IMG/VR virus record: IMGVR_UViG_3300021197_001350 | Location: 1 to 64,000 of that record | Strand: one strand, 5' to 3' | From: a virus | DNA length: 64,000 nt | Part shown: in pieces, positions 1 to 64,000 of the stretch | How the letters are laid out: each line of letters opens with the position of its first letter | Numbering within the stretch: the first letter of the stretch is position 1 | The notes under the pieces: generated by a model | The model's input: only the letters and a program-made list of their open reading frames with translations | Told to the model about the DNA's origin: nothing | Databases searched by the model: none | Translations under genes and position numbers: made by a program

Positions 1-162
1 TTGTTTAACTTCCGTGGTTTCAAGTTCGGAAGTGTTGGTATCTGTCTTCTTATATGTAGTCACATTCCAATTTTGGGACTCAAAGTGTAGGTCAATGTTA
101 ACCTCATTCTCGCCTGTAACTTTTATATTAAACTGATTACATTTAATCTTTGGGGTCATCAT
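1..162 (-). CDS. Hypothetical protein, runs off the left edge (MMTPKIKCNQFNIKVTGENEV...)
   Basis: Hand translation; open frame from ATG at 162, overlapping the end of 143..358; not in ORF track. Confidence 0.55.
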   Translation of the reverse strand, partial: MMTPKIKCNQFNIKVTGENEVNIDLHFESQNWNVTTYKKTDTNTSELETTEVKQ

Positions 163-358
163 CAGTCTCCTCGTTTTCTTTTTCTTTTTCTTCTTCGGGG
201 TCGCTCATTAGAACTACTCCATAATCCCTTAAGTCCATAGCTGCAAACAGAAGAGTTCCCGCTAGAGTTTCGGACTCAAGCCCGAACTCTGATTGAAAAT
301 AGTACACCTTGTCGGCTATACTTTGGGTAAACTCATCTATCTGCTTATGCCTTTTCAT
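143..358 (-). CDS. Hypothetical protein with acidic C-terminus
   Basis: ORF track; overlaps both neighbours in operon fashion. Confidence 0.6.
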   Translation of the reverse strand: MKRHKQIDEFTQSIADKVYYFQSEFGLESETLAGTLLFAAMDLRDYGVVLMSDPEEEKEKENEETDDDPKD

Positions 359-572
359 TTATTATTTCAAAAATCTTTTGTATGTCTCGCCTTCTATCCT
401 CCGAAACTTTCTCAATGAAGTATAACTTCTCCTCCTGTTTCGCATTATCTAATTCAATATCCCTAAGGTGAACTTTTAATGTGTCAATTTCATTCTTATT
501 CTTCTTAAGAAAAAAAGCTAGAATTGATAAGGATACCCCAATCCCTACGAACATATACATCGCATCAGGCAT
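345..572 (-). CDS. Small membrane protein, N-terminal TM helix plus coiled coil (holin- or spanin-like)
   Basis: YMFVGIGVSLSILAFFL followed by KKNKN and heptads; start moved to ATG 572 (TAATG overlap with upstream stop). Confidence 0.55.
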   Translation of the reverse strand: MPDAMYMFVGIGVSLSILAFFLKKNKNEIDTLKVHLRDIELDNAKQEEKLYFIEKVSEDRRRDIQKIFEIINEKA

Positions 573-1717
573 TAGCAATCTCCTAACCCTTGAGTCTTTG
601 AAACTGGATCACAACAAGCCCCGCCAGGATCACTCCCTAGATTTTCTGCAACAGTTCCTTCTGCTGATGGAGGCACTGCATTTTCAGGGCAACAACAGAC
701 ATGGGCGAATGGATTATCTGGCAGGAACACACCAGGTGGGCCTTCAGTGCAATCTTCTGTACAGCATGACCCGTCATCTATTGTAGCATTTGCATCGTAA
801 TTACTTGACCCTGAATCCATGCATCCTTCGCAGTCATCCTGAGGATCGCATTCGTAATACTCGTATGTTCCAGTTCTTTCATCGCTCCAGCATAGGTCTG
901 TTTCATCCGAATCAATTACCCCATCTTCATTTAAATCTATGTCATATCTAGGCTCTCGATCAGGGCATCCTCCCCCTTCAGGGCTTGGGCAGTCGCAGTT
1001 CCCTGTGGATCTATCCCATGGGATACCCACATATTCTGGATCCTCACCCACTGTAAGGACTATACCTTCCATTGGTATCCATTCTGTATCCACGGGCGGA
1101 GATGATCCTGTATTGGTATTCAATCCAGCGTGCCATCCTACGACACCCCCGATCAATTTACCATCCTCATCATACCTATCCCCTTCATAGCTTGAGCAAC
1201 CCTTCTCCTCGGGTATTCCTGCCCCAAGCCACATTGGTTTATTCTCCTCAATGACTGCCTCTAGATTGGCCAACGCTTCATCATATTCTACCTCAGCCTG
1301 ATCAGCTAAATCCCTAAGCTTTCCGCTCTCAGGTTTTTGGTCGGAGGCATCTCGTGTGGTCTCCATATTTATGTGTGCTTGGGCTGCTGTATTGTGTGCT
1401 TCACCTATTAACTCTATCTGCTCTGGAGTATTCTTATATTCAAGTACAGTTGCGCCATCTTCCTCGCCATCTTCCGTAAACTTACATCCTGATGGCGTGC
1501 CTATTCCGTGCGTAACATCAGTTGCATATTTATAAAATTGAGTTATACAATCACCAGCATTGGTTGCTGATCCATAGTCCCATTTGAATGTACATATCTG
1601 CACACCTTCTATTCCCTCACAACATTCACACTTACATGGATCGGCATCATCAATGTCAGCACAATCCACCTCGCAGCATTTACCATCCTTAATTGGAGGC
1701 CATACAATCTTAGCCAT
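572..1717 (-). CDS. Cys-rich acidic protein with Ca-binding-like motifs, probably virion surface
   Basis: Many CC/CxC pairs, DLNEDG motif, GCMDSGSSNYDANATIDDGSC motif. Confidence 0.65.
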   Translation of the reverse strand: MAKIVWPPIKDGKCCEVDCADIDDADPCKCECCEGIEGVQICTFKWDYGSATNAGDCITQFYKYATDVTHGIGTPSGCKFTEDGEEDGATVLEYKNTPEQIELIGEAHNTAAQAHINMETTRDASDQKPESGKLRDLADQAEVEYDEALANLEAVIEENKPMWLGAGIPEEKGCSSYEGDRYDEDGKLIGGVVGWHAGLNTNTGSSPPVDTEWIPMEGIVLTVGEDPEYVGIPWDRSTGNCDCPSPEGGGCPDREPRYDIDLNEDGVIDSDETDLCWSDERTGTYEYYECDPQDDCEGCMDSGSSNYDANATIDDGSCCTEDCTEGPPGVFLPDNPFAHVCCCPENAVPPSAEGTVAENLGSDPGGACCDPVSKTQGLGDC

Positions 1718-1913
1718 TCTCTTTCCTCCAATTCAAACTCCACTTAAAGCTTTGCACTTCTGTTATAGTCTTTGCTTTATCTGGATCTATTTGAGACACA
1801 GCACTACGCAGATTAGTTTGTAGTGTATCAACAAGAACAAGAAGGTCAGCAATCTCTCTGTCCTTATCTTGAACTAACTTGCTCAGTCTTTTTATTTCTA
1901 GATCCATCATCAT
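1710..1913 (-). CDS. Small coiled-coil hypothetical protein
   Basis: Start revised to ATG 1913; the track's upstream extension runs through a structured element. Confidence 0.55.
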   Translation of the reverse strand: MMMDLEIKRLSKLVQDKDREIADLLVLVDTLQTNLRSAVSQIDPDKAKTITEVQSFKWSLNWRKENG

Positions 1914-1914
1914 T

Positions 1915-1980
1915 AAAAAGCGGGGGGCTGGCTTGCCAAGCGAGAAGCAAGCCGTGCGTCTACCCCAAAACGCACCCCCC
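1915..1980 (-). terminator. Three-way-junction RNA element followed by U5 (terminator/attenuator or small structured RNA)
   Basis: Minus strand GGGGGG/CCCCCC closes TGCGT..ACGCA and GGCTTGC..GCAAGCC hairpins, then GCTTTTT. Confidence 0.55.
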
Positions 1981-1986
1981 AAAAAT

Positions 1987-2088
1987 TCATCCCGATAGGT
2001 GATTTAATACAGCTAATGCAATACCCGCAATAACAAGTATAACAATTATCTTTTTATTACTACATAATTTATCGTATAGATTCTTCAT
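1987..2088 (-). CDS. 33-aa single-TM peptide MKNLYDKLCSNKKIIVILVIAGIALAVLNHLSG
   Basis: Hand translation; below track cutoff; overlaps the end of 2069..2488. Confidence 0.55.
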   Translation of the reverse strand: MKNLYDKLCSNKKIIVILVIAGIALAVLNHLSG

Positions 2089-2488
2089 TTTTTCTTACCT
2101 TTGTGTGTATGTGCCTGGAGAACCATAGCTGCAGGATCATCCAAGCGGCTATAATGATTACCCCTATCTTAAGTATATCATATACGCCATCTAGTATGCT
2201 GTCAAAAAAGCCTGATGCCTTCTTGTCTTTAAGTTTCTTTTCTAATAATGCATCCACATCACCAGTGGTGAGTGCAGTGATAGTATCTTGAGCTTCCTTT
2301 AATTCGGCATCGCCCTTAGCTAATTCCCCCACTGTCCAGCCTGCCCCTGCTCCCAGGCCAGCCGATACAGGCCCGCCAATTGATCCCGCCGATCCACCAA
2401 CCACGCTGCCAGCCAATGGATAAAATTTCTTTAGACTACATGAGCCAAAAGATAATAATGTTATACAAATTACAACTTTTGTTATCAT
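2069..2488 (-). CDS. Putative lipoprotein with glycine zipper and C-terminal TM helix (unimolecular-spanin-like topology)
   Basis: Signal peptide ending LSFGS-C; GxxxG zipper; C-terminal IGVIIIAAWMILQLWF followed by a basic tail. Confidence 0.55.
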   Translation of the reverse strand: MITKVVICITLLSFGSCSLKKFYPLAGSVVGGSAGSIGGPVSAGLGAGAGWTVGELAKGDAELKEAQDTITALTTGDVDALLEKKLKDKKASGFFDSILDGVYDILKIGVIIIAAWMILQLWFSRHIHTKVRKNEESIR

Positions 2489-2799
2489 TTTTTAGGCTTA
2501 GCTTTAGCCCTAGGCTTAGCTTTAGCTTTAGGCTTAGGCTTGGGCTTGCTTCTGGTTAGCTTGACTGGAGTTGCAGGTTCAATCTTTTCGACATCGATAC
2601 CCGAATCCCCCAGCTTCTTCTTCATTTGAGTCATGGCGGTTTGAAGGGTAGCCTTCTTCGCCTCCACTGACTTCATCAAATCCATCACCCTACTCATGTC
2701 GGGTGGCTTAATACTCTCAAGGGATTTTTCTAGTTTATCAAAGGCAGCCTTCATTACGAATCCTGCTTCTCGCTTTTCATTCTCGCTTAGTTCTTTCAT
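2485..2799 (-). CDS. Hypothetical protein with histone-H1-like KPKA tail
   Basis: C-terminus KPKPKPKAKAKPRAKAKPKK; ATGA overlaps at both ends. Confidence 0.65.
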   Translation of the reverse strand: MKELSENEKREAGFVMKAAFDKLEKSLESIKPPDMSRVMDLMKSVEAKKATLQTAMTQMKKKLGDSGIDVEKIEPATPVKLTRSKPKPKPKAKAKPRAKAKPKK

Positions 2800-5700
2800 A
2801 GGTTTAAGTATAGTAGTCGGTTCTTGTTTATGTTAGCTCTATTATATCTGTCTTGGGACATAGAGCGATTAAAATCTACCTTCCTAGGCTCAAGGTAATT
2901 AAGGTATTTCTCGTGTAATCTAATGAGATCAAGCACATTCTCCTTTCCTCTTTGGTTCATATGCTTGAATACTTCCTCGGTCTCATCTGGTGTAAGTGTT
3001 CGCTGGAATAAATCCATAGGTTGTCTGGCTTTCCATGATGATACGATAGAGCCTATCGGATCCTCTTTACCCATATCAACTGCGACACTTATAGCATCCT
3101 GAAGTATATTGTTAAACTCCTCAGGATCATCGCCGTAAGCTGCGAGTTGCATCTGCCTTATCCTTGCGGTAAGGGGAGTCGGATTGGTTCTCATGCCACT
3201 CTTCTTTAGTGGTACTCCTGCTGACCTTCCTGCTGATCTCAGGTAATTGTATGCATCGACCCTCTTCACTCTCCTTCTCTCGTTATCATTGATTGGCATG
3301 AGGAGGTTGTTTACTGTTTGAGTAAAGTGGGCAGGTGCTTGACCTGCCATTACATCAACGATCTTCTTGCCATCCTCGTAGTTCATATACCAACCTGAGT
3401 GCATTATGTTTACAAATGCATCTCTTGCATTGGCCACCTGAGAGTAAACTAAAATTCTATCAATACCTAATGCACGCTGACCCTGCATAGGATCTGTCCA
3501 AGCAGCCATACCGTAAGCCGCTTCCATTCCAAGTCCGTAAACATTTCCTGACCTCGCTAGTCTCTCAAGTATAGCAAGACCTTGCCCATCTTTATTTGAA
3601 AGCATATTGAATGCAGCAAATCCAGGCAACAGATTGATTGGGTCAACCTTTCTAAGGTTACTCTTCTTGCCTAGTATCTCCTCATCATACTCATCCATTA
3701 ACATTGTGGCTGCTATACCTATCGGCATACCTACCGCACTGATCCCAGCTAAACCTTTTAGCACTGAGTTAATTGTGTACCTACCTTCTTGAGTTTGAAG
3801 CGATCCGTGAACCGCATTACTTTTTCCAGTAGCCCACCGAAGCAAGGGGGTTGCAACTCTAAGTATACCATTAGTCCTAAATGCAACTGGAGTTGAGCCA
3901 ATACCTCCCTCTAAGTTTATATCATCCATAGCTATCTGATACATATTAAGGTAGTCCTCCTTACTAAATATCTCCTGCTGGTTGGTCTTTCTATTATAGG
4001 ATTGCTTAATAAAATCTAATAGTGATTGACCTGTATGCTCCGCCCATGTATCTGCGAGATACTCCAATGCCCTTTCGTTCCCGCCAATCAGACTTCCTTT
4101 TATACCTAAGTGCTTCAAGTTGAATCTAAAGTTTGGATCCCCCATCACGCTCGGGTTTTGGTCAATGTAAGCTAAGGCTCTAGTTATCACAGTCCTCCAT
4201 ACATTTATACCACCTTCAGCTACCGCAGAACCGAATACATTATTAAGCCAAGAGAAAGGTGATAGTGGAGTAAAAGGAGCAAAGCCTGACGATCCTGTCG
4301 AACCACCCTTTAGTCCTATGGATTTATCAAGACCATCTTTGATCTTCCTAGATGTGCGAACGATACCCTCTCCCGTACCTTGAACTCCGTGATTAGCAAA
4401 CAGTTCTTTGAAGGTTAGATCCTGCTGGCCTGGCGTAGATCTTATATAGTTAATTGCTTTAGCTGATTCAGTTGCCTGCATCAGAGGTATACCCAAGCCC
4501 TCATTGAAGAGAGATCCGAACACATTCTTTATTGAGTTGTATATAAAAGTACCGCTTGCCCTAGCCGAGATGGTTCCGTAGCCAAGCCTCTGGGTATAAT
4601 CCATACCAGATAAGGCTTGCCATAATCCCGACTTGGGTGTCCTGAGAACTAGGTCGGCATTCAGTGATGCTAACTCTTCTAACATTCTCATGTCTTTAAA
4701 TCCTCCGCCAGGTGCGGAGAATAAATCTATCATCGACTTCTTTAAGTCTTTGATTTCATCCCTTATTCTTGCCGCATCTCTTGCTGATTCATACCTCTCC
4801 TTACCGAGCTTTGATATAAGGAATTGCTTCCTCTCCTTTTCTGTCTTTAAGCTTAGATAAGCAGGGTTCTGTTGCACCTCAGTAAGTGGTAGTTGCAGTT
4901 GCCTAGCTTCAGCCATCGCTGCATCCATCATGCCTGATAGGATACTACTATCCCTGCCAAATGCAGCTACGCTGGCAAGCTTTGATACATGAATACCTGC
5001 ATCAACTTTAGTGAAGGTGTCATACTCCAACCACTCCCTTGGGAATATTGTGTTGGTTCGAGCGTCCATCATTCTATGAGGAGTAGTCTCGCTACTCATA
5101 GGTGTAGTGTCCACCTTGACCGCTATGGATCTACCCATCTGATAGACCTGCCTTAACCTGCCTAGTATGTCTGATGCAAATGCGGGCAGGTCTTGTATAT
5201 CAGCGTCCTGATTTAAAAACAATTGAACAACAAACTCCTTAAAGCTTTTGCCTGAGTCCAACCATGCTGACATTACCTCATCCTGAGGTATAGGATGTTT
5301 AGCATTAGACCCCCGCTTCTTTGGTGCTGTGAATATAGGATCGCCAGGTTTTGATAACAGTGGATCAAGGAATGTATTGATTATAGTTTCATTAAATAGT
5401 TGATCGGCTAGCCCCATCATCTCATCGAAGGCGGCATCCTGTCCCACTGCCTTCTTGCCTAGTAGTTTTATTTGATTAAATATATCAGAGTTATTCCATC
5501 CACCTACCACAGATAGGTACTCACCTTCATTATTCCCCATTATTGTTGTGAGTGCAGCTATAACTTCCCCTCTCATTTGCCTCGGTATGGTGATCCTTCC
5601 GTACTTTATTCTTCTCCGAAGTATATTCTCCCTACTTCCTGTAAGTGGGTTAGACCATTGTACTGATGGATCTTCAACCAACACATTGTGCTTATCCGCT

Positions 5701-8700
5701 ATTCCATTCTCCCACTCCGCTATGTTTTCTGTTGCAACCCAAAGCTTCTGTAAAGCACCTTTCAAGCTGGGGGATACTGGTTTACCACTGCCCTTCATGG
5801 TCTTCTCTATCTCTTTGTATACCGCACCATATAAAGCCGTTGGGTCATTGGCTAGGTCAGGCATATTTTCTATCCAATATATAGCGGTGTCATACACCAT
5901 CTCCTTGAATACGGATTGATCCATCCCACTTGCCTTGATAGCTTCACCATAAGCCCCCTCCCATTTGCCTGCCAATGATACCTGCTCATTCCTATTGTTC
6001 TGCTGTATCCTCCTGAACTCAGCAATCATTCTTGTGACCTGCACCCCTGACTGCCCTGTAGCTCGGAGTCTTTGCTCTAAAGTATTTAATGCCCTGTCTA
6101 GCATATTGCGATGTATAGATTTATATTCTCTATGAACCACAGCTTTGCTTAACTGCATGGTCATGTCTGACAGCATACGATTAAAGGGTTCATCCCCTTT
6201 GCCTTTGGCATCTTGTTCTGCGAGGTACGCCTTATTAAAATACTTAGCGTTATTTATCTTGATTCTATTTTCATCCGTACCTTCAATGCTATACACGGCT
6301 TTAGTAGCAACCCAATCATTGCCAACCTTTTGCATTATGAAATATTGTTCGCCAGGTACAGCATTAAAATTATATCCGACACCTAGTCTTTGCTGCAGAG
6401 ATTTCTCCTTCCCTGATATACTTACCATAGCATCCTCGTGAAGCTTAATCAGGGCTTTTGTTTTCTCGGCTTGCTTTGTTTTTCTCTTATGAATTAGACG
6501 CGCCTGCGCGTATGCGTCTCTTACTTTATAAACTTTGGAAACAGATTTCCTTATTCCTTTTATCTCTCTCCTTAAATCCTTAAGTTGTTCTTCGGAAAGT
6601 CTTTGAGTTCTTTTTATCTCATCATCTATCTTGCTTGCATCACTTGTATCCTTAGATGTGCGAGCTTCAAGCAATGCCATTTGGAGAGCCTTATCTTTGG
6701 AGAAGGCGACCAATGTAGACATGAGTGGCTTATTGTTTTTAAGAGACTGGAGTTCTGGTTTGGTTGATCCATTTATAGCACTGACTATTTCAGTTTCACT
6801 AGCATTTGCGTAATCAATACCAAGCTCTGCCATTGCTTGTATATATGCGAACACCTTAGTGTTGCCATCGAATATATCATAAAGGGCATCCCTATATACT
6901 GATGACAATGTATCCCCCTTTAGTACCTTCTCTACTTCTTTTATAGAGCCAAGCAACTTGCCGTGATCAAAGGTCAGGTCTACCTGCCCGTCCATTCCAC
7001 GCATATAGTCCTTGATAAGTTTTCTTACCGCAGCCTGAGCCTTAGCCTCATGCACCGTGGCATCATTCTTCTTTGTCGTAAGAGCATTTATTTCTTCAGC
7101 GGCCTCTTGTATAGAGTCCATTGCATCGTCTAGTTTTTTCTCAAGACGACCCTTCTTACGAATAAGGTTATTCATAGTGTTGGTATGCAACTCAGCTGCG
7201 AACCTTAATGCCCTGTCCGTCATCGCTGGATTACCATCGAAGTCTACTATAGATAAGTCAGCAACCTGTGCGTCTCGGGTTGCGATTGCCCTAAGGTTTT
7301 CCTGAGGATTTATTTTAAATAAATCCTTTATGTAGGACTCCAGGTTACCCTTGTACCCCTTGAGTATAGCATTCTTATGGGAATCCTCTATTGAATTTAA
7401 TAGCAGTCTATTTGATGCAGCCTGCGTACCATCGTAAGCATTAGTTCTTTGGGTGGATGCAGACACTGCGTCATCCTCATCTACATCTATCCTTCTCTTT
7501 AATTGTGGGCCATCGAATGCTTTCGCCTGAACAGTCTTTAGGGTTTTGTTCGGGAATGGCAGTATGACCTGAGAGCCATTCTGAACATCTTCATTCCTTC
7601 CACTAATAATAAAATCATGCCCGCTTATATCGTCCTGCCTAGACCTAGTAGATGTCATTAGAGATGACATTAACTCCTGTGCATAATCAGATGTCCTTAG
7701 GGTTGAGCCATTTGCTGTGCCAGTAATATCTGCAGAGAATGATGGTTCGTCTGCGTAAAGTCGGGTTGCGTAGTATGCGGGCATAGTGGAGTCTACTATC
7801 TCGCGTTTCTTAGCTATAACCTGATCTAGTAGCATAGGAGTTTCCTCCTTGTATGATATACTCTTAGGGCTTTTAATAGATCCGCCACCTTCCGCAGATG
7901 TCAGCTTGGTAAAGTCACCTTCAGTTTTACCTTGAGGGTAATGGATGTTCCTAAAATACTCAGGCTGTCCTTCCTTACTGACATCTATCTGGGCATCTCT
8001 TCCTGTTAGATATACAATAAGCTCAGCAACTTTAGCTTTCATTCCGTCAAGCCTTTCCATCATCTCTAGCTCAAGGTCAACTGTGGGCGACAGGCCAGGC
8101 TGAAATTCTGAGTCTGTGTATTCGTCAAACAATCCAAGGTCGCGAACCTCTTGGCTCAATCGGGTGGCTCGCTTAATAACAGGTATGAGATCTGCGAGTA
8201 TAGCTTCAGGAGTAACTCCTGCCTGGGAGACTAAGTTTTTAAGCTGGCTATACACGATCCTTGGGTTACCAGAATACTTCATCTTCTTGCCGAATTGCGT
8301 GTTAAGGAAATGAATAATGCCATCCACATCGCTCGCTTCATTCTCTATACTCTCTGGGTCTGTACCCATTGACATGATAGAATCGTTATTTGCGTTAGCT
8401 AAACTCCCCTTGGTGTTATGCTGGTAGAATCTAAACGACTGCCCTTTATCAAAGGACACTATATGTCCATTTGCTATACCGAAATTACCTGCGTGTCCGT
8501 CTCTATTGTTTACAATGTAGTCAGCAATCCCGTGTTTAATTAAATCAAGGACATACTGTTGATTGTTAAGGTCACCAATATCTGCCAAGTCTTGCTCGGT
8601 TGCCGACTCATCAAGAGTGTGCTTCCTTTGAGACCTAAGCTCCTTCATCTCTTGCATATCGTCCACCTTGTATTGCTCAAGGTTTCCATTTCTCACCTTA

Positions 8701-11700
8701 GCAACCGCCACTAAGCCTCCAGTAATGTAATTTGTTACCGCACTGCCGACCGCTTCTCCGTAAAGTCTTCTGTTAGATGCAGTGCCTCTTTTGTCAATCT
8801 TAGTTAATAATGTTTTAGATTTCCATAATCCATTATCAAATAACACATCTCCTTCTGGTGACTGCCTTTGTTCTAATGTTGAGTTACCTCCATATAAATC
8901 TTCACCAGACCTAATTAAGGACTGACTTGGTGTGCTTTCTAGCTCGGCATCTGCCGCAGCTAGGGCTATAAATTCTTCAGGTATGTTATTAAGAAGGCCA
9001 CCGCCAGCAGTGACCTGATCCTGCGTCTCTCGTCCATCAATACTACCTAAGCCCTGCTTGATAGTAGTGCTACCAAAATACATCCCTGTCTCTATTGCAT
9101 CTATTGCTCCATAAGATAGTTGATTGCCGCTTCTAAGGAATACATTAACAGCTTTGGTATTATCTTTATTTATATTTACTCCCGTGAGCTTAGCTCCCCC
9201 CACCCAATTTATTGTATTAGTGGGCATACCTTCCTTTACTTCAGTAAACCCTACTGGTGTGACAACCGCATACTCGGATTGCCCCTCTGGGCCAGCACCT
9301 TCTATTTCGACAAGGGTTTTTGGTGGGTTAAGTACGCCTGACATATTTAGGATTATTGATCCGAAAACTTCTTGACTCGCCTGCTCCTTGCTCATCCTGT
9401 CGAGCTTGAACATTCTTCCATCCTGAACAAATACATCCGCACCATCCATAAATGGGGTGCTATCCTTATCTACAACAACAGGCTTGGTTTCATCAAGCCT
9501 TCTGGCTACATCTATAAATGAGAAATGGGGGTCGTCACTTGTTGCACTCCCCTCTGACAGTTGCTCAAGCTTATGTTTTAAAGTTATTAACCCTAATAGT
9601 CTTGAGTGTGGCATACCTGCCAGCTCAGCGTGTTGAATTAAGGCATACTTAAATGCTTGCTCTTGCTCTCTGGTTGGTATTACAGCACCATCAGGGTTAA
9701 ACATACTATAGTTATTAAGCGTATCCTCAAACCTTGTACCCTTCGGCTTTCTACCTTTATCTATTTGTTCTTGCTTGCTTAATACAAAATCAATCTCATT
9801 CAGTTCTTTACCAAAATTAAGTATAGATGTTATTGTAGCAAGGTCAGCCTTACTGTACCCCTCTTGAACCATCCATGATATGGTTTCTGAAACGGAGTCA
9901 TTCTCAATGAAGTATTGAATTGGATCTAAGGCCGACTTACCTGAGGGTAGATCGTTGCCATACTTGTGTACATCCGATGAGGTCATGCCTTCGAGTTCTG
10001 CTCGGATTTCTTCCACCTCCTCGTTGTCCATGAGTTCTAAATTGTAGTCACCTGCAAGTAGATCTTCTAGCTTTGAGCTTTCTATGGACATTGCATTGGT
10101 GTCACCCTTCGCATTGAAGTCAGTGCTGGTAACCTTGCTTAATGCAGTGATTGGGTTTCTTAAATTAATAAGAGGGTCAGACATAAAGCTCTTTTCATCA
10201 AAAACTGAAGGGGTGGAGGTATACTTTCCTCCCTTAAGTACGCGACCTGACATATTGTATAACACTGAGAGGTCATGCACATCTGAATAAAAACTTGATA
10301 GCACTGGCTTGCCATCTTTTACGGGGATATTTCTGTAACCCTGACTAAACCAGGGTATCCTGGCTCCAGTGATATGCTGGGATGCAGCTATAAATAAACT
10401 TGCTGAGTTTCCGTATTGCTGATTCTGCACGCCTTCTTCATTTATCATCAAGGGATTCTTTGCACTTGTAAACAAAGGAAGTATCATCCCTTCCGTAAAC
10501 ATATTCTCATCAAGTATAGGAACCTGAATCGAGTCTGTAGTGGGTACAAGGTTTGAGTTTATTGCCTCATCAGACTCAACTAACCTTTTATTATATTTCT
10601 TTGCTTCCTTTCTTAGGGCATTCTTATGCCTTTCGGAAAGACTTGTATCATAATATACTAGCCCACCTTGGTACTCTATTAAGTCCCTTACATCCACATC
10701 ATAGCGGTTCGCCGCATCTTGCCATGTGGGATTATTCTGACTGCTAGTCGGGATACCTGATTCAAGGTCAGCAACCTTATCCTCCGTCTGTAGTAAAGTC
10801 TGAGATGATGGTATACTATTAACCTCTGCCGTAAAGGATGTGCCTGTCAGTGAGCGTTGAACATTTTCTACGCTAGCCTCAAGCAGTGTATTCATTTGCT
10901 CACCCATATAACTTGCGTGGGCAGTAAACTCCTCGTGTGATACTTCCTCAAGATGCTTGCCTAGGGCTTCCGCACTTACCTCACCCGAGAACATATATGC
11001 CTTTAAAGATTCTGGGCTTGCGACTGACGCTGGCTCAACTTCACCACTAATCAACCCATTGCGGGTGATCCTTGTTTGTACAACACCAAGATCTGGGTCA
11101 CTATACAAGTCTGACTTGACCCTAAAGTAGGAAAGTTGCCCATCTTTTCCTTCAATGGCAATCATCCCCATAGGTTCTTTGTCGTTAGTTACAGTTGCGT
11201 AATGCTTTACATTTGATATGTCCCTAATGATTACACCATTAGACACTAAATTTTCATGCGGAGCAGACACTACCCCAGGAAGATAGAACATTCTTCCGAT
11301 AGCTTTATTCTTCTTGTGGACAGGATAACCCCACCCGTCTTTACCTGTATTCTTGTGGTGAACATTCTGACTCAGGCTAGGCTCACCCGTAATCTCGTCA
11401 TATACATAGCCCTCAGTAAACTCCTCTTCTAGTATTGAGCCTGATAGTAAGCTTGATGGAACTGGATATAACTCAGACTCATCTATGGTTGCCTCACTAG
11501 AACTAATAACACTGGTTAAGTAGATCGGTGCTAGATTATTAAGACCCTCATTTGTCATAATCTCATCATCAAGTATGAGCTTAGCCTGAGATGAAGTTCC
11601 TGCCATAGAGAAGTTTTCAAAGTACGACTTTAAATACCTCTGCCTTAATGTAACCCGCAGTGCATCCTGAGACAGCCCCCTGTGAGCTTGCAACGATTCA

Positions 11701-14700
11701 GACCAGCCAACCGCAGGTCGGGCAGTCAATGACAGGAATACACCATATTTAGTATCATCAGCCTCATTGCCTCCATCCTTCCCTGCATCGATAGATGAAA
11801 AATACTCTAGTTCATTATCAGATATATCTGGATCAAGTTGCCCCCCACCTATATCAGTCTTCTTTCCGCTTATTATTTGACTACTAGGAGCTGGCAGGTT
11901 AACGCCTATATTGTCATCGGTGACAGTAACACTTCTCCTATGCGACTGTGATGATCTTCCGTGAAAAATAAACCTTGGCTCATTTGTTTGGGCGTGCCTA
12001 AAGAACCCTACCTCTGTAGTTGGATTCTCTCCCTCAACCCCCTGAAATCCCAACATCCAATCACCATAAAAGTTTCTAAATGAAGGTGTCCTTACTAGCC
12101 TCCACATATCCTCATCAGCGGGACGCTTACCCTCTCCCTCCATTATCGCAATCATAGGATTCTTCACCTCACTTAAAGGGGGAGTTGGATTCTTCTGTGA
12201 TCTAGGTTGAGAAAGCAAGTATCTCTTGTTTGGCAAAAGCCTCTCACCTAGATAGTCCTGCCCTTGGTCGGTTGTCTCCAAGTAGTGCATCGGCACTTCC
12301 TGCTCATCTATAATGGTAGTCTCTTCTATGTTTATAGACTGAGCTTCATTGAGAGTTTTTCTATTACTAACCGATGGCATTCTGGATATAATGCTATTAA
12401 CAGCAAAACCCTCTAATGTGTATAGTATCTTTTCTTCGGGCGTAATCGTTGGATCACTTAGGACTTTCATTACTGGATCAACCCTAACCCTGCTTCTCTT
12501 ATTTAATGCACCAATCTCCAGCGTCTGCTTCATTAAAGCACCAGTTAATGCATGAATACTAGCCTTAGGTTGAACCACTCTACCCATTGCGTAACCAAGC
12601 CCGTCCCAAATTCTACCCTTAATCTTAAATCTTTTAGATAGGTTATTTGGAAGTGGTATAGTTTTTAGGTAAGCCTGGAACTGAGGATTGTTTCTGGCTT
12701 CAGATATAAACTCTCTTACATCAGTCAGGCCATACTGCATTGGGTCATTTGAGAATCTTTTAGCAGCCTCAAATAAAGATACCCAATCTGCTTTTGCCTG
12801 CCTTGCCTTGCCACCAAATTGAGCCTGAGCAATTCTTCCTGACATCTCAGCCTCTACAAAAACCGACTCAGTAATGTGATGGGTTAGCTCATGTCCAAGT
12901 ATTTCCGCCAAGGCGTTCTTCTGTATCTCAAGATACCTTGACTTCTCAGTCTCATTTGTGGGGATCGCACTCGCTATCCCGAAGTCCTTAGATATAAATA
13001 TAACAGGTCTTGCTAGTCCAGCCGCATAGTGGTACTGAGCCACCTTGCCCTGAAACAATCTAGACATCGTACTCTTATTTAAGATGCGAATATCAGGTGC
13101 AATAAGACCTGTCTTATTCATATCCCTATATAAATTTGAGAGGGTATCATTCTCCGCAAATGCGGTTAACTCTGATACAGTTAATTCTTTATCACCGAAC
13201 TCAGCCCAAAGGGAATCATTTAACCCTGCCCTTACTTCGGTTGTATATCTAGTCTCCTTGCCCGTGGTTTGATTATGTCTATTGACTACAATCGCAGTAG
13301 GTGAGGAGGGAGTTAGTTCTACATTCTTAAGGTCTCCCGTAACAGGATTAAGCAAGTCGGGTATCAAGTGAGGATCTCTTACTCTGGTTAAAGTTCCCGC
13401 CTTCTCGCCAGCAGTAAACTCTGGGCCTTTAAGCCATGAAAGAAATGGTGGCAAAGTTTCATTATCTCTAGCGATAAACTGCTCCATCTTAACTCTCAAG
13501 TATTTCTCCGAAAGATCTGCCGCTATCATGGGATCAAAGCCAGCTGCTTCAGCTACCGCTCTGTATATCTGATAGAATACCTCTCTGATTTTTCTTATTA
13601 CAGCCCGAATGGTTCCCTTCTTTATGTTAGTGTCGGCTAAGTTTTTAGCTACAGTTTCAACTAGCACCTCTTCGGCTGACTCAATTTCCCTAAGCTGATC
13701 CAGGCTAAGCTTGCCCTCATCATACTTATTCCTAGCCCTCTCCATCCTTTTCTTGAGATGCTTATTCCCAAACTCCTTACTGGTCTCATGTATAGCATTC
13801 AGTAAAGCCTGCCTGTCCATCTCTGGAAGGCTATCCAAAACGAAGTGGGTGGACTCATGGTATAGTGATAAAATATTTGTTCCGTCTGGTCTAAGGAGGT
13901 CATTCATTACCATCCTTATAATGGTGTCGGCTTCATTCGTTGATATCTCTGCATTGTTTGCATGGAGAAACCCATAAACACTCTCCATGTTTTTCTTAAA
14001 CAACTGCACATCAACACCGCTCTTACTTAAAGCTTCAAGGAGTTGCGTAAAGTCTCTATCTAGTTCTATAGATTTTGATATCTCATGGTTGGTGTCACTT
14101 ATCCTACGCTTAACTTTTCCTTCTCTAGCTTCTGCTATTCTCTTGGCTCTATTGTTTACGCCATACGCCGACCGCTCGGAGGCAGGTAGGGGTGATGGCA
14201 TCCAAGTTCCTTCACTTCTAAGTTCCTTCTCCGCCTGAATATAATCATTCTCTGTCACCTTTACTTCGGGTGACTCCTCGACCTCTTCTATAATCTCATC
14301 TGATTGTATAGGTGTTGAGTCGGCTATGCTTTTATTCTGTGCATCAACAGCTGCTTCAGCTACTTTTATTAAATGCTCTGCGGGGCTAGAATTGTTTTGC
14401 GTAATTGAAATAAATACATCATCCCACATAAGGAAGTCCGATGGAAGTCGTGCATCAATTAGGGTATTTATTCTTGCAAGTATTGCATCCTTATCCGCCC
14501 CATTAAAAAGATTTGCCAAGTCCTCTGGAGACCTAGGCACATAATCTTTTCTTATGAGGGTAAGAAACCTGTCAAGCTGCCTCACTGTTAGATTGCGATT
14601 TAATAGTACGCTAGCTATTTTTGGCACAGATTGAATGATCTCAGATCTTGGAGTATCCAGTTGGCTCTGCCTGGTTCCAGTTGAACCTGTCTTTATAGGC

Positions 14701-17700
14701 TCAACCCAATCCTTGTAGTCGGTTAAAGTCTTCCATGTTTTTTGCTCAGGATAACCATTGAGAGAGTCAATAGTTTTATCCTCACCCTTCATAAACTTCT
14801 CTAGTCTTATTACTGATATAGGCTTATAACCTGCATCAATAACATCCTGAAGTTTTGCGGGCTTGTTTGATCTTGATAGCTCAATATTATTTTTACTATT
14901 AAGCATACCCAACACGCCAAGTGATCCTGCGGCAGATGAACCCTTCCTTGTGTCTGAGGTAAAATCTGAAAGGCCAGACATAACTATACTACCATCAGGG
15001 GACTCTAAGATTATAACACCTCTAGTCCTATACCTATCACCCTTCTTGCCTCCTAGGTTAGTAGTAGAGCCATTGCCTCCAGTGTCCCTATCTCTGAGAG
15101 TCGTGATTATGGATGAAGCATCTTGCCCAGCTACATCTATCTCCGTTCCCACTGTTGCCCACTGTGGGTTTTGTCCAGCCTTCGTTCGATATACTTGTAT
15201 TGCTGAGTCTGATTTAGGTACAACGATTGAGTCTGGGTTCTTTACTACCTCACCCGCTGGATTAACAACCTTGATTCTCCTGCCTGTGTGATCAGTGATA
15301 TAAGTGCCATTAGCATCTTTCAGTATAAGAAAAGCTATTGGTCTACTTCCCTGACCATCATCAAAATCTTTCGAGTACCCAAGGGGCTTGTTAGTCTTAG
15401 CTCCGCCAAGCCTTATCCCGTAGTAATATTTCCGAAGTGTACTCTTCTCGTAGGAGTTTGTGTTAAACAAAACTCCCATTGACATAATTTCCCCATCGGC
15501 ATTCAGTGGATTCTGTAGATTGCCTGCCTTGGTAGCCCTATCAAACTGCTCCTTATTCATTAGCCCCTGAACTCCGAGGGCGGCGGAAACAGGATTGGAT
15601 GCATCAACTGAGCCAGATATAGCTATACCCTGACCGCCCCTAGTCTTTCCATCTAGGTCGGTATACTCTCTCTTGGTTACAGGGTAAAAGAATTGCCATG
15701 TTTTTGTGGAGGTAACACCTTCAACCACTTCATGCTGAACACTAATAGGCTCCCTCCTAAAGTTATTGTATATCTCAAGCACCCTTATCCTGTGCAGCTG
15801 CTTATTAGAAGCACCGCTTCCAACCCTACGCCTCAGGTCTTGAAGTATATCATCAGCTACCTCTAGTACCCAACGCTCAGTTGTTGTCTCTACCTCACTA
15901 AACTCTTCCTTAATAAGCTTCGTAAGCTCTTCGGGTGTTATGAATCCCTCATTAAAGTCCTGCGTTTTACTGCGGATGTCATCTACTATAGTCTTCTTCC
16001 TTGCATTATAATCTCTACCATCCTTTGACTTATAGCTCTTAATGGATCCAATGTCATCTATCTCTGTGACGCTATACTCATCCACCTGACCTGTTGGACT
16101 ACTGTGCTGTAACTTAGCACCCTTTCTTTTGGCTCCACCTCGTTGGGCTTTAACTACTTTCTTTTGCTTATCGCTATCCTGCTTCTTTATTGATGCAGTT
16201 TTTTGCGGTGAGTCTGGCTCATTGCCTAACAATCTATCTAGCTTTACTAGGGGATCAGATAGATCAATACCTTTGGCGTGATCAAGCTCCCTTTGTGCTG
16301 CACCCTGTAGTGCCTTTGCGTCCTTAAGTTTACTCTCTCTTGCTGCGAGTGGAGTGACAGATACTAACGCATCCTTGCCTGTCTTTTTGACCCTACCTTG
16401 TGAAGCCTGATCAACCTCAGCTTGAGCTACACGCACTGCCTCATTAGCTTTTTCTAAATCTTCTTGAGCCTTGGCAATTCTACGCTGATCAATCTTGGGG
16501 GCGGCCTTCTTCTTCTTAGGCTTAGGAGTGTCTTCTATATCCTCGTACTCGTCTTGATCTTCAGCTTGGGTAGTTGCTGGCTTTGGAGTACCTTTCTTAA
16601 AGTTCTCTATCTCCTGCTCGATACCCTTTAGCTTCTTCCTTTGCTCTTCTATCTTAACCCTGTGAGCCTTATACTTCTTAGAGTTTGCTGACTTAAATTT
16701 ACCGCCATTCTTTTGGGTTCTGCCTTCCGCTACAAGCTTGTTTAGTTTTGCCTTAGCAGCTTTCTTTTGATTAACTAAACTCTTAAGTTTTTTCGCGAGC
16801 TGATCCTTTGACTCTGTTGGTTTCTCAGGGTCTTTTTCAATTCCCTGCAACTCTTCTAGCAGTGATTCACTACCCTTTTGTGTTCTTCTTTTCGACCGAA
16901 TAATTGGAGAAACAGATTCGGGTCGCTCCTTCTTTACTCTATCAGCAGCTAATTCTCTTGCACGCTTTTCTATAGCAGCGTCCTGATCTAGTTCAGTATC
17001 AATCCCTATGTCTGCAACTTTTTGTTTAGTGATCGCTTCAAATCGCTTCTTTGCTTTTTCCGCTATTTGATCCCAGCTTAGCTTCTTAATCGCTCCTTCA
17101 AAGGATCGAGTGCCTGGATCGGGAAGTATACCAAGATCGTTATACCGATCATTGACTTCATTAAATATAGCCTTACCGTCCCATGCGCCATCAAGGTAGT
17201 AGCCAGACTGTAATCTATTTATGAGAACCTCTAGATCATATACCTGCTTTTGATCTTTCGTACTTAGCTTGGCGTATTCTTTTGTCTTTGTGTAAGATAT
17301 ATTGCCTCCGCCATCCTCGATTAGAGTTCGAGTAAAATCAATGCCTTGACCTTCCACCTCATCTCTTGCCTGCCTATACTCTTCCTCGGTTGGCTCAGAC
17401 TCTTTATCTTTAGCGATAGCTTCATCTAGGGAACTAAAGTCTGTCGTGGTCTTTGTTTGTTCTATCCCTATCTCTGCAGCACTTTCTGCGGTAACAGGAA
17501 TATTCTCTATGCCCGCGAGGGTTGCTAGCTCATAGCGATGATTGCCATCCTTGATCTCATAGAAAGCTTCACCCGTAGCATCCTTTAAGGCTTTGTTGTG
17601 ACTAACCTCAATGGGATTACTCTTCAGGAAACTTAGCAACTTTTGCTTGTTTTCTGGATCGGTAAGTAATCTCTGCAAGTCTTCAACTGTTCCAATCTCA

Positions 17701-19772
17701 CCCTTTTGCACAGGGTATCCATTAGGATTCTTAAGCCCTATATATACAGCTAGATCAACAAGCTGACCCATCTCAGGTTTATTCGCACGGGATATCTGTG
17801 CATCCTCTTCAGCTATAGCTTTCTGGAAGCTGAAGGTCTGTACCACATCAGCACTCTCGGTACTCTCTGTTGGCTCAGTAACTTCTTCTTCTGTTATTAA
17901 ATTGGTCTCGGCATTGGGAAACTTTTCTAAAAGTTTTTCTACCTCAGCAAGCCTTGCGTTTGCATCGTAGTCAGGGTCAAGCCTTGCGTCACCTTGCGCA
18001 AGCATATCAGGCGGATTGGCTAGATCTTGTTCAATGCTATCACGCTCCCGCTCAAGAGCTTCCCTTTCTCTTTGCCTCTCCTGATTCCTTCTCTTTTCTT
18101 CAGCCTCAATAAAAGGCCCGAACTCGGCTGTAGCGGATTCAGTGCGAACATCTGCTTCAGCCTGTAGGTCAGCTTGACCTTGAGCAGAAGCCTGCTGAAC
18201 CCTCATTAAATCTTCCGCAGTAGGCACACCAGTTATACTCTCAGTTGGTATAGTTACAACTGGCCCAGTCCTGCCAATGCCCGCTACTTCCCCAGAGAAA
18301 TCGAAGTCTAGTATAGGCTCAATAGATGTACCCTCTCCTGTAGTCCTGACAACCCTACCTATTTGGGGCGTACCACTACTTCCAGTATAGCTAACAATAG
18401 CACCTTGCTTAGATGTATCTATAGTTTGATCTGAATAGGATGATGTGCTTGAGCTTAAATCAGTTTGATCAGGTGCGGGAGGAGTAGACCCCTTACCTAC
18501 AGCTGTAAGTCCACCACCTATGGAACCTGCAACTGCACCAATTATACTGGCATTAATTACCTTAGATTTTGTAAAGTCATCCCACTCTACATCCTCTCCT
18601 CTTTCCCATTTAGGAGCAGCCGTATTAATAAATTCCTGAAAACCTTCAGTGCTTCCTTCTAAGGCCATACCTATGCCAACCTTGCCTAGGGTTGAATCCT
18701 TTGACCTCTGGACTTGCTTACCAAGCCAAGTTAAAGCTCCATCCTTAACAGCCTGAGATTCTCCCATTAAGTTGGCTCGCTTAAGGAATGAACGACCAAC
18801 CCATGCGGGTAGTATTGAATCAGGTAATGCCGCTATACTTCCATACGCAAGTGCAGGTGCTTGAGCCTCTTCATGTGAAAAACCATCACCACGAAGTGTG
18901 TTGTATATCTCGCCACTATTTAAAGCCAGTGAGTTTAAAGTTGAAGCACCTATGCCGCCTCTCATTTTCCATAGCTGAGCTGCGTAGTCTTCAACATCCA
19001 TGATCTCGCCAGCCCGCTTTCTCCCCTCAAGGACAGCCTTGTGACCAACACCATATGTTGGATTCTTTCGAGTAACTTTCTGAGCCATAGACTTCCGCAA
19101 GTCTTGCCTCATCTTAGATGCCACGCCTTTCTTTACGGCTGCCTTACCTGAATAGATTGCTGCAGCTCCTGTTCCTGCTGTACCGCTACCAATAAAGTAA
19201 GCGGCTACACCCTCCACGAGGGATGGTATAGCTTGACCTAATATATTCGCAGAGTACTCGCGTAAAGCTCTACCACTTATCCCATTAGCTCTAAATAAAT
19301 CTTCATACTTTCTTACTGATGCCCTGGGTGCATTTGTCTGCAGATCAACACCCCACTGGAATGCGGCCTCACCGCCTGGCAATCCTGTCATACCATAGCC
19401 ACCAGACATTGAACCAACCATTCCTCGGGTTGCTTTATTGAGTCCACCACCGAACTCATCAAGCATACCACTGTCTTGACTTTGAAGATCGAGATCTAAA
19501 TAGTCATCTCTAAACTCAGGGTTAACGGACTCTGCAACCAACGCACGCATCCCTGCGGATCCTTCGCTCGCCTGAGTATTTCGTAACTGATCGCCAATGA
19601 ATGCGGTTAGCTCACTATCTGACCGTGGATCATATGTTCCTTGCTCAGCAAGTTTAGCTCTATACTTTGCAACAAGCTCATTGGTTCCCGTCCTGCCGTC
19701 AAGCTTGCTAGGCAGATCATTCTGCCTAATCTCACTATATAGGCGGTTGATCTCGTCTGGAGACTGAGCCAT
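2796..19772 (-). CDS. Giant (5,658 aa) internal virion/ejection protein of the large polyvalent type: ParB-like, two zincin HExxH, ART-like and kinase-like domains
   Basis: 17-kb open frame after the internal-protein genes; motifs IKDGNHRY (~17550), YHESTH (~13850), GHELTH (~12885), RTPSFRNFYGDW/FIFHG (~12090/11965), NRDGHAGN..FDKG (~8500). Confidence 0.85.
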   Translation of the reverse strand: MAQSPDEINRLYSEIRQNDLPSKLDGRTGTNELVAKYRAKLAEQGTYDPRSDSELTAFIGDQLRNTQASEGSAGMRALVAESVNPEFRDDYLDLDLQSQDSGMLDEFGGGLNKATRGMVGSMSGGYGMTGLPGGEAAFQWGVDLQTNAPRASVRKYEDLFRANGISGRALREYSANILGQAIPSLVEGVAAYFIGSGTAGTGAAAIYSGKAAVKKGVASKMRQDLRKSMAQKVTRKNPTYGVGHKAVLEGRKRAGEIMDVEDYAAQLWKMRGGIGASTLNSLALNSGEIYNTLRGDGFSHEEAQAPALAYGSIAALPDSILPAWVGRSFLKRANLMGESQAVKDGALTWLGKQVQRSKDSTLGKVGIGMALEGSTEGFQEFINTAAPKWERGEDVEWDDFTKSKVINASIIGAVAGSIGGGLTAVGKGSTPPAPDQTDLSSSTSSYSDQTIDTSKQGAIVSYTGSSGTPQIGRVVRTTGEGTSIEPILDFDFSGEVAGIGRTGPVVTIPTESITGVPTAEDLMRVQQASAQGQADLQAEADVRTESATAEFGPFIEAEEKRRNQERQREREALERERDSIEQDLANPPDMLAQGDARLDPDYDANARLAEVEKLLEKFPNAETNLITEEEVTEPTESTESADVVQTFSFQKAIAEEDAQISRANKPEMGQLVDLAVYIGLKNPNGYPVQKGEIGTVEDLQRLLTDPENKQKLLSFLKSNPIEVSHNKALKDATGEAFYEIKDGNHRYELATLAGIENIPVTAESAAEIGIEQTKTTTDFSSLDEAIAKDKESEPTEEEYRQARDEVEGQGIDFTRTLIEDGGGNISYTKTKEYAKLSTKDQKQVYDLEVLINRLQSGYYLDGAWDGKAIFNEVNDRYNDLGILPDPGTRSFEGAIKKLSWDQIAEKAKKRFEAITKQKVADIGIDTELDQDAAIEKRARELAADRVKKERPESVSPIIRSKRRTQKGSESLLEELQGIEKDPEKPTESKDQLAKKLKSLVNQKKAAKAKLNKLVAEGRTQKNGGKFKSANSKKYKAHRVKIEEQRKKLKGIEQEIENFKKGTPKPATTQAEDQDEYEDIEDTPKPKKKKAAPKIDQRRIAKAQEDLEKANEAVRVAQAEVDQASQGRVKKTGKDALVSVTPLAARESKLKDAKALQGAAQRELDHAKGIDLSDPLVKLDRLLGNEPDSPQKTASIKKQDSDKQKKVVKAQRGGAKRKGAKLQHSSPTGQVDEYSVTEIDDIGSIKSYKSKDGRDYNARKKTIVDDIRSKTQDFNEGFITPEELTKLIKEEFSEVETTTERWVLEVADDILQDLRRRVGSGASNKQLHRIRVLEIYNNFRREPISVQHEVVEGVTSTKTWQFFYPVTKREYTDLDGKTRGGQGIAISGSVDASNPVSAALGVQGLMNKEQFDRATKAGNLQNPLNADGEIMSMGVLFNTNSYEKSTLRKYYYGIRLGGAKTNKPLGYSKDFDDGQGSRPIAFLILKDANGTYITDHTGRRIKVVNPAGEVVKNPDSIVVPKSDSAIQVYRTKAGQNPQWATVGTEIDVAGQDASSIITTLRDRDTGGNGSTTNLGGKKGDRYRTRGVIILESPDGSIVMSGLSDFTSDTRKGSSAAGSLGVLGMLNSKNNIELSRSNKPAKLQDVIDAGYKPISVIRLEKFMKGEDKTIDSLNGYPEQKTWKTLTDYKDWVEPIKTGSTGTRQSQLDTPRSEIIQSVPKIASVLLNRNLTVRQLDRFLTLIRKDYVPRSPEDLANLFNGADKDAILARINTLIDARLPSDFLMWDDVFISITQNNSSPAEHLIKVAEAAVDAQNKSIADSTPIQSDEIIEEVEESPEVKVTENDYIQAEKELRSEGTWMPSPLPASERSAYGVNNRAKRIAEAREGKVKRRISDTNHEISKSIELDRDFTQLLEALSKSGVDVQLFKKNMESVYGFLHANNAEISTNEADTIIRMVMNDLLRPDGTNILSLYHESTHFVLDSLPEMDRQALLNAIHETSKEFGNKHLKKRMERARNKYDEGKLSLDQLREIESAEEVLVETVAKNLADTNIKKGTIRAVIRKIREVFYQIYRAVAEAAGFDPMIAADLSEKYLRVKMEQFIARDNETLPPFLSWLKGPEFTAGEKAGTLTRVRDPHLIPDLLNPVTGDLKNVELTPSSPTAIVVNRHNQTTGKETRYTTEVRAGLNDSLWAEFGDKELTVSELTAFAENDTLSNLYRDMNKTGLIAPDIRILNKSTMSRLFQGKVAQYHYAAGLARPVIFISKDFGIASAIPTNETEKSRYLEIQKNALAEILGHELTHHITESVFVEAEMSGRIAQAQFGGKARQAKADWVSLFEAAKRFSNDPMQYGLTDVREFISEARNNPQFQAYLKTIPLPNNLSKRFKIKGRIWDGLGYAMGRVVQPKASIHALTGALMKQTLEIGALNKRSRVRVDPVMKVLSDPTITPEEKILYTLEGFAVNSIISRMPSVSNRKTLNEAQSINIEETTIIDEQEVPMHYLETTDQGQDYLGERLLPNKRYLLSQPRSQKNPTPPLSEVKNPMIAIMEGEGKRPADEDMWRLVRTPSFRNFYGDWMLGFQGVEGENPTTEVGFFRHAQTNEPRFIFHGRSSQSHRRSVTVTDDNIGVNLPAPSSQIISGKKTDIGGGQLDPDISDNELEYFSSIDAGKDGGNEADDTKYGVFLSLTARPAVGWSESLQAHRGLSQDALRVTLRQRYLKSYFENFSMAGTSSQAKLILDDEIMTNEGLNNLAPIYLTSVISSSEATIDESELYPVPSSLLSGSILEEEFTEGYVYDEITGEPSLSQNVHHKNTGKDGWGYPVHKKNKAIGRMFYLPGVVSAPHENLVSNGVIIRDISNVKHYATVTNDKEPMGMIAIEGKDGQLSYFRVKSDLYSDPDLGVVQTRITRNGLISGEVEPASVASPESLKAYMFSGEVSAEALGKHLEEVSHEEFTAHASYMGEQMNTLLEASVENVQRSLTGTSFTAEVNSIPSSQTLLQTEDKVADLESGIPTSSQNNPTWQDAANRYDVDVRDLIEYQGGLVYYDTSLSERHKNALRKEAKKYNKRLVESDEAINSNLVPTTDSIQVPILDENMFTEGMILPLFTSAKNPLMINEEGVQNQQYGNSASLFIAASQHITGARIPWFSQGYRNIPVKDGKPVLSSFYSDVHDLSVLYNMSGRVLKGGKYTSTPSVFDEKSFMSDPLINLRNPITALSKVTSTDFNAKGDTNAMSIESSKLEDLLAGDYNLELMDNEEVEEIRAELEGMTSSDVHKYGNDLPSGKSALDPIQYFIENDSVSETISWMVQEGYSKADLATITSILNFGKELNEIDFVLSKQEQIDKGRKPKGTRFEDTLNNYSMFNPDGAVIPTREQEQAFKYALIQHAELAGMPHSRLLGLITLKHKLEQLSEGSATSDDPHFSFIDVARRLDETKPVVVDKDSTPFMDGADVFVQDGRMFKLDRMSKEQASQEVFGSIILNMSGVLNPPKTLVEIEGAGPEGQSEYAVVTPVGFTEVKEGMPTNTINWVGGAKLTGVNINKDNTKAVNVFLRSGNQLSYGAIDAIETGMYFGSTTIKQGLGSIDGRETQDQVTAGGGLLNNIPEEFIALAAADAELESTPSQSLIRSGEDLYGGNSTLEQRQSPEGDVLFDNGLWKSKTLLTKIDKRGTASNRRLYGEAVGSAVTNYITGGLVAVAKVRNGNLEQYKVDDMQEMKELRSQRKHTLDESATEQDLADIGDLNNQQYVLDLIKHGIADYIVNNRDGHAGNFGIANGHIVSFDKGQSFRFYQHNTKGSLANANNDSIMSMGTDPESIENEASDVDGIIHFLNTQFGKKMKYSGNPRIVYSQLKNLVSQAGVTPEAILADLIPVIKRATRLSQEVRDLGLFDEYTDSEFQPGLSPTVDLELEMMERLDGMKAKVAELIVYLTGRDAQIDVSKEGQPEYFRNIHYPQGKTEGDFTKLTSAEGGGSIKSPKSISYKEETPMLLDQVIAKKREIVDSTMPAYYATRLYADEPSFSADITGTANGSTLRTSDYAQELMSSLMTSTRSRQDDISGHDFIISGRNEDVQNGSQVILPFPNKTLKTVQAKAFDGPQLKRRIDVDEDDAVSASTQRTNAYDGTQAASNRLLLNSIEDSHKNAILKGYKGNLESYIKDLFKINPQENLRAIATRDAQVADLSIVDFDGNPAMTDRALRFAAELHTNTMNNLIRKKGRLEKKLDDAMDSIQEAAEEINALTTKKNDATVHEAKAQAAVRKLIKDYMRGMDGQVDLTFDHGKLLGSIKEVEKVLKGDTLSSVYRDALYDIFDGNTKVFAYIQAMAELGIDYANASETEIVSAINGSTKPELQSLKNNKPLMSTLVAFSKDKALQMALLEARTSKDTSDASKIDDEIKRTQRLSEEQLKDLRREIKGIRKSVSKVYKVRDAYAQARLIHKRKTKQAEKTKALIKLHEDAMVSISGKEKSLQQRLGVGYNFNAVPGEQYFIMQKVGNDWVATKAVYSIEGTDENRIKINNAKYFNKAYLAEQDAKGKGDEPFNRMLSDMTMQLSKAVVHREYKSIHRNMLDRALNTLEQRLRATGQSGVQVTRMIAEFRRIQQNNRNEQVSLAGKWEGAYGEAIKASGMDQSVFKEMVYDTAIYWIENMPDLANDPTALYGAVYKEIEKTMKGSGKPVSPSLKGALQKLWVATENIAEWENGIADKHNVLVEDPSVQWSNPLTGSRENILRRRIKYGRITIPRQMRGEVIAALTTIMGNNEGEYLSVVGGWNNSDIFNQIKLLGKKAVGQDAAFDEMMGLADQLFNETIINTFLDPLLSKPGDPIFTAPKKRGSNAKHPIPQDEVMSAWLDSGKSFKEFVVQLFLNQDADIQDLPAFASDILGRLRQVYQMGRSIAVKVDTTPMSSETTPHRMMDARTNTIFPREWLEYDTFTKVDAGIHVSKLASVAAFGRDSSILSGMMDAAMAEARQLQLPLTEVQQNPAYLSLKTEKERKQFLISKLGKERYESARDAARIRDEIKDLKKSMIDLFSAPGGGFKDMRMLEELASLNADLVLRTPKSGLWQALSGMDYTQRLGYGTISARASGTFIYNSIKNVFGSLFNEGLGIPLMQATESAKAINYIRSTPGQQDLTFKELFANHGVQGTGEGIVRTSRKIKDGLDKSIGLKGGSTGSSGFAPFTPLSPFSWLNNVFGSAVAEGGINVWRTVITRALAYIDQNPSVMGDPNFRFNLKHLGIKGSLIGGNERALEYLADTWAEHTGQSLLDFIKQSYNRKTNQQEIFSKEDYLNMYQIAMDDINLEGGIGSTPVAFRTNGILRVATPLLRWATGKSNAVHGSLQTQEGRYTINSVLKGLAGISAVGMPIGIAATMLMDEYDEEILGKKSNLRKVDPINLLPGFAAFNMLSNKDGQGLAILERLARSGNVYGLGMEAAYGMAAWTDPMQGQRALGIDRILVYSQVANARDAFVNIMHSGWYMNYEDGKKIVDVMAGQAPAHFTQTVNNLLMPINDNERRRVKRVDAYNYLRSAGRSAGVPLKKSGMRTNPTPLTARIRQMQLAAYGDDPEEFNNILQDAISVAVDMGKEDPIGSIVSSWKARQPMDLFQRTLTPDETEEVFKHMNQRGKENVLDLIRLHEKYLNYLEPRKVDFNRSMSQDRYNRANINKNRLLYLNL

Positions 19773-21292
19773 TAGGGTGTTTGTTGAGATGCCTGTTGGG
19801 CTGCCGCTGCTGCTTCTTTATCTAGAATCGTCTGCACTTGCGGTCTAAGTGTGCCATCAGGGTCTCGTTGTGCAAGCATATTTTCTATATAGCTATTAAG
19901 GCTTGCGTAAGCACCTTTCGTACTTGCCTCCATAGCCTCCACATCATCGACAGTGCTAACATCCAGGAAGTTTCTAATGTTCATTCCTGTTCCATCTTTA
20001 GTAGGTGCAACAGCCTGCCAGAAGCTATCATACATACTGTCGCCTTGAGCATCATCCATTCTATCGACAAGTCCTGACATTGCACCTGCTTGCGACTCAT
20101 TAAGCCTCTGCCTCAGCTCAAGCAAGTATCTCACTGCCTGCCCATCATCTGCTATGTTATCCGTTTGATCTAAAGCCATTTGAAATTCATTAGATCCATC
20201 ACCTTCATCAGGAGAAAAAGGATTACCAAATCCGACTGCACTATGCATATCTTCTATTCCAGAAAAAGCGTCACCTCCTACTTGGGTATCCTCGACACCG
20301 CTTTCATATCTTGCAAGGGGAGCTATACCTGGCTTTAAGGAGGCAGGTATCCCCATTGCAGCATCCAAGGCATTCTTTTGTTGACCAGGTGTCGCAGGTG
20401 TAGGTGCATACATTTGCGGACGAGGTTGGGTTATCCCAGAGTAAGATGAGTAATCTATACCACCACCCTGAACACCTTTAAGTATTTGTGCTTCCCTTCC
20501 CTGTAGCTGCCTGAGTGTTCCATTGATTGAAAGTATTTGATTCTGGATCCGAGGATCCTGCAATGCCGACTGCTTCGTCTGGTTTACAAAATTTCTATAA
20601 TCGGTTATGTATTTCTCCGCCAAGTCAGTCGGTGCAGTATTCTTAAGCCAATTCATAAATGAACTAGTGCTTGCAGTAACACTACCCCGCTGCCCGCCTG
20701 GCATAGTAATATTCATACCGCTTGCGCTAAGCCTTGCAAGGAAAGCTTCATTCATCGATATGGTTCTCTCGCCAGCCTCCTTATCAAAGCCTTGACCTGG
20801 AGCCAAGGGTGTCTCAATAAGTAAACTGTTCTGTATATCAGCCAACTGCATACCTTTGGCTCGAATCTTTTCTCTAAGCTCTGGCAACTCACCTGCCATT
20901 AATTCAGACTGACCTTGAAGGTATTCACGCTGAGCGTCCAAGTCTTCTTGAGCATAATTTCTTTGCTCCTCAAGATCTTCTTTCTTGTATGCTCTTTCCG
21001 CCTCAAGATCTTCTTTCTTGTATGCTCTTTGCGTCTCAAGATCTTCCAACTGGAATCCTCTTCGCATTTTAAGATCTTTCCTTGCTGCCCTACGCCTTGC
21101 CTCAAGTTCCATCGCAAGACGCTCGGTAGAAGCTTCGTTTCTCATACCCTGCTCAAACTGAAAATCTTCTCTACCCTGCTGCCTTTTTAACTCAGCCTGA
21201 CCTTCGTTGTATCTCCTTTGCTCCTCAATCTGCTGCATAAGGAAAGGATCCATAGGCTTATTTATTAAAGGTCTTACATAATTAGCTGCCAT
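19772..21292 (-). CDS. Putative internal virion (ejection) protein with 11-aa repeats
   Basis: Position before the giant gene; helical Q/E/R-rich N-terminus with EDLEAERAYKK-type repeats. Confidence 0.65.
   Translation of the reverse strand: MAANYVRPLINKPMDPFLMQQIEEQRRYNEGQAELKRQQGREDFQFEQGMRNEASTERLAMELEARRRAARKDLKMRRGFQLEDLETQRAYKKEDLEAERAYKKEDLEEQRNYAQEDLDAQREYLQGQSELMAGELPELREKIRAKGMQLADIQNSLLIETPLAPGQGFDKEAGERTISMNEAFLARLSASGMNITMPGGQRGSVTASTSSFMNWLKNTAPTDLAEKYITDYRNFVNQTKQSALQDPRIQNQILSINGTLRQLQGREAQILKGVQGGGIDYSSYSGITQPRPQMYAPTPATPGQQKNALDAAMGIPASLKPGIAPLARYESGVEDTQVGGDAFSGIEDMHSAVGFGNPFSPDEGDGSNEFQMALDQTDNIADDGQAVRYLLELRQRLNESQAGAMSGLVDRMDDAQGDSMYDSFWQAVAPTKDGTGMNIRNFLDVSTVDDVEAMEASTKGAYASLNSYIENMLAQRDPDGTLRPQVQTILDKEAAAAAQQASQQTP
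20969..21046. repeat. 33-bp tandem repeat (~2.4 near-exact copies) encoding the 11-aa repeat
   Basis: CTCAAGATCTTC recurs at 20969, 21002 and 21035. Confidence 0.85.
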
Positions 21293-21301
21293 ATTTTCCT
21301 C

Positions 21302-24076
21302 CTATTGTTCCCAATCCATATCAAAACCATCATCAAAATCTCCAAGCCCTAGGTCTAGGTCACCGCCACCTAAGTCAAATGCATTTTGACCCCCGAGCTG
21401 TCCGTTAGCTGCGGTATACTCATCGTGTGTATATGCCTCACCAGTTAGCGGATTCAATCCATACCCTAAATCCTCTTCGGTTCCCCCGAATGATCCGTCA
21501 CCCTGACCTTGGTTTTGTATATTCCCTGCAGCAGTGCCAGCTCCACCTGAGTTATTAAATGCATTTACTGCACCACCACCCGCAATCTCCACAGGAGTTA
21601 GCCCTAGGTTCTGAGACTCACTTAAGAAATTTGATGACTGCTCACCTAGATCTCCTAGTCCCCCAAGCTCAAGATCTAAACCTCCGAAGTCTAATCCTAA
21701 TTCCTCATCAGACATTTGAAAGTCACCAGTGCTAGCCTCATATAAGGCAAGCTCTTCTTCGGGTATAGCAACACCAAGCTCATCCATTTCCTCTTTAGTA
21801 TATACCTGTATTTTGCCCTCGGCATCAGTGACCTCAAAGTATCCCGCGTCTGCGTTCCACCTTACGCTCCCCGAAAAATCGTTCCCGTCCCCTGTTATCG
21901 GCAAATAAGGATAGTCTTCGCCTTGTAAAGAGCCTGTGGTCGCGCCAGTATTCTGATCTCCTGGAACCCCATTCTGTCCTGCGTATAAGTCTTCAACAAA
22001 ATCATCCACTTCCCTCTCGACCTTATCCTCTTCACTCTCAAAGAATCCCTCCTCATTAATACCCTTTATGGAAAAGGAATCAATAACCCCGTCTCCATCG
22101 GTATCTACCCCTTCGGTTCCAGGCACTGTCTCACTTAAAGGATTACCATCGTCATCGAAAAACCCTGTATCAGATCCATCAAGATACTCCCTACCCCCAT
22201 TTACTGGGTTTATCTGGTAATACTTGCCTGAGTCTGGCTCATAAAATAATGTATCCTGCTCGTTGATAACTCCATCACCATTCATGTCAGTGCGGTCATC
22301 AACCCCATTCCCGTCATCGTCAAGTATAGCACCTGGGGGGAGGCTGGGATTCATAACAACTCCACCACCGTCACCAGTTGTATTAGAGTCATCATCTGTT
22401 GTGGTTTCCGTACTGCCACCCACTACAATGGTTTCTCCATTTGAACCTACTAGATTACCGTTATCACCCGTCTTATATGTGACAGTTTCCTCATCATCCC
22501 CACCGAATAAAGAACCTATACCACTAGCAATGCCAGCGAATCCACTCTTAATACCCGCAAGCATACTTTCAATGAGTCCATCCTTTTCCGCACCTTCACT
22601 CTTAGTGATGCGATCTAGTAAATTACTCAACCAATCAAACTCAGGAGCGTGCATTTGCTCAGCAATGTCAGGGTCTCCAAAGTTTGCTGGGCCTACTCTA
22701 TACTCAGCAAGCATATCCTGCTCAGTTTCAACACCACTTGCCAAAGCCTTATCCCTCTCTGCTATACGATCCATCTCGTACAACTCTTGCTGGTAACCCT
22801 CAAACTTAAGCTTATCCCTTATGTTGGTTATGTAATCTTTATTCTTTATTAAATTCCCAGCCGCTGTTGCATCAGCAGCACCCTCTCTTTGGGCTTGCTC
22901 CATTCCTGATTTACGCAACCGCTCCTCTCCACGCACATTCGCGTCACCCTGCATCTGAGATGATTTAACGGCAGCTTCACCCTCAAGCCTAGCTCTTCTT
23001 ACATGAGCATCTCCGAGTATCTTTGCGTTCTCTATGTTTATGTCAGACAACTGCTTAGCAAGCACAGTATTGTTGGCGAGAAACTCTCTGGCTAGATCTC
23101 TAGTGTGGCGAGATGAAAGCCCTTGGAATCCACCCTTATAACGCTCAGCTTGAAGGTCGTTGTATATATCCAACCTTGCTTCTTTTGCTGAAGCGGAGAG
23201 TAGGTCATACTTGTCCTCATTTGCGGCCACAACCGCCATTGCTCTGTAATACTCCTGGTCAGATACAGACTCAGCTTGATCGTTGAGGGCATCACCTACA
23301 TCAACAGCCCTGCGGAAGTCAGCTTTATTAATCTCTCCAGTTCCTATAGAGTCGGCGAGATTGATTGCATCCGCAGTATCACCGAGTATAGCATTTAAGC
23401 TATTAATCAATTCAGTCCGTGCCTTTGATAGGGACTCAACCTTTACCCCATCCTCTTCTATGTCTTCATCAATTAAGGCTGATGTTATAAATGTACTTGT
23501 TCTCTCAGATTGAAGATCCGCAAACTTAGCTATCGCATCAAGGAGTGCTTTCCTTTCCTCTGGTGTCTCTAGTTGTTGTACGACTTTCCTTATTTGATTC
23601 TGATTGGCAAGTACTACATCCTCAACCTCTCTGCTATATAATCCCTCACCTCCGTAAGTTTCAAAACTTGTTGTACCACCTATCTCCTCAACGCGAGCCT
23701 GTGCTTCAGCTTGAGTGGCGAAGCTTTCATTAACTGTGCCATCACCATTTTTATCTACGCCAAATGTTCCATCACCATTTGCTATTACAACTGCGGGATT
23801 ATAAAAGTATCCACTTCGGTCACCTTCAGGATCGCTAGTATCGTAACCCCTAGTTTTCTTGACCCATTTTTCTTTTAAGTCATTACCTTCTTTTGCTATT
23901 TTTTGAGCGTGTGCATTCCAATCTTCTATTGCCTTCTTACCCTGCTCGGACTTCCACCAGTCCATACCCATGCCCATAGCCTCACTACCAACAACTGACT
24001 CCATGAAGTCCATAACGGACTTACCGCTATCAATTAGGATGTCGCCGATACCTTTTACTTTTTCTTTAGTTGCCAT
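21302..24076 (-). CDS. Very acidic putative internal/pilot virion protein with DxDxDG-type Ca-binding motifs
   Basis: DKNGDG, DDDGNG, DMNGDG, DTDGDG motifs; LDFGG/LDLGL acidic repeats at C-terminus. Confidence 0.6.
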   Translation of the reverse strand: MATKEKVKGIGDILIDSGKSVMDFMESVVGSEAMGMGMDWWKSEQGKKAIEDWNAHAQKIAKEGNDLKEKWVKKTRGYDTSDPEGDRSGYFYNPAVVIANGDGTFGVDKNGDGTVNESFATQAEAQARVEEIGGTTSFETYGGEGLYSREVEDVVLANQNQIRKVVQQLETPEERKALLDAIAKFADLQSERTSTFITSALIDEDIEEDGVKVESLSKARTELINSLNAILGDTADAINLADSIGTGEINKADFRRAVDVGDALNDQAESVSDQEYYRAMAVVAANEDKYDLLSASAKEARLDIYNDLQAERYKGGFQGLSSRHTRDLAREFLANNTVLAKQLSDINIENAKILGDAHVRRARLEGEAAVKSSQMQGDANVRGEERLRKSGMEQAQREGAADATAAGNLIKNKDYITNIRDKLKFEGYQQELYEMDRIAERDKALASGVETEQDMLAEYRVGPANFGDPDIAEQMHAPEFDWLSNLLDRITKSEGAEKDGLIESMLAGIKSGFAGIASGIGSLFGGDDEETVTYKTGDNGNLVGSNGETIVVGGSTETTTDDDSNTTGDGGGVVMNPSLPPGAILDDDGNGVDDRTDMNGDGVINEQDTLFYEPDSGKYYQINPVNGGREYLDGSDTGFFDDDGNPLSETVPGTEGVDTDGDGVIDSFSIKGINEEGFFESEEDKVEREVDDFVEDLYAGQNGVPGDQNTGATTGSLQGEDYPYLPITGDGNDFSGSVRWNADAGYFEVTDAEGKIQVYTKEEMDELGVAIPEEELALYEASTGDFQMSDEELGLDFGGLDLELGGLGDLGEQSSNFLSESQNLGLTPVEIAGGGAVNAFNNSGGAGTAAGNIQNQGQGDGSFGGTEEDLGYGLNPLTGEAYTHDEYTAANGQLGGQNAFDLGGGDLDLGLGDFDDGFDMDWEQ

Positions 24077-24080
24077 AGAT

Positions 24081-25592
24081 CTACTCTCCTGCGTTATACT
24101 TCACATGAATGAAGTCTAGTATCTCAGGGAATGTAAATCCTTTCTCCCTGGCTTCCTCGACCGCAGAAACAAGTTCGGGCGTTCTATTGAAATCACGCAT
24201 AGCTCTTTTCTTATCCCGATCTTGCTCCTCTTGAATTTCCTTCTCTCTGTCAACCGCCCCCGCCTTATCTTCGCTCTTAAGCCTTTCGAGCAACGCCTCA
24301 AACTCTGGGCCTCCGCAAGCTTGCAGTTTAGCAGGATCTGTTGCCTCAAATGCGTCACCCCATCCCATAACATCTATATCTGAAGCAGCACCATCTACAC
24401 AGACAGTTAAGGTTTCCTTTTGTAAACCTAACAGCCAGTTATTAATGGTTTCAATCTCTGCTTCGTTTTCACAGACTCTAGCAGCTAGCCCTTCCAAAGT
24501 TGCAATCAAGCCCATCACCTCTGCCCATAGTTCTCCTATTTGAGTCCAAACTGCAATAGCTTGCGCGCCAAACGCTGCCCAAAGATCTGCTATCTGAATT
24601 GCGTTATTTCCTATTTGTTGTCCGAGTGCCGCTATTGCAGCAATAAGCCCATTAAATACCTTGTTCATCCATTTCTCTAGCTCCGCTAAAGCCAGCTTGA
24701 CCGCCGCAGACAGCTTCTGCATTTGCTCACTAATCTTATTAACATGACCTATTATTTGGTTAAGCCTATTCTGGAGGGTAAGAATATCCTCAGTGTTGAC
24801 CGCAACATCATCAGCCAAGTCACCTAAGTCATCAGCAATCTTTTGCACAGTTGCAGCGAGATTCTGTATAGCCTCAATAATCGGGGATAAATCTATACCA
24901 TCTCCGTCAGGATTAATCAGAGCATCTAGCAACTCAAGTATAGTTTGTATAGCTATATTTATAGCATCAAGCTGAGCTTGGAATCCCGATATCGCTACAT
25001 TAATCTGAAAGTCTACATATGTCTGTATCCTGCGAACCAGTTCTTCTATATCTATCTGCTCTACCACATTAATATTAGTAATGAACTGACTTAGATACTC
25101 ATTAAATATAGTATCTGGCGACTCGAAGTATTCATTAATAATAGTCCTGAAGTCAAAAAACTCCTGTATCTCTTCAGTCACAAATATTTCATTGAAGTAT
25201 GTGTTAAAATTTTCAGTGAAGAATTGTTCTATAAATTCGTTCAGGAACTCAGTAAAGGTCGGGCCTCCAATTATTGTATTTGTTATAAAGTCACCCTCGT
25301 TAACAACCCACCTCTTTAAGTTCTCGGTGAAAAACTGATTATTGAAAAGATCATTAATTGTATTCTCATTCCACTGAACATTGGTTACTTCTGTCTGCAA
25401 GTATCTAGTGTTTGCGTCCACACCAAGTATAGCTCTACGCAAAAGCTCAAGATTGTCATCAGCTTGCGTATGATTTAGAGGCTCACCATTATACCTACGC
25501 AATGTAATAAATTCGCTCTCCGTGTAGTCAGGCGCGTTCCCAGGGTTATTATTCCTTAACCTAATTATGTCTTCGTTAAATGGTAAGCTCAT
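24081..25592 (-). CDS. Coiled-coil tail fibre/needle-like protein
   Basis: N-terminal ITLRRYNGEPLNHTQADDNL resembles the common phage fibre-anchor motif; long heptad region. Confidence 0.55.
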   Translation of the reverse strand: MSLPFNEDIIRLRNNNPGNAPDYTESEFITLRRYNGEPLNHTQADDNLELLRRAILGVDANTRYLQTEVTNVQWNENTINDLFNNQFFTENLKRWVVNEGDFITNTIIGGPTFTEFLNEFIEQFFTENFNTYFNEIFVTEEIQEFFDFRTIINEYFESPDTIFNEYLSQFITNINVVEQIDIEELVRRIQTYVDFQINVAISGFQAQLDAINIAIQTILELLDALINPDGDGIDLSPIIEAIQNLAATVQKIADDLGDLADDVAVNTEDILTLQNRLNQIIGHVNKISEQMQKLSAAVKLALAELEKWMNKVFNGLIAAIAALGQQIGNNAIQIADLWAAFGAQAIAVWTQIGELWAEVMGLIATLEGLAARVCENEAEIETINNWLLGLQKETLTVCVDGAASDIDVMGWGDAFEATDPAKLQACGGPEFEALLERLKSEDKAGAVDREKEIQEEQDRDKKRAMRDFNRTPELVSAVEEAREKGFTFPEILDFIHVKYNAGE

Positions 25593-25629
25593 GTGATATA
25601 CTCCAATTAATTATATTTTACACTTAAGA

Positions 25630-25875
25630 TCAACTATCATTTTCCATTTGATCATTGATAAAGTCTATTTGCTCTTGCGTGAGTGGCGTTATTTGGGACT
25701 CAAGAGAGAACTGTAGTACCCCCTTAACCCTTTCCCACCATGATGCCAAAGCACTGTTATACTCTTCAGCCCACTCAAATTCTTCTGGCGGAATTACAGG
25801 AAGCTCCATAGATGTTGGCAGGTTAACAGTCTTAGCTACACCTTTCCTTATTGGTGTTCTGATTTTTCTACCCAC
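25630..25875 (-). CDS. Small tail-associated hypothetical protein
   Basis: Overlaps the end of the nozzle-like gene. Confidence 0.55.
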   Translation of the reverse strand: MGRKIRTPIRKGVAKTVNLPTSMELPVIPPEEFEWAEEYNSALASWWERVKGVLQFSLESQITPLTQEQIDFINDQMENDS

Positions 25876-28800
25876 CTGCGCCTCCCGCTACCACTCTTCC
25901 GCCACCGCCACCACCACCATAACCTTCTCCTGTGGCCTGAGTCTGGGATCTACTATTAACATCTGATACCTCAAACATTCTAGATGCCAATCGCAATGGG
26001 TTATCTTTTCCTGTGACAGTTATCTTATCCTTATAAAATAAAGCTCTCGACCAAACAGGAACCATAGTCTCGTCATCAAGATCATCAATCGAGTGATCCA
26101 CCACAAGAACTTTTTCATCAAGCAGTGATCCCTGTGTAAATAATTGCATATTAGTGCCTATGGCGGGATCTGTCTGATCAAGTAATAGTACATAAGATCT
26201 AATGTCTTTCTCATTAAATCTATCCTTAAAGTTCATTAATGTACTTGATAATACTGAAGTGTAATCTAACCCCACCCTATTGAAGACTGACGGTATATCT
26301 CCGTATCCATAGCCATATGTATATACAACCCCATCGTAAGATATGATTGCCATATCGTCACTCCTCTCGGTGAATGGATTATGAGGGCGGCGGATAGTTA
26401 ATCCCGCAGTGAAGTGCTGATCGATATGTGATAAAGTGTTAGTTCTGTAATCAAAGGCAAGCGTTGCTTCATCTTCGAGTTCCCTTGGCAAGCAGAACCA
26501 TATCTCGCCAGTAAGTGCATTATCATAAGAAAACACTGTCTCCTGATCATACAAACTTAAATCCTTCCAGAACTGCGGGCCGACCTGAAATGCTGAGACC
26601 CAAGAAGGTTCAGCCTCCGTTAGGTCAACCTTGAAAACTCCAGTAAGTCCAACAAATATATGATACTTATCTACGATATTTGATACTGAATGCCTAAATA
26701 GAGCAGCGCGATTTCCAGTATACCTCTCAGTGAAACTAAATGGATCTGAGCTAGACTGCGTTAGTTGCGCCATCCAATAACCTGTTTGCCTATAGATGAT
26801 TAGCACATCCATAAGTTTCTCCATTTTTAGTATCCTACTACCATCACCCAATATCTCAGTAGAGCTTCCTCCTACTGTATTTGAGAATGCAGTAGTATTA
26901 TGAACGAAGTCAGATACCACAATAGATTGTTCATCTCCAGCTGTGGCGGATACCTTACTTGCTTGTGCTGTAAAATCCTGACTGGCAGTCACGCCTAAAG
27001 TAGATGGTTGTGTTGCTACAGTAATTCCACCACCACCACCAAACAACCCATCACCATCAACAAGTATATTGCCATCAATTTCTATAGCTGAAATGCCAGA
27101 ACCAAAACCATTATTCCTTAAGGTCTTTACCTTATCAAACTCACCACCAGATATTGTTACCGTCTCCCACCTGCTTGCCACACCAGAACTATTTGGCAAT
27201 ACAGCTCCCACCTGCGCGCCTTCCTTAAAAAACTTCACGCCCCCATGAGCATAACCACCTGATGGAACATAAACCTTAATTACTGATCCATCTATAGTAA
27301 AGGGGAATTGTATATCTAAGTCTACACCCGCACCACTAGAGGCTATTATGGTAGCAGTATTCCCATCAAATAAGTTTTTAATATCCCTAGCTGGATCCTT
27401 CCCCGTGGTCGTAACTACATCGGAGTATATGGTGTTAGCTCCACCCTCCAGTTCAGCATTAAGGCCATCGGGTGATATTGGGCCAGGCAACTCGGTATAC
27501 TCAGCGTCAATTGATGTTGGCGATGATGGGCCAGGCTGTCTTTGTGGTGCTGCAGGTATTGGGTCAAAATGATCAGTGGCATCGAGTGATGTGGAAGCCC
27601 TTGGCGTGTCCGTTACATCATCATGTGTAGACGCTTCACCTGATGCTGAATCCGCCAGCTCAAAGTAAAGTATATTACCATCACTACCTTCAACTATATT
27701 TGTTATCTTAGTGACAAGGTTAGCCCCTAGTGGGCCAGCGGCGGAAATAATAAAGTTCTGCCCTACATCAAAAGATTTAGACACATTAGGTAAAGCGGGT
27801 ATCCACTTGTTACTGCCTGCACTAATAGAGCCATTGGCAGAGACACCCCATTCACGAGGATCTCCTGGTGCTGACCAGACTATAGCATACTGCGTTTCGT
27901 TAATAACCAGATCATACTCTTCGACAATCTCAGGGCTTATGTTGCAGTATGGATCTATATCATTTTCAGCACAAATAGTAGACCATCGCTCTAGCTCGCC
28001 GTCTGCAAACTCAGTTAAGTCTGCACACAATAAGTAGCCTCCATGCTCAGCGATACAACCTACCCGAACAATACCTAGCTCCCTTAGTGCATAAATTTGC
28101 TCAGACTTTTCCCACTCCTCCCTGTATATATAAGGCAAGTCTATTCCGTTATTACATATAGCGTAACCATTTAATGCTACAGCCTCCCATCTGTTATTCT
28201 CAAATAGATTAACTTTTGCTATAGCACCAGTTCCATTACCCACAGTGTCTTCGATGGTTACCTCTGGAGGTCTAGTATAGTCCTTACCTTTGTCGGTTAT
28301 GGTTATCTCACCAACCCTTCTTGGTTTAGCTACCCACTGAAACCTTTCGGTTTCATATACGGCCTTAGGAAAGCTTATAGCCATTCCGTAATCAAAATTT
28401 ACTGCGGTTGAGGAAATCTCACCATTCTCTATTAATGGAGTCCTGTACTCGCCAGCTCCGCGATACAAATTAAAAGATGAGCCACTCACATCTACTGAGT
28501 AGTTCCTTCTCCTCTTTCCAGTGTACGCTCCTGTTATACTTGGCGCGCCTTCTCCTTGAGGTGGCTCAATCTCTGCGCCTACTATATTAGCCGAAGCCTT
28601 ACCTACTCCATCAATACTAACTACAGGCTGAGAATCTTCACTGAAATACTCACCCTCCGATAGTAGCTCTATAGATCGAATACTTCCTGGTACAGTTACG
28701 CCTTCTTGTATTATCTTCCAATTAAAAGAAAAGGATCCACCCTGGTGGTATCCGTCATTCTTGTTCGCATCAGGGACAATCCAGTCTCCATCTAAATAGT

Positions 28801-29119
28801 CAGCCAGATCATTGTTAGCAAACAGCCTATACAACTTGTCGCCAGCCGCAGCAAGCAGTGCGGTGTCTCCATTTGGTCTTGAGAACTGAAAGAATAGAGT
28901 TACATCATCATCCTCATATAGAGGCATATTTAGCGGGTTCTTATCAAACTTTGGATTAAATAAAGACCAACCCTCTCTTCGCATTTCTACATCAAGCTCC
29001 CTGCGAAAGTTCTTCTTGATACTGTAATTTGGTTCAGCTCCAGTATCTTCAGCTAGCCCACCAATAAGCTTACCACCCTGAGGTGGTCTCAACTCTACAC
29101 TTTTATATCTGGACGGCAT
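25868..29119 (-). CDS. Tail nozzle / head-stabilisation protein (P22 gp10 / T7 gp12-like) with inserted beta-rich domains
   Basis: Position, size, beta-propeller-like segments (GEIWFCLP..TLAFDYRTNTLS), ITITDKGKDYTRPPEVTI repeats. Confidence 0.6.
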   Translation of the reverse strand: MPSRYKSVELRPPQGGKLIGGLAEDTGAEPNYSIKKNFRRELDVEMRREGWSLFNPKFDKNPLNMPLYEDDDVTLFFQFSRPNGDTALLAAAGDKLYRLFANNDLADYLDGDWIVPDANKNDGYHQGGSFSFNWKIIQEGVTVPGSIRSIELLSEGEYFSEDSQPVVSIDGVGKASANIVGAEIEPPQGEGAPSITGAYTGKRRRNYSVDVSGSSFNLYRGAGEYRTPLIENGEISSTAVNFDYGMAISFPKAVYETERFQWVAKPRRVGEITITDKGKDYTRPPEVTIEDTVGNGTGAIAKVNLFENNRWEAVALNGYAICNNGIDLPYIYREEWEKSEQIYALRELGIVRVGCIAEHGGYLLCADLTEFADGELERWSTICAENDIDPYCNISPEIVEEYDLVINETQYAIVWSAPGDPREWGVSANGSISAGSNKWIPALPNVSKSFDVGQNFIISAAGPLGANLVTKITNIVEGSDGNILYFELADSASGEASTHDDVTDTPRASTSLDATDHFDPIPAAPQRQPGPSSPTSIDAEYTELPGPISPDGLNAELEGGANTIYSDVVTTTGKDPARDIKNLFDGNTATIIASSGAGVDLDIQFPFTIDGSVIKVYVPSGGYAHGGVKFFKEGAQVGAVLPNSSGVASRWETVTISGGEFDKVKTLRNNGFGSGISAIEIDGNILVDGDGLFGGGGGITVATQPSTLGVTASQDFTAQASKVSATAGDEQSIVVSDFVHNTTAFSNTVGGSSTEILGDGSRILKMEKLMDVLIIYRQTGYWMAQLTQSSSDPFSFTERYTGNRAALFRHSVSNIVDKYHIFVGLTGVFKVDLTEAEPSWVSAFQVGPQFWKDLSLYDQETVFSYDNALTGEIWFCLPRELEDEATLAFDYRTNTLSHIDQHFTAGLTIRRPHNPFTERSDDMAIISYDGVVYTYGYGYGDIPSVFNRVGLDYTSVLSSTLMNFKDRFNEKDIRSYVLLLDQTDPAIGTNMQLFTQGSLLDEKVLVVDHSIDDLDDETMVPVWSRALFYKDKITVTGKDNPLRLASRMFEVSDVNSRSQTQATGEGYGGGGGGGRVVAGGAGG

Positions 29120-29133
29120 GGCTCATCGAGCCA

Positions 29134-29304
29134 TCAGTAACTCATTCCGCGCTTAGCTTTAGTTTTAGCTTTAGGCTTCTTAGATACAACCTTACCGCCA
29201 AGCTTCTTAGCTAGCTTCTTAGCTTTTTCCTTACCAGCCTTAGTGTACGCTGTCTTGACGGTCTTACTCTTACCGCCCTTACCCTTGTATGTTACGCTTG
29301 GCAC
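29134..29304 (-). CDS. Small Lys-rich protein (MPSVTYKGK...YTKAGKEKAKK)
   Basis: GTG start overlapping the upstream TAG; highly basic. Confidence 0.6.
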   Translation of the reverse strand: MPSVTYKGKGGKSKTVKTAYTKAGKEKAKKLAKKLGGKVVSKKPKAKTKAKRGMSY

Positions 29305-29585
29305 TACGGTGTGATGGTTACATTTACAACTCCAGGAGAGGTGCAAAAGGTTTCCCCTGCATCATTGAATGCCGACACTCTGTAAGTGTAGTCGCCTGCG
29401 TCAACGCCAGTATCAACAAACTGAGCATCCTGAATGCCCGTAGTTCCTGTACTGTCAACTCTGTGAGTGACCGCCACTAAAGTACTCTGAAATGTATCCG
29501 TGTCTAAAGTTCCGTTCTGACGATATACTTTAAACCCAGTCTCATTGTCTGAGTTATCGTTCCATGTTAATTTTACATTAGCCAT
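29304..29585 (-). CDS. Stand-alone fibronectin type III domain protein
   Basis: LTWNDNSDNETGFKVYR...YTYRVSAFNDAGE matches the FN3 consensus. Confidence 0.85.
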   Translation of the reverse strand: MANVKLTWNDNSDNETGFKVYRQNGTLDTDTFQSTLVAVTHRVDSTGTTGIQDAQFVDTGVDAGDYTYRVSAFNDAGETFCTSPGVVNVTITP

Positions 29586-29630
29586 AATTTTAATTTAATT
29601 GTTATACTTGTTGTGTCAAATTCAATCTGC

Positions 29631-31190
29631 TTAATATCGCTGAAGAGTCGGCCCCCGACCAATGTTCGTTAGCTTCACTTTATTCACAGTGGCTATAGCC
29701 CCAAAATCTATACCTGTTATCTTAATGCTATTAAGTGCATTTGGAGTTAAGGTTCCAACCTTACCTTCTGTTAATAAGTTTATCGGTATCTTGAAAGTAC
29801 CTAAGTTTGAAGTCCAATACCATGTCTTGTTTTGCTGCGCTGCATAATCAGGAAGCCTTACTTGCCTTGAAATGTTTGGGCGGCCCGTAGATGTGTTAGT
29901 ATAACCACCACCGCCTGGAGGAAAACACCCCAATGTTACTGGCCCCGCATTTGAAAGTAATATTGAGGATTTTTGTGGAGCTTTAATCCTTGTTGTATTA
30001 TTGTTTGTATAGAGCATCCCTGCGTCTTTCGCGCGAATCCCCTCAACACTTGCCGATGCAAATGTCTGGCTTCCACTAACGTTAGAGGCTGCATTGGTTT
30101 TTTTTGCCTGTCCTTTATATGTGTATGATATATTACACACACCCAGCCAAATCCTTCCGCCACTTATATTTGTTAAATTTGTTTTATTTAGAATCTTCCA
30201 AGTATCACCCAGTAATTCAAGGCATCGCTTTAGATCTATAAACATCAACTTATTAGAGGCACTGCCGTAGATTCCAGCCACAACCTCATTCCTCAATCTC
30301 TTATCACTAATCAAGTTATTGATAGTCTGAACGTTCCCCATATTATTTATGGTAAAATTGATATCAAGGTTTTCATATGGATCCATTGATTTTACTGAGA
30401 CTGATGGTGGCGACATCCATGTTAATTGTAACTTTTGCCCCCCTGTACCAATAGCATCAGCCAATACAGACTTATTGATAGTAAAATATTCTTTGCCGTT
30501 ATGCCTACTTATTGTGTCCTTATACTGAGATAGAGCAGTAAGTCCAGGAACTTTATCCGTATCTAGCTTACCCAAACTAGACACCTCTTTCCATTTGTTT
30601 ACCGCCACATCATTACTAAGATTTCCGCCCACCAACCTATATCCTAGTATAGTGCTTCCGTTCTTTGGGCTTGCTTGAGCAACGCCATCACCAAGTCGCT
30701 TCGCTGAGTCTTCAGATAAGGCATCAGCGTCAGCTTGCGATATTTTTGTTCCCGCGTTTGCCCGCCAAGCTGCCCATTCAAACTTACCTATATCATGGCT
30801 AATATAAAACTTACCAGTAGTCTCACCTAATATAATATCCTCATACGGATCCCATCCTAGTATTCTCTGTCCATGACCTGTCGCCATTTCTACATTTAAA
30901 ATCTCTGAGCTTGCAGCCACCCTTGACGAAGGCTGGTCATCTACTGGATTCCTTAGCACTATAGGAGCTTCGTCCTCTACAACCCAAACAGTCTTATCAA
31001 AAGTGTCATCTGCATTTGTTTTCCAATACTGTCCCGTTGGCCCAACAATCTCGCTACCATCACCCCTCTGCTCGTCCGTTCGCCTTTGCCATGTTACCTG
31101 CTGATCGGAATCATTAATCCCTGACATCCTCCAAGGTATATTGATACCCTGCTTTTTTTCCTTGGATCTTATGTATAGCTTTTTCGTCAT
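29631..31190 (-). CDS. Putative tail/structural protein
   Basis: Long ORF in tail module; beta-rich; ATGA overlap with upstream gene. Confidence 0.55.
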   Translation of the reverse strand: MTKKLYIRSKEKKQGINIPWRMSGINDSDQQVTWQRRTDEQRGDGSEIVGPTGQYWKTNADDTFDKTVWVVEDEAPIVLRNPVDDQPSSRVAASSEILNVEMATGHGQRILGWDPYEDIILGETTGKFYISHDIGKFEWAAWRANAGTKISQADADALSEDSAKRLGDGVAQASPKNGSTILGYRLVGGNLSNDVAVNKWKEVSSLGKLDTDKVPGLTALSQYKDTISRHNGKEYFTINKSVLADAIGTGGQKLQLTWMSPPSVSVKSMDPYENLDINFTINNMGNVQTINNLISDKRLRNEVVAGIYGSASNKLMFIDLKRCLELLGDTWKILNKTNLTNISGGRIWLGVCNISYTYKGQAKKTNAASNVSGSQTFASASVEGIRAKDAGMLYTNNNTTRIKAPQKSSILLSNAGPVTLGCFPPGGGGYTNTSTGRPNISRQVRLPDYAAQQNKTWYWTSNLGTFKIPINLLTEGKVGTLTPNALNSIKITGIDFGAIATVNKVKLTNIGRGPTLQRY

Positions 31191-33358
31191 TGTATATCCA
31201 GTGTTGCTCCAGTCCTTGGATCTATATTGACAAGATAATGCTCTTGCCTTTCAAACTCCTCGGTCTGTTCATTATACACATACTTTACCAGCACTAGCAA
31301 ATTGTAATCCCTCGCCAGTCCGTCAGGTGCATTAGGAGCCTGAGCTTCCACATTTGCTAATAAATCTCTAGGTGCATCTGGAACCCATCCGCCACCCTGT
31401 ATGCATTCACCGCTTGATGGCGTTCCTGTTTCAGTTGCACCAGTAAGAGTTCTTGATGATGCCGAGTCTACGCCATCCTCAATTGCCACTGAATAAGGAG
31501 CTTCTGCTAGGGGTACTAGGATAAAATAGCCTTTGCAAGGCACGTAACCTACAAGAGGACTCCTGTCATCAACCTCTTGGATAAACCCGAAAGCAACATA
31601 CTGCTCGCCATTAAACTCAAATGAGCGATAGTTCTCATTAACATCCAGGGCAAATTCGATGGATCCTTGCCCGACAGCATATGTTGTTATAGGGAATGCA
31701 GCGGGGTCAGTGTATGCAGGATCAAAATCAAGCACTTCACTTGTCTCTAGTACATTTTCAGGATCTGGAATTATCCATATATCATCATAGCCATCCACAT
31801 CCGTCATCTTATAGGCTACTGTATTAGTCCAACCCTGAAAGTAAGTCTCACGCTGACTCGATGTGGTTGCTCCGCTACCGCCAACAAATGGTGTCCCGAT
31901 AATGGTATCAATTAATTCATTTGACACTGATAATTTTTCAGTGGGATCATTGATCACATCCCCTAGTGGATCGCTAAACTGAATTGTCAAAGTACCCCTG
32001 TCAACAGCTGATGCCTGTTGTATCTCAGCACAGCCATCATGTATAGCGTTTAAGTTAGTCGGCTCATCTGGGAAGCATATCGTGCCTGTTGCATTTGAAA
32101 AGCAATACCCTAATTCATTTGGAGCTACGGGTAGGTAGTCTAATCCAGTTGGAGCAAGAGGCTCAGTGGTTGCAGGGTTTGCACTAATATTAACCACCAA
32201 GGTCGTTGGTGCTGACGGTGGTGTCCCTAATCCAGTTGGGCTATCTGCCAACAATCCTCGGAATACTAATATTGTTGGTGCTATAGGTTTCTGAAGCACA
32301 AAGCTTCTAATTCCTGTAGGTGCTTGAGCTTTTAAGGTTGCCTGTAGTCCGTCAGGAGCTGAAGCCACACCAACATAAGGATGCAGACCTGTAGGCCCGT
32401 AGTAAACAGTGCCATCATCATTAAGCAAACTAAAGTCAAGAGAAGATGGGGCAATCGTTACCTGAGCGTCTGAGTTGGATATAGCACACAAATGATAGTC
32501 TGTCTGCTTGCAGTTATCTACAAGTAAACTGTCGGGTGCATTTGGAAGTATTAAATGACTTAAACCATTTGGCGGAAGCCTAGGACTAACCACATAAAAA
32601 GTAATCTGAGGAGCGTTGGGTAATCCAACTAGCCTATCTGTAGTCTCTGAATCAATGCAACAAGTATTGTAGTACCCCTCTGAAACTGAGGGCATATCGA
32701 AAAGGGTCATGTCCTTCTCATCTAAATATAATATAGATCTCTCCTTGATATACATACCATAATACTCATTGTACAACTGTATATCTTTATCAACCTCTCT
32801 AACTATGTGAGCCTTGGCGTAGTCAGATACAACCTTAACCACCCTATGATCATATATAGTCTCATCAACATCACTGAAGTCCGTCTTAATACCCTCCCAG
32901 TCAAGTATTAATAACTCATCTGGGGTTAACTCTGGATATACATAAAATCCCCCAGGTCTTGTTTTATCCTCCATGATCTTGCCAGGAAACCTAGCTGACC
33001 TGCAGTCACTAAGACAACCCATTGACATTGAGTTTCTCTTACTCCAAGGCCACCTGTTAAGCGGAATAGATATGACTTTATCACCCTTAGGCTTTAGCAC
33101 AACAGCTTTAGTTATCTTTCCCTTACCTTTAGTGAAACCTTGTTGAAGTCCTGATAGCTCAATATCCTTAGCTTTATACATTTGGTCATAATAAAATGTA
33201 TCTCTATTTACTGACCTTAAGCTTGGAATAAATTGCTGTAACTCTATTACACCTGAAAGTATAACAGAATCAATATAGTTTTGAATACCCGCACCCTTTC
33301 GTTGTGCATCTACAGTTAGTAGAGTCCTAACAGATTCCTGAAACTCACTCCATATCAT
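31187..33358 (-). CDS. Head-tail adaptor-like N-terminal domain fused to P-x-A-P-T-G-L repeat region
   Basis: N-terminal ~220 aa with the helical-beta-helical adaptor pattern; repeated PNAP/APTGL units. Confidence 0.55.
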   Translation of the reverse strand: MIWSEFQESVRTLLTVDAQRKGAGIQNYIDSVILSGVIELQQFIPSLRSVNRDTFYYDQMYKAKDIELSGLQQGFTKGKGKITKAVVLKPKGDKVISIPLNRWPWSKRNSMSMGCLSDCRSARFPGKIMEDKTRPGGFYVYPELTPDELLILDWEGIKTDFSDVDETIYDHRVVKVVSDYAKAHIVREVDKDIQLYNEYYGMYIKERSILYLDEKDMTLFDMPSVSEGYYNTCCIDSETTDRLVGLPNAPQITFYVVSPRLPPNGLSHLILPNAPDSLLVDNCKQTDYHLCAISNSDAQVTIAPSSLDFSLLNDDGTVYYGPTGLHPYVGVASAPDGLQATLKAQAPTGIRSFVLQKPIAPTILVFRGLLADSPTGLGTPPSAPTTLVVNISANPATTEPLAPTGLDYLPVAPNELGYCFSNATGTICFPDEPTNLNAIHDGCAEIQQASAVDRGTLTIQFSDPLGDVINDPTEKLSVSNELIDTIIGTPFVGGSGATTSSQRETYFQGWTNTVAYKMTDVDGYDDIWIIPDPENVLETSEVLDFDPAYTDPAAFPITTYAVGQGSIEFALDVNENYRSFEFNGEQYVAFGFIQEVDDRSPLVGYVPCKGYFILVPLAEAPYSVAIEDGVDSASSRTLTGATETGTPSSGECIQGGGWVPDAPRDLLANVEAQAPNAPDGLARDYNLLVLVKYVYNEQTEEFERQEHYLVNIDPRTGATLDIQ

Positions 33359-33504
33359 TTCTTGTTTTGCCTATATAGTGCTATACTTATATGCACAAGA
33401 GTAAGTATACCGCAAACTAAACCCAACCAGGGATTGACATCGGTTAGTACGAAAGTGCCTCCTGTTCCAATTACAGCACCTAATGTTTGTGGTAAATCAT
33501 TCAT
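33355..33504 (-). CDS. 49-aa holin-like membrane protein MNDLPQTLGAVIGTGGTFVLTDVNPWLGLVCGILTLVHISIALYRQNKK
   Basis: Hand translation; two hydrophobic segments and a basic tail; ATGA coupling to 31187..33358. Confidence 0.65.
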   Translation of the reverse strand: MNDLPQTLGAVIGTGGTFVLTDVNPWLGLVCGILTLVHISIALYRQNKK

Positions 33505-33524
33505 CAATTTCCATAATTAACACT

Positions 33525-33782
33525 TTACTTGCGGCCTCCACAACATCCTTTTCTTCTAGGGGGAGGTTTATTTCCTGATCCAGCGGCTGGACTTCTAAGA
33601 ACGACTGTGCTTGGATTTTTTTTTTCAGGAGCATCTGGAACTTCAAATGCCTCTTTACTTGCTTTTAGTTTGCTTAACTCATCAGGATCGTTACCTCCGT
33701 AACCATACAGCCATGAGTGTCCGAGAAACTTGAGAGGTTTAAGTTCTATATCACCTATTTTTTTACTATAACTCGCTATCAT
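33525..33782 (-). CDS. Hypothetical protein ending in a KGCCGGRK motif
   Basis: ORF track; co-oriented with structural operon. Confidence 0.55.
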   Translation of the reverse strand: MIASYSKKIGDIELKPLKFLGHSWLYGYGGNDPDELSKLKASKEAFEVPDAPEKKNPSTVVLRSPAAGSGNKPPPRRKGCCGGRK

Positions 33783-33785
33783 AAA

Positions 33786-36635
33786 TTAATATCTTCTGGA
33801 TGACTTTCCGAACCTTCTACCAACAGTGGGCTGATTAAGGTTAACACCACCACCAAAACCTGTCTTGCCGCTAAAGCCTGGCTTGCCGCTAAAGCCTGAC
33901 TTTCTCCGAACCGAAGAAGTACCATCTGAATTCATAGTAAGCTTTTCTCCTCGATTGTTGGATTGCCTATACCTTTCCATAGCAGCTGATCGGTCTTGAT
34001 GACTGATCCTTCTGTTTATATCTCTCGTATTCTTATCCAATAAATTAATTCCTCTGGTTAGCCTTCCCTTCATACCGCCATCCGCTGCCCGATTTAACTC
34101 GTTAAGCTCACGCCTGTTTAAAGGTATCTGACCTTGTGCATTAGCAGGTATACCCTGATTGAGGGCATCAACCTCCATCATCATCATCCTTTCCCTATCA
34201 CTAAACTGAGGCTGCATTCCTCCCCTAAGTTGATTACGCTCAGCAGCAAGCTCTTGGCGAAACTGATCAGGGGTCTTGCCTGCAGCTCTCTGCTTATTAG
34301 CCTGAGCCTGCCGCCTCTCTCTAGGACTCATGCCCAAATAAGCTAAGTCGCCCTGCATTGCCATTGTATCTGCTTGAGAAATACCCAAGTATGGGTCTGG
34401 TCTATATAGACCAAGATTATCTCCCGCTCCTGCGGCTGGTGTATTCCTAGGTTGCATCCTCCCCATAGTATCCAAGATCATGCCTGGAACCATTCCCGTG
34501 TTGCCACCAGTCTGACTCCTGATATACTCCCCTTCATTCATCACGCCTTGACCTGCACCCGCACCTCTTAATGCGGTGGGAACATTACTAGCACCAGTAG
34601 CCCTACTCTGCCTAAATCCCTCAGGGTTCCTCGCATACGCCTCGGCATTAGGATAACTGTTCTTTATGTTATTCATCCTTTTCTGCCTCATCGTCTGTGC
34701 GTCAACCTGAGTGCCACTCTGAGCAGTCGGATTAAGAGCAAACCTCCCACCTGGGATTAGCTCAGCAGCGTTCCCTCTAAATCTTTGCCCGCGTGCCTTA
34801 CCGCCTGTTCGTTCTGTAACGCCAGGAGCATAAGATCTACTATCACCCACAAGATCAAGTGCGTCCCCAAATGTCTGCCGAATACCCTCCTGAGCCACAT
34901 TGCCCACAAAATTTGGCACATCAGCAACATACTGAGCTGCCATTCTTGCGTTGGCATTAGGGATAGCATCTCCAACTTGACTAGCAAGGCGACCCACTGC
35001 ATACCCTGGATTGCCTCCATATATTATATCTTCAGCACGATCCGTAACCATCTCTCCTACATTTTCCCCAACGCCCCTTCGGGAATGGGGAGATCGTGTA
35101 TATCCACCACCTATATTCCTATCGTAGTCATTAGCTCGCCTGTAGTCTTTTCCAAAATTCCTAACCGCATTAATTCCACCAGCAATCATACTGCCCGTGC
35201 CTCCTGCACCAGCCATATCTGCAATAGCTCCGCCAGTTTGAATTAACCTCCCACGCTTATCCCTAGCTGACTGATCGGCTACGGAGTCCATACCTATACT
35301 CTTTCTGTAGTCTTGAGCCGCACGCCTATTAGCAGTACCTTGCGCGCCTTGCATATCCCTATTCATGCTGGTTATAGCCTCAGCACCTAGCTGATTATCA
35401 TACATACCCCTGAGACCAACCTTACTGTCGGAATACTTGTTTTGTGCAGCCATTATCTTATTCCTGTCCTGCATCATATGATTTTTATGCGCTTGCGTTG
35501 CAGTACCATTTTGCTGCATTTGCTTATACTTCTCAAGATTAGCCGCATAAACTTTTCTTGCGTTAGCAATCTTTCCGTGATCACTCTGAAGACTACTTCT
35601 TCCTTCACTATAAAGTCTGGCGGTCTCAGCCTGATTCTGATTTAAACTTGGATACCGCTTCTCGTAAGCCTTACGCCTAGCTGCAGCATCTGCCATTCTA
35701 GCTCCAGCACTCATCGTTCCCTGCGTAACTGTCGAAGTTGATCGCTGCCCAGTTGGACGACTCTGCGATCTCATCTGGGCATCATTCACATATCTAGTAA
35801 AAGGATTATTTACTATAGGGCTTTCAGCTACCCTCTGACCGATATTACTATTAAAAACAGTATCTACGGTATTCAAAATAGGACTATTGTTTCTCGACAG
35901 TCCCTGAAATGCATCAGACACCCCAACAACAGGATTGCTACTTATCTGATTAGATAAGCGGGTCATTGGGCCAGTAGCACTACCTATGCCTGACCCTGGA
36001 TTATTTGCCCCGTAAAGACCCTTTGTATAGGCAGCTGTTCCACTCGAAGTCATTCCAGCATTACTAGCCATCGATTGCCCGAGTCCACCACCACCAGAAA
36101 TTAAAGGCCCATAGTTTCCTGTACTTTGCGCATTCCTTAACCCCGATGCAAGGCTGTTTGCGGCAAATGCCTTATTTAAGTTACTCCTTGCATTTGATAT
36201 ACTAGCACCCCTATTGGACGAACCGCCCCCACTACCAGTGATACCTCCAGGTCTTAATGTATTAAGATTGGAAAAGTTACTAGTTGTTATAGGTCTACTA
36301 CTACCACCACCTTGATAACTACTGCCGCCCGAACTTCGGGGACTAATCATAGGTGAGGTTGAACCCAGGGAGTTACGCAGAGACCCTAGGTTCGTTGCCA
36401 TTATTGATGACGCACCTGAGCCTCGATTAAGATTGCCACGAGATGCGGTAATTGCCGCACTTGCACTACCTAGGTTACCCCCCGCCGTAGACAAAGACGA
36501 GGAAGACCTATTCCTCGCCATGTTCCCAACACTAGCTCCGTAACCAGAATTAAAATTTCTGTTAGCTAAACTGCCTAGATTTGTAACATTGGTGGGCGGT
36601 GTATACCCAGAGCTATAACTATTGTACCTTGACAT
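33786..36635 (-). CDS. 949-aa basic G/S/N/R/Q-rich low-complexity protein, predicted largely disordered
   Basis: Composition; GGAGG-type SD upstream; directly after capsid gene. Confidence 0.8.
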   Translation of the reverse strand: MSRYNSYSSGYTPPTNVTNLGSLANRNFNSGYGASVGNMARNRSSSSLSTAGGNLGSASAAITASRGNLNRGSGASSIMATNLGSLRNSLGSTSPMISPRSSGGSSYQGGGSSRPITTSNFSNLNTLRPGGITGSGGGSSNRGASISNARSNLNKAFAANSLASGLRNAQSTGNYGPLISGGGGLGQSMASNAGMTSSGTAAYTKGLYGANNPGSGIGSATGPMTRLSNQISSNPVVGVSDAFQGLSRNNSPILNTVDTVFNSNIGQRVAESPIVNNPFTRYVNDAQMRSQSRPTGQRSTSTVTQGTMSAGARMADAAARRKAYEKRYPSLNQNQAETARLYSEGRSSLQSDHGKIANARKVYAANLEKYKQMQQNGTATQAHKNHMMQDRNKIMAAQNKYSDSKVGLRGMYDNQLGAEAITSMNRDMQGAQGTANRRAAQDYRKSIGMDSVADQSARDKRGRLIQTGGAIADMAGAGGTGSMIAGGINAVRNFGKDYRRANDYDRNIGGGYTRSPHSRRGVGENVGEMVTDRAEDIIYGGNPGYAVGRLASQVGDAIPNANARMAAQYVADVPNFVGNVAQEGIRQTFGDALDLVGDSRSYAPGVTERTGGKARGQRFRGNAAELIPGGRFALNPTAQSGTQVDAQTMRQKRMNNIKNSYPNAEAYARNPEGFRQSRATGASNVPTALRGAGAGQGVMNEGEYIRSQTGGNTGMVPGMILDTMGRMQPRNTPAAGAGDNLGLYRPDPYLGISQADTMAMQGDLAYLGMSPRERRQAQANKQRAAGKTPDQFRQELAAERNQLRGGMQPQFSDRERMMMMEVDALNQGIPANAQGQIPLNRRELNELNRAADGGMKGRLTRGINLLDKNTRDINRRISHQDRSAAMERYRQSNNRGEKLTMNSDGTSSVRRKSGFSGKPGFSGKTGFGGGVNLNQPTVGRRFGKSSRRY

Positions 36636-36650
36636 ATCATCCCCTCCCTA

Positions 36651-36676
36651 CCCTCTCCCCCCGAAGGAGGAGAGGG
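36651..36676 (-). promoter_or_regulatory. 11-bp stem with cUUCGg tetraloop after capsid stop; no U-tract
   Basis: Minus strand CCCTCTCCTCC-TTCG-GGGGGAGAGGG. Confidence 0.75.
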
Positions 36677-36694
36677 ATTAGAAAGGAAAGAAGA

Positions 36695-38653
36695 TTAGGG
36701 AATGTTATTGAATGCGTCCCCTGAGTCCATAACACCTGAGCCGTTAATAAGATCACCGCTAGCGAACACACTGAGCTTCGGAAGCGTATCGTTGAAGTTA
36801 CGCACTACGAGGTGACGCTGAGGGCGATCAAGCATCGTAGTCCAGCGTGTGGACTTGAGCTGATACTCCTTAACATTAGCCTCCATGCGGCACTTGTATA
36901 GCTCCTGAGCTTCAACATTAGGATGTTTACGGGTAACCGAGTTGGTTCCTGCAATACCTACATTGATGTCAGACCAATCAAGGAACCATAAATGGCGACC
37001 ATTCGCAGCAGCCTTAGCTGCCGTAATAGCCGAACCTGATAGGTCTGTGGAAGACTCAGATTGCTTAGCTGCACTCAAGTGATCATCAAAGAACTGATCA
37101 TGGAACACTGCAAGCTGAACACCAATCTCAGGGATGTCATACACATTGTAGTTAAACAACACCTGATTATCAAAGGTTAGCTTTTGTCCCTGATCAACGA
37201 ATCGATTGACCTGCGCGCCATACTTAGCCTGATAGTAACGACTGAATGCAACCATTAAGTTATCGGCAGTGTAGCGGTCGGTCATGCAGTCGATGACATC
37301 AATTGAGTCACCATCTGATTCGCGATAGCGTTTTAAGTAGTAGATCAATTGGAAGAGTGCATCCAAATCAAGCTGTCCTCCAGCGAAGTCTGCAACACGA
37401 GATGCCTCAACAAGCTGAGTATAGATACCAATCGCATTGGCTTTATACTCAAGCGGGCAACTTTCGCCAGAAGGCTGACCGCCTGGATACTCACCGTAAC
37501 TAGTTCCTGATTCAGGATCATGCACCTGTGGAAGACTAGTATAACCCTCAACAGTTTGACTATCACTAATTGCCTGACCAAAGAAGGTCGAACGCAACCA
37601 TGCATTCTCACTGTTACCTGCAGCAATCTTATTTTGCTCAGCAAGTGGGAGATACTTAAATCCAGCAGCATAAGGATTAACCTTACCATCAAGGATCTTC
37701 TGAAGCGTATCTTTATATACTCCATCAACCTGACGGGTCTCACGGCTGGTTTGCAACCAGTTAACAATGATACGCTGATTGAAGTCGGTTGGTTGATTCC
37801 TGCACCATTCTTCCCAGTCGGAAACATTATTTGTTCCAATCTGACAGAATCCCCCTGCTAATGCACCTGCTGTAGTCAATGAGCGATCCTTGACCTCAAG
37901 AAGAACATCTCCCTTGAGTGTGGCAGTGCCTTTGGCAGTAACCTCATAAGCATCCACGATTTCAAGATCAAGAACCTTAGATGCAGTGCCATCATAGGTA
38001 TATGCAATCAATGACATACCTGGAAGGAAGTATCTATCAATGGAAGTTGGCCCACCACGATAAGTGTTCAGAACACCAAGAGTGCTATTATCCTCTCCCC
38101 ATGCACCAGAAGTTACTTTAATATGATGGGTGTTCTGAACCCCAGCACCAGATGTCATCGCGGCTGGGATAGTATTGCCTGTCCATTTTGAAACAGTTGT
38201 ACCCTTCTTAGCCGCATCATCTAAATTACCGCCACCATCTGCGATCTGGAAGTAATTAGAGTTCTGATGTCCGCGCTGTCTGCGCTGAATGTAAGGAAGG
38301 ATGATACTTTGCTCATCTACCTTACTAGTGGACATTGCTGGCTTAATATCACGGAGTGAGCTTTTAAGAAGAGTAGCTAAACCCTTTTCTTGCACTCCCA
38401 AGATTTTTGCCTCGGCTGCTCCTGCAATTACTCGGGCGAGATCAGTCTCGACCATTGCGAGCTGCTCAAAAGTATCTGGGGTCATCCCCTGAATGTCTGC
38501 TCTTGTTAATGTACAACCAGTCGAGCTAGTTACATTAATCATGTTTGGAAGCAATGGATCCCCAGTGGATCCGAACCTACCGCTTTTTGTGTTAGTTAAG
38601 GTTCCCGCATCGGGTGCGGTTCCTGATAATTGTGTAATTTTTCCTGAAGCCAT
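36695..38653 (-). CDS. Major capsid protein (unusually long, 652 aa)
   Basis: Position after portal and scaffold, followed by a stable hairpin; AT-rich upstream intergenic region. Confidence 0.7.
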   Translation of the reverse strand: MASGKITQLSGTAPDAGTLTNTKSGRFGSTGDPLLPNMINVTSSTGCTLTRADIQGMTPDTFEQLAMVETDLARVIAGAAEAKILGVQEKGLATLLKSSLRDIKPAMSTSKVDEQSIILPYIQRRQRGHQNSNYFQIADGGGNLDDAAKKGTTVSKWTGNTIPAAMTSGAGVQNTHHIKVTSGAWGEDNSTLGVLNTYRGGPTSIDRYFLPGMSLIAYTYDGTASKVLDLEIVDAYEVTAKGTATLKGDVLLEVKDRSLTTAGALAGGFCQIGTNNVSDWEEWCRNQPTDFNQRIIVNWLQTSRETRQVDGVYKDTLQKILDGKVNPYAAGFKYLPLAEQNKIAAGNSENAWLRSTFFGQAISDSQTVEGYTSLPQVHDPESGTSYGEYPGGQPSGESCPLEYKANAIGIYTQLVEASRVADFAGGQLDLDALFQLIYYLKRYRESDGDSIDVIDCMTDRYTADNLMVAFSRYYQAKYGAQVNRFVDQGQKLTFDNQVLFNYNVYDIPEIGVQLAVFHDQFFDDHLSAAKQSESSTDLSGSAITAAKAAANGRHLWFLDWSDINVGIAGTNSVTRKHPNVEAQELYKCRMEANVKEYQLKSTRWTTMLDRPQRHLVVRNFNDTLPKLSVFASGDLINGSGVMDSGDAFNNIP

Positions 38654-38799
38654 GTCTTATATATATGTTGGTTAATAAATTGAACTTAACCTTACAATAT
38701 CACAATCAAGGTTAAAACGAGTATATTAAATAATATTACCTTAACTTTTACAGAATCACAAAATCTAACCCATTTGTTTCCTATTTTAAAAATAGAAAA

Positions 38800-40107
38800 T
38801 TAATCAAGTAGCATTGAAGCTAACCCAGATTTAACCTCTTCTCCCTTATTCTCACCTACAGGGGGCGGAGTTCTTGGTGTCGCAGTACGAGGTGTGGGTT
38901 CCTGGATGTTAGAACCGACTGGAGTTGATTTAGGTGCAGCTCCATATTTTGCAACTTTTTCTTGTATGTCTTTCACCTTTTTAGAAATAGTAGCTTTACT
39001 TGCAGACATGAAAGCACCCCTAACCCCATCAGCATCCCAAGTATAATGAGTTGCACGCTGTTCGGGTGTAAGCTTAGAGAATTCACTTCTAGTGACAAAA
39101 GATTTTCCATTCTTAGGCTTAGCAGTCTTTTTAAAAGCTTGACCGAGTGTCTCTATTCTTGATGCGAGTTGACCATGTTTTTGTGGATCGTACCTCTCAA
39201 GGCCATTATTGACACGCTCGAACTGCGAGATATACCGCTCTGCTGTCTTTAGCGTATTCTGTATGACCTCATTCTCGAATGGTCTGGCTTCTGCAAAAGC
39301 TTTCTTATCGGCATCAATCTCATTCCTTAAATCCTCAGGCACGGATTGCTCATAGTTCTTTTGACTATAATCCTTTAGTGTCTGCTTTACTTGGGGTTCG
39401 ATTTTTTGCTGGTGCAGTTGACTCTTGAGTTTTGATATCTCTACCCTTTGCCTACCTATCTCCGATGACACTTCTCTTTTTAAATCCTCTCGCTCAAGTT
39501 TCCGTATCATTGTGTCAGAAACATTAGGATCTAAATCTTCTTTCAGCTTCTTATAATCATCATCCCACTCTAAACTCTCTCCGCTTTCCAGCTTCTTACT
39601 GGCATATGCAGACTCCTTTTTATAGAAATCGAGATACTTGGAATGCATATCTTGATATACTGCAGGGGAAGACCCTGGGTTTTCCTTGTATATCTGTTCC
39701 GCAATCCTTGCCAACCTAAGCCTTTCTTTTTGCTCTGGCAGTAATCCCTCTTCAGGGTCAGGCTCTACGGGTTGCGTAACGGGCTGCTGTACAACTTGCT
39801 GTACAACCTGCTGTACGGGTTGTTGCTGCACAGGCTGAAGCGGAACCTCCCTTTCTCCTACCTTAGCAGGCTCTACCTCAGGTTCCTCATTGGGTTCCAC
39901 GGCTTCCACAGTTTCCGCATTCTTTAGTTTCTCCGCATCTTCAGGCAGGGTGGTTAGAATATCCGATAGTGTTTTCACTTGAGGTAGTCCAGTGTCTGCT
40001 GGGACGGCACTGTCTGTTTCAGCAGCCTCAAATAATGCATTCATTAAAGCATTACTCTTTGCACCCTCTTCTTGTTGCTCGCTTTGTTCTTCGCTTGATT
40101 CACTCAT
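38800..40107 (-). CDS. Capsid scaffolding protein
   Basis: Between portal and capsid; acidic and Q/P-rich N-terminus, helical middle, Pro-rich C-terminus. Confidence 0.7.
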   Translation of the reverse strand: MSESSEEQSEQQEEGAKSNALMNALFEAAETDSAVPADTGLPQVKTLSDILTTLPEDAEKLKNAETVEAVEPNEEPEVEPAKVGEREVPLQPVQQQPVQQVVQQVVQQPVTQPVEPDPEEGLLPEQKERLRLARIAEQIYKENPGSSPAVYQDMHSKYLDFYKKESAYASKKLESGESLEWDDDYKKLKEDLDPNVSDTMIRKLEREDLKREVSSEIGRQRVEISKLKSQLHQQKIEPQVKQTLKDYSQKNYEQSVPEDLRNEIDADKKAFAEARPFENEVIQNTLKTAERYISQFERVNNGLERYDPQKHGQLASRIETLGQAFKKTAKPKNGKSFVTRSEFSKLTPEQRATHYTWDADGVRGAFMSASKATISKKVKDIQEKVAKYGAAPKSTPVGSNIQEPTPRTATPRTPPPVGENKGEEVKSGLASMLLD

Positions 40108-40113
40108 ATTTTT

Positions 40114-42288
40114 CTACTGTTGTTGTGGTGGTGGCATATCCTGAGGTGGGGGAGCTGCTCCTTGTGGAGGCGGAGCTTGTTCTTGTGGTGGCATAAGCTC
40201 TTCACTTTCACCCTCCTCAAGTTCTAGTTTAACATCAAAGCCCGCTCCCGACTTCCTGAATATCTCATTGATTAACTCAAAAAGCCTACGCTTACCAACT
40301 GCCTCAACCACGGGTTGTATTTGAAGTATCTGCCCAAGTAGGGCAGTTAAAGTTTCAGCACTCTTAACATTGATAGAACGCTCTGGGCCATCCCTACTGC
40401 TAAAGAGATACTCATGCACCAAGCTTGCTGGAGTACCTACGACATTCCTGACCATAGGGTCTGAGATGTCGTACTGCTCATCCGAAGGCTCAAGTCCAGC
40501 TTCTCTTATTACACCCTCCGAGTATCTGTTCTTTACGGGGACATCAAACTCACTGGTACTGCAAGAAACCAAATGCTCATAAAGCATCTTCTTCATGCCC
40601 GCCCTCATTTCATCAATACCCTCTGATACGAATGAGTATATAGACTCCACACTGGTACTCATCTCCTGAACCTCAGTAGCCGATATCTCTCTTGGAGCTG
40701 GCTGCCCAACCTCTTGCGGTGAAAGAACTAACATACGCTCAACAATACCAAGCAACTGAGATATAGCCTGTAAGCTTTGGTTTACAGTGTTACCCATGTC
40801 TGCCTGAACCACATTCACAAAGTTCTTTGCATCTAGACCAAGGTCTCCCATCTTTTGACCAGAGTATAGTAATAGCTTTGGATTAACATAATAATCCGAT
40901 GCCTTCATAGTCTGCTCAATATAATCCTTCACTTCATCATCTAAGGCATCCTTATCGACTGCCCAAATCTGAGTTAAGCCAATCTTCATATTAAGAAGCA
41001 TTTGACTAAGCAAGTTACTAAGCTGATCCTGGTATGGCATTATCTCCATAGCCATACTATTATTCATTACCCTTGAGTCATTCTCATTTAAACCGCCATA
41101 GATTGCAGGTATACTAGGCATGAACTCAGAGTAAACCACTGTGGAATCACTTGCTACAACAAGCCTGAGCCAGACATCATAAGGGTAATTACCTATACCC
41201 CTATCCCTTGGGTTTACCTTCATAAATAAGTTGGTAAGGAACACTCCCTTGTCCCCATCCTCAGATGAGTATATACCAGTATTACTAGTTCTCTCATTCT
41301 GGAAAGGAGTGTTAGGAACTTCTGAATGTTGAGGTGTTGGCCACCTAAGCACAGAAGGGGGATAGTAATATGAAAAGAACTGCTGGTACTGCTGGTATAC
41401 TCCAAACAATGTACTCTCATATCCTATGTCAGAAATATTATAATACTCGGGGTTATCCTGAATGGATGAATAATTAACCACATCCCAATACCCTAGCCAT
41501 GTTGGGCCTGTATCTGTATTTACACCTGGCAATGGTTGGGATAAATCCCTGAATACCCGACTAGGGTGAGGGTTAATAAACTCCATACCCTCACGGGTTA
41601 CATAGTTCTCAAGGTCATCTGTTTCACCAAACTCACTTCTTGCATATCTCCATTGACAATCCCGAGTCCACCTTTCGCGAGGAAAGACCACCGAATGACC
41701 ATACATGAACATATCCCTAATATACTGAGAGAAGTTATGTCTCATTCCAAACTGATCCACCATGATCTCAATCCTCTGACTCAAGGCATCACCCCTGAGT
41801 TTAGCTGGTAGTGCGGTAGACCTAGCCTCATATTTAAAATAAGGATAAAGATTATTAAACCTAGACACCTGCGCGGCAACCCGTCTGGTTACATATGAGC
41901 GAATAAGATTCATTGAGGTTTCATACAACCTCATTAGGTTTATTTTCTTAACACCGCCCGTCTCATCCCTCTCACAAAAATCGTCTGCACAACCTAAACC
42001 TGAAAGCTTTTCACCCGCCTGATTCATGGATATCTTACCTTGTGCGTACAACAATAAAGGTATTGTGGTTTTATTTATAGCCTGACTATCCCAAGCTAGA
42101 TCCACAGCCATATAGGGGTCGCTTGTAGATGCCGACCAGTTTACCCCCTCATATACTCGACTTTCTATTTCGTTCTCAAACTTTTGCTTAATAGCCCAGT
42201 CCGAACTTTCCATATCCTTACAGGTGAATATCTCTCGCAACCTTTGCTGCGTACACCCATACTTTTCGAGTATTTCTAAATTTACCAT
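40114..42288 (-). CDS. Portal protein
   Basis: 724 aa, downstream of terL; podovirus-portal-like SATEV motif; Q/P-rich tail. Confidence 0.8.
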   Translation of the reverse strand: MVNLEILEKYGCTQQRLREIFTCKDMESSDWAIKQKFENEIESRVYEGVNWSASTSDPYMAVDLAWDSQAINKTTIPLLLYAQGKISMNQAGEKLSGLGCADDFCERDETGGVKKINLMRLYETSMNLIRSYVTRRVAAQVSRFNNLYPYFKYEARSTALPAKLRGDALSQRIEIMVDQFGMRHNFSQYIRDMFMYGHSVVFPRERWTRDCQWRYARSEFGETDDLENYVTREGMEFINPHPSRVFRDLSQPLPGVNTDTGPTWLGYWDVVNYSSIQDNPEYYNISDIGYESTLFGVYQQYQQFFSYYYPPSVLRWPTPQHSEVPNTPFQNERTSNTGIYSSEDGDKGVFLTNLFMKVNPRDRGIGNYPYDVWLRLVVASDSTVVYSEFMPSIPAIYGGLNENDSRVMNNSMAMEIMPYQDQLSNLLSQMLLNMKIGLTQIWAVDKDALDDEVKDYIEQTMKASDYYVNPKLLLYSGQKMGDLGLDAKNFVNVVQADMGNTVNQSLQAISQLLGIVERMLVLSPQEVGQPAPREISATEVQEMSTSVESIYSFVSEGIDEMRAGMKKMLYEHLVSCSTSEFDVPVKNRYSEGVIREAGLEPSDEQYDISDPMVRNVVGTPASLVHEYLFSSRDGPERSINVKSAETLTALLGQILQIQPVVEAVGKRRLFELINEIFRKSGAGFDVKLELEEGESEELMPPQEQAPPPQGAAPPPQDMPPPQQQ

Positions 42289-42566
42289 TTTTCTTTATTT
42301 GCCCAGTACGCTGCAGACATCTTGCCCTTAGCGATGTTCTTGCCGTGCCTAGCCTTAAAGCTTTTGCGTTTAGCCTTCATCTTAGCTGACTCGCCCGCCT
42401 TAGGCTTGCCTGCTGTCTTAGCTCCCTTTTCGCCAAACCTAATTGTTTTTATGTTATTACCATCCTTAGCCACAACAATATGTGACTTCTTGGAGTGACC
42501 TGGAGTTCTCTTGGGTTTGTTGTAGCCGCTCACCCCTGCCCTTGCTAGCCTTGCATCCTTCTTCAT
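42282..42566 (-). CDS. Small basic conserved phage protein (IRFG...RKSFKARH...SAAYWANKEKW)
   Basis: Motif typical of small proteins near phage portal genes; start revised to ATG 42566 (ATGA overlap, GGAG SD). Confidence 0.7.
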   Translation of the reverse strand: MKKDARLARAGVSGYNKPKRTPGHSKKSHIVVAKDGNNIKTIRFGEKGAKTAGKPKAGESAKMKAKRKSFKARHGKNIAKGKMSAAYWANKEKW

Positions 42567-42886
42567 GTCATCTCCTTTCCGCATACAGGGCAATCGGTTC
42601 TACCCTGCAGTGCAAATAAATGTAATGGTATAACCTTCCCCTCAGCCACATCATCAGTAGCGCCTCTTAGGAAAAGTCTTTCCATTTGTGTTAAAAGGAT
42701 TTTTACTGGGCCAGGAAAAGTTCCACTCTTTATATACCTGTCCATGCTTTTTGGTGGTACTAGTATAAGAGAACCAAGTTCCGAAATTGTAATCTCCAGA
42801 AAACCACATAAACGCTCTACCCTTGTTCTGCTCCATCTTGGTAAGTTTTTCCTGTGATAGTTTTCGACTAACTTACCCGAGGTCAC
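42563..42886 (-). CDS. Putative HTH DNA-binding protein
   Basis: LEITISELGSLILVPPKSMDRYIKSG is HTH-like. Confidence 0.5.
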   Translation of the reverse strand: MTSGKLVENYHRKNLPRWSRTRVERLCGFLEITISELGSLILVPPKSMDRYIKSGTFPGPVKILLTQMERLFLRGATDDVAEGKVIPLHLFALQGRTDCPVCGKEMT

Positions 42887-43209
42887 ACCTCTTCAAGCAT
42901 CTCCTCATCATTGTAATTATCGGGAGATAGTAGCACATCATCAGCTAAATCACTTGCCTCAAACTCTGGAATAGATTCCTCGGTCTGCCCTGTAAACTCC
43001 TCTGCTGCTGGGCTAGCCTGATAGTCGGCATATGGGTCTCTGTCCACATTTGTTATAACCCCAACAAGCCTACGCTCATCGTACTCCTGTATCCCTATAG
43101 AAACATTAAGAGATATACTACCACCTACAGATGGTGCTAGAGCGTCTATAAATGCACGCATATCCTGGTTGTCTGCGTAGTTTAATGAAATTGTATTTTC
43201 TTGTGCCAT
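42883..43209 (-). CDS. Acidic hypothetical protein
   Basis: ORF track; operon context. Confidence 0.6.
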   Translation of the reverse strand: MAQENTISLNYADNQDMRAFIDALAPSVGGSISLNVSIGIQEYDERRLVGVITNVDRDPYADYQASPAAEEFTGQTEESIPEFEASDLADDVLLSPDNYNDEEMLEEV

Positions 43210-43245
43210 ATGATTACCTTACTATTTTATTTTATAAAATCAAGT

Positions 43246-44796
43246 TTAATTAACTCCCCCTATCTCAAATATCTCACTCACGGAACTTACAGCCCCATGT
43301 GCTGGCCCCACATCAAGGTATATCATTGGATATGTCAAGGCATCAAATGTATGAATATACCTAGATCTCCTTGGCTTGTACATTACAGTGGGGTCATACT
43401 TGCCATACTTAACCCTTTCGGAAACGAGATTATAGAACATAGCTTTAACCTCCTTTAAATCACGAGACATTACGAATTCATTTTCCTGTAACTTCTGAAC
43501 AAGTAACCTAACCCTAGCCTCAACCGAACCCTTAAACTTAGGAGCTGCCTTCATCCTAATAGGTTCAAGCCCAAATGTTTCCGACTTCTCCTTTGATATT
43601 CTTTCTATATCCAAAACATCGTAAGATCCATTTTGACCACCTGGCCTAAACTGATTAAACGCTGAGTTATCCGAGTAATGTTTATAACTGAAATCCCAAT
43701 TCATAACCCTGTTCCAGTATGACATCTTTCTCATAAGCCTTATAACAAGCTCATCATATGATACTTTTTCATTATTTATTATCAATTCATCAAATACAGC
43801 CCATATGGTTTTATCACTACCTATTACTTGCTGCATGAAAACTATACCATGATTAACCAAACCTAAGTCATACCCGATAATAATTGGGAACTCAGGATTA
43901 GGCACAACCTTCTCTTTACCCCCGCCAACTATATGGATGTTATCATGGAAGTAACTTTTAAAGATAGCATCACCAAGGGGTACATCCACCCACTCACCCA
44001 GCACCATTCTGCGATATTCATATTCGTTATTCTTGGTGGCCTCCTTTACTCGGTCATAATATCCCTCAGGTAGGTTCTCCTCATTCTCAGCTACATCCAG
44101 GAAGTACTTCTCGTAATCATTGTTATACTCCCCTGTTTCTTTATCGAGAGGTGCTTCCCACCACCTTTTGTAAACCCAATGATTTGGCCCAGCGGGATTG
44201 CACGCTGCACAGTACTGTTGAACTCCGTCAATACCAGGTCTTCGACCAAGTTGCTGAACCATAGCATCAAAGTACACAGAGCTATCCAAGTTAGTAAGCT
44301 CATCAACAAAAAGGTATGAAGGCTCAAACCCCTTCACCCTATTGCCAACCAAAGTTCCATGCGGTATTGATATTAAATATATCCTACTCCAGCTTCCGAA
44401 TTTATTTTGAACATCAATATATATATTCTTCTGAGTGTCCTGCCTTTCTTCGGTGAACTCCATTCCTATACCATCTTTCCATATAGGTAGTACTTCCGTG
44501 ATCAACTTGTGCCACACTCCACCAAGTACAGCCTGCGACCTAACCCCTACAATTATTAAACATAGTGCATTAAAGTTTTCCCATGCGTGCTTCACAAGCT
44601 TATGTCCACCAAGGACATAGGTCTTACCAGACCCACGATTACCATGTGCTAGTATATACTTTGCGTCTGAATCAAAAATCTTATCCTGTGTGGGCGAAAG
44701 TGATGGCCTCCAGTTTGGATCATAAGAATCCTCCGACTCCACCTCGTCAGCAAGCTCACTTAGTTTTCCTAGCAGATTTTCTTTTGTTACTTTCAT
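43246..44796 (-). CDS. terL: Terminase large subunit
   Basis: Walker A GNRGSGKT, Walker B LFVDE, motif III ACNP, nuclease motifs IIGYDLG and HTFDALTY. Confidence 0.95.
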   Translation of the reverse strand: MKVTKENLLGKLSELADEVESEDSYDPNWRPSLSPTQDKIFDSDAKYILAHGNRGSGKTYVLGGHKLVKHAWENFNALCLIIVGVRSQAVLGGVWHKLITEVLPIWKDGIGMEFTEERQDTQKNIYIDVQNKFGSWSRIYLISIPHGTLVGNRVKGFEPSYLFVDELTNLDSSVYFDAMVQQLGRRPGIDGVQQYCAACNPAGPNHWVYKRWWEAPLDKETGEYNNDYEKYFLDVAENEENLPEGYYDRVKEATKNNEYEYRRMVLGEWVDVPLGDAIFKSYFHDNIHIVGGGKEKVVPNPEFPIIIGYDLGLVNHGIVFMQQVIGSDKTIWAVFDELIINNEKVSYDELVIRLMRKMSYWNRVMNWDFSYKHYSDNSAFNQFRPGGQNGSYDVLDIERISKEKSETFGLEPIRMKAAPKFKGSVEARVRLLVQKLQENEFVMSRDLKEVKAMFYNLVSERVKYGKYDPTVMYKPRRSRYIHTFDALTYPMIYLDVGPAHGAVSSVSEIFEIGGVN

Positions 44797-44944
44797 ATCT
44801 ATTTATCTGCGGACTATCCGCCATCATTTTCTTAACGCTCTTACACCAGTGGCATTGACCAAGTTTACTAACATATGTAAGCTCAGTCCAACCTAGTTTA
44901 GATGCACAGGTTCTACAAACAAAAGCACTATAAGTTTTTTCCAT
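44756..44944 (-). CDS. Small CxxC-CxxC zinc-finger protein
   Basis: CRTC and CHWC pairs. Confidence 0.5.
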   Translation of the reverse strand: MEKTYSAFVCRTCASKLGWTELTYVSKLGQCHWCKSVKKMMADSPQINRYESNKRKSARKTK

Positions 44945-45221
44945 GTATATAGCCGTAGAAATAAGCCAGTCTAACGAAGTATCTCATTTTCATAATAGAA
45001 AGTTCGGTAGATGCGTCATGCCTTTCGTCAAACAACTCCCATCCTAAATTCATATCTTCAAGCTGTTCATCGGTTAACTCAGGTATATCTACTGATTCTT
45101 CTCTTTCAATGGAGCGAATCCAGGTTTTGCCTTCTTCTTCGGCGTTGTGCTTTCTGCCATCTTCACAGAGGCTAGCGTTCCGCTCAATACTCTGTCGTAG
45201 GTGTTTATCAATGTTTTGCAT
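44928..45221 (-). CDS. Hypothetical protein, start uncertain
   Basis: Fills the gap 44944-45089; 5' part overlaps the upstream gene by 133 nt. Confidence 0.4.
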   Translation of the reverse strand: MQNIDKHLRQSIERNASLCEDGRKHNAEEEGKTWIRSIEREESVDIPELTDEQLEDMNLGWELFDERHDASTELSIMKMRYFVRLAYFYGYIHGKNL

Positions 45222-45742
45222 ATTTCGTTATAATGTTTCTGTGCCGCCATTCGCTGATCCCACTCTATACCATCATCCTCCAACTCCTCACCCCTGCAAC
45301 GCTCAGCCTCCTGAAATAAAGCTGCAGCCTGATACAGGAGCATTCGGTGCATAAGGTCAAGCCCCCCAATAAGCATTCGCCATCCATTGTCATCCATCTT
45401 GGAGAACAACTCTAACTTTTTGCAAGTCTCCTCACTTATCCCAGCTTTCCTTAACCCCTCATTAAGTAACTGAGAGTTCATCTTCTGCATAGCATCAGCC
45501 AACTTTGCATCCTGCGTATCTGTCTTAGGCTGCCTAATCATAGCCTCGATTTCGTCAGGCACTGGAGAAGAGGGTGACTCCTTGATATACAAGGATCTAA
45601 GTTGCTTGTCTGAACTAATTCTTTTCCTAAGTGATGTCTCGCTTACATTTAAAGCTTCTGCTGCCAGCTTTATACTACCAACCTGACTCATGGCATCCAT
45701 GATTAAGTCATTCGGTATAGAGATCTTTTTTATTTTCGGCAT
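45089..45742 (-). CDS. HTH protein, probable terminase small subunit
   Basis: GSIKLAAEALNVSETSLRKRI HTH; helical body; upstream of terL. Confidence 0.55.
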   Translation of the reverse strand: MPKIKKISIPNDLIMDAMSQVGSIKLAAEALNVSETSLRKRISSDKQLRSLYIKESPSSPVPDEIEAMIRQPKTDTQDAKLADAMQKMNSQLLNEGLRKAGISEETCKKLELFSKMDDNGWRMLIGGLDLMHRMLLYQAAALFQEAERCRGEELEDDGIEWDQRMAAQKHYNEICKTLINTYDRVLSGTLASVKMAESTTPKKKAKPGFAPLKEKNQ

Positions 45743-46065
45743 TTCGTTTTCTTATATTTCTTAAATTTTAATACTTTAAATAACTCCCAAACCCTTTGTG
45801 TCCAACTGTTTTTGAGTTTTATATCCTTCTCCTTCTTCCTTATCTTTATCTTACAAAGCTTAGCTTCCGCTTTATACAAACCCCAGAAAGATTTCTTGTG
45901 TATATCTTTAAGCTCAGCAACATCTTCTCTTATCTCCTTAAGTTGTTCCTCAAGAGCTATCCTTTGTGCTGCTATCTCTATAAGTCTCTCATCAGTATCC
46001 ATAGCTTTCTTTAATTCTGATTCACTTATTATACCGTACTTAATTCCCTTTGGCGGCTTGAACAT
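45730..46065 (-). CDS. Basic coiled-coil hypothetical protein
   Basis: ORF track; operon overlaps. Confidence 0.55.
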   Translation of the reverse strand: MFKPPKGIKYGIISESELKKAMDTDERLIEIAAQRIALEEQLKEIREDVAELKDIHKKSFWGLYKAEAKLCKIKIRKKEKDIKLKNSWTQRVWELFKVLKFKKYKKTKCRK

Positions 46066-46402
46066 GATGTATTAATGGTTTGAAGAATGTATTCCAGTGT
46101 GAATGTTTTTTTAGATATGCAAAGGTTGGGCCTGAGTTTAAGTATGCACTCGCCCTATTCCTGTCTGCTGCATTGCATGGATCAAACGCACAGGCATCAC
46201 AGAAAGCCTTTGCCTCCCCCACCTTAACATTGTCCCACTCCCTGGACATTGATATCTCTATAATTCGGTCTACAGGCATCCTTGACAGGACTGCAATCTC
46301 CTGATTGGATATAGCCTCAACCTTAGACTTTGAGTTGTTGATACTTCGCCTCGCGAGTAACCTGACGAGTGAAGGCGAAAATTTTTCTAAATAAATCCAC
46401 AT
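46040..46402 (-). CDS. Putative XRE-like HTH regulator, first gene of the leftward operon
   Basis: ISNQEIAVLSRMPVDRIIEIS is HTH-like; start revised to ATG 46402. Confidence 0.5.
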   Translation of the reverse strand: MWIYLEKFSPSLVRLLARRSINNSKSKVEAISNQEIAVLSRMPVDRIIEISMSREWDNVKVGEAKAFCDACAFDPCNAADRNRASAYLNSGPTFAYLKKHSHWNTFFKPLIHHVQAAKGN

Positions 46403-46433
46403 ATTTTCTTTTTTAAAATATATTTTTAGATAC

Positions 46434-46463
46434 TTGACAAGCATAAAGTTTATACCTTAATAT
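46434..46463 (+). promoter_or_regulatory. Sigma70-like promoter for the replication operon
   Basis: TTGACA (46434) - 18 nt - TAATAT (46458) in the divergent intergenic region. Confidence 0.55.
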
Positions 46464-46492
46464 CCCTTACTTTAATCTAACCCACAAAAATT

Positions 46493-46753
46493 ATGGCACA
46501 AAAAAAAGATATGGTTCAAGTTTCCGTATCAATCAGGCGAGACAAACATGACTTCCTAAAAGCATGGTCTGATGAGCGAGACGAAAGTATAGCGACAATC
46601 TGCAGAGGCTGGATATATACAGGCATTGCAGACCTACAGGATGCATTAGGGCATTTTAATGTTGGGCCTCAGCAGACAGCTGAAGAGCCAATGGAATTGG
46701 AAATACCTGAAGGAGATATCCCTGATGAAGGAAGCGTGGAACAAACTCAGTAG
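46493..46753 (+). CDS. Ribbon-helix-helix (Arc/CopG-like) regulator with acidic tail
   Basis: MVQVSVSIRRDKHDFLKAWSDERDESIATICRGWI fits the strand-helix-helix pattern. Confidence 0.75.
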   Translation: MAQKKDMVQVSVSIRRDKHDFLKAWSDERDESIATICRGWIYTGIADLQDALGHFNVGPQQTAEEPMELEIPEGDIPDEGSVEQTQ

Positions 46754-47351
46754 TGTTGACTGCTCTAAGCATATAGAAAAGAAAGGAAACCTTTCTTATT
46801 TGTCTTGGGCTTGGGCTTGGTCACAACTATGCGACAACTATCCTGACTCAACTTTTGAGTTTGAAAAGACAGATACAGGCTCTGAGTTTTGGCCAATGCC
46901 TGATGGATCAGGAGAGGTAAGATGCTCACTCACCGTGTCAGGTATTACAAGAACCTGCTGGCTTCCAGTGATGGACTACAAGAATAAAGCCATCCCCAAC
47001 CCTAACGCAAGAGATGTCAATGATGCTAAAATGCGTTGTTTAGTTAAGGCGATAGCGTTGTTTGGATTGGGTCTATACATCTATGCAGGTGAGGATATTC
47101 CAAATAATAAACCATCGTCCGATGTTAAAACAACAACACCACTGCCCAAGGAGGAGCATGATGACTTCATGCTTGAGTCTGAACCTCAGGCTAATTGGAA
47201 GAAGGGTGTTGTTCCTATTGGGAAAAGCCAAGGTAAGACCCTTGGAGACCTGAATAAAGAAACGATGGAAAAGATCTGGGAGCATAGGGAAATGGTAAAA
47301 GATTACCCTGACTTCATGGGTAGCCTTCAGGAGTGGAGGAAGTCTCTGTGA
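46725..47351 (+). CDS. Sak / DUF1071 (Rad52-like) single-strand annealing protein
   Basis: KKGNLSYLSWAWAW, LPVMDYKNKAI and RCLVKAIALFGLGLYIYAGED signatures; start revised to ATG 46725. Confidence 0.9.
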   Translation: MKEAWNKLSSVDCSKHIEKKGNLSYLSWAWAWSQLCDNYPDSTFEFEKTDTGSEFWPMPDGSGEVRCSLTVSGITRTCWLPVMDYKNKAIPNPNARDVNDAKMRCLVKAIALFGLGLYIYAGEDIPNNKPSSDVKTTTPLPKEEHDDFMLESEPQANWKKGVVPIGKSQGKTLGDLNKETMEKIWEHREMVKDYPDFMGSLQEWRKSL

Positions 47352-47545
47352 AGATTGAATGGGCTGATATATTTATCGTACTATTCTGCACCGCATTGAT
47401 GGTACTTGTCATGTCCTTCATATTCGGTTGCTCTTCAACTTGTAGGAAAAAGGTCTGTTGCCCCGAACAGGGGCATGGGCCTTGTCCTATATGCACTAAT
47501 ATAATATACGACTCAGGAGATATAATCTATGGACGAAAGAGGTAA
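47348..47545 (+). CDS. Small Cys-rich putative lipoprotein
   Basis: Hydrophobic stretch ending IFG-C; GTGA overlap with upstream stop. Confidence 0.5.
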   Translation: MKIEWADIFIVLFCTALMVLVMSFIFGCSSTCRKKVCCPEQGHGPCPICTNIIYDSGDIIYGRKR

Positions 47546-48599
47546 CGCACCTTCAGCTTCAGGTATAGGCAGGCTACAGCTATGCCCTGGCAGTTGGAAT
47601 CTAGAAAAACAGTTTCCTGAGGTTGAATCAGCAGAGGCTACCGAGGGTACGATTAGGCATGAACTTATTGCTGATGAAGAACTAAAGGTTGATAGCCTTG
47701 AGCCTGAGCGTAGGTTTGTTGTTTCTAAAGCAAGGAGCCTTACGGAAAAAGCGCGCAAAGAAGTTGGCTTTACTGAATCCTCAAAGATACATAAGGAGGA
47801 AAGGTATTGGTTACTGAATGAAGCAGGGGCTAGGGTACTGAGTGGTAAGTTCGATTATGCTGAGTATGAAGGCAAGACTGGTCTGATTATAGATTACAAG
47901 ACATTAGGCGGTTACCAAATAAATGCATATGACAACCTACAGCTTAGAGCCTATGCAGTCCTGTTTGCTGAGAAGCATGACCTTGATTGTGTTTATGTTT
48001 CACTAGTGCAACCACTGGGTATTGAAGCTTACTCGATAGATATGCTTAATAAGCAGGATCTAAGAAAAGCACGGGTAAATATACTTGATATACTAAAGGA
48101 TGCCCTGCATCCCAATGCACCAAGAAGACCGCACCCTAATGCCTGTAAGTATTGCAAAGCATTGGTACACTGCCCTGAAGTCAGGAATGTTATGGACACC
48201 ATAATAGAAATCGACTTAGACAAGCTTGAGGAACCCTATGAGATTGAAAGGTTAATAGGCGTTGCTCAGATAGCATCCAAGTGGTCAGACAGGTTGACTA
48301 AGTGGGTCAAGGAAAGACTCAAGGAGGATGATGAGTATCTCCCTAACTATAAGCTAAGGAAGACAGGCTCAGTTAAATCCATAAAGGATATGCCTAAAGC
48401 GATAAAGATCATTATGGATAAGCTAGGTATAAAAGATAAAGACCTTAGTAAGTACCTTAAGATAACCCTGTCCGATATTACAAAGCTATACGAGGAGAAG
48501 ACAGGAGATAAGAAGGGATCACGCAAGGCGGTAGAGGAGATGCTATCAGAAGTTATTGTTGCCAAAGAGAAGTCTCCCTCTTTACAAAAGTCTAAGTGA
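47529..48599 (+). CDS. PD-(D/E)xK Cas4-like exonuclease (DUF2800-like)
   Basis: SAS..R..LCPGS, GTIRHE, GKFD, IIDYKT, QLRAYA, CKYCKA..CP. Confidence 0.88.
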   Translation: MDERGNAPSASGIGRLQLCPGSWNLEKQFPEVESAEATEGTIRHELIADEELKVDSLEPERRFVVSKARSLTEKARKEVGFTESSKIHKEERYWLLNEAGARVLSGKFDYAEYEGKTGLIIDYKTLGGYQINAYDNLQLRAYAVLFAEKHDLDCVYVSLVQPLGIEAYSIDMLNKQDLRKARVNILDILKDALHPNAPRRPHPNACKYCKALVHCPEVRNVMDTIIEIDLDKLEEPYEIERLIGVAQIASKWSDRLTKWVKERLKEDDEYLPNYKLRKTGSVKSIKDMPKAIKIIMDKLGIKDKDLSKYLKITLSDITKLYEEKTGDKKGSRKAVEEMLSEVIVAKEKSPSLQKSK

Positions 48600-48952
48600 A
48601 TGACAAAGAGGAAGGAACCAAACCATCTGCTAGACAAAGGTCAAGTGCTTACCCTAACGCTAAAGGACTACAGAGTCCCAAGCCTCAACGTAGTGTTAGG
48701 GTCAAACCGATGGGCAAGGGTGAAGGCGAAGAAGGAATGCGGGCTGAGTATTCTATCTGCATTGAAAGCACTAGAGTCAACCTACTCGACCCAGACAACT
48801 ACTACATTAAAGATCTCATCGATCAACTCCGCTACGCTCGCATTATCCCTGAAGATGATCCGCAAACAGTCGAAATCGAAATCATCCCCAAAAAGGTCGC
48901 GGGCTACAAACAAGAAGAAACGAAAGTAAAAATAAAAAGAAATGGGAACTAA
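48596..48952 (+). CDS. rusA: RusA-like Holliday junction resolvase, catalytic (C-terminal) half
   Basis: LLDPDNYYIKDLIDQLRYARIIPEDD matches the RusA DxDN..K...D.L...DD catalytic motif; its own N-terminus is not RusA-like. Confidence 0.75.
   Translation: MNDKEEGTKPSARQRSSAYPNAKGLQSPKPQRSVRVKPMGKGEGEEGMRAEYSICIESTRVNLLDPDNYYIKDLIDQLRYARIIPEDDPQTVEIEIIPKKVAGYKQEETKVKIKRNGN
48600..48929 (+). CDS. Overlapping-frame ORF carrying the RusA-like N-terminal half
   Basis: LTLTLKDYRVPSLNVVLGSNRWARVKAKKE matches the RusA N-terminal strand-PSxN-helix; ATG directly after upstream stop. Confidence 0.65.
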   Translation: MTKRKEPNHLLDKGQVLTLTLKDYRVPSLNVVLGSNRWARVKAKKECGLSILSALKALESTYSTQTTTTLKISSINSATLALSLKMIRKQSKSKSSPKRSRATNKKKRK

Positions 48953-49682
48953 AGGAAAAAGACCAGCAATGTTATTCTATCCCCGTGATTGGTTAGTAGA
49001 TCCAAATCTAAACTCATGCAGTCTATGCGCGCAAGGGTTATGGGTTAGGATGCTATGCTATATGTGGGAGTCCGAAAAAAGAGGCTACCTAATGGTAGGA
49101 AATAAAGCACTTCATGCAGAACAAATAGTAAGGTTAGTAGGTGCAGGCAACCCTGAAAATGAAGTACTTTATTGGCTGTCAGAACTAAAAGATGCAGGGG
49201 TTTATTCAGTCACCGATGAAGGGGTTATTTATTCCCGTAGGATGGTTGATGATGAAGGAGATACGAAAACATCTAAAGCTAAGAATAAAGTAAAGTCTTC
49301 CTCGCGTACGCGCACGCGGGCGGAAGATGAAGATGAATATGTAAATAAAAAGTTTAAGACTAAGAGGGCTGTTGAAGATGCCCTTCAGTCAGAGAGGATT
49401 TCCTATGATCACTATCCAAGCTTTAAAATTTTTTGGGATATCTATCCTCCAAGGAATGGAGTGAGGCAGAACAAGAAAGAGGCTTTTGTCACATGGGTAT
49501 TCCAAGCGTTGGAAGATAAAGGAAATTTAATTATTGACTCAGTTAAGAAATTAAAAGATACAGAGAGTTGGATTAAGGAGAATGGCAGATTTGTCCCAAT
49601 GGCTACAACCTTTCTAAATGGAAACAGATGGGAAGATGAAGTCGAAGAGTTTGCCCCCTCCGCGTGGGGAATGAATGCGTAA
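48942..49682 (+). CDS. Phage replication initiator
   Basis: N-terminal RPAMLFYPRDW..CSLCAQGLW; C-terminal FWDIYP..KKEAF..FVPMATTFLNGNRWEDE; directly before DnaB. Confidence 0.85.
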   Translation: MGTKGKRPAMLFYPRDWLVDPNLNSCSLCAQGLWVRMLCYMWESEKRGYLMVGNKALHAEQIVRLVGAGNPENEVLYWLSELKDAGVYSVTDEGVIYSRRMVDDEGDTKTSKAKNKVKSSSRTRTRAEDEDEYVNKKFKTKRAVEDALQSERISYDHYPSFKIFWDIYPPRNGVRQNKKEAFVTWVFQALEDKGNLIIDSVKKLKDTESWIKENGRFVPMATTFLNGNRWEDEVEEFAPSAWGMNA

Positions 49683-49742
49683 TGGATCTCATTACTCTAT
49701 TCAGCTTCACGATGGTAATGTTAATAGGAATATGTTGGTTAT

Positions 49743-51032
49743 ATGATTGGATCTAATTTAAGCGAGAATGATTATGAAAGCGGAGTCCTCAGCTCATGCC
49801 TGAGAGACATACAATGGCCCACGGCTTATAGCCGAGCTTGTGACATAATATCCCCTGAGCATTTTGCAGATGCTAACAAGGGTAAAGTGTTTGAGGTGAT
49901 GGGTAAGTTAACCGAGCCACCTGATGAATTTGTATTAGCTAATGAATCAGGAGTAGACATGATAGACATAATGGGTTGGTGCGAAAGGACAGAGACATCA
50001 ACTTATGTAGTCACCTTTGCCGAAGGAGTTATGAAGTGCTGGTCTAAAAGACAGGCAGAGCATATCGCTAGGGAAGTAATGGATAAGGTTTCCAACCAAG
50101 AGGATCCCAACGAGATCCTCTCTAACGCAAGTAAAAGAATTACGGATGCCCTTGGGTCTCATAGCAATGAGATTAAAGAAGTGCATGATGGCATAGATGA
50201 AACCCTACAGAATTGTTATGACCTTGATGAGGGTAAGGTGGAGCCAGGAATAAACACAGGGTTGCCTGACTTAGATAAGGTCTTAGGTGGTTTCAAGGTG
50301 GGAGAGTTTGCAACTATAGCCGCCCGACCCTCACATGGTAAGACGGCATTGGCATTATCCATAGCGGCTAATATAGCATCCACTGGCAAGAAGGTTTTAT
50401 TCTGTAGCCTTGAGATGACAACTGAACAGCTGAGAAAAAGATTAATGCACGCTGAGGCACGAGTACCTATTATCAATAGACCCAATCACTACAATGGTGA
50501 AGACAGGCATAAGCTTGAAGATGCGGTTGGTAGGATTAAGGGTTGGAGCCTAAAGGTGGATCAGACTTGTGGAGTCACAGTACCTTATCTCCTTTCAAAA
50601 GCAATGGCTGAGAAAACACGGAACGGACTTGATATACTATTCATTGATTACATTGGTATAATGAATGGGCCAGGCAAGGATATATACGAGAGGGTATCAG
50701 GGATATCCCGTGGCATTCAGCAAATAGCAAAGAAGGTTGAGATACCTGTGGTTGCATTATCCCAACAGAACAGGGATTCCGAAAAGGACAACAATGCAAA
50801 GATGAGTCACCTTAGAGACTCAGGTAGTGTAGAGCAGGATGCCGATCAGGTGATCATGCTTAGGCGTTCTAAGGATATGGGCGATAAGCCTTTTGAACCC
50901 GTAGAGATAATGGAAGTGACCATCGCCAAGAATCGGAATGGTTGCACAGGTAAAATACCCTTGACATTTTGTAGAAGCTTTGCACGATATGAAAGCACAG
51001 CGAAAGAAAACAGCGAACCCAGATTAAACTAA
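49743..51032 (+). CDS. dnaB: Replicative DNA helicase DnaB
   Basis: AARPSHGKT, SLEM, FIDYI, ALSQQNR, LRDSGSVEQDAD, IAKNRNG. Confidence 0.97.
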   Translation: MIGSNLSENDYESGVLSSCLRDIQWPTAYSRACDIISPEHFADANKGKVFEVMGKLTEPPDEFVLANESGVDMIDIMGWCERTETSTYVVTFAEGVMKCWSKRQAEHIAREVMDKVSNQEDPNEILSNASKRITDALGSHSNEIKEVHDGIDETLQNCYDLDEGKVEPGINTGLPDLDKVLGGFKVGEFATIAARPSHGKTALALSIAANIASTGKKVLFCSLEMTTEQLRKRLMHAEARVPIINRPNHYNGEDRHKLEDAVGRIKGWSLKVDQTCGVTVPYLLSKAMAEKTRNGLDILFIDYIGIMNGPGKDIYERVSGISRGIQQIAKKVEIPVVALSQQNRDSEKDNNAKMSHLRDSGSVEQDADQVIMLRRSKDMGDKPFEPVEIMEVTIAKNRNGCTGKIPLTFCRSFARYESTAKENSEPRLN

Positions 51033-51033
51033 T

Positions 51034-51273
51034 ATGGAAAGAAAAAACAATACCGCCGCTCTCTTCAAAGAAGAAGAGAAGAAAAACGAAAATGGCCCCG
51101 ACTACACAGGGATGGGTCTTATAGAAGGAAAAGAACTTCGACTTGCAGCTTGGATCAATGAAGCTAAATCTACTGGGAAGAAATATCTTAGTATAGCTTT
51201 CTCTGAACCAATGGAAAAAAAGGCTCAAGAACCTAAGTCATCAAAGGAGGATGATGACGACATTCCTTTCTAA
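51034..51273 (+). CDS. Small phage single-stranded DNA-binding protein
   Basis: PDYTG..LAAW..GKKYLS motif and acidic DDDIPF tail. Confidence 0.8.
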   Translation: MERKNNTAALFKEEEKKNENGPDYTGMGLIEGKELRLAAWINEAKSTGKKYLSIAFSEPMEKKAQEPKSSKEDDDDIPF

Positions 51274-51296
51274 TACCAATTAGATTCCATAACATT

Positions 51297-51332
51297 AGGG
51301 AGTAGGTGCGGGATACACCTGCTCCTTTTTTA
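51297..51332 (+). terminator. Intrinsic terminator between convergent operons
   Basis: AGGGAGTAGGTG-loop-CACCTGCTCCTT followed by T-run. Confidence 0.8.
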
Positions 51333-51746
51333 TTTCTCAATAAATATATCCCAGTTATCTTTGTACTTCTCGTACTGACCTTTATTCCCCTGTGGGTACA
51401 ACCATACACACCTGCTTTTTATTTTTCCACATGGTATGATATACCAGATATCCCAACTAGCTATGTAGCACGCCAGGATATCTGCCTGCGAGCAGTCTAT
51501 ACTTTTCTTACTACTCCCTGAGGCTGCAGTTATTCTAAACCTAGCAGTTGTGTTATACCTGCGGTCGTAGACCTGAGTGTGGGTTCCTTTGATTTGAACC
51601 TTATAGCAAACACCATCGGCGTACACGACAAGATCATGTGGCAAGTAATCTCCTATAGGCACATGGGGCTGTAACCCACGCCTTAGGGATTCTGCTATGA
51701 AGAGCTGCTCGTAGAGGGTTCCTGCTTGCTTTGAGCTGAACTCCAT
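51330..51746 (-). CDS. PD-(D/E)xK endonuclease (PDDEXK_5 / homing-type)
   Basis: G..YE......LRRG...P.GD..PHDLVV......KVQIK. Confidence 0.85.
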   Translation of the reverse strand: MEFSSKQAGTLYEQLFIAESLRRGLQPHVPIGDYLPHDLVVYADGVCYKVQIKGTHTQVYDRRYNTTARFRITAASGSSKKSIDCSQADILACYIASWDIWYIIPCGKIKSRCVWLYPQGNKGQYEKYKDNWDIFIEK

Positions 51747-52210
51747 GGCGTTAACGCCTCCTGAGGCAGTATATAGGCTTCGGGTGCGTCTTCTGATAGT
51801 TTCCCTATGTTGACCTCTTTAAGGAAGTCCTCGGTCTTTATATAGCCCCTTAAGGTCATGTGTGGTGGATTACCTGTTACCAGCACATAGTAGTCACTGT
51901 CCCTAGGTGAGGCTTTCAATCTAGCTACAAGCTTACCAGAGTGATAGCGAGTTGTTTTAACTTCAACTCTATTTCCCTGAGGTGACCTTAAATCAAAGCC
52001 GCCGCTGCGTGATCTTATACTAAGATCAGGGAAAACATTCATCACCTTAGCTACAGCTACCTCTCCAGCCATACCGACATACTCTACTTCAAAGTCATCT
52101 TCTTCGGATATCTTCTGGTTGGGTACGCCGTCTTTTCTGGATATGGCAGTTCTTGCTTTGGCAACCTGCTTAATTAATTCGTCTTCTATTTCGTTTAACT
52201 TTACTTTCAC
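51695..52210 (-). CDS. Second PD-(D/E)xK-fold nuclease-like protein
   Basis: GMAGEVAVAK...GGFDL....RVEVKTT. Confidence 0.75.
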   Translation of the reverse strand: MKVKLNEIEDELIKQVAKARTAISRKDGVPNQKISEEDDFEVEYVGMAGEVAVAKVMNVFPDLSIRSRSGGFDLRSPQGNRVEVKTTRYHSGKLVARLKASPRDSDYYVLVTGNPPHMTLRGYIKTEDFLKEVNIGKLSEDAPEAYILPQEALTPWSSAQSKQEPSTSSSS

Positions 52211-52230
52211 TTACTCTTTCGCTTATGGGT

Positions 52231-52404
52231 TTAACTCGCTTCCCCAAGTTTTTCAGGGGGCATATACTCTAATACACCAGATGGATCCCTACTAGTCAAG
52301 CGGATGAATACATCCAGCACCTCAAGTAGGTCACAAGTAGGTATAGAATCGTCAACAGATAACTCTATATCCTGTCCACCGCCCTCCCATTTTAAAGTAA
52401 TCAT
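52231..52404 (-). CDS. 57-aa hypothetical protein (MITLKWEGGGQDIELSV...)
   Basis: Hand translation; ATGA coupling to upstream stop; not in track. Confidence 0.6.
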   Translation of the reverse strand: MITLKWEGGGQDIELSVDDSIPTCDLLEVLDVFIRLTSRDPSGVLEYMPPEKLGEAS

Positions 52405-52712
52405 TCCCATCCCAGGTTCTCAGTCTCCACTTTACCCCAGCATGAACCTTTTGTCATAGCAAGGAATGGTGTATAGCAACCGCAACCCATCTTTTTATTC
52501 CATAATGGGCGGCACTGTCGTAGATCTTTATTATATATTGGGCATTTCATACAGGTACGCAATCGCGTACGCCATCTTTTCCTACCCACTCCTAGCATAA
52601 AACCCTTATGCAGCATCTTAAATAGGGGGAGGATTCCATTTGCACCACCCTCAAGTTTGACGATGGCCCACCATTCTCGGAACCTAGAAGGCTTTAAGCC
52701 CAGTATCTTCAT
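52401..52712 (-). CDS. Cys-rich small protein (RLRTCMKCP...GCGC), probably metal-binding
   Basis: Start revised to ATG 52712, just downstream of the promoter. Confidence 0.65.
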   Translation of the reverse strand: MKILGLKPSRFREWWAIVKLEGGANGILPLFKMLHKGFMLGVGRKRWRTRLRTCMKCPIYNKDLRQCRPLWNKKMGCGCYTPFLAMTKGSCWGKVETENLGWE

Positions 52713-52722
52713 GCTGTACGGC

Positions 52723-52751
52723 ATACTACCCTTAAAGTACATGAATGTCAA
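52723..52751 (-). promoter_or_regulatory. Sigma70-like promoter
   Basis: Minus strand TTGACA - 17 nt - TAGTAT. Confidence 0.7.
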
Positions 52752-52848
52752 GTATATACAAAGTAAAGCCACAAGGGGGTTAATATATTTCAGATTCTTG
52801 GAAACTAGAGAAACGGTATATATATACTGATATCACATCGCGTGCGTT

Positions 52849-52868
52849 CCCCCCTCCCCCCGCCCCCC
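52849..52868. repeat. C6-T-C6-G-C6 tract at the divergence point
   Basis: Directly visible; flanked by a GTATATATATAC palindrome and a CTATACAA/TTGTATAG inverted repeat. Confidence 0.85.
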
Positions 52869-52893
52869 AACTATACAAGTGCAGTTGTATAGC

Positions 52894-52933
52894 ATGACAG
52901 CCGTAAACCCTTGAATGACAGCCAGTTGCTAGG
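52894..52933 (+). promoter_or_regulatory. Tandem ATGACAGCC boxes, 21-bp period (copy 1)
   Basis: Boxes at 52894 and 52915, followed by AGTTGCTAGG; same arrangement at 54772. Confidence 0.7.
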
Positions 52934-53025
52934 TTGAATTTCGATTGTCGAATTTCACTGAGTCATTGGATGTCACCTCTCCAACCGCTCGGAACTACAC
53001 TCAGAGGTGAAGGAGGAAATGCAAA

Positions 53026-53430
53026 ATGCAAAACCCATTCGCAAACGATAACACCCATCCGCAAGAAAAGACCAACATCGCTCCTCTCCTTACAGGAGAT
53101 AAGTTAATCACTCTGCTAGCAAAGCTAGCTGAGAAGGGATTGATGGAGTGGGACGCTGAGCGTAGCTTAGCAATGGTTGCAAAGCGTGTGTTAACACAGA
53201 CAGCAGGAAGCACTGAGGAAGCTCAAGGACTTCGTGGTTGGCTTTCAAGCCAAGGCTTCAGAGGTTCCCGTAGAAGCAGAAGCTTCTACCTTTCTCTCAG
53301 CGACTTGGAAAGTCGTGGCGTTACCATCACCGATGGTAAACCACAAGTTTGTGAACCAAAGGTTCAACAGGCTAAAGGTCGTAGCAAAGCTACACTGAAC
53401 TTTTCCGACATCATGGGGCTTACTGAGTAA
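53026..53430 (+). CDS. First early-region hypothetical protein
   Basis: AGGAGG upstream; followed by a terminator. Confidence 0.75.
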   Translation: MQNPFANDNTHPQEKTNIAPLLTGDKLITLLAKLAEKGLMEWDAERSLAMVAKRVLTQTAGSTEEAQGLRGWLSSQGFRGSRRSRSFYLSLSDLESRGVTITDGKPQVCEPKVQQAKGRSKATLNFSDIMGLTE

Positions 53431-53442
53431 GCCTTGTGATTG

Positions 53443-53481
53443 GGGTAGCCCTTCGGGGCTACCCTACCTTTTTTTTCTTTT
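53443..53481 (+). terminator. Intrinsic terminator
   Basis: GGGTAGCCC-TTCG-GGGCTACCC followed by a long T-run. Confidence 0.9.
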
Positions 53482-53514
53482 CGTTCAACAACAACAACAT
53501 AGGAGGATATATAT

Positions 53515-54123
53515 ATGTCTATCGACACAGCAGTATCAGCAACATCAACAATACAAACACCATCCAATATGGATGATGCAGATTGGAGTCACTTTCGTAA
53601 GCTCGACAAGTTAGAGCTTGATTGGTCACCTCGTTCCATCTTGGATCATCTCAAGATTAGCCCTAACACTGTCCGTAGGATATTGGGCTACTCCGAGACC
53701 AAGGTGGCTAATGCTGAAAGGCATCTTCGTTATAAGTCTTCAACTTATAAGCCACAACCTTGCAGTTATGTTGTCCGTCCCATAAGGGAGGATGAGATAA
53801 ATGGTGAGGATGTTAGGATGAAAGTGGTTGACTACTATGATGGTGACAGGGTTAAGCCTGGCTATAAGCCATCACCACTAAAGGTTGACCGAGGTGGTAT
53901 AGGTTATGAGGATGCCTTCTACGAAGCAGTAGGTTTGGGAGGTGACAAACATAGATTTCCAATCGTTGATGTTGAACAGGGTAATGATGATGAAGTTGCC
54001 ACTATGTCTTACGAACATAAGACAGGTGGTGCTATAAGCTTCGTCAAGAAAGCAGTAGCCAAGATGACTCGCCGTAGGAACTACGGAACTTGCTTGTCTA
54101 CTATCAGTCCTTACAGATCGTAA
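53515..54123 (+). CDS. HTH-containing hypothetical protein
   Basis: WSPRSILDHLKISPNTVRRIL HTH; AGGAGG SD. Confidence 0.75.
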   Translation: MSIDTAVSATSTIQTPSNMDDADWSHFRKLDKLELDWSPRSILDHLKISPNTVRRILGYSETKVANAERHLRYKSSTYKPQPCSYVVRPIREDEINGEDVRMKVVDYYDGDRVKPGYKPSPLKVDRGGIGYEDAFYEAVGLGGDKHRFPIVDVEQGNDDEVATMSYEHKTGGAISFVKKAVAKMTRRRNYGTCLSTISPYRS

Positions 54124-54131
54124 GGCTGAAC

Positions 54132-54163
54132 CGACCCACTTGGGGGTCGTTAAACATACCAAG
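54132..54163 (+). ncRNA. H-type pseudoknot (copy 1)
   Basis: S1 CGACCC/GGGTCG, S2 CTTGG/CCAAG, loop 3 TTAAACATA. Confidence 0.65.
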
Positions 54164-54169
54164 ACACTT

Positions 54170-54752
54170 TTTCGGATGGTAGTATGGCTACTATGCTTCG
54201 CCAAAAGCATGGAGAAATCCAAGTTATGAGGTTAGGAAGATTGACCACGGCATCCATATGGATGACTAGGTTGGCTTACTCATGGTAACCCTATCTATGG
54301 GGTTTGATACCGAGGCTGAGTCTCATGTCGTTGATTATTCAGTCGGGCTTTATATGCATAGATTATCCTGTAATACAGGGTGTCGGTCTCTCCTTCATGA
54401 GAGGCATAGGAATCCCAAGTATAGATGAACGATCTATTGAGGCTTATCACCTTTCTATACTCCAAGATCAGGCATAGGGGATAACAGCATCGTGGTTTAC
54501 CAGTCGGTGCTAAGGTGGGGATCATCGTATGGTGTGACCACCAAGAACGGGGACAACATTTATACGGAGGGTTGTCATGCAGTATGGCGGTAGGGGGCTA
54601 TACTAATATTTACTTTTGAACAACGATATACATCACGCTGCAGATGGTCACTATATCGGGGTCGGTTTGGTAAGAGCTTGGACTAGTGACGGCTAGTCTA
54701 CATTACCTTAACTCTCGGTGTTAGAGAGGCTGACCTGTTCATACCTTTTTTT
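54170..54752 (+). ncRNA. Candidate large structured ncRNA A (~580 nt)
   Basis: No long sense ORF; more than 12 hairpins plus nested long-range helices; ends in T7. Confidence 0.55.
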
Positions 54753-54771
54753 ATTTACATTTTCAAAGAAA

Positions 54772-54811
54772 ATGACAGCCGAAAATTGGCGAATGACAGC
54801 CAGTTGGTAGG
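54772..54811 (+). promoter_or_regulatory. Tandem ATGACAGCC boxes, 21-bp period (copy 2)
   Basis: Boxes at 54772 and 54793, followed by AGTTGGTAGG. Confidence 0.7.
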
Positions 54812-54897
54812 GCGAGCAGTTGATTTGCTGTTTCACTTGTGTATTATATTTATAAAATCAATGGATGCTTCCGCATCCATGTGTTGGAGGAACTGCT

Positions 54898-55005
54898 ATG
54901 AAGATAAAGATACGGAAGCCTATATTGTTTACCAAGTCTAGACCATTCAAGGTTAAGGCTAAGGTGTTGCATCGTAAGATGAAATACAAGGAGAGGCTAG
55001 CTTGA
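54898..55005 (+). CDS. 35-aa basic peptide MKIKIRKPILFTKSRPFKVKAKVLHRKMKYKERLA, loosely ArfA-like
   Basis: Hand translation; GGAGG SD at correct spacing; preceded by ATGGATGC/GCATCCAT hairpin. Confidence 0.65.
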   Translation: MKIKIRKPILFTKSRPFKVKAKVLHRKMKYKERLA

Positions 55006-55039
55006 TAGGGCAAGCAAATAATCCCTAACAATTTACTTT

Positions 55040-55576
55040 TGATGGATTGATCATCCATCATGGGACGCTAGTAGAAGTCACAACCTTAGTGACACTAGCA
55101 CTCATGTCCGAGTGATGCTCGGGGTCAACGGCTAAGTAGCTGAGGCTAGGTGAAGGACACCGATGTAGGGTAACGCCTACCATGAGGTACTGATCTGACA
55201 ATCCTATAAACTGAACTATAGGTATGTCTCCTGCAGGTGAGGGTTCACAGCCCAAGTCCTGTCATTGTCGCATAATAATGGACTTAGGAACATAGTGCGA
55301 ACAAGGTCTGCAATGTTGCAGGTTCAACGAGCAAGTGCTTGAGAACGGGTTAAACACCTACCAAGTTGCGGAGATATCATGTCGTTAACTAAGGATCAGT
55401 TGGGAGAAGGCTGAAGAGTAATCTCCCCCCGACCATTTTACTTTAGCCGTGTGGCAAGTTCGTTGTAAAAAGAACTAGAATGATGAGTTGGTAGAACAGA
55501 ACGCTCTGCAAGAAAATCTACCATGAAATAGTGCGAATCATAGGGTAACGACCTTGAGGCCAATCATCCACGGCTA
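55040..55576 (+). ncRNA. Candidate large structured ncRNA B (~540 nt, possibly two modules)
   Basis: Long-range helices CTCATG/CATGAG, ACTGATC/GATCAGT and TAGCCGTG/CACGGCTA enclose multiple hairpins. Confidence 0.6.
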
Positions 55577-55608
55577 TTCATTTTCACCAACAATAACAAG
55601 GAGGAAAT

Positions 55609-55887
55609 ATGAATGACGATACATTAAGACAAGCGGTAAGAATGAAGCAAGGTATTGAATGCCTTAGCATAAGAGATCTCAACAAGTTAGTAGGTGCTTA
55701 TATACTAGGCACTCAACCTAGCTATATTGTTAGGTCTGCTATCAGTGATGTCGCTAAAGAAGAGTTCGTCAAGGAGTATGGAAAGGCTCAGCTATCTTGG
55801 GTAGATAATGCCGAGCAATACTCCAAAGGTACGGAAGCCAACTTCATCCTGGAGTCAATGCATGGCGACAGGATAGAGCGTTTATAA
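55609..55887 (+). CDS. Hypothetical early protein
   Basis: AAGGAGG SD; ORF track. Confidence 0.75.
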   Translation: MNDDTLRQAVRMKQGIECLSIRDLNKLVGAYILGTQPSYIVRSAISDVAKEEFVKEYGKAQLSWVDNAEQYSKGTEANFILESMHGDRIERL

Positions 55888-55895
55888 TACCCATA

Positions 55896-55926
55896 AGTCT
55901 GACGGGGCAGACTATAAACAACCCCG
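55896..55926 (+). ncRNA. H-type pseudoknot (copy 2)
   Basis: S1 AGTCTG/CAGACT, S2 CGGGG/CCCCG, loop 3 ATAAACAA. Confidence 0.65.
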
Positions 55927-55968
55927 ACTATTTATTTCTAATCAACAATAACAAAACAAGGAGGATAT

Positions 55969-56340
55969 ATGTTAAAATCAAAACCATTCGCAGGGCTTAA
56001 GACAGGCAAGGATACAGAGGGTCAAACCTTTTTCAAGTTCGATGCCAACCATAAGCCTAAGCAGTTTAAGCCAAGGCGTAAGCGTAACAAACCAAGGTTT
56101 GCTTTCGTGCTTCAGGCTTTCGATGGTGAGAAATGGAAGGTGATCCGCAAAGATGGATTGCTTATTCACTCCAAGTCATGCAAGGAGGTACGGACTAAGG
56201 AGTTTGTTAAGTGTCTACAAGATGGAGGCTTTGTATCTCAGATGAAGATACAAGTATTCGGTAAGCGTAGCATAACTGACAAGGAATTCTTTTCAACCCC
56301 CGTCAGATGGAGGAGTATCGATGCCGTATCAATCGTCTGA
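55969..56340 (+). CDS. Basic hypothetical protein
   Basis: AAGGAGG SD; ORF track. Confidence 0.75.
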   Translation: MLKSKPFAGLKTGKDTEGQTFFKFDANHKPKQFKPRRKRNKPRFAFVLQAFDGEKWKVIRKDGLLIHSKSCKEVRTKEFVKCLQDGGFVSQMKIQVFGKRSITDKEFFSTPVRWRSIDAVSIV

Positions 56341-56353
56341 AACAAACAAACAA

Positions 56354-56390
56354 GGCAGGGGGGAGGTATACTTCCCTCCTGCCCACTTTA
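56354..56390 (+). terminator. GC-rich hairpin, weak terminator or processing stem
   Basis: GGCAGGGGGGAGG-TATA-CTTCCCTCCTGCC followed by CACTTT. Confidence 0.6.
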
Positions 56391-56418
56391 AACTAACACC
56401 AAGAGAAAGGATAATATT

Positions 56419-56685
56419 ATGGATGATAGCAGGCTCACCAGTGCAGAAGAAAAAGCATTAGATATTATGCTCACAGCAGAGCGTAACTTTTATATGCAGT
56501 TCATTAAGAGTAAGAGTGGTGCATTCTGCAACACGGAGTATGAACTTGATGGCGAGTATATCAATGTGAAGATAACACATGGTGTACAGAATGATGCGGA
56601 AGACACGAAGGATGTAGTCTGTGATAGGTTAGTGCGATCCACAATGAAGTGGGATAATGAAAACGGAGAACAAGGAGGATATTAA
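56419..56685 (+). CDS. Hypothetical protein
   Basis: AAAGGA SD; ORF track. Confidence 0.7.
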   Translation: MDDSRLTSAEEKALDIMLTAERNFYMQFIKSKSGAFCNTEYELDGEYINVKITHGVQNDAEDTKDVVCDRLVRSTMKWDNENGEQGGY

Positions 56686-56686
56686 T

Positions 56687-56767
56687 ATGAGTATCGATGG
56701 ATTGATTGTCTATGGTTGCTTTGCAATCGGATGGCTAGCAGTGGTCATTGATATGTTTACACAATGA
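56687..56767 (+). CDS. 26-aa single-TM peptide MSIDGLIVYGCFAIGWLAVVIDMFTQ
   Basis: Hand translation; AAGGAGG SD; ATGA overlap with next gene. Confidence 0.65.
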   Translation: MSIDGLIVYGCFAIGWLAVVIDMFTQ

Positions 56768-57033
56768 AACTACATAGAGATTTAAGTAAGGACGAAGAGC
56801 CAGAGTTCAGGCAATGGGCAAGGGACAACTTCAAGTTCTTTAATACGAACGATTACAAGAAGCATATCGGTTCAACATGGCATCCTGCAGTGCAGGATGA
56901 GTGTGAAAAGATGAGGCTTGAGTACAAGATGGGACTGAAGATGCGACTAGCAGGTGTACCATCTAAGGATGTTGAGTCACATATTCGTGCCATGAGGCAG
57001 GGATACGAGGTAATGAATAACACTATAGTATAA
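56764..57033 (+). CDS. Hypothetical protein (EFRQWARDN...WHPAVQDEC motif)
   Basis: ORF track; coupled overlaps. Confidence 0.7.
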   Translation: MKLHRDLSKDEEPEFRQWARDNFKFFNTNDYKKHIGSTWHPAVQDECEKMRLEYKMGLKMRLAGVPSKDVESHIRAMRQGYEVMNNTIV

Positions 57034-57284
57034 TGGAATTAAGTTTTAATAACAACATGACACCAGGGCAGAACTTTCTGCGTATGGCTGTCGAATTACA
57101 GGAGGAAAAGAAAGTGGAGAGACGATATACAAATCTGCTACTCGATCTAGTTCAAGATGGCTCACTAGATAAGGATCATGTCATCAATGCATTCATTAAG
57201 TATATGTCAGAGGATGATGTGCAGGACATGATGGAGTATAACGAATTCATTGAGCCTGATCAACTAGATAAGGAGGTAGAATAG
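57033..57284 (+). CDS. Hypothetical protein (KYMSEDDVQDM motif)
   Basis: ORF track; TAATG overlap. Confidence 0.7.
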   Translation: MELSFNNNMTPGQNFLRMAVELQEEKKVERRYTNLLLDLVQDGSLDKDHVINAFIKYMSEDDVQDMMEYNEFIEPDQLDKEVE

Positions 57285-57286
57285 AT

Positions 57287-57658
57287 ATGGGGTTAGATCA
57301 ATTTGCATATGCAAAGAAGGGTGACGAGAAGCTAGACATTATGACATGGCGTAAGCATCCTAACTTGCAAGGTTACATGGAGGAATTGTGGGAGTCAAAG
57401 GATAGACCACTACCTGAAGACTCAGAGATTGACGAGGGTAATATTATGGGTGACTTCAATTGCATACCTGTGTCCCTCACTATGGAGGACATTGAGGAAC
57501 TTGAAAGCTGTATGAAAGATGACAAGCTACCTCATACTAGTGGGTTTTTCTTTGGTGAGTCAGCGGATTGGCACAAGGAGAGTGATGAAGAGTTTATAAT
57601 CCTAGCCAAGAAGTATCTGCTTGATGGGTATGAAGTATATTATGACAGCTGGTGGTAA
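57287..57658 (+). CDS. Conserved phage protein (MGLDQ..WRKHPNLQGYM..GFFFG..YYDSWW family)
   Basis: Recognisable widespread phage hypothetical-family motif; AAGGAGG SD. Confidence 0.8.
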   Translation: MGLDQFAYAKKGDEKLDIMTWRKHPNLQGYMEELWESKDRPLPEDSEIDEGNIMGDFNCIPVSLTMEDIEELESCMKDDKLPHTSGFFFGESADWHKESDEEFIILAKKYLLDGYEVYYDSWW

Positions 57659-57664
57659 GTATTT

Positions 57665-57829
57665 ATGTGGGTCAAAGTTGAGCAAGGAAACTTCTCCAAT
57701 TGGTACGATGTTCGTGTCAATGGGGAGCTTATTAACAACGCAAAATCTAAAGCTGAAGCTGACAAGATAGCCGAAGTTATTAGAAGTAAATCAAAAACAA
57801 GGAGGAGATATGGCAAAGTGGTCAGATAG
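57665..57829 (+). CDS. 54-aa hypothetical protein (MWVKVEQGNFSNWYDVRVNG...)
   Basis: Hand translation; fills the gap in the operon. Confidence 0.55.
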   Translation: MWVKVEQGNFSNWYDVRVNGELINNAKSKAEADKIAEVIRSKSKTRRRYGKVVR

Positions 57830-58040
57830 TTATCACAATGGAGTAGTCGATGGTGCAACAGCTATCACTAGTCTGATTGATGGTATGGTGCTAGGAAGTA
57901 TGTCGGCGCGGGATCGTGGTGGTGATCAGTGGAGATACAAACTAATAAGAACAATGGAGATAAGCATACTGCTTGAACTTAAGGAGAAGATTAAACCACA
58001 CTTAGTAAAGGAGGAATTAGGATATGGCAAAGAGGGGTAA
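57810..58040 (+). CDS. Hypothetical protein
   Basis: AAGGAGG SD; ORF track. Confidence 0.7.
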   Translation: MAKWSDSYHNGVVDGATAITSLIDGMVLGSMSARDRGGDQWRYKLIRTMEISILLELKEKIKPHLVKEELGYGKEG

Positions 58041-58356
58041 AGCGAAAGAGGATAAGCGATTTAATGAGGGGTTTCAGAGTGGGCTAGAGTTTGGTAAGTC
58101 AAGGGCATTCTATTTGCTAAGGCAAATCAAGGAAGGCTTTGATGATGCCATCAATGATGCCACTATGTGGGACGATATGAGTGATGGTAAGGCAAAGAAG
58201 GCAACAGCTATGGTGCAAAGGGAGACGGCAGTGTTCATTACTACATACTTCCTAGACATATGGGATGATAATGGTGAGGAAGAGAAGATGCCTGACCAAA
58301 ATTCAGCACCAAATATAGTACCATTTAAGGAGGAATCTACCGATGATGACACCTGA
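58024..58356 (+). CDS. Hypothetical protein
   Basis: AGGAGG upstream; ORF track. Confidence 0.7.
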   Translation: MAKRGKAKEDKRFNEGFQSGLEFGKSRAFYLLRQIKEGFDDAINDATMWDDMSDGKAKKATAMVQRETAVFITTYFLDIWDDNGEEEKMPDQNSAPNIVPFKEESTDDDT

Positions 58357-58561
58357 TATTGAGACCGAAGATTACTTTGGTATGTCACCGCAAGCAGTGC
58401 AAGAGATAATGCACAAGGAACACAAGTCACTGATAGATGCTAGGAATTACGCACAAGAGATGATGAAGGAAGCAGAAGGTGAGGACTGGTCTTACAAAGC
58501 ATTTCATTATCTTGGTGCGGTATCAATATTAATAAGAGCAATAGATGAACAGGTTAAATAA
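58343..58561 (+). CDS. Hypothetical protein
   Basis: AAGGAGG SD; ORF track. Confidence 0.7.
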   Translation: MMTPDIETEDYFGMSPQAVQEIMHKEHKSLIDARNYAQEMMKEAEGEDWSYKAFHYLGAVSILIRAIDEQVK

Positions 58562-59066
58562 TCAAACACTATTCGATATGGATGAATACACAGAGAAGGA
58601 TCGTGTCGCTTCTGTAGCTAGGAGATTGTACTCCGAGTATAAAGATGTAAGACGACCCGATAGAACTAGGCTATGGAAAACTTACACTGCTATGCAGAGT
58701 GTACTTAGTGTAGCCATAAGAGAGAACGCTATCCCTTTCTTTAGTAAAGGTAGGGCTAAGTATTGTAAGGACAATGATGCTAGAAGATTCCTAGATGAGT
58801 ATATCGATACAAGGATACACTCTAATGGTAACACTAGATCACCTATTGAGGAGATAGAAGTAGCGAAGCCAAGTAAGGTAAGATTTAATATTATCCAAAG
58901 GCTATTAGGGATTAACAAAATTGTTGGCTCAATCAATCACTTGGTTGATGTTCAACTCAGAATGCTGGAGCAAACCAATGAGCTTAATGAAGTATGGAAA
59001 CCATCCTCTAGAAGCAACACTTCCAATGGATCAACTGTTGGAGCTGATGCGCAAGGAGGCAATTGA
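58545..59066 (+). CDS. Hypothetical protein, possible excisionase-like winged-helix segment
   Basis: AIRENAIPFFSKGRAKYCKDNDARRFL resembles the helix-wing-helix of Xis-like domains. Confidence 0.55.
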   Translation: MNRLNNQTLFDMDEYTEKDRVASVARRLYSEYKDVRRPDRTRLWKTYTAMQSVLSVAIRENAIPFFSKGRAKYCKDNDARRFLDEYIDTRIHSNGNTRSPIEEIEVAKPSKVRFNIIQRLLGINKIVGSINHLVDVQLRMLEQTNELNEVWKPSSRSNTSNGSTVGADAQGGN

Positions 59067-59071
59067 GATAG

Positions 59072-59284
59072 ATGCGTGGAGATTACGAGGGCAAGGTGGT
59101 GTTAGCGAAGCAGGTCTTCAAGAGGTTCTTGAAGGATGTGAAGTTGCACCCCGAGTTAGTACCTCGATTGACTCAGGTAGCTATGGACATGAACAAACAG
59201 GGTAATGGCAGGAGTATACTTGTCATACATGATAACGATAACAAGAAAACGGAGGTATATATAGATGGCGAAACTACTAGTTAA
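59072..59284 (+). CDS. Hypothetical protein
   Basis: ORF track; operon context. Confidence 0.6.
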   Translation: MRGDYEGKVVLAKQVFKRFLKDVKLHPELVPRLTQVAMDMNKQGNGRSILVIHDNDNKKTEVYIDGETTS

Positions 59285-60704
59285 AGAATTTGTAGATTGT
59301 GCGAGAGCATTAGGTCTAGCAAGTGCATCAATTAAGTCAGCGTTCAGTAAGTTTCTTGGTGAAGCAGGGTACGAATCACTTAATGATTACAAGGCGAGAG
59401 CAAGTGAGGTAAAGCAAGCTGAGAACTTTAAGCTTTGGACTGCATTACTTACAGAGAATATGAGTGTGTTCAAGTGGGCTACTGATAGCGGTGATATCAT
59501 TGATGACTTCGGTAGTGGTAAGAAGTCCAGGATTGCTGAAGTCCTAGATGAGGAAGATGAAGAAGGTTTCCCAACGCCCCACCCTATGGAGGAAGAGGTT
59601 ACTATCGGAGATCTTACGGAGGACAATGAGTTGCAATTGCCTATGACAAATAAGGAGGAGAAGTTTGACAAGCTCTTAGATGTACTAGGTAACATAGGTA
59701 AAGAGGGACAGAAGCAGGCGGTGTATGATGATGCATTGGTTGAGCGTGTTGATGAGGCGTGTGAAGTAACGCATCAGAATACCAAGGTTGTTAATCGTAT
59801 GGTGACGCAACTTGCTACACATATAGCTGATGAGAACTTGCACAAAGGTGGTGCAGTTCCATCGTTTAAGTTGCAGTTCGCTGAAGCACCCGAAATACAG
59901 CACGAAGCACCGCTTCACTACAAGTTTCCACTTGTTGCAGCTGCTGTAGCCAACAGGATACCAACCATGATCGTTGGCCCAGCAGGTTGGGGTAAGACTT
60001 CAACCATCAAGGCGTTGGCTGAGGTGATGAAGCAATCATGGTATAACGGCAAGCAGGATGTCGAGTATATCATTCAATCTATCGGCCCACAGACATCGAA
60101 GGCTGATATACTTGGGTACATGGATGCCAATGGTAAGTATGTCGAGAGTCAGTTTCGCAAATGCTTTGAGCATGGACTGATCTATGCTTGTGATGAGGCA
60201 GATGCAGGCAGTGCAGGTTCATTGACCCTGCTTAATCAAGGCTTTGCTAATGAAGAGTGTAGCTTTCCTGACAATGGTATGGTTCAGAGAAGCAAGGACT
60301 TTGTTCCTTTGTTTCTTGCCAACACTTATGGTCAAGGTGCTAACGCTACTTATGTAGGTAGGAATCAGTTGGATGCAGCTACCCTAGACAGATTCGCAGT
60401 TGTTGAATACGACTACGATGAGGCATGGGAGGGTAGGATCTGCGGAGTAGACAGAGAAGGTAACCAACTAAAGATGGAGGCAGGTGGTAAACGCACCAAA
60501 GAAGAGTGGGTTGATTATGTGTGCCGTGTTCGTGCCGCTGTTGATTCGCTTGCTGTTCGATGTGTTGTATCACCGAGAGCATCCATCAATGGTATCAAAC
60601 TATTGGAGGCAGGAGTAGGGTTTACTCATGTCAGTAATATGTGTGTGTGGAAGGGTATGGACTCTGCCACTCGTGCAAAAATCACTAACGAAATGGATAA
60701 TTAA
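59265..60704 (+). CDS. AAA+ ATPase, MoxR/CbbQ/CobS-like
   Basis: GPAGWGKT, CDEAD, ANTYGQGA..YVGRNQLDAATLDRF, VSPRA. Confidence 0.92.
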   Translation: MAKLLVKEFVDCARALGLASASIKSAFSKFLGEAGYESLNDYKARASEVKQAENFKLWTALLTENMSVFKWATDSGDIIDDFGSGKKSRIAEVLDEEDEEGFPTPHPMEEEVTIGDLTEDNELQLPMTNKEEKFDKLLDVLGNIGKEGQKQAVYDDALVERVDEACEVTHQNTKVVNRMVTQLATHIADENLHKGGAVPSFKLQFAEAPEIQHEAPLHYKFPLVAAAVANRIPTMIVGPAGWGKTSTIKALAEVMKQSWYNGKQDVEYIIQSIGPQTSKADILGYMDANGKYVESQFRKCFEHGLIYACDEADAGSAGSLTLLNQGFANEECSFPDNGMVQRSKDFVPLFLANTYGQGANATYVGRNQLDAATLDRFAVVEYDYDEAWEGRICGVDREGNQLKMEAGGKRTKEEWVDYVCRVRAAVDSLAVRCVVSPRASINGIKLLEAGVGFTHVSNMCVWKGMDSATRAKITNEMDN

Positions 60705-60705
60705 T

Positions 60706-61353
60706 ATGGGAGTTAAAGGAAGACCAAAGAAAAAGACTAAGTATTTTACATACAGAGTCAGTTATGATGTCACTGCACAAGCAGAAGGCACAGTATATGT
60801 AACGCTAAGCGATGATGATATTGATGTGGTGGACGGCAAGCCTGTCGCCACAGATATAATGCCCACAATGAAGGAGATCATTGAGCAGAACGCTGAAGGT
60901 GATCAGAAGATATGTATAGACAATCCGTATGGTGGTATATCATATCACGAAGTTGAGGATGGTAACATCACGCCAGACTATGAGGATTCACAGGATGAGT
61001 GGACTTACTATCCATCCAATGTGGAGATTAAGGACTTCGAGCCTGTTACTGACAGGATAGAACGAAGGACGCAATCAGATCCATTCGTAACTAGGATGGA
61101 AATATATCACCCACTGAATCACAAGCTAGATGATTCAGCAGCCTATACAATTAAGGTAGGCAAGCATACAGTGAGGATATGGGCTGAGCCTAATCAACAT
61201 ACAAGGACTGAGATCGAGGGATCAGGTCTGAACTCAAGCGTAGTTAATAACATAATAGATAGTATAGCAGATGGGGACTTCAAGTTCCCAGGCTTTGAAG
61301 GTGAACACACAGATACAGATAACATAAGGAGATTATATAATGGCATTCTATAA
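60706..61353 (+). CDS. Hypothetical protein between the ATPase and its vWA-like partner
   Basis: Start revised to ATG 60706, just after the ATPase stop; N-terminal KGRPKKK. Confidence 0.65.
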   Translation: MGVKGRPKKKTKYFTYRVSYDVTAQAEGTVYVTLSDDDIDVVDGKPVATDIMPTMKEIIEQNAEGDQKICIDNPYGGISYHEVEDGNITPDYEDSQDEWTYYPSNVEIKDFEPVTDRIERRTQSDPFVTRMEIYHPLNHKLDDSAAYTIKVGKHTVRIWAEPNQHTRTEIEGSGLNSSVVNNIIDSIADGDFKFPGFEGEHTDTDNIRRLYNGIL

Positions 61354-62260
61354 AGCAGGACATGAAACTTGTAGACGAGAGCTTGAGGATATCAAGCGTG
61401 GTGATACTGAATACACCTTAGTTCGTAGGCATAGTAAAAACTTCAACGACTTCCTTACATTCTGTAAGGATCAACCCGATCTATGTACATACTTCGAGAG
61501 CAGGAAGGAAGATAGATCTAGTAGGAGAGAGGAGGATGATGATGATAGTTGGACAGGTACACCAAACTATGCCAAGTGTCAGGAACTAGCAGAGAACGGA
61601 TGGTCAGATGGTCTTAGGTATGTCGAGGAAGTTCGTGAGAAGATGAGCCGAATCGTTGCATCCAAGATCAAGGCATTCCATCCTAGGCTTGCTGATGCAG
61701 GTGACGAGATTGACATCGGTGCATTCGTAGAGGGTGACCCCGAACATTGGATTGAGTTCCATGAGATAGATAAGGATGGGCCAGGTGGTAAGATTGTGCG
61801 AGTGCTTGTTAATGTTGCAGTGTCATGTAGTGTTGATAAGAAATACTTCATCCATCGTGGTGCTGCTGTTGTTGGATTGATGGAGGCACTGCAGAACTGC
61901 GGTTACTCTGTCGAGCTAACGCTTCTGTCTACTACAGAGCATGGCAATCACATACACCAATATGAAATACCAGTGAAGCGACCAGACGAACACCTTGATG
62001 GTGACCGCTGTTCATTCATGGTGATTCATCCATCTATACTCAGACGCTTAGTGTTCTCTGCGAAAGAGCAAGAGGAGACTGATGATTACACATCGGGCTA
62101 TGGTATACCGACCGAGATTGTAGGTGCTACCGATAAGGACTTCGTGTTCGACAGGATGCATGGTGGTGATGACTTCGAGCCATTCGAGTCTGTCGAAAGC
62201 TCAGCTGACTATATGCTTAAGATGCTTGTCGATAGAGGATTGGTATCGGTGGAAGAATGA
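61340..62260 (+). CDS. vWA-like partner of the AAA+ ATPase (degenerate MIDAS)
   Basis: VRVLVNVAVSCSV..RGAAV..L...L...GYSVEL..HPSILRRLVF; usual neighbour of phage MoxR-type ATPases. Confidence 0.7.
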   Translation: MAFYKAGHETCRRELEDIKRGDTEYTLVRRHSKNFNDFLTFCKDQPDLCTYFESRKEDRSSRREEDDDDSWTGTPNYAKCQELAENGWSDGLRYVEEVREKMSRIVASKIKAFHPRLADAGDEIDIGAFVEGDPEHWIEFHEIDKDGPGGKIVRVLVNVAVSCSVDKKYFIHRGAAVVGLMEALQNCGYSVELTLLSTTEHGNHIHQYEIPVKRPDEHLDGDRCSFMVIHPSILRRLVFSAKEQEETDDYTSGYGIPTEIVGATDKDFVFDRMHGGDDFEPFESVESSADYMLKMLVDRGLVSVEE

Positions 62261-62472
62261 GAAACCTATTAATGAAAGTGTTTGGTAGTATATTGTTTGC
62301 TTGGTTCTTAAGGCTGGGCAAACTTTTCTACAACACGATAGCGATAAGAAGTGATGTGAGTGCGGCACACTTCGCCCATAGTGATTGGGATATGTACCAC
62401 TCAATGGAAGAGTACATCAGTGATGATGACTTCATAACAAACGAAAAACAAAAACCAAAAACAAATGATTGA
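62257..62472 (+). CDS. Hypothetical protein with hydrophobic N-terminus
   Basis: ATGA overlap; ORF track. Confidence 0.55.
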   Translation: MRNLLMKVFGSILFAWFLRLGKLFYNTIAIRSDVSAAHFAHSDWDMYHSMEEYISDDDFITNEKQKPKTND

Positions 62473-63088
62473 TTTAAGTGACTTACAAGGTGGCGGTGGT
62501 AAAAAACCTGCCAAGAAGAAACAAGACAAACCCTTACTTAATGGTGTGACCGCCGATGTGGTGGACATATTCTGCCAAGGTAATGGTATAAAGAAAGAGG
62601 GTGAAGCATTAAAGAAGCAACCCGAAGCAGAGATTAAGGAAGCATACCTCGATGAATTATTCCATAGGAATGCAGGGGTAGCTGAAGCAGCCAAAACATT
62701 CCAAGCTTCTGGATCTGCACCTCAAGATAGAGTTACTGTATATCACAGCTCAGCTTGGGCGAGGGCAGTATTACAGGATGGCACTGAGGCAGACCCGAAG
62801 GGTGAAGCAAAGCTCAGGGCATTGAAGGATATAACCGACAAGAAATTCAACAAGTGTTTCGAGGAGCATTTGGAAATCAAGATGGACACAGGTGAAGTAC
62901 CCAAAGGTCTTCGCGATGAGTTCATTCTAGATATGATTGCTGTACTTAATAAGTATAACCAAGCACATACTCTCCGAAAGATACTGAAACTGACACCTGC
63001 ATTTGAGGCAGGGAGGTATGAGTTGCTTAGCCCATCTCAAAACCTGCAAGTCAATCAGCATATGCCAATCAGCGTTATCTGCAAATGA
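62465..63088 (+). CDS. Hypothetical protein
   Basis: ORF track; operon overlaps. Confidence 0.7.
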   Translation: MIDLSDLQGGGGKKPAKKKQDKPLLNGVTADVVDIFCQGNGIKKEGEALKKQPEAEIKEAYLDELFHRNAGVAEAAKTFQASGSAPQDRVTVYHSSAWARAVLQDGTEADPKGEAKLRALKDITDKKFNKCFEEHLEIKMDTGEVPKGLRDEFILDMIAVLNKYNQAHTLRKILKLTPAFEAGRYELLSPSQNLQVNQHMPISVICK

Positions 63089-63372
63089 GTATATACGAAG
63101 GAGTAATGGACTGCTATGGTGTCGAGTCATTCGTACCAAAAGAAAAAGCAGATGGGTTTCTAAAGATCAGAGCAATGGCAAACGCACAGCGTCATGCCTT
63201 ATTCTATCAGGTGGATCTGACTGATGACGAGAAGAAGCAGGTTGATGAATACCTTGCCGACCAAGATTGGGAGAAGGCTTGTGTGTATATAAAGAACAAG
63301 CAGACCTTTGTTAATCATGGGCCAGGCAAAGATAAACTAATACCTAACAAAGAACTAGACCCTTGGGGATAA
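63085..63372 (+). CDS. Hypothetical protein
   Basis: ATGA overlap; ORF track. Confidence 0.7.
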   Translation: MSIYEGVMDCYGVESFVPKEKADGFLKIRAMANAQRHALFYQVDLTDDEKKQVDEYLADQDWEKACVYIKNKQTFVNHGPGKDKLIPNKELDPWG

Positions 63373-63377
63373 CAGCT

Positions 63378-63752
63378 ATGTCATTTGAACACGCATTTGA
63401 ACACCTTGAGGTGGAGCATAACAATAAATACTATTCAGTGTTTGGTTGCTTGGAGATTGAACCCGAAGACAATTCATTCTCGTATGATTATGGAGAGCAG
63501 ACCAACCTAACACATGATCCTGGCACAAGCTTTGACATAGAGAATGTTGTCATTGATTGCATCAAGGATGAAGATGATAAAGATATTGAACTAACCAAAG
63601 GTACACTGCTAGATTTTGCGGATATCATAAAGGATTGGTTCAATGAAAACGGATACGATTCACTGATGGCTACTCTTAATAGCCACATTGAATCAGCGAA
63701 AGAAGAAGCAGCAATTGCTAGATATGAATCACAAATGGAGGACGACAGATGA
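63378..63752 (+). CDS. Acidic hypothetical protein
   Basis: Start revised to ATG 63378. Confidence 0.65.
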   Translation: MSFEHAFEHLEVEHNNKYYSVFGCLEIEPEDNSFSYDYGEQTNLTHDPGTSFDIENVVIDCIKDEDDKDIELTKGTLLDFADIIKDWFNENGYDSLMATLNSHIESAKEEAAIARYESQMEDDR

Positions 63753-64000
63753 TAACAGAACTATCTAAGATACGAGGAATTATCCCACCATCATACCCTG
63801 CACGACCACATAAAGGTGGCGTGCCTTTGGGTGTTGCATGGAAACAAATGAACCACAAAGAGATTGTGTATACACCAAAGTATAATGGTTGGCGTGTGCT
63901 ACTTAATGTACCGACAGGTGTGTGCTACAATCGGAAGCTTGAGCTACTAACAATAGGTGATGAGTTCAAGGAAGCTATATACAAGATACAGAAATGTTGC
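63749..64000 (+). CDS. ATP-dependent ligase / nucleotidyltransferase-like protein, truncated by window edge
   Basis: Hand translation MITELSK...VYTPKYNGWRVLL...CYNRK; motif I KxNGxR plus downstream NR; GGAGG SD; not in track. Confidence 0.7.
   Translation, partial: MITELSKIRGIIPPSYPARPHKGGVPLGVAWKQMNHKEIVYTPKYNGWRVLLNVPTGVCYNRKLELLTIGDEFKEAIYKIQKCC

Follow-up and report, generated by a model that had tools for sequence, protein, structure and literature searches.

RusA of E. coli DLP12 (PF05866; PDB 1q8r, 2h8c and 2h8e; PHROG 34/1682) is a single chain of 120 amino acids read from one frame, in which a strand, a PSxN-type loop, a helix, a strand, a D-x-D-N motif, a lysine, a helix, an acidic pair and two further strands follow one another. 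The phage locus described herein presents the same order of elements. Unlike RusA, however, it contains no open reading frame (ORF), and no polypeptide, that holds the whole fold of a four-stranded mixed sheet and two helices; the frame of the first strand and helix (frame A) is offset by +1 from that of the catalytic part (frame B). Two relatives, L020 (Ga0209536_100004274, 125 amino acids) and L101 (IMGVR_UViG_3300000116_000048, 130 amino acids), differ from this locus in being single-frame throughout. The N-terminus of L020, TPSLN..HW..K.K, aligns to frame A, while its residues 58-120, with LLDPDNLY..K..D, align to frame B. PSLN and DPDN are 165 nt apart in L020 versus 110 nt here, and the missing 55 nt approximate the dual-coded length.

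The lambda Rz/Rz1 spanin genes nest one ORF inside a second, in a different frame, and their products bind as one functional unit. That two frames of the same DNA are both kept by selection holds for the present locus as well. In contrast, Rz and Rz1 are unrelated proteins, Rz1 being short and embedded, whereas the frames described here overlap nearly end to end, appear to be halves of one ancestral domain and share a core that forms structure in both. In dnaX (tau/gamma) and the phage tail chaperone genes G/GT, programmed -1 frameshifting likewise draws on two frames of a locus. As in these genes, the second frame here is -1 relative to the first; unlike them, the present locus lacks a slippery heptamer at its junction, its zero frame runs on past that point, and its -1 frame has a start codon of its own from which it is open. 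Our literature search found no paper describing a dual-frame RusA. In the available passages of the PRFect paper, RusA/RuvC genes appear among the 'false positives' of a frameshift predictor (PMC10885494); reference 40, the sole RuvC citation in its 35-42 block, concerns the E. coli ruvC gene product, and these passages contain nothing on a dual-frame layout.

Two overlapping frames behind an exonuclease gene

The window, by which we mean the whole stretch of DNA that was analysed, comprises 64,000 nt of the marine phage record IMGVR_UViG_3300021197_001350 (Table 1). A recombination exonuclease, a Sak annealing protein and replication genes adjoin the locus. Positions 48594-48602 read AAG TGA ATG, where TGA at 48597-48599 is the stop codon of the exonuclease gene. 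The first-pass annotation, which was made from the sequence alone, had placed two starts on these letters (GTG 48596 and ATG 48600) and had followed both frames for ~110 codons. The exact letters and ORF coordinates agree with the former, and the latter is borne out by counts of 118 open codons for frame B and 109 for frame A, with the third frame of the window closed over the overlap. The dual-frame layout is thus real: both frames are open, and both starts lie on AAG-TGA-ATG. Gene callers report frame B alone, labelling it hypothetical and assigning it no Pfam domain; databases hold almost nothing of the frame A protein, for which two clusters were found.

Table 1. Features of the dual-frame locus (positions in the window).
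Feature	Coordinates	Strand	Description
Upstream exonuclease gene, DUF2800 / PD-(D/E)XK	47529..48599	+	Pfam PF10926 E 1.3e-26, PF12705 E 1.1e-11; PHROG 69 exonuclease
Dual start AAG-TGA-ATG	48594..48602	+	GTG 48596 (frame B) overlaps the stop, ATG 48600 (frame A) abuts it; 4 nt apart
Frame B ORF, 118 aa	48596..48952	+	Low-complexity linker (aa 1-47) leading into strand 2, helix 2 and strands 3-4; includes the catalytic motif; ends at TAA 48950-48952
Frame B linker (~aa 1-44)	48596..48727	+	-1-frame shadow of the frame A module; low complexity; predicted disordered
Frame A ORF, 109 aa	48600..48929	+	Strand 1, PSLN, helix 1, then basic S/T/K/R tail; stop TAA 48927-48929
Frame A strand 1 (Q15-L21) and RVPSLN loop	48642..48689	+	PSLN 48678-48689; hhalign against L020 N-terminus; pairing in complex model
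Frame A helix 1 (R37-L58)	48708..48773	+	Invariant columns W38, K42, K44, I51 L52 A54 L55
Dual-coded core, ~35 nt	48744..48781	+	Read in frame A, the last part of helix 1; read in frame B, strand 2
Frame B strand 2 (Y52-V61)	48749..48778	+	AF2 strand 52-60; hhalign to L020 residues 58-120
Frame A tail (aa 61-109)	48780..48926	+	Shadow of the catalytic module as read in the +1 frame; its last part strongly basic
Frame B catalytic motif	48788..48856	+	D65-P-D67-N68 (48788-48799), K72 (48809-48811), E86-D87 (48851-48856)
Downstream replication-initiation gene	48942..49682	+	PHROG 270 E 3.6e-16; ATG 13 nt past the frame A stop, within the frame B end

Along each frame the elements read in the order that had been annotated. 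Frame A begins with a RusA-type N-terminus (strand, PSLN, basic helix) and continues into an S/T/K/R-rich tail, the supposed filler, while frame B has its low-complexity start first, followed by strand 2, DPDN, K72 and E86-D87. The SPKPQR of the frame B linker is a shadow of VPSLN in frame A, as is the family-wide 'PEPQ' ahead of strand 2 of PSLN. An ATG internal to frame B, at 48737, is invariant.

Conservation of the layout and selection on both frames

In approximately 76 related loci, comprising every one fetched, the front and catalytic parts lie in different frames of the same ~350 bases. Both ORFs are open in 12/12 close loci, where frame B is 54-96% identical by tblastn and nucleotide identity is 71-97%, and in 65/65 distinct distant viral loci, for which tblastn with the A4 query gave 38-53% identity in frame B; that query shares 37% identity with frame B of the window. 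Each of the 65 distant loci carries the +1-frame ORF A with the same motifs and 87-198 open codons; the third frame in the relatives has 1-76 open codons only. The distance from the P of PSxN to the D of DxDN is exactly 110 nt in 56 of these 65, as it is in the window. The first-pass annotation had named single-frame homologues, or stops in one frame, as grounds for rejecting its reading, and neither was met by tBLASTn among the close and distant loci. The catalytic module is matched by 1366 clusters (50% identity clustering) at E<=0.001. Searches by blastn and tblastn against 50,697 phage records gave no match. Six candidate relatives, L014-L019, were discarded as false positives in which the word LLDPDNYY occurs within an unrelated soil-bacterial protein.

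The paired starts recur as well. GTGAATG is also found in L001, L008 and L010, and the clade of L068/L069/L091/L096 has [GT]TG-A-[AG]TG behind a single GGGAGG SD. Several relatives carry paired starts 4-9 nt apart behind an SD instead of on a stop codon. A survey of SD-like motifs (14/65 A starts and 27/65 B starts, versus 0.14 per random start-like triplet) was noisy, and from it we used the clear L068-type clade alone.

We then considered the bases that serve both frames, where the end of the frame A helix (C47-A57, 48738-48770) and the frame B strand (Y52-R60, 48749-48775) share nucleotides. Alternative-frame protein identity was compared with a null of synonymous resampling in which the protein of one frame was held. 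With the B protein held, frame A identity in the core was 0.402 against an expected 0.216 (1.9-fold, z=16), and with the A protein held, frame B identity was 0.464 against an expected 0.183 (2.5-fold, z=26). The ratio in the core flanks was just 1.16-1.36-fold, with z of 4-9; conservation of the frame A tail exceeds the null by no more than this, though the tail is stop-free against a chance of P ~0.001. Changes in the core that are synonymous in A (I51, L52 as CTR/TTR, A54 and L55) are interleaved with those synonymous in B (A50, S58 as AGC/TCG, and R60 as AGR/CGC). Frame A has a pN/pS of 0.06-0.3 up to ~48770, and frame B one of ~0.3 from ~48783. Since the ~35-nt core is selected in both frames, no single frameshift junction can join both conserved peptides in one chain. 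The annotated argument that these shared nucleotides bar a whole fold by -1 fusion or by a single-base error therefore holds, as the core is conserved in both frames beyond their mutual constraint.

Stop avoidance was assessed by synonymous resampling of each locus, holding the protein of the other frame and the codon usage of the phage itself. The probability that frame B is open by chance over A codons 8-46 was P=0.001-0.023 per locus, and that of frame A over its tail was P=0.001-0.002; despite these low values, both frames are open in 13/13 close loci.

Relationship to RusA

Neither frame matches the Pfam RusA family PF05866 at E<=1, nor does the single-frame relative L020, and a six-frame search of the 74-kb phage record with Pfam RusA found nothing. 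Only 5 of 98 frame B family members match it, weakly, with a best E of 0.019. Directly compared with PHROG 34 (RusA-like), frame B scores weakly, at E 0.0087 and 0.0033. The frame B module aligns to L020 residues 58-120 with an hhalign E of 7.9e-12, and L020 matches PHROG 34 over its whole length with E 4.5e-8. This transitive link from frame B through L020 gives, at the level of sequence profiles, solid support for homology to PHROG 34. The catalytic residues D65, D67, K72 and D87 are invariant in alignments of 9, 32 and 98 members, and in the largest of these so are N68, D76 and R79. These four correspond in order to D70, D72, K76 and D91 of E. coli RusA, of which the three aspartates and the lysine are the reported catalytic residues (PMC1636454). 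The correspondence was drawn from motif order and a structural alignment to 1q8r residues 52-118, without a printed residue-level alignment.

The AF2 model of frame B has pLDDT 82-94 at amino acids 50-118 and 45-61 at amino acids 1-49, although the model built with a 9-row alignment was poor (pLDDT 54). The former model has three strands and a single helix; strand 1 and helix 1 belong to frame A. Its alignment to 1q8r covers only residues 52-118, so that RusA residues 1-51 would have to come from another source. Foldseek matched it to 1q8r_B with probability 0.85, TM 0.43/0.46 and rmsd 2.9 over 70 columns, but with E 0.41; VIA-align gave Z 4.3, rmsd 3.3 and 25% identity over 65 aligned residues of 1q8r, tied with 4-OT/MIF-like folds. 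By identity, 1q8r was the best of the structural matches to chain B. Searches of the PDB with sequence profiles from the A and B alignments returned nothing meaningful. In the ESM Atlas, frame B retrieved only unnamed viral clusters; rank 27, with a score of 0.82, went to a cluster bearing PF05866, which we treat as no more than a lead.

For frame A, the evidence is shorter. Its module aligns modestly to the L020 N-terminus (hhalign E 3.5e-5, probability 72%, 28 columns). The P, S and N of the PSLN loop are invariant across 27 diverse frame A modules, and the family consensus of helix 1 is HW.R.K.K...FLSAL.A. A PHROG scan of the 27 modules gave zero matches, and an ESM Atlas search with frame A found nothing. 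The annotated RusA identity is thus upheld as remote homology, resting on PHROG 34 via a single-frame relative, the catalytic motif and a weak fold match to 1q8r, and is without a match at Pfam level.

The two-chain reading and its alternatives

The two modules were modelled as a complex, which scored 0.62 against 0.01 for the best control; the mark applied to this score is reached by 58/80 solved complexes and 2/110 mismatched pairs. At least 92% of contacts are the same between runs, and partner pLDDT is at least 71. Strand 1 of frame A pairs with the last strand of B in a RusA-like manner and A residues 43-55 contact B, such that the modules are placed together as in RusA, a comparison that the first-pass annotation had proposed. 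The pass may in part reflect memory of solved RusA structures on the part of the predictor, the chains being halves of a known fold. The C-terminal module of chain B, which is confidently predicted alone, might also need no chain A.

We consider it probable that the locus encodes a RusA-like enzyme built from two chains out of two frames, although translation of both and their assembly have not been shown. The first-pass annotation had inferred such a two-chain resolvase, and the comparative and modelling tests that it named came out in favour of that reading. Ribosomes ending the exonuclease gene at TGA 48597 would restart at one of two codons, ATG 48600 or GTG 48596, the latter overlapping the stop. 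Frame A would give chain A, with strand 1, the PSLN loop, helix 1 and then a basic tail, while frame B would give chain B, with a disordered linker, strand 2, helix 2 and strands 3 and 4, carrying the putative metal-binding residues D65, D67 and D87, plus K72. Strand 1 of chain A would join the sheet beside the last chain B strand, with helix 1 packing on strand 2 and helix 2, and A and B would together rebuild the four-stranded sheet and two helices of the RusA monomer. AB would presumably dimerize to (AB)2 and cut four-way junctions in the Sak/exonuclease recombination-dependent replication of the phage. In a possible variant, chain B would begin at ATG 48737, which leaves the open upstream part of frame B unexplained. 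It is inferred that both frames are translated, that the chains assemble into an active enzyme and that the paired starts control their ratio. The frame A tail and the frame B linker are both kept open, and the two-chain reading assigns neither a role.

Alternatively, the frames could encode two proteins that do not form one enzyme, with B alone a trimmed RusA-like nuclease bearing a flexible N-terminus, A an overprinted accessory such as a small basic DNA binder, and the RusA likeness of A convergent or vestigial. The confident prediction of B residues 50-118 without chain A would fit this, as would the N-terminal motifs of their own that many distant frame B proteins conserve, and the homology of frame A to the RusA N-terminus is short, with no Atlas support. 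We nevertheless think it improbable, because the strand, PSLN and HW..K.K helix of frame A have the order and spacing of the single-frame L020 and L101, and frame B misses exactly those elements. The complex model, moreover, passes its controls with a RusA-like pairing of strands 1 and 4, and B alone folds poorly when its alignment is shallow.

A single fused chain could instead arise by recoding, in which translation starts at ATG 48600 and moves by -1 to frame B close to the invariant GAAGAAGGAATG (48728-48739); the product would be a compact RusA whose helix 1 is shortened. The step from A to B is indeed a -1 shift, the commonest recoding event in phages, and the AAG-rich stretch with its 12 invariant bases is located where fusion would occur; A_AAG is present in 26/65 relatives. 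However, the annotated absence of an X-XXY-YYZ slippery site is upheld, as frame A has no such heptamer over 48600-48886 and the sole one, C_CCA_AAA at 48887, lies well beyond the junction. Only 4/65 relatives have a heptamer, at differing positions. Fusion would require neither upstream B nor downstream A to be open, yet both are open in every locus against P ~0.001-0.02, and it would leave the second half of helix 1 (FLSAL.A) untranslated, yet this is conserved 1.9-fold over what frame B imposes. We therefore hold a fused chain to be quite unlikely. Transcriptional slippage was rejected for want of a homopolymer run in the junction (none of at least 5 before 48890), two successive frameshifts were considered and rejected, and so was a backward ribosomal hop re-reading the core, which lacks a supporting signal and for which we know of no precedent.

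Finally, the locus could be an ordinary single-frame rusA that is broken or that carries an indel from sequencing or assembly. This has next to no chance of being correct and is refuted in practice by the comparative sequence data. A 3n+1-base deletion would look alike, and single-frame L020 does have 55 nt more between PSLN and DPDN, but the same frame relation and 110-nt spacing extend across the related loci fetched, which come from independent metagenomes. Assemblies made independently of one another (Tara, JGI, ENA) repeat the layout, and purifying selection and stop avoidance act on both frames.

On balance, though with slightly less assurance than for the locus itself, we favour the view that the whole widespread resolvase family is obligately two-chain, made from one ~350-nt stretch that includes ~35 nt coding conserved elements in both frames, with the ratio set by the starts. 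If the two-chain reading is true, one small enzyme domain would be split over two almost fully overlapping frames, and a stretch of DNA that codes a helix when read in one frame and the adjoining strand when read in the other would have been kept over deep divergence in many uncultured phages. The locus would then provide a test case for how much structural information one DNA segment can hold in two frames, for the origin of such an arrangement from a single-frame gene, and for the setting of subunit ratios by paired start codons. Because frame B is all that gene callers annotate, and they enter it as hypothetical with no Pfam domain, a common phage recombination function is being overlooked.

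The overlapping frames and their relationship to RusA

On the source record, a linear IMG/VR-type virus contig of 74,397 bases with a CheckV completeness of 85, the two overlapping open reading frames (ORFs), frame A and frame B, are surrounded by a recombination and replication module in which every gene lies on the plus strand. The first-pass annotation had described a RusA resolvase split between these frames, both coupled to one stop codon, and its account of the locus was correct in every detail that could be checked. On evidence that is entirely comparative or predicted, we consider it probable that the best reading is one of two coupled chains: the two starts, tied to termination of the exonuclease gene, would yield chains A and B, which would then assemble into a RusA-like (AB)2 resolvase.

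Features of the locus, in window positions
Feature	Position	Strand	Remarks
Sak single-strand annealing protein	46659..47351	+	PF06378, E 2e-46
DUF2800/PD-(D/E)XK exonuclease	47529..48599	+	ends AAG TGA at 48594-48599
Frame B ORF, 118 aa	48596..48952	+	start GTG 48596, stop 48950-48952
Frame A ORF, 109 aa	48600..48929	+	start ATG 48600, stop 48927-48929
Replication-initiation protein	48942..49682	+	PHROG 270; start ATG 48942
DnaB helicase	49743..51032	+	

Upstream, an 86-aa ORF (46493..46753) overlaps the start of the listed Sak ORF by 95 nt in another frame. As the Sak Pfam match begins only at residue 26 of the listed ORF, the true start may lie further downstream.

Neither frame matched a Pfam family, and frame B matched PHROG 34 (RusA-like resolvase) weakly (E 0.003-0.009). 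A single-frame relative of 125 aa, L020, matches PHROG 34 over its full length (E 4.5e-8); its residues 58-120 align with the frame B module (hhalign E 7.9e-12) and its residues 4-32 with a profile built from 27 frame A modules (E 3.5e-5, probability 72%). The PSLN-to-DPDN distance in L020 is 165 nt, 55 nt longer than in the window; L101 is a second single-frame relative. All 98 members share frame B residues D65, D67, N68, K72, D76, R79 and D87 without variation, which fits the order in which RusA carries its metal ligands D70, D72 and D91 and its catalytic K76 (PMC1636454). An AF2 model of frame B, built from a 98-row alignment, has pLDDT values of 82-94 for residues 50-118 (strand, helix, strand, strand) and 45-61 for residues 1-49. 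Foldseek with this model returned nothing at E<=0.001; the best match by probability (0.85), TM (0.43/0.46) and rmsd (2.9 Å over 70 columns) was RusA 1q8r_B, at E 0.41, and VIA-align superposed model residues 49-117 on residues 52-118 of 1q8r_A (Z 4.3, rmsd 3.3, 65 aligned, 25% identity), tied with other small beta-alpha-beta folds. Given the links through PHROG 34 and L020, the invariant residues and the fold matches, the RusA assignment is remote but coherent, and chain B covers no more of RusA than its C-terminal two thirds. When the whole 74,397-base record was searched in six frames, nothing matched Pfam RusA (PF05866); judged by this family alone, other resolvase families not having been searched, the record holds no RusA-type resolvase candidate apart from the dual-frame locus.

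The two frames might also serve unrelated functions, with frame B alone as the nuclease. Because the B module is predicted confidently without A and the homology of frame A is short, this reading is not excluded, and we regard it as possible if unlikely.

Layout of the frames across the family

Scoring a profile of the frame B module against 1.84 billion representatives gave 1366 proteins at E<=0.001. In almost every one of the 149 best matches an in-frame PSxN is missing and a 'PEPQ..VRHEPL..GE.G' stretch precedes strand 2; CCG AGC CTC AAC, which encodes PSLN, gives 'PEPQ' in the -1 frame. With an alignment of distant frame B proteins we retrieved 80 viral loci, 65 of them distinct, and in each of the 65 an ORF A, open for 87-198 codons in the +1 frame, comprises, in order, a strand, [LV]PS[LW]N, HW.R.K.K...FLSAL.A and a basic tail. 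In most loci no more than about 30 nt separate its stop from that of frame B, and the third frame is open for just 1-76 codons. From the P of PSxN to the D of DxDN the distance is exactly 110 nt in 56 of the 65, as in the window (48678 to 48788), and 110+12, 110-3 or 110+54 nt in the remainder.

Many distant frame B proteins (P0025, P0027, P0031, P0038, P0064, P0074, P0115, P0120, P0147 and others from the profile search; loci L040, L048, L059) conserve the N-terminal motifs E[LF]...FPNAS..F...N or WT..EL..YE.R, which are absent from the window's copy; they precede the linker, and their position relative to the frame A start is not settled. Soil metagenome contigs L014-L019, retrieved through a peptide pattern, were rejected as relatives: they encode an unrelated ~250-aa protein that contains LLDPDNYY and has a hydrophobic signal-like stretch near its N-terminus.

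GTG 48596 and ATG 48600 lie 4 nt apart at the end of the exonuclease gene. The same GTGAATG is present in the close loci L001, L008 and L010, and in other relatives the B start is 4-9 nt upstream of the A start. At about 1170-1180 of the distant loci L068, L069, L091 and L096, one GGGAGG Shine-Dalgarno is followed by [GT]TG-A-[AG]TG, two starts in two frames with the window's 4-nt spacing, though these loci are only distantly related.

Dual coding and selection on both frames

Using 35 representatives below 72% nucleotide identity and 400 replicates of synonymous resampling, we compared conservation of the second frame with that imposed by the first frame's protein alone. In the core (about 48744-48781), other-frame identity was 0.402 against an expected 0.216 with frame B as primary (ratio 1.87, z 16) and 0.464 against 0.183 with frame A as primary (ratio 2.54, z 26). 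The flanks (A tail, B linker) gave ratios of 1.16-1.36 (z 4-9) with either frame primary, which set the level of background due to codon bias and common ancestry. The dual coding of the core is genuine: the same 21 bases write the family consensus FLSALrA in frame A and lVRITS in frame B. Both peptides cannot enter one chain through a single frameshift junction, which bears out the central argument of the first-pass annotation that one frameshift cannot yield the whole fold.

Sliding Nei-Gojobori counts in 30-nt windows gave a frame A pN/pS of 0.06-0.3 in windows starting up to 48747 (reaching 48776) and a frame B pN/pS of about 0.3 in windows starting from 48783, and the two selection signals interleave at 48738-48778. 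Frame A Ile51, Leu52 (CTR/TTR), Ala54 and Leu55 are preserved through A-synonymous changes that alter frame B; frame B Ala50, Ser58 (AGC/TCG, three base changes) and Arg60 (AGR/CGC, two) are preserved through changes that alter frame A.

At 48681-48737, third-position variation in frame A is 0.44 bits versus 1.15 bits upstream, 13 loci show no variation in GTGGTGTTAGGGT or GAAGAAGGAATG, and frame B reads VRVK and EEGM. Some additional constraint is at work before frame B becomes structured; an internal start at ATG 48737 and an RNA feature are two candidates.

A recoding event that joins frames A and B in one chain by frameshift is improbable. No slippery heptamer lies at the junction, as had been claimed (the sole X_XXY_YYZ in frame A is at 48887), nor is a slippery site present in 61 of the 65 relatives, and such a fusion would leave unexplained both the conserved second half of helix 1 and the end-to-end openness of the two frames.

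When the C-terminus of frame B was used as query in a word-indexed protein search, 8 related clusters (118-130 aa) were found, each called in frame B. DNA of 12 close relatives (L001-L013) was obtained from Tara, JGI and ENA marine metagenomes and IMG/VR, with frame B matches 54-96% identical to the query alignment and nucleotide identities to the window of 71-97%; in all 12, frames A and B are open for ~110 codons and many stops interrupt the third frame. When synonymous codons were resampled with the phage's own codon usage, the probability that no stop interrupts frame B across A codons 8-46 was P=0.001-0.023 with the frame A protein fixed, and that frame A stays open over the 48-49-codon tail was P=0.001-0.002 with the frame B protein fixed, and so the end-to-end openness of both frames is itself under selection. 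Stops in one frame or single-frame homologues had been named as refuting the split; with both frames open in the 12 close and 65 distinct distant loci, the comparative data effectively rule out a pseudogene or an indel in an ordinary gene.

Predicted fit of the two proposed chains and its implications

The reading of two coupled chains was also modelled, as the first-pass annotation had proposed. A complex predicted from modules of 74 aa for frame B (11 rows) and 62 aa for frame A (10 rows) scored 0.62, against 0.01 for the best control. Of 80 solved complexes, 58 reach that mark, as do 2 of 110 mismatched pairs. Contacts agreed between runs to at least 92%, and partner pLDDT was at least 71. 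In the model, A strand 1 (residues 15-21) pairs with the final B strand, and A residues 24-32 and 43-55 contact B strand 2 and helix 2. Since the two modules together make up a fold whose structure has been solved in RusA, the pass may reflect this likeness; the model shows the modules to be compatible with a RusA monomer, but not that they bind.

The kind of enzyme is known already. We found no paper describing a dual-frame RusA-like layout, and to our knowledge an architecture in which a single domain is divided into halves between two frames of almost the same extent, with a dual-coded structured core, is undescribed. The closest earlier example of overlapping genes with products that make up a single unit is lambda Rz/Rz1, and the same is proposed, without binding data, for frames A and B. 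One possibility, by inference only, is that the open basic tail of frame A and the linker of frame B keep ribosomes on the message up to the coupled replication-gene start at 48942.

Follow-up and report, generated by a model that had tools for sequence, protein, structure and literature searches.

Comparative sequence evidence for a composite structured RNA in the 3' untranslated region of a phage early gene

The locus and its relatives

The DNA analyzed here, called the window, consists of positions 1 to 64,000 (the first 64 kb) of the 74.4-kb IMG/VR record IMGVR_UViG_3300021197_001350. Its gene content includes a large terminase, a 5,658-aa ORF, and a replication block made up of a Sak-like annealing protein, a PD-(D/E)XK nuclease, a replisome organizer, DnaB, and SSB. 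The best identity of the terminase to any GenBank phage is only about 25%, and the phage lineage is therefore considered unstudied. The largest gap between ORFs of at least 100 aa in the window spans 1,485 bases (54124-55608). It begins after the stop codon of a 202-aa gene at 54123 and ends at the next gene of normal size, which starts at 55609. The genes flanking the RNA region have strong GGAGG ribosome sites. The features found between the 202-aa gene and the next transcription unit are collected in Table 1.

Three independent lineages were compared, and with only three the covariation counts given below are necessarily small. The first lineage is the window together with its twin (L004/L005/L007/L011, a single contig), which has 97% DNA identity to the window. 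The second is L008, in which the 202-aa protein is 73% identical and DNA identity is 75-81% throughout 54000-55612. The third is L010, which has a homologue of the 202-aa protein with 46% identity. A fourth lineage (L006/L009) is represented by a contig that stops 147 nt past the gene, hence it gives no RNA match. The non-coding blocks of the region are conserved as much as, or more than, the neighbouring protein.

Table 1. Positions of the upstream gene, the RNA domains, and the boundary elements in the window
Feature	Positions	Strand	Description
Upstream 202-aa gene	53515-54123	+	From the ORF list; the RNA occupies the 3' untranslated region of this gene
H-type pseudoknot	54132-54163	+	Starts 8 nt past the stop codon; compensatory pairs relative to L008
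Domain A1	54193-54606	+	About 410 nt, multi-helix; in the window, L004, and L008, absent from L010
Variable peripheral stem of A1	54513-54560	+	From pairwise and three-way alignments
Single-stranded U-rich linker TTTACTTT	54609-54616	+	Directly 5' of the A2 basal helix
Domain A2	54617-54741	+	125 nt, seven helices; conserved in all four sequences
T7 run	54746-54752	+	4 nt past the A2 basal helix
Probable start of the next transcription unit	54772-54813	+	Direct repeat pair ATGACAGCC (21 nt apart) followed by an extended -10-like site, TGnTAGGGC

Searches beyond these relatives recovered little. Pattern scans of IMG/VR with motifs from A2, A1, and the downstream module B recovered only the 97% relative, and three further matches to the A1 motif (L085-L087) proved to be a 20-nt chance match within a 666-aa ORF. 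A scan of 185,579 species genomes with an 18-mer from A2 gave 73 matches. These were rejected as chance, since all of them are seed-only under R1, a model built on A2. Model R1 finds exactly one copy per genome, with no second copy in the phage. A blastn search of 54124-55608 against GenBank phages gave no match.

Among 5.8 billion proteins, only seven are relatives of the 202-aa protein, and it has no matches in PDB, NCBIfam, PHROGs, or the ESM Atlas. Its AF2 model has a pLDDT of 33 and is unusable. An earlier note on this DNA, made from the sequence alone, had labelled the gene as HTH; this label is weak, as the matches are all sub-threshold (HTH_32 with an E-value of 0.0086 and an IS21 N-terminus with an E-value of 0.06). 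In an alignment of six homologues with identities of 44-75%, the visible indels are whole-codon gaps, and residues 167-202 (54016-54123), which are the last 36 or so, are nearly invariant, even where overall identity is only 44-50%. The DNA that encodes these residues differs by about 19% between lineages with the peptide nearly unchanged, showing that the constraint on the last 36 or so codons acts on the peptide. The idea that the 3' end of the gene is conserved as RNA was rejected for this reason. The C-terminal segment could serve as a tail that docks a conserved partner. Apart from their conserved adjacency, nothing supports a functional tie between the protein and the RNA.

A strong canonical intrinsic terminator, with an 11-bp GC-rich stem followed by T8, is present at 53441-53478. 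It separates the 202-aa gene from the first gene of the early unit, so that transcription of the 202-aa gene and the RNA would depend on read-through, antitermination, or a promoter that has escaped notice. No conserved promoter was found for the RNA itself. Farther upstream, the 97% relative carries about 320 extra bases (L004:12505-12826) at window position 52246/52247. The insertion point lies in a block of - strand genes between the replication genes and the early units.

Structure and domains of the RNA

The region from the stop codon to the T7 run is genuine non-coding sequence. The earlier note had described about 580 nt without a long sense ORF, ending in T7, and both observations hold. 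There is no + strand ORF longer than 57 aa in 54124-54752 with table 11, and the corresponding stretch of L008 has none longer than 25 aa. Alternative genetic codes (table 4, TAG=Q, and TAA=Q) did not open a convincing frame; they give frames of 97-112 aa only, and none is kept in the relatives. The alignment with L008 contains ten 1-nt indels, and the substitutions fall into the codon phases as 38/32/26, showing no 3-periodicity. A protein-coding gene was rejected on the basis of these indels, the phase counts, and the lack of a kept frame. The small ORFs of the region match no Pfam family.

The RNA does not belong to a family represented in Rfam, which agrees with the statement in the earlier note that no family could be assigned. 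No family was matched at the gathering threshold by the whole window or at E<=10 by 53400-55700, 54124-54770, and the L008 and L010 homologues. Group I and II introns, RNase P, tmRNA, 6S, OLE, HEARO, riboswitches, and T-boxes were among the candidates eliminated at E<=10. ARAGORN detected no tRNA or tmRNA in the 64-kb window.

Folding of the single sequence gives modest values. The region has z-scores of -2.1 (+ strand) and -3.9 (- strand); A1 alone has an unremarkable z-score of -1.5, and A2 has -3.4. On thermodynamics alone the structured-RNA finding is weak, and because single-sequence folding is modest the case rests on covariation and on folding of the alignment. Compared with column-shuffled alignments, the alignment fold has a z-score of -7.1 on the + strand (-149 kcal/mol) and -5.4 on the - strand (-117 kcal/mol). 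Folding against shuffles, a check named in the earlier note, is thus modest for the single sequence, with larger scores for the alignment. The strand was assigned from several observations: the + strand alignment fold is better by 32 kcal/mol, the flanking genes are co-oriented, a T-run follows the RNA, and about 18 of the 164 consensus pairs are G-U on the + strand. The many G-U pairs that the earlier note had seen on this strand come to this number in the consensus.

Compensatory changes are found even between the window and its 97% twin. They include a change from C-G to U-A in hairpin 54361-54384, two double changes in hairpin 54680-54699, and one change from G-U to A-U. The A1 consensus fold, made with L008, has 128 pairs, 13 of which are changed on both sides with pairing kept, and 98.7% of its cells are paired. 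Slid controls, in which the partners were moved by 1-3 columns, have 0-1 double-changed pairs and about 40% pairing. Since the A1 consensus was derived from the same alignment, an independent test was run with the MFE fold of the window only. The substitutions in L008 produce 7 compensatory pairs in this fold compared to 2.2 expected (P 0.0035) and 22 broken pairs compared to 31 expected (P 0.0065), the null being the same substitutions re-dealt among columns. In the A2 consensus of four sequences, compensatory changes affect 7 of the 41 pairs and five of the seven helices, and 98.2% of cells are paired.

A structured RNA in 54124-54752 is very probable on this evidence. The alignments show it as a composite, non-coding RNA of the + strand, under purifying selection, in which helices are held by compensatory changes. 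The earlier proposal of a structured RNA on this strand downstream of the 202-aa gene is borne out by the compensatory changes in the relatives.

The individual helices proposed earlier fared differently. All eight local hairpins are present in the sequence, and only six are kept in the three-lineage consensus (54193/54210, 54211/54220, 54251/54264, 54486/54511, 54552/54576, and 54680/54699). The hairpin ATAGAT/ATCTAT is outcompeted by a covarying, longer-range A1 helix that pairs 54418-54425 with 54454-54461. The hairpin AGTATGGC/GCTATACT, which is outside the six, holds in the window and in the twin, where a G-U pair becomes A-U, and has no clear counterpart in L008. Among the enclosing helices, ATCCC/GGGAT holds up, with two compensatory pairs, and TATGAG/CTCATG is present in one of the two consensus folds. 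CACCTT/AAGGTG and GTGACCA/TGGTCAC each have one arm in the variable peripheral stem of A1. Neither is conserved, because this stem is replaced by a different, longer sequence in the 97% twin (L004) and is deleted in L008.

The unit is composed of four pieces, namely the pseudoknot, the lineage-variable A1 of about 410 nt, the 8-nt linker, and the 125-nt A2. It is not the single unit of about 580 nt that had been envisaged, since A2 is conserved separately and A1 is swapped in L010. The pseudoknot has a stem of 54132-54137 with 54144-54149, in which three pairs are compensatory relative to L008. Its loop at 54139-54143 pairs with 54159-54163, and as read from the alignment CUUGG/CCAAG is changed to CGGGG/CCCCG in L008. 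Stop-codon read-through was considered as a role for the pseudoknot and dropped, because a second stop comes one codon after the first.

Fifteen A1 helices were recovered in both independent consensus folds, which disagree on the long-range helices closing the domain. Hairpin 54211/54220 has a GNRA loop, which is GAAA or GCGA depending on the lineage. In L010 an unrelated segment of 234 nt (L010:1644-1880), with a folding z-score of -6.0, lies between the gene and A2 and replaces A1. L010 retains A2, the U-run, the promoter repeats, and the small ORF that follows them. The presence of A2 without A1 in this lineage indicates that the two are separable modules, of which A2 is constant.

A GGAGG sequence within 54565-54579 is conserved in the 13-nt loop of the A1 hairpin 54552-54576, which may form an exposed Shine-Dalgarno-like loop. 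It is followed in the window by an ATG that opens a frame of only 9 codons, and this frame is not kept in L008.

A2 is built on an AU-rich basal helix (54617-21/54737-41) that is stacked on an 8-bp helix (54659-66/54729-36), and the latter encloses two more hairpins. Another hairpin (54624-34/54643-58) has an invariant apical region of 20 nt. In the single-sequence fold of A2 the MFE structure is identical to the centroid. Loops of 20, 14, and 10 nt are invariant across lineages in which the neighbouring protein is only 46% identical, and this constraint far exceeds what a plain terminator needs. A U-run is found at the matching place in L008 and L010. The T7 run of the window probably marks the transcript end. 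A simple terminator scan of the consensus did not call the T7 run and A2 helix.

The linker TTTACTTT is found at 54609, 55032, and 55437, in each case directly 5' of the first helix of a module (A2 and the downstream modules B and C, respectively). Three of the five + strand copies in the 64 kb fall within this 1.5-kb stretch, and all three sites are kept in L008. The 8-mer may serve in processing or in the binding of a protein. A promoter fits less well than a linker or cleavage function, because a start site after TTTACTTT would remove the covarying A2 basal helix. A reading of TTTACTTTTG as a Bacteroidota-type -7 promoter was dropped on account of the strong GGAGG ribosome sites and the absence of a -33 TTTG, and it is also disfavoured because a start site there deletes the same helix.

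Related systems and possible roles

To our knowledge, bacterial and phage RNAs longer than 400 nt with elaborate conserved folds are rare, and the few known are GOLLD, ROOL, OLE, and raiA. Each of these raised new questions, the latest being RNA-only nanocages. The present candidate is notable because it lies outside these families, has a defined setting at the 3' end of an early unit, and combines a conserved core with an exchangeable domain. It is placed among the large phage-borne structured ncRNAs, a known class, as a new family, ROOL and GOLLD being excluded by their covariance models.

The comparison with ROOL and GOLLD made in the earlier note stands with respect to size and setting and fails in that neither model matches and no tRNA genes are present in the window. 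Like GOLLD (RF01998), the RNA is phage-encoded, very large, ornate, and of unknown function. In GOLLD the 3' domain is conserved and the 5' domain is variable (bioRxiv 10.1101/2024.12.08.627333). The likeness here is in layout only, with the 3' part conserved (A2 in all four sequences) and the 5' part (A1) variable or replaced. In contrast to GOLLD, the RNA is about 630 nt long instead of often more than 800, there are no adjacent tRNA genes, and the GOLLD covariance model gives no match at gathering or at E<=10. ROOL (RF03087) is similar in size (about 580-660 nt), is encoded by phages or prophages, and has many helices, and it has no known protein partner or function (bioRxiv 10.1101/2024.12.08.627333). 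The ROOL model matches neither the region nor L008 or L010 at gathering or at E<=10. While ROOL is often located beside tRNA islands, the location here is within a phage (terminase, DnaB) with no tRNA gene in the 64-kb window. A further difference from ROOL is that the RNA occupies the 3' UTR of an early gene and has an evident modular build, in which one domain can be exchanged from relative to relative. Assembly into RNA-only homomultimeric nanocages is a further hallmark of GOLLD and ROOL.

Other points of comparison are 3'-UTR-derived bacterial sRNAs, whose usual release is by endonuclease cleavage in U-rich single strands, and structured intrinsic terminators. The RNA resembles both in its location from stop codon to U-run and in that the helix of the last domain adjoins the U-run. 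However, it is about ten times larger than a typical 3'-UTR-derived sRNA, and no seed or target is evident. Compared to structured intrinsic terminators, the terminal domain is a seven-helix junction and not a single GC hairpin.

The preferred interpretation, with a probability of roughly 40%, is that the RNA is the 3' non-coding part of an early transcript and is cut into one or more stable trans-acting RNAs, with A2 as the core and transcript end and A1 as an accessory. The RNA in 54124-54752 would be made as the tail of an early transcript that also carries the 202-aa gene. Transcription would end at the U-run, making A2 a protected 3' end, and the precursor would be cut in the U-rich linkers adjoining each module. 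RNase E-type enzymes prefer U-rich single strands beside helices, and the idea of cleavage in the linker is based on this preference. Once freed, the RNA or RNAs would bind a conserved partner from host or phage and thereby work in trans at an early stage of infection, with A2 as the functional core and A1 as an exchangeable accessory domain. This mechanism is preferred for several reasons. The structure and invariant loops of A2 exceed the need of a terminator, and a plain hairpin terminator is used elsewhere. The design of linker plus module recurs behind another promoter, and modules come and go between relatives like accessory cassettes. In addition, a start site after the linker would delete a covarying helix. 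Counting against the mechanism are the small number of independent lineages (three), the long-range helices of A1, which vary between folds, the A1 z-score of -1.5, and the upstream terminator at 53441-53478 together with the failure to find a conserved promoter for the RNA. The A2 basal helix also counts against it, being AU-rich, 4 nt from the U-run, and uncalled by the terminator scan.

Some of the same evidence bears on roles in cis. It is possible, though somewhat unlikely, that the region is purely a cis-acting 3' UTR with no trans function. In that case the pseudoknot, A1, and A2 would shield the early mRNA from 3' exonucleases, and A2 with the U-run would insulate the first early unit from the next promoter. 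This would suit a region that lies between the stop codon and the U-run and directly upstream of the next promoter/operator repeats, has the A2 basal helix adjoining the U-run in all lineages, and lacks a detectable conserved promoter of its own. However, a plain 11-bp GC hairpin (53441-53478) ends another unit, and covarying structure over 600 nt, with invariant loops, goes far beyond what such a function needs; the linker-plus-module design also recurs downstream of a different promoter. A more elaborate role in cis would be that of a riboswitch-like regulated attenuator, in which a ligand or factor sensed by A1 determines the formation of the A2 terminator and thereby sets read-through into the downstream early operon. 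The two consensus folds offer a basis for such a switch, since 54619-54621 pair either with 54223-54225, closing A1, or with 54737-54739 at the base of A2, and in L008 position 54619 has changed from A to G, which the A1 pairing tolerates as U-G and for which the A2 pairing compensates. Nevertheless, the helix closing A1 shows one-sided changes only, the downstream unit has its own conserved promoter region, L010 keeps A2 without A1, and no riboswitch or T-box model matches, so that regulated attenuation appears improbable.

There is also little likelihood that the RNA forms a self-assembling RNA-only particle of the GOLLD/ROOL kind and represents a new homomultimer-forming family. Its size of about 600 nt, its phage-borne and ornate nature, the conserved GNRA loop, and the GOLLD-like arrangement of its domains, the 3' one conserved and the 5' one variable, would fit such a particle. 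The GOLLD and ROOL models fail to match even at E<=10, however, there are no tRNA genes nearby, and no covarying palindromic loop was seen in the alignments. The possibility that the region has no RNA function and is a decayed gene or spacer with chance structure is very remote and has largely been refuted already. The modest single-sequence z-scores, the - strand scoring as well as the + strand, and the small number of sequences could be cited in its favour. On the other hand, the compensatory changes are far above the shuffled and slid controls, the unbiased single-sequence test agrees with them, and the alignment z-score is -7.1. Non-coding blocks conserved as well as the neighbouring protein or better, and the lack of any ORF remnant that matches a Pfam family, also argue against decay. 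The least likely explanation of all is an element that acts as DNA instead of RNA, such as a replication origin or packaging site. The replication module (replisome organizer, DnaB, and SSB) is only a few kb away, but the region has no iterons and no tandem or inverted DNA repeats beyond the hairpins, and its sole repeat relative to the rest of the genome is a 40-nt promoter motif. The many G-U pairs are workable only in a + strand RNA, and the changes within the helices are compensatory.

If the modules are processed trans-acting RNAs, as the preferred interpretation holds, they would represent RNA-based early functions in an unstudied phage lineage. In that case the 125-nt A2 would be a small conserved domain that is tractable for structural and pull-down work.

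Downstream unit and modules

The downstream boundary of the RNA is marked by the ATGACAGCC repeats and the -10-like region. The same pair of repeats heads an early unit at 52894-52933 and is found nowhere else in the window, with 0 occurrences expected by chance. The repeats and the TGnTAGGnn site that follows them are conserved in L008 and L010, and they are probably a promoter with operator sites.

Module B (approximately 55040-55435) is a second large structured RNA. It is 95% identical to its counterpart in L008, and the small number of differences includes four compensatory changes of base pairs. None of the neighbouring protein genes is conserved to this degree, and the module has no Rfam match. 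The adjacent structured modules together make up about 2% of a compact phage genome, and the A1/A2 RNA is the first of several. A broader and rather unlikely interpretation is that the pseudoknot, A1, A2, B, and C are structured-RNA cassettes that can be exchanged and are arrayed along the 1.5 kb of 54124-55608, each placed after the same U-rich 8-mer and released by processing as in tRNA arrays. The cassettes would then serve in host takeover or counter-defence and form a new class of RNA effectors from the early region of a phage, some of them perhaps self-assembling like GOLLD and ROOL.

A very basic ORF of 35 aa (54898-55005, starting with MKIKIRKP) with a GGAGG site is located between the RNA modules. 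Its counterparts in L008 and L010 show synonymous changes and a 3-nt indel that keeps the frame, and this conservation indicates a real small gene. Its product has no family in Pfam, NCBIfam, PHROGs, PDB, or the ESM Atlas.

L008 has two inserts relative to the window. One of about 140 nt follows the U-run after A2 (L008:1846-1975), and another of about 170 nt follows module B (approximately L008:2705-2866). The first has a folding z-score of -0.4, which is no better than chance. Both inserts are flanked by the same kinds of boundary sequence.

Follow-up and report, generated by a model that had tools for sequence, protein, structure and literature searches.

What does an uncultured marine phage keep in a 1,485-nt stretch of its early region where no long reading frame can be found? 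The window analysed here, 64 kb of DNA, is the first part of a 74,397-bp IMG/VR record from such a phage, with the structural genes, including the terminase and a 5,658-aa ORF, on the minus strand and the replication and early genes on the plus strand. (The 5,658-aa ORF is one reading frame at 2796-19772 (-), inside the structural module.) The gap lies between a 202-aa gene ending at 54123 and a 92-aa gene starting at 55609, in the neighbourhood of replication genes, with DnaB at 49743-51032. Inside it, at 55040-55436, a preliminary description of the sequence had placed a large multi-junction noncoding RNA (ncRNA) of no known signature. That reading is supported by what follows, since no known family accounts for the element and both covariation and transcripts are found. 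The stretch 55061-55431 (+) is very likely an expressed, structured ncRNA gene of ~370 nt whose family is not in Rfam 15, and high confidence attaches to the explanation as a whole, in which the RNA is a stand-alone, self-contained cassette carried by unrelated marine phages.

Protein coding does not account for the gap. It holds no ORF of at least 140 aa under table 11, table 4, TAG=Q or TAA=Q, so that none of the alternative codes opens it, and homologues of the RNA differ by frame-breaking indels of 1-2 nt, which excludes coding through the element. What, then, carries this RNA, and in what company?

Carriers and the modular array

No close cultured relative of the window phage was found, and the clues to its host are limited to terminase and capsid genes that match cultured relatives at just 25-33% identity. 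Protein-anchored searches of IMG/VR with the 202-aa, 92-aa, DnaB, AAA ATPase and 123-aa families returned only one close relative (L002, 97% identical) and one distant relative (L006, from genome G001), the latter with an AAA ATPase 55% identical to that of the window. L006 retains parts of the gap, and a BLAST search for the RNA in it found none. Two marine metagenome contigs reached via the AAA ATPase family, L010 and L011, contain the whole array. Between them and the window the RNA is 91-92% identical, against 67-76% at the nucleotide level for most flanking genes. As far as sequence comparison goes, this shows the RNA to be under much stronger constraint than most of its neighbours.

A gapped pattern made from two invariant blocks of the RNA located a further copy at L019 8832-9199, in record IMGVR_UViG_3300021964_009390 (222,461 bp, rated complete by CheckV), bringing the homologues to four (L002, L010, L011 and L019) and the alignment, with the window, to five sequences. 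The L019 copy is 76% identical to the window over the RNA core, and its carrier is a very different phage. It bears a T4-type major capsid gene and lacks psbA; the window phage terminase has no detectable match in it, and the DnaB-type helicases of the two are only 27% identical. An all-against-all comparison of ORFs between the two genomes (G000 for the window phage, G003 for the L019 carrier) left only ~6 protein families in common, namely the DnaB-type helicase, PHROG 3347-like proteins, a 599-aa protein and a few small ones. None of these adjoins the RNA in both phages, the co-occurrence by which a protein partner was sought. A copy in an unrelated T4-like phage with so few common proteins makes the RNA a cassette common to unrelated phages. 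As a separate observation, the ~200-aa PHROG 3347-like protein, which carries the name Galactose-3-O-sulfotransferase in PHROGs, is 45-47% identical between these otherwise unrelated genomes. Its gene is at 69811-70449 (-) in G000, outside the window, and at 41809-42393, 64986-65591 and 65595-66209 in G003, where two copies are 3-4 kb upstream of the RNA.

Other collections added no copy. Neither the gap nor the L019 region had a blastn match among 50,697 deposited phage genomes, exact 20-22-nt words of the RNA retrieved nothing new from IMG/VR and 185,579 species genomes, and the gapped pattern found none in the species genomes, which at the low sensitivity of that pattern gives no hint of a copy in a host or prophage.

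In the window the RNA is one of several units in a row. Module 1 (approximately 54170-54608 (+)) is ~76% conserved in L010 and L011 and partly present in L006; one of its hairpins is replaceable, and compensatory changes are visible, such as CCTG/CAGG to CTTG/CAAG in L002. Module 2 (54620-54745 (+), with a T7 run after it to 54752) is a conserved hairpin set, and between the window and L002 it too changes in a compensatory way (GACTAG/CTAGTC to GGTTAG/CTAACC). Two ATGACAGCC repeats, 22 nt apart in the region 54770-54850 (+), stand ahead of a sigma-70-like promoter-like site at 54820-47 (+; TTGATT-16-TATTAT), and L010 retains the pair as ATGACCG repeats. Judged by their sequence, repeats and site are probably an operator and early promoter for the small ORF and the RNAs. 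That ORF, 35 very basic codons at 54898-55005 (+) with a good Shine-Dalgarno, sits just upstream of the RNA; its protein is conserved in L010 and L011, with synonymous changes, and has no Pfam match. It is ruled out as an obligatory partner of the RNA, as L019 has no ORF between its promoter-like site and the RNA. Downstream, module 4 (55445-55577 (+)) is a compact RNA closed by AGCCGTG/CACGGCT. Six phage contigs preserve module 4, among them L006 and L009, whose proteins are far more diverged; three of its pairs covary, an internal hairpin is optional (L010 and L011 lack it), and two of its words, ATAGTGCGAA and GGGTAACG, recur in the 55061-55431 RNA.

The order of these units is not fixed. 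The L011 array runs module 2, ORF, module 1, RNA, so the upstream neighbour of the RNA differs there, and the L006 array is without module 2, the 35-aa ORF and the RNA. Downstream, the RNA is followed by module 4 in the window and by a different module in L010 and L011; in L019 other genes come next. Extra noncoding modules between the RNA and module 4 occupy L010 2700-2867 and L011 1507-1590; they are mutually unlike, and a contig from an RNA run extends from the L011-type one into module 4. The L019 copy has a gap of ~750 nt to itself; a TTGACT-16-TATACT site precedes it by ~60 nt, and a terminator-like hairpin follows. Immediately beyond the RNA, L019 9205-9487 is a second GC-rich stretch; no ORF is annotated there, and it is unlike the window modules.

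The borders between modules are marked by a linker motif. TTTACTTTWG has exactly three copies in the 64 kb (54609, 55032 and 55437), all of them in the gap at module borders. A 17-nt imperfect direct repeat lies on either side of the RNA, and the linker motif reads CCCTAACAATTTACTTTTG upstream (55023-55041 (+)) and CCCGACCATTTTACTTTAG downstream (55428-55446 (+)). The L019 copy is flanked by a similar motif (CAATTTAA / CAATTTCA), and related CAATTT(A/C)A words are present on both sides. The motif may be a processing site or it may be a promoter. Taken as a sigma-70 -10 box it fits the 5' ends of L019-like variants in RNA libraries, and it misfits both the 55056 end of the window type and module 4, whose closing helix begins 1 nt past the motif.

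Fold and covariation of the RNA

Does the element fold as the preliminary description supposed? As a single sequence, the 397-nt stretch folds at -137.3 kcal/mol (z = -3.69), and 0/100 dinucleotide shuffles did as well; the minus strand alone gives z = -3.54. RNAalifold on the five sequences returned 126 pairs, and compensatory changes occur in 25. Covariation was counted on this fold plus the pseudoknot, 20 helices in all. Standard pairs fill 98.2% of cells in the five-sequence alignment, against 34-45% for slid partners. Double-sided changes affect 26 pairs, against 7.7 +/- 2.2 in shuffles (0/500 reach 26) and 0-4 in six slid controls, most of these changes tracing to L019 alone because four of the five full-length sequences are close kin, a sample that stays below R-scape-grade statistics. 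Covariation touches 15 of the 20 helices. On the plus strand every one of the five sequences forms 13-15 G-U pairs, which makes this strand the functional one. A conserved multi-junction fold, covariation and a lack of coding potential, the marks of an ornate RNA, thus come together in this element, and homology and structure agree on its boundaries, 55061-55431 (+).

All the complementary words listed in the preliminary description, CCTATA/TATAGG and CTGCA/TGCAG among them, are present in the sequence at their positions, and its pairing scheme stands in most helices, which covary among the five sequences; three of its pairings give way to two long-range helices and one new hairpin. Read from 5' to 3', a hairpin at 55040-55060 (+), P1, comes first (TGATGGAT/ATCCATCA in the window, ATCAGATC/GATCTGAT in L019). 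P1 is conserved in position and not in sequence, and homologues from public runs diverge upstream of 55060; this proposed flanking hairpin exists as described, outside the 55061-55431 core. The core (+) is closed by TGGG 55061-64 / CCCG 55428-31. Within it, the proposed two-part hairpin GCTAGT-GTCAC / GTGAC-ACTAGC is found at 55067-55099 (+) around an invariant AACCTTA loop; its inner stem has three covarying pairs, GTCAC/GTGAC becoming GCCAC/GTGGC in L010 and GGAGC/GCTCC in L019.

Two domains follow. Domain 1 (55101-55186 (+)) is a five-way junction closed by CTCATG 55101-06 / CATGAG 55181-86 and holding four hairpins (55108-22, 55123-47, 55149-61 and 55165-80, all (+)), just as had been drawn, with covarying pairs in each of the five helices. 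Domain 2 (55189-55400 (+)) is closed by ACTGATCT 55189-96 / GGATCAGT 55393-400; the earlier closure of this domain by ACTGATC (55189) and GATCAGT (55394) holds, since the helix has three covarying pairs (ACATGTCT/AGACATGT in L019). It continues in GACA 55197-200 / TGTC 55380-83 (+), with one covarying pair (A-U to C-G in L019), and this distant pairing replaces the local GACA/TGTC arm of the first scheme. After a hairpin at 55203-22 (+), an inner multiloop (55224-55377 (+)) is closed by the long-range helix ATGTCTCC 55224-31 / GGAGATAT 55370-77, whose three covarying pairs supersede the TCCT/AGGA arm. The multiloop contains hairpins at 55233-62, 55308-21, 55322-46 and 55347-59 (+) plus a candidate pseudoknot; covariation is also present in its helices 14, 17 and 18, and variant fragments from public runs agree. 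The hairpin at 55347-55359 exists in two forms, GGGTTAAACACC in the window and the distant L019 and GGGGTAACGCC in L002, L010 and L011, the second copying the loop of the hairpin at 55165-80. Such a mosaic suggests recombination among variants of the RNA.

The third pairing to be replaced was AAGTCC/GGACTT, which has two mismatches in L019 (AAGGCC/GGATCT). ACTT 55282-85 pairs instead with AGGT 55304-07, a stem that covaries in L019 (C-G to U-A, U-G to C-G). With this new hairpin, the contact proposed between the words TCGCA and TGCGA becomes an H-type pseudoknot (55266-55307 (+)), in which TGTCGCAT 55266-73 / GTGCGAACA 55295-303 crosses the hairpin stem. The words and the covarying hairpin are there, and the pseudoknot stem does not vary among the five sequences, so that covariation speaks neither for nor against it; in the model it is plausible. 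The core ends in a 3' hairpin at 55402-55427 (+; GGGAGAAGGCT / AGTAATCTCCC), found as proposed, with its GGGAGA/TCTCCC stem kept paired in L019 as GAGAGA/TCTCTC. The longest invariant runs are 55061-77, 55212-26, 55285-305 (at 21 nt the longest of all) and 55404-20. Much of this sequence is drawn unpaired, which in the modelled fold suggests tertiary contacts or a binding surface.

Transcripts, rival readings and a possible function

Is the RNA made? At least half of its sampled 31-mers occur in 20 public marine runs from 15 studies, and six of these runs are metatranscriptomes. Contigs from three of the metatranscriptomes and from a DNA run, all chosen because the RNA stretch is present in them, were mapped to 53400-56400. 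The DNA run covers this whole interval at ~3x. In the three RNA runs the main cover is 55056-55420 only, at a depth of 20-350, figures that like the strand and exact ends are hints only, coming as they do from assembled contigs and not raw reads of preselected runs. Other cover is confined to 54257-54334 (module 1, one run) and 55433-55581 (module 4, another run), and the ~2 kb of coding flanks have none in any of the three. The absence of transcript and covariation, which would have spoken against an RNA gene, is not what the data show: 26 pairs change on both sides, and the stretch is deep in marine RNA libraries where its flanks are not. In several RNA contigs an Illumina adapter sits at each end, marking a whole insert that runs from 55056 to ~55395 or, in a variant, to ~55420; the deepest contig, at 350x, is the L019-like variant. 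Contigs from RNA libraries start inside or right after P1 (55056, 55057), and the 5' end varies with the variant, being 55056 for the window type and in the P1 loop for others. Further variant fragments have single hairpins swapped for others of like size, and more compensatory changes.

Known families were searched with Rfam 15, whose 4227 models include GOLLD, ROOL, raiA, OLE, HEARO, IMES, RNase P, tmRNA, 6S, group I and II introns, small ribozymes and riboswitches. The whole window has no match at the gathering score, and at E<=10 there is no relevant match on 54400-55700, 55030-55450 or L019 8700-9500. ARAGORN found no tRNA or tmRNA gene in the window, L006, L010, L011, L019 or L020. The preliminary description had recognised no tRNA, tmRNA or intron signature and had proposed an Infernal/Rfam check, and both searches come out on its side. 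Omega RNAs, bridge RNAs and retron msr were considered and rejected, as they go with an adjoining nuclease or reverse transcriptase gene, and no Pfam or PHROG match to IscB/TnpB, an IS110 recombinase or a reverse transcriptase is found among the neighbours.

Could the RNA be a cis-acting leader of the early operon, working by antitermination, stabilisation or a riboswitch-like mechanism, so that its abundance in libraries is that of a nuclease-resistant decay fragment of a 5' UTR? The element is on the coding strand between the promoter-like site at 54820-47 and early genes, and one RNA contig crosses the linker from a neighbouring module into module 4, which means that read-through transcripts exist. 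However, a cis leader or riboswitch would keep one constant downstream gene family, and the genes and modules that follow the RNA vary among the window, L010/L011 and L019. The L019 copy has a promoter-like site of its own and a terminator-like hairpin after it, the RNA is conserved far above the genes it would regulate, and no riboswitch or leader model matches. A leader is therefore improbable.

Much the same low probability goes to a mobile, self-processing RNA, an ORF-less intron-like element or self-cleaving ribozyme that is excised at the repeated linker motif. Its occurrence at 76% identity in two unrelated phage lineages, the imperfect direct repeats around both the window and L019 copies, the discrete ends suggested by the contigs, the shuffling of modules among relatives and the complex core with its candidate pseudoknot would all suit such an element. 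Against this, models of group I and group II introns and small ribozymes are unmatched even at E<=10, and no homing endonuclease or reverse transcriptase gene adjoins it. No ORF spans the element under the four codes: on one side is the 35-aa ORF that stops at 55005, on the other a further RNA module. As it sits within no gene, it has no exons to join. It is also in place in the DNA run and in five assemblies. As for a DNA-level element, whether replication origin, packaging site or protein-binding array with incidental hairpins, the noncoding gap near the replication genes and the minus strand that folds nearly as well would allow it, but G-U pairs that function on the plus strand only, compensatory changes that keep pairing and not sequence, and enrichment in RNA libraries from which the flanking DNA is absent make it scarcely credible.

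A stand-alone RNA gene therefore remains the preferred reading, and a sequence of events can be proposed for it. The host RNA polymerase would transcribe the RNA early, along with the plus-strand early genes, as suggested by the sigma-70-like site at 54820-47 and by the TTGACT-16-TATACT site in the T4-like phage. A multi-module precursor would then be cut down to the stable core, with trimming close to or at the flanking hairpins and the AU-rich CAATTT(A/C) linker. More tentatively, with somewhat less than even chances, the RNA may be a trans-acting decoy or scaffold that engages a conserved component of the host in takeover or counter-defence; action in trans is proposed because the neighbours of the RNA differ between carriers. 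With almost no proteins in common between the carriers, and none beside the RNA, a partner would be host-encoded or there would be none. A host component is thus the probable partner, unless the RNA acts alone. A bolder extension, speculative and on balance doubtful, is a new ornate RNA class that works without any phage protein, as a ribozyme or an RNA-only multimer of the ROOL and GOLLD type, in a cassette exchanged between unrelated marine phages that would be among their top-abundance transcripts in the sea. If so, the neighbouring modules would constitute an "RNA operon" of the phage, with units reshuffled in the way genes are.

Very few RNAs of bacteria or phages are, to our knowledge, both large and complex, and unexpected RNA chemistry or architecture came with each new one, as with RNase P, group I/II introns, GOLLD, ROOL, OLE and raiA. 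The present RNA comes with assets for structure determination, namely identified carriers (one of them rated complete), clear domain boundaries, natural diversity and depth in ocean RNA, and its comparative support is strong for so few sequences. It raises the question of what a phage gains from early transcription spent on RNA and not on protein. Its presence in two phages with almost no common proteins points to a host target or to an RNA-only function, and either would be new phage biology.

Likeness to known RNAs

Several kinds of RNA resemble this element in part. Like phage group I introns (250-500 nt), it is a discrete RNA of similar size with a multi-helix core and candidate pseudoknot, spread between phages; unlike them it lies in no host gene, has no flanking exon frame and leaves RF00028 unmatched at E<=10. 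The phi29 pRNA and the T4 stable RNAs are small phage-encoded stable RNAs from early transcripts. The present RNA is likewise phage-encoded, apparently stable, located in an early region and possibly cut from a longer precursor, but it is bigger and much more complex, is not beside packaging or tRNA genes, and does not match the pRNA model. IMES-1 to IMES-4 are marine environmental RNAs of very high abundance in ocean metatranscriptomes, and the element shares their conspicuousness in marine RNA libraries; in contrast to them, its carriers are identified as phages, and no IMES model in Rfam matches it.

The closest known kind is that of the phage-borne ornate RNAs GOLLD and ROOL, an affinity of kind only, for every homology test was negative. 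These are large ornate ncRNAs, often borne by phages or prophages, which cryo-EM has revealed as RNA-only homo-oligomeric complexes (PMC12286853). The present RNA is shorter, at ~370 nt against their ~580-800, and has no match to RF01998 or RF03087; GOLLD and ROOL are often found beside tRNA genes, and ARAGORN detects none in the window or related loci. Like them, however, it is a large multi-junction RNA with a candidate pseudoknot and invariant loops, it is borne by phages without an associated protein gene, and it turns up in environmental marine and lake-type data.
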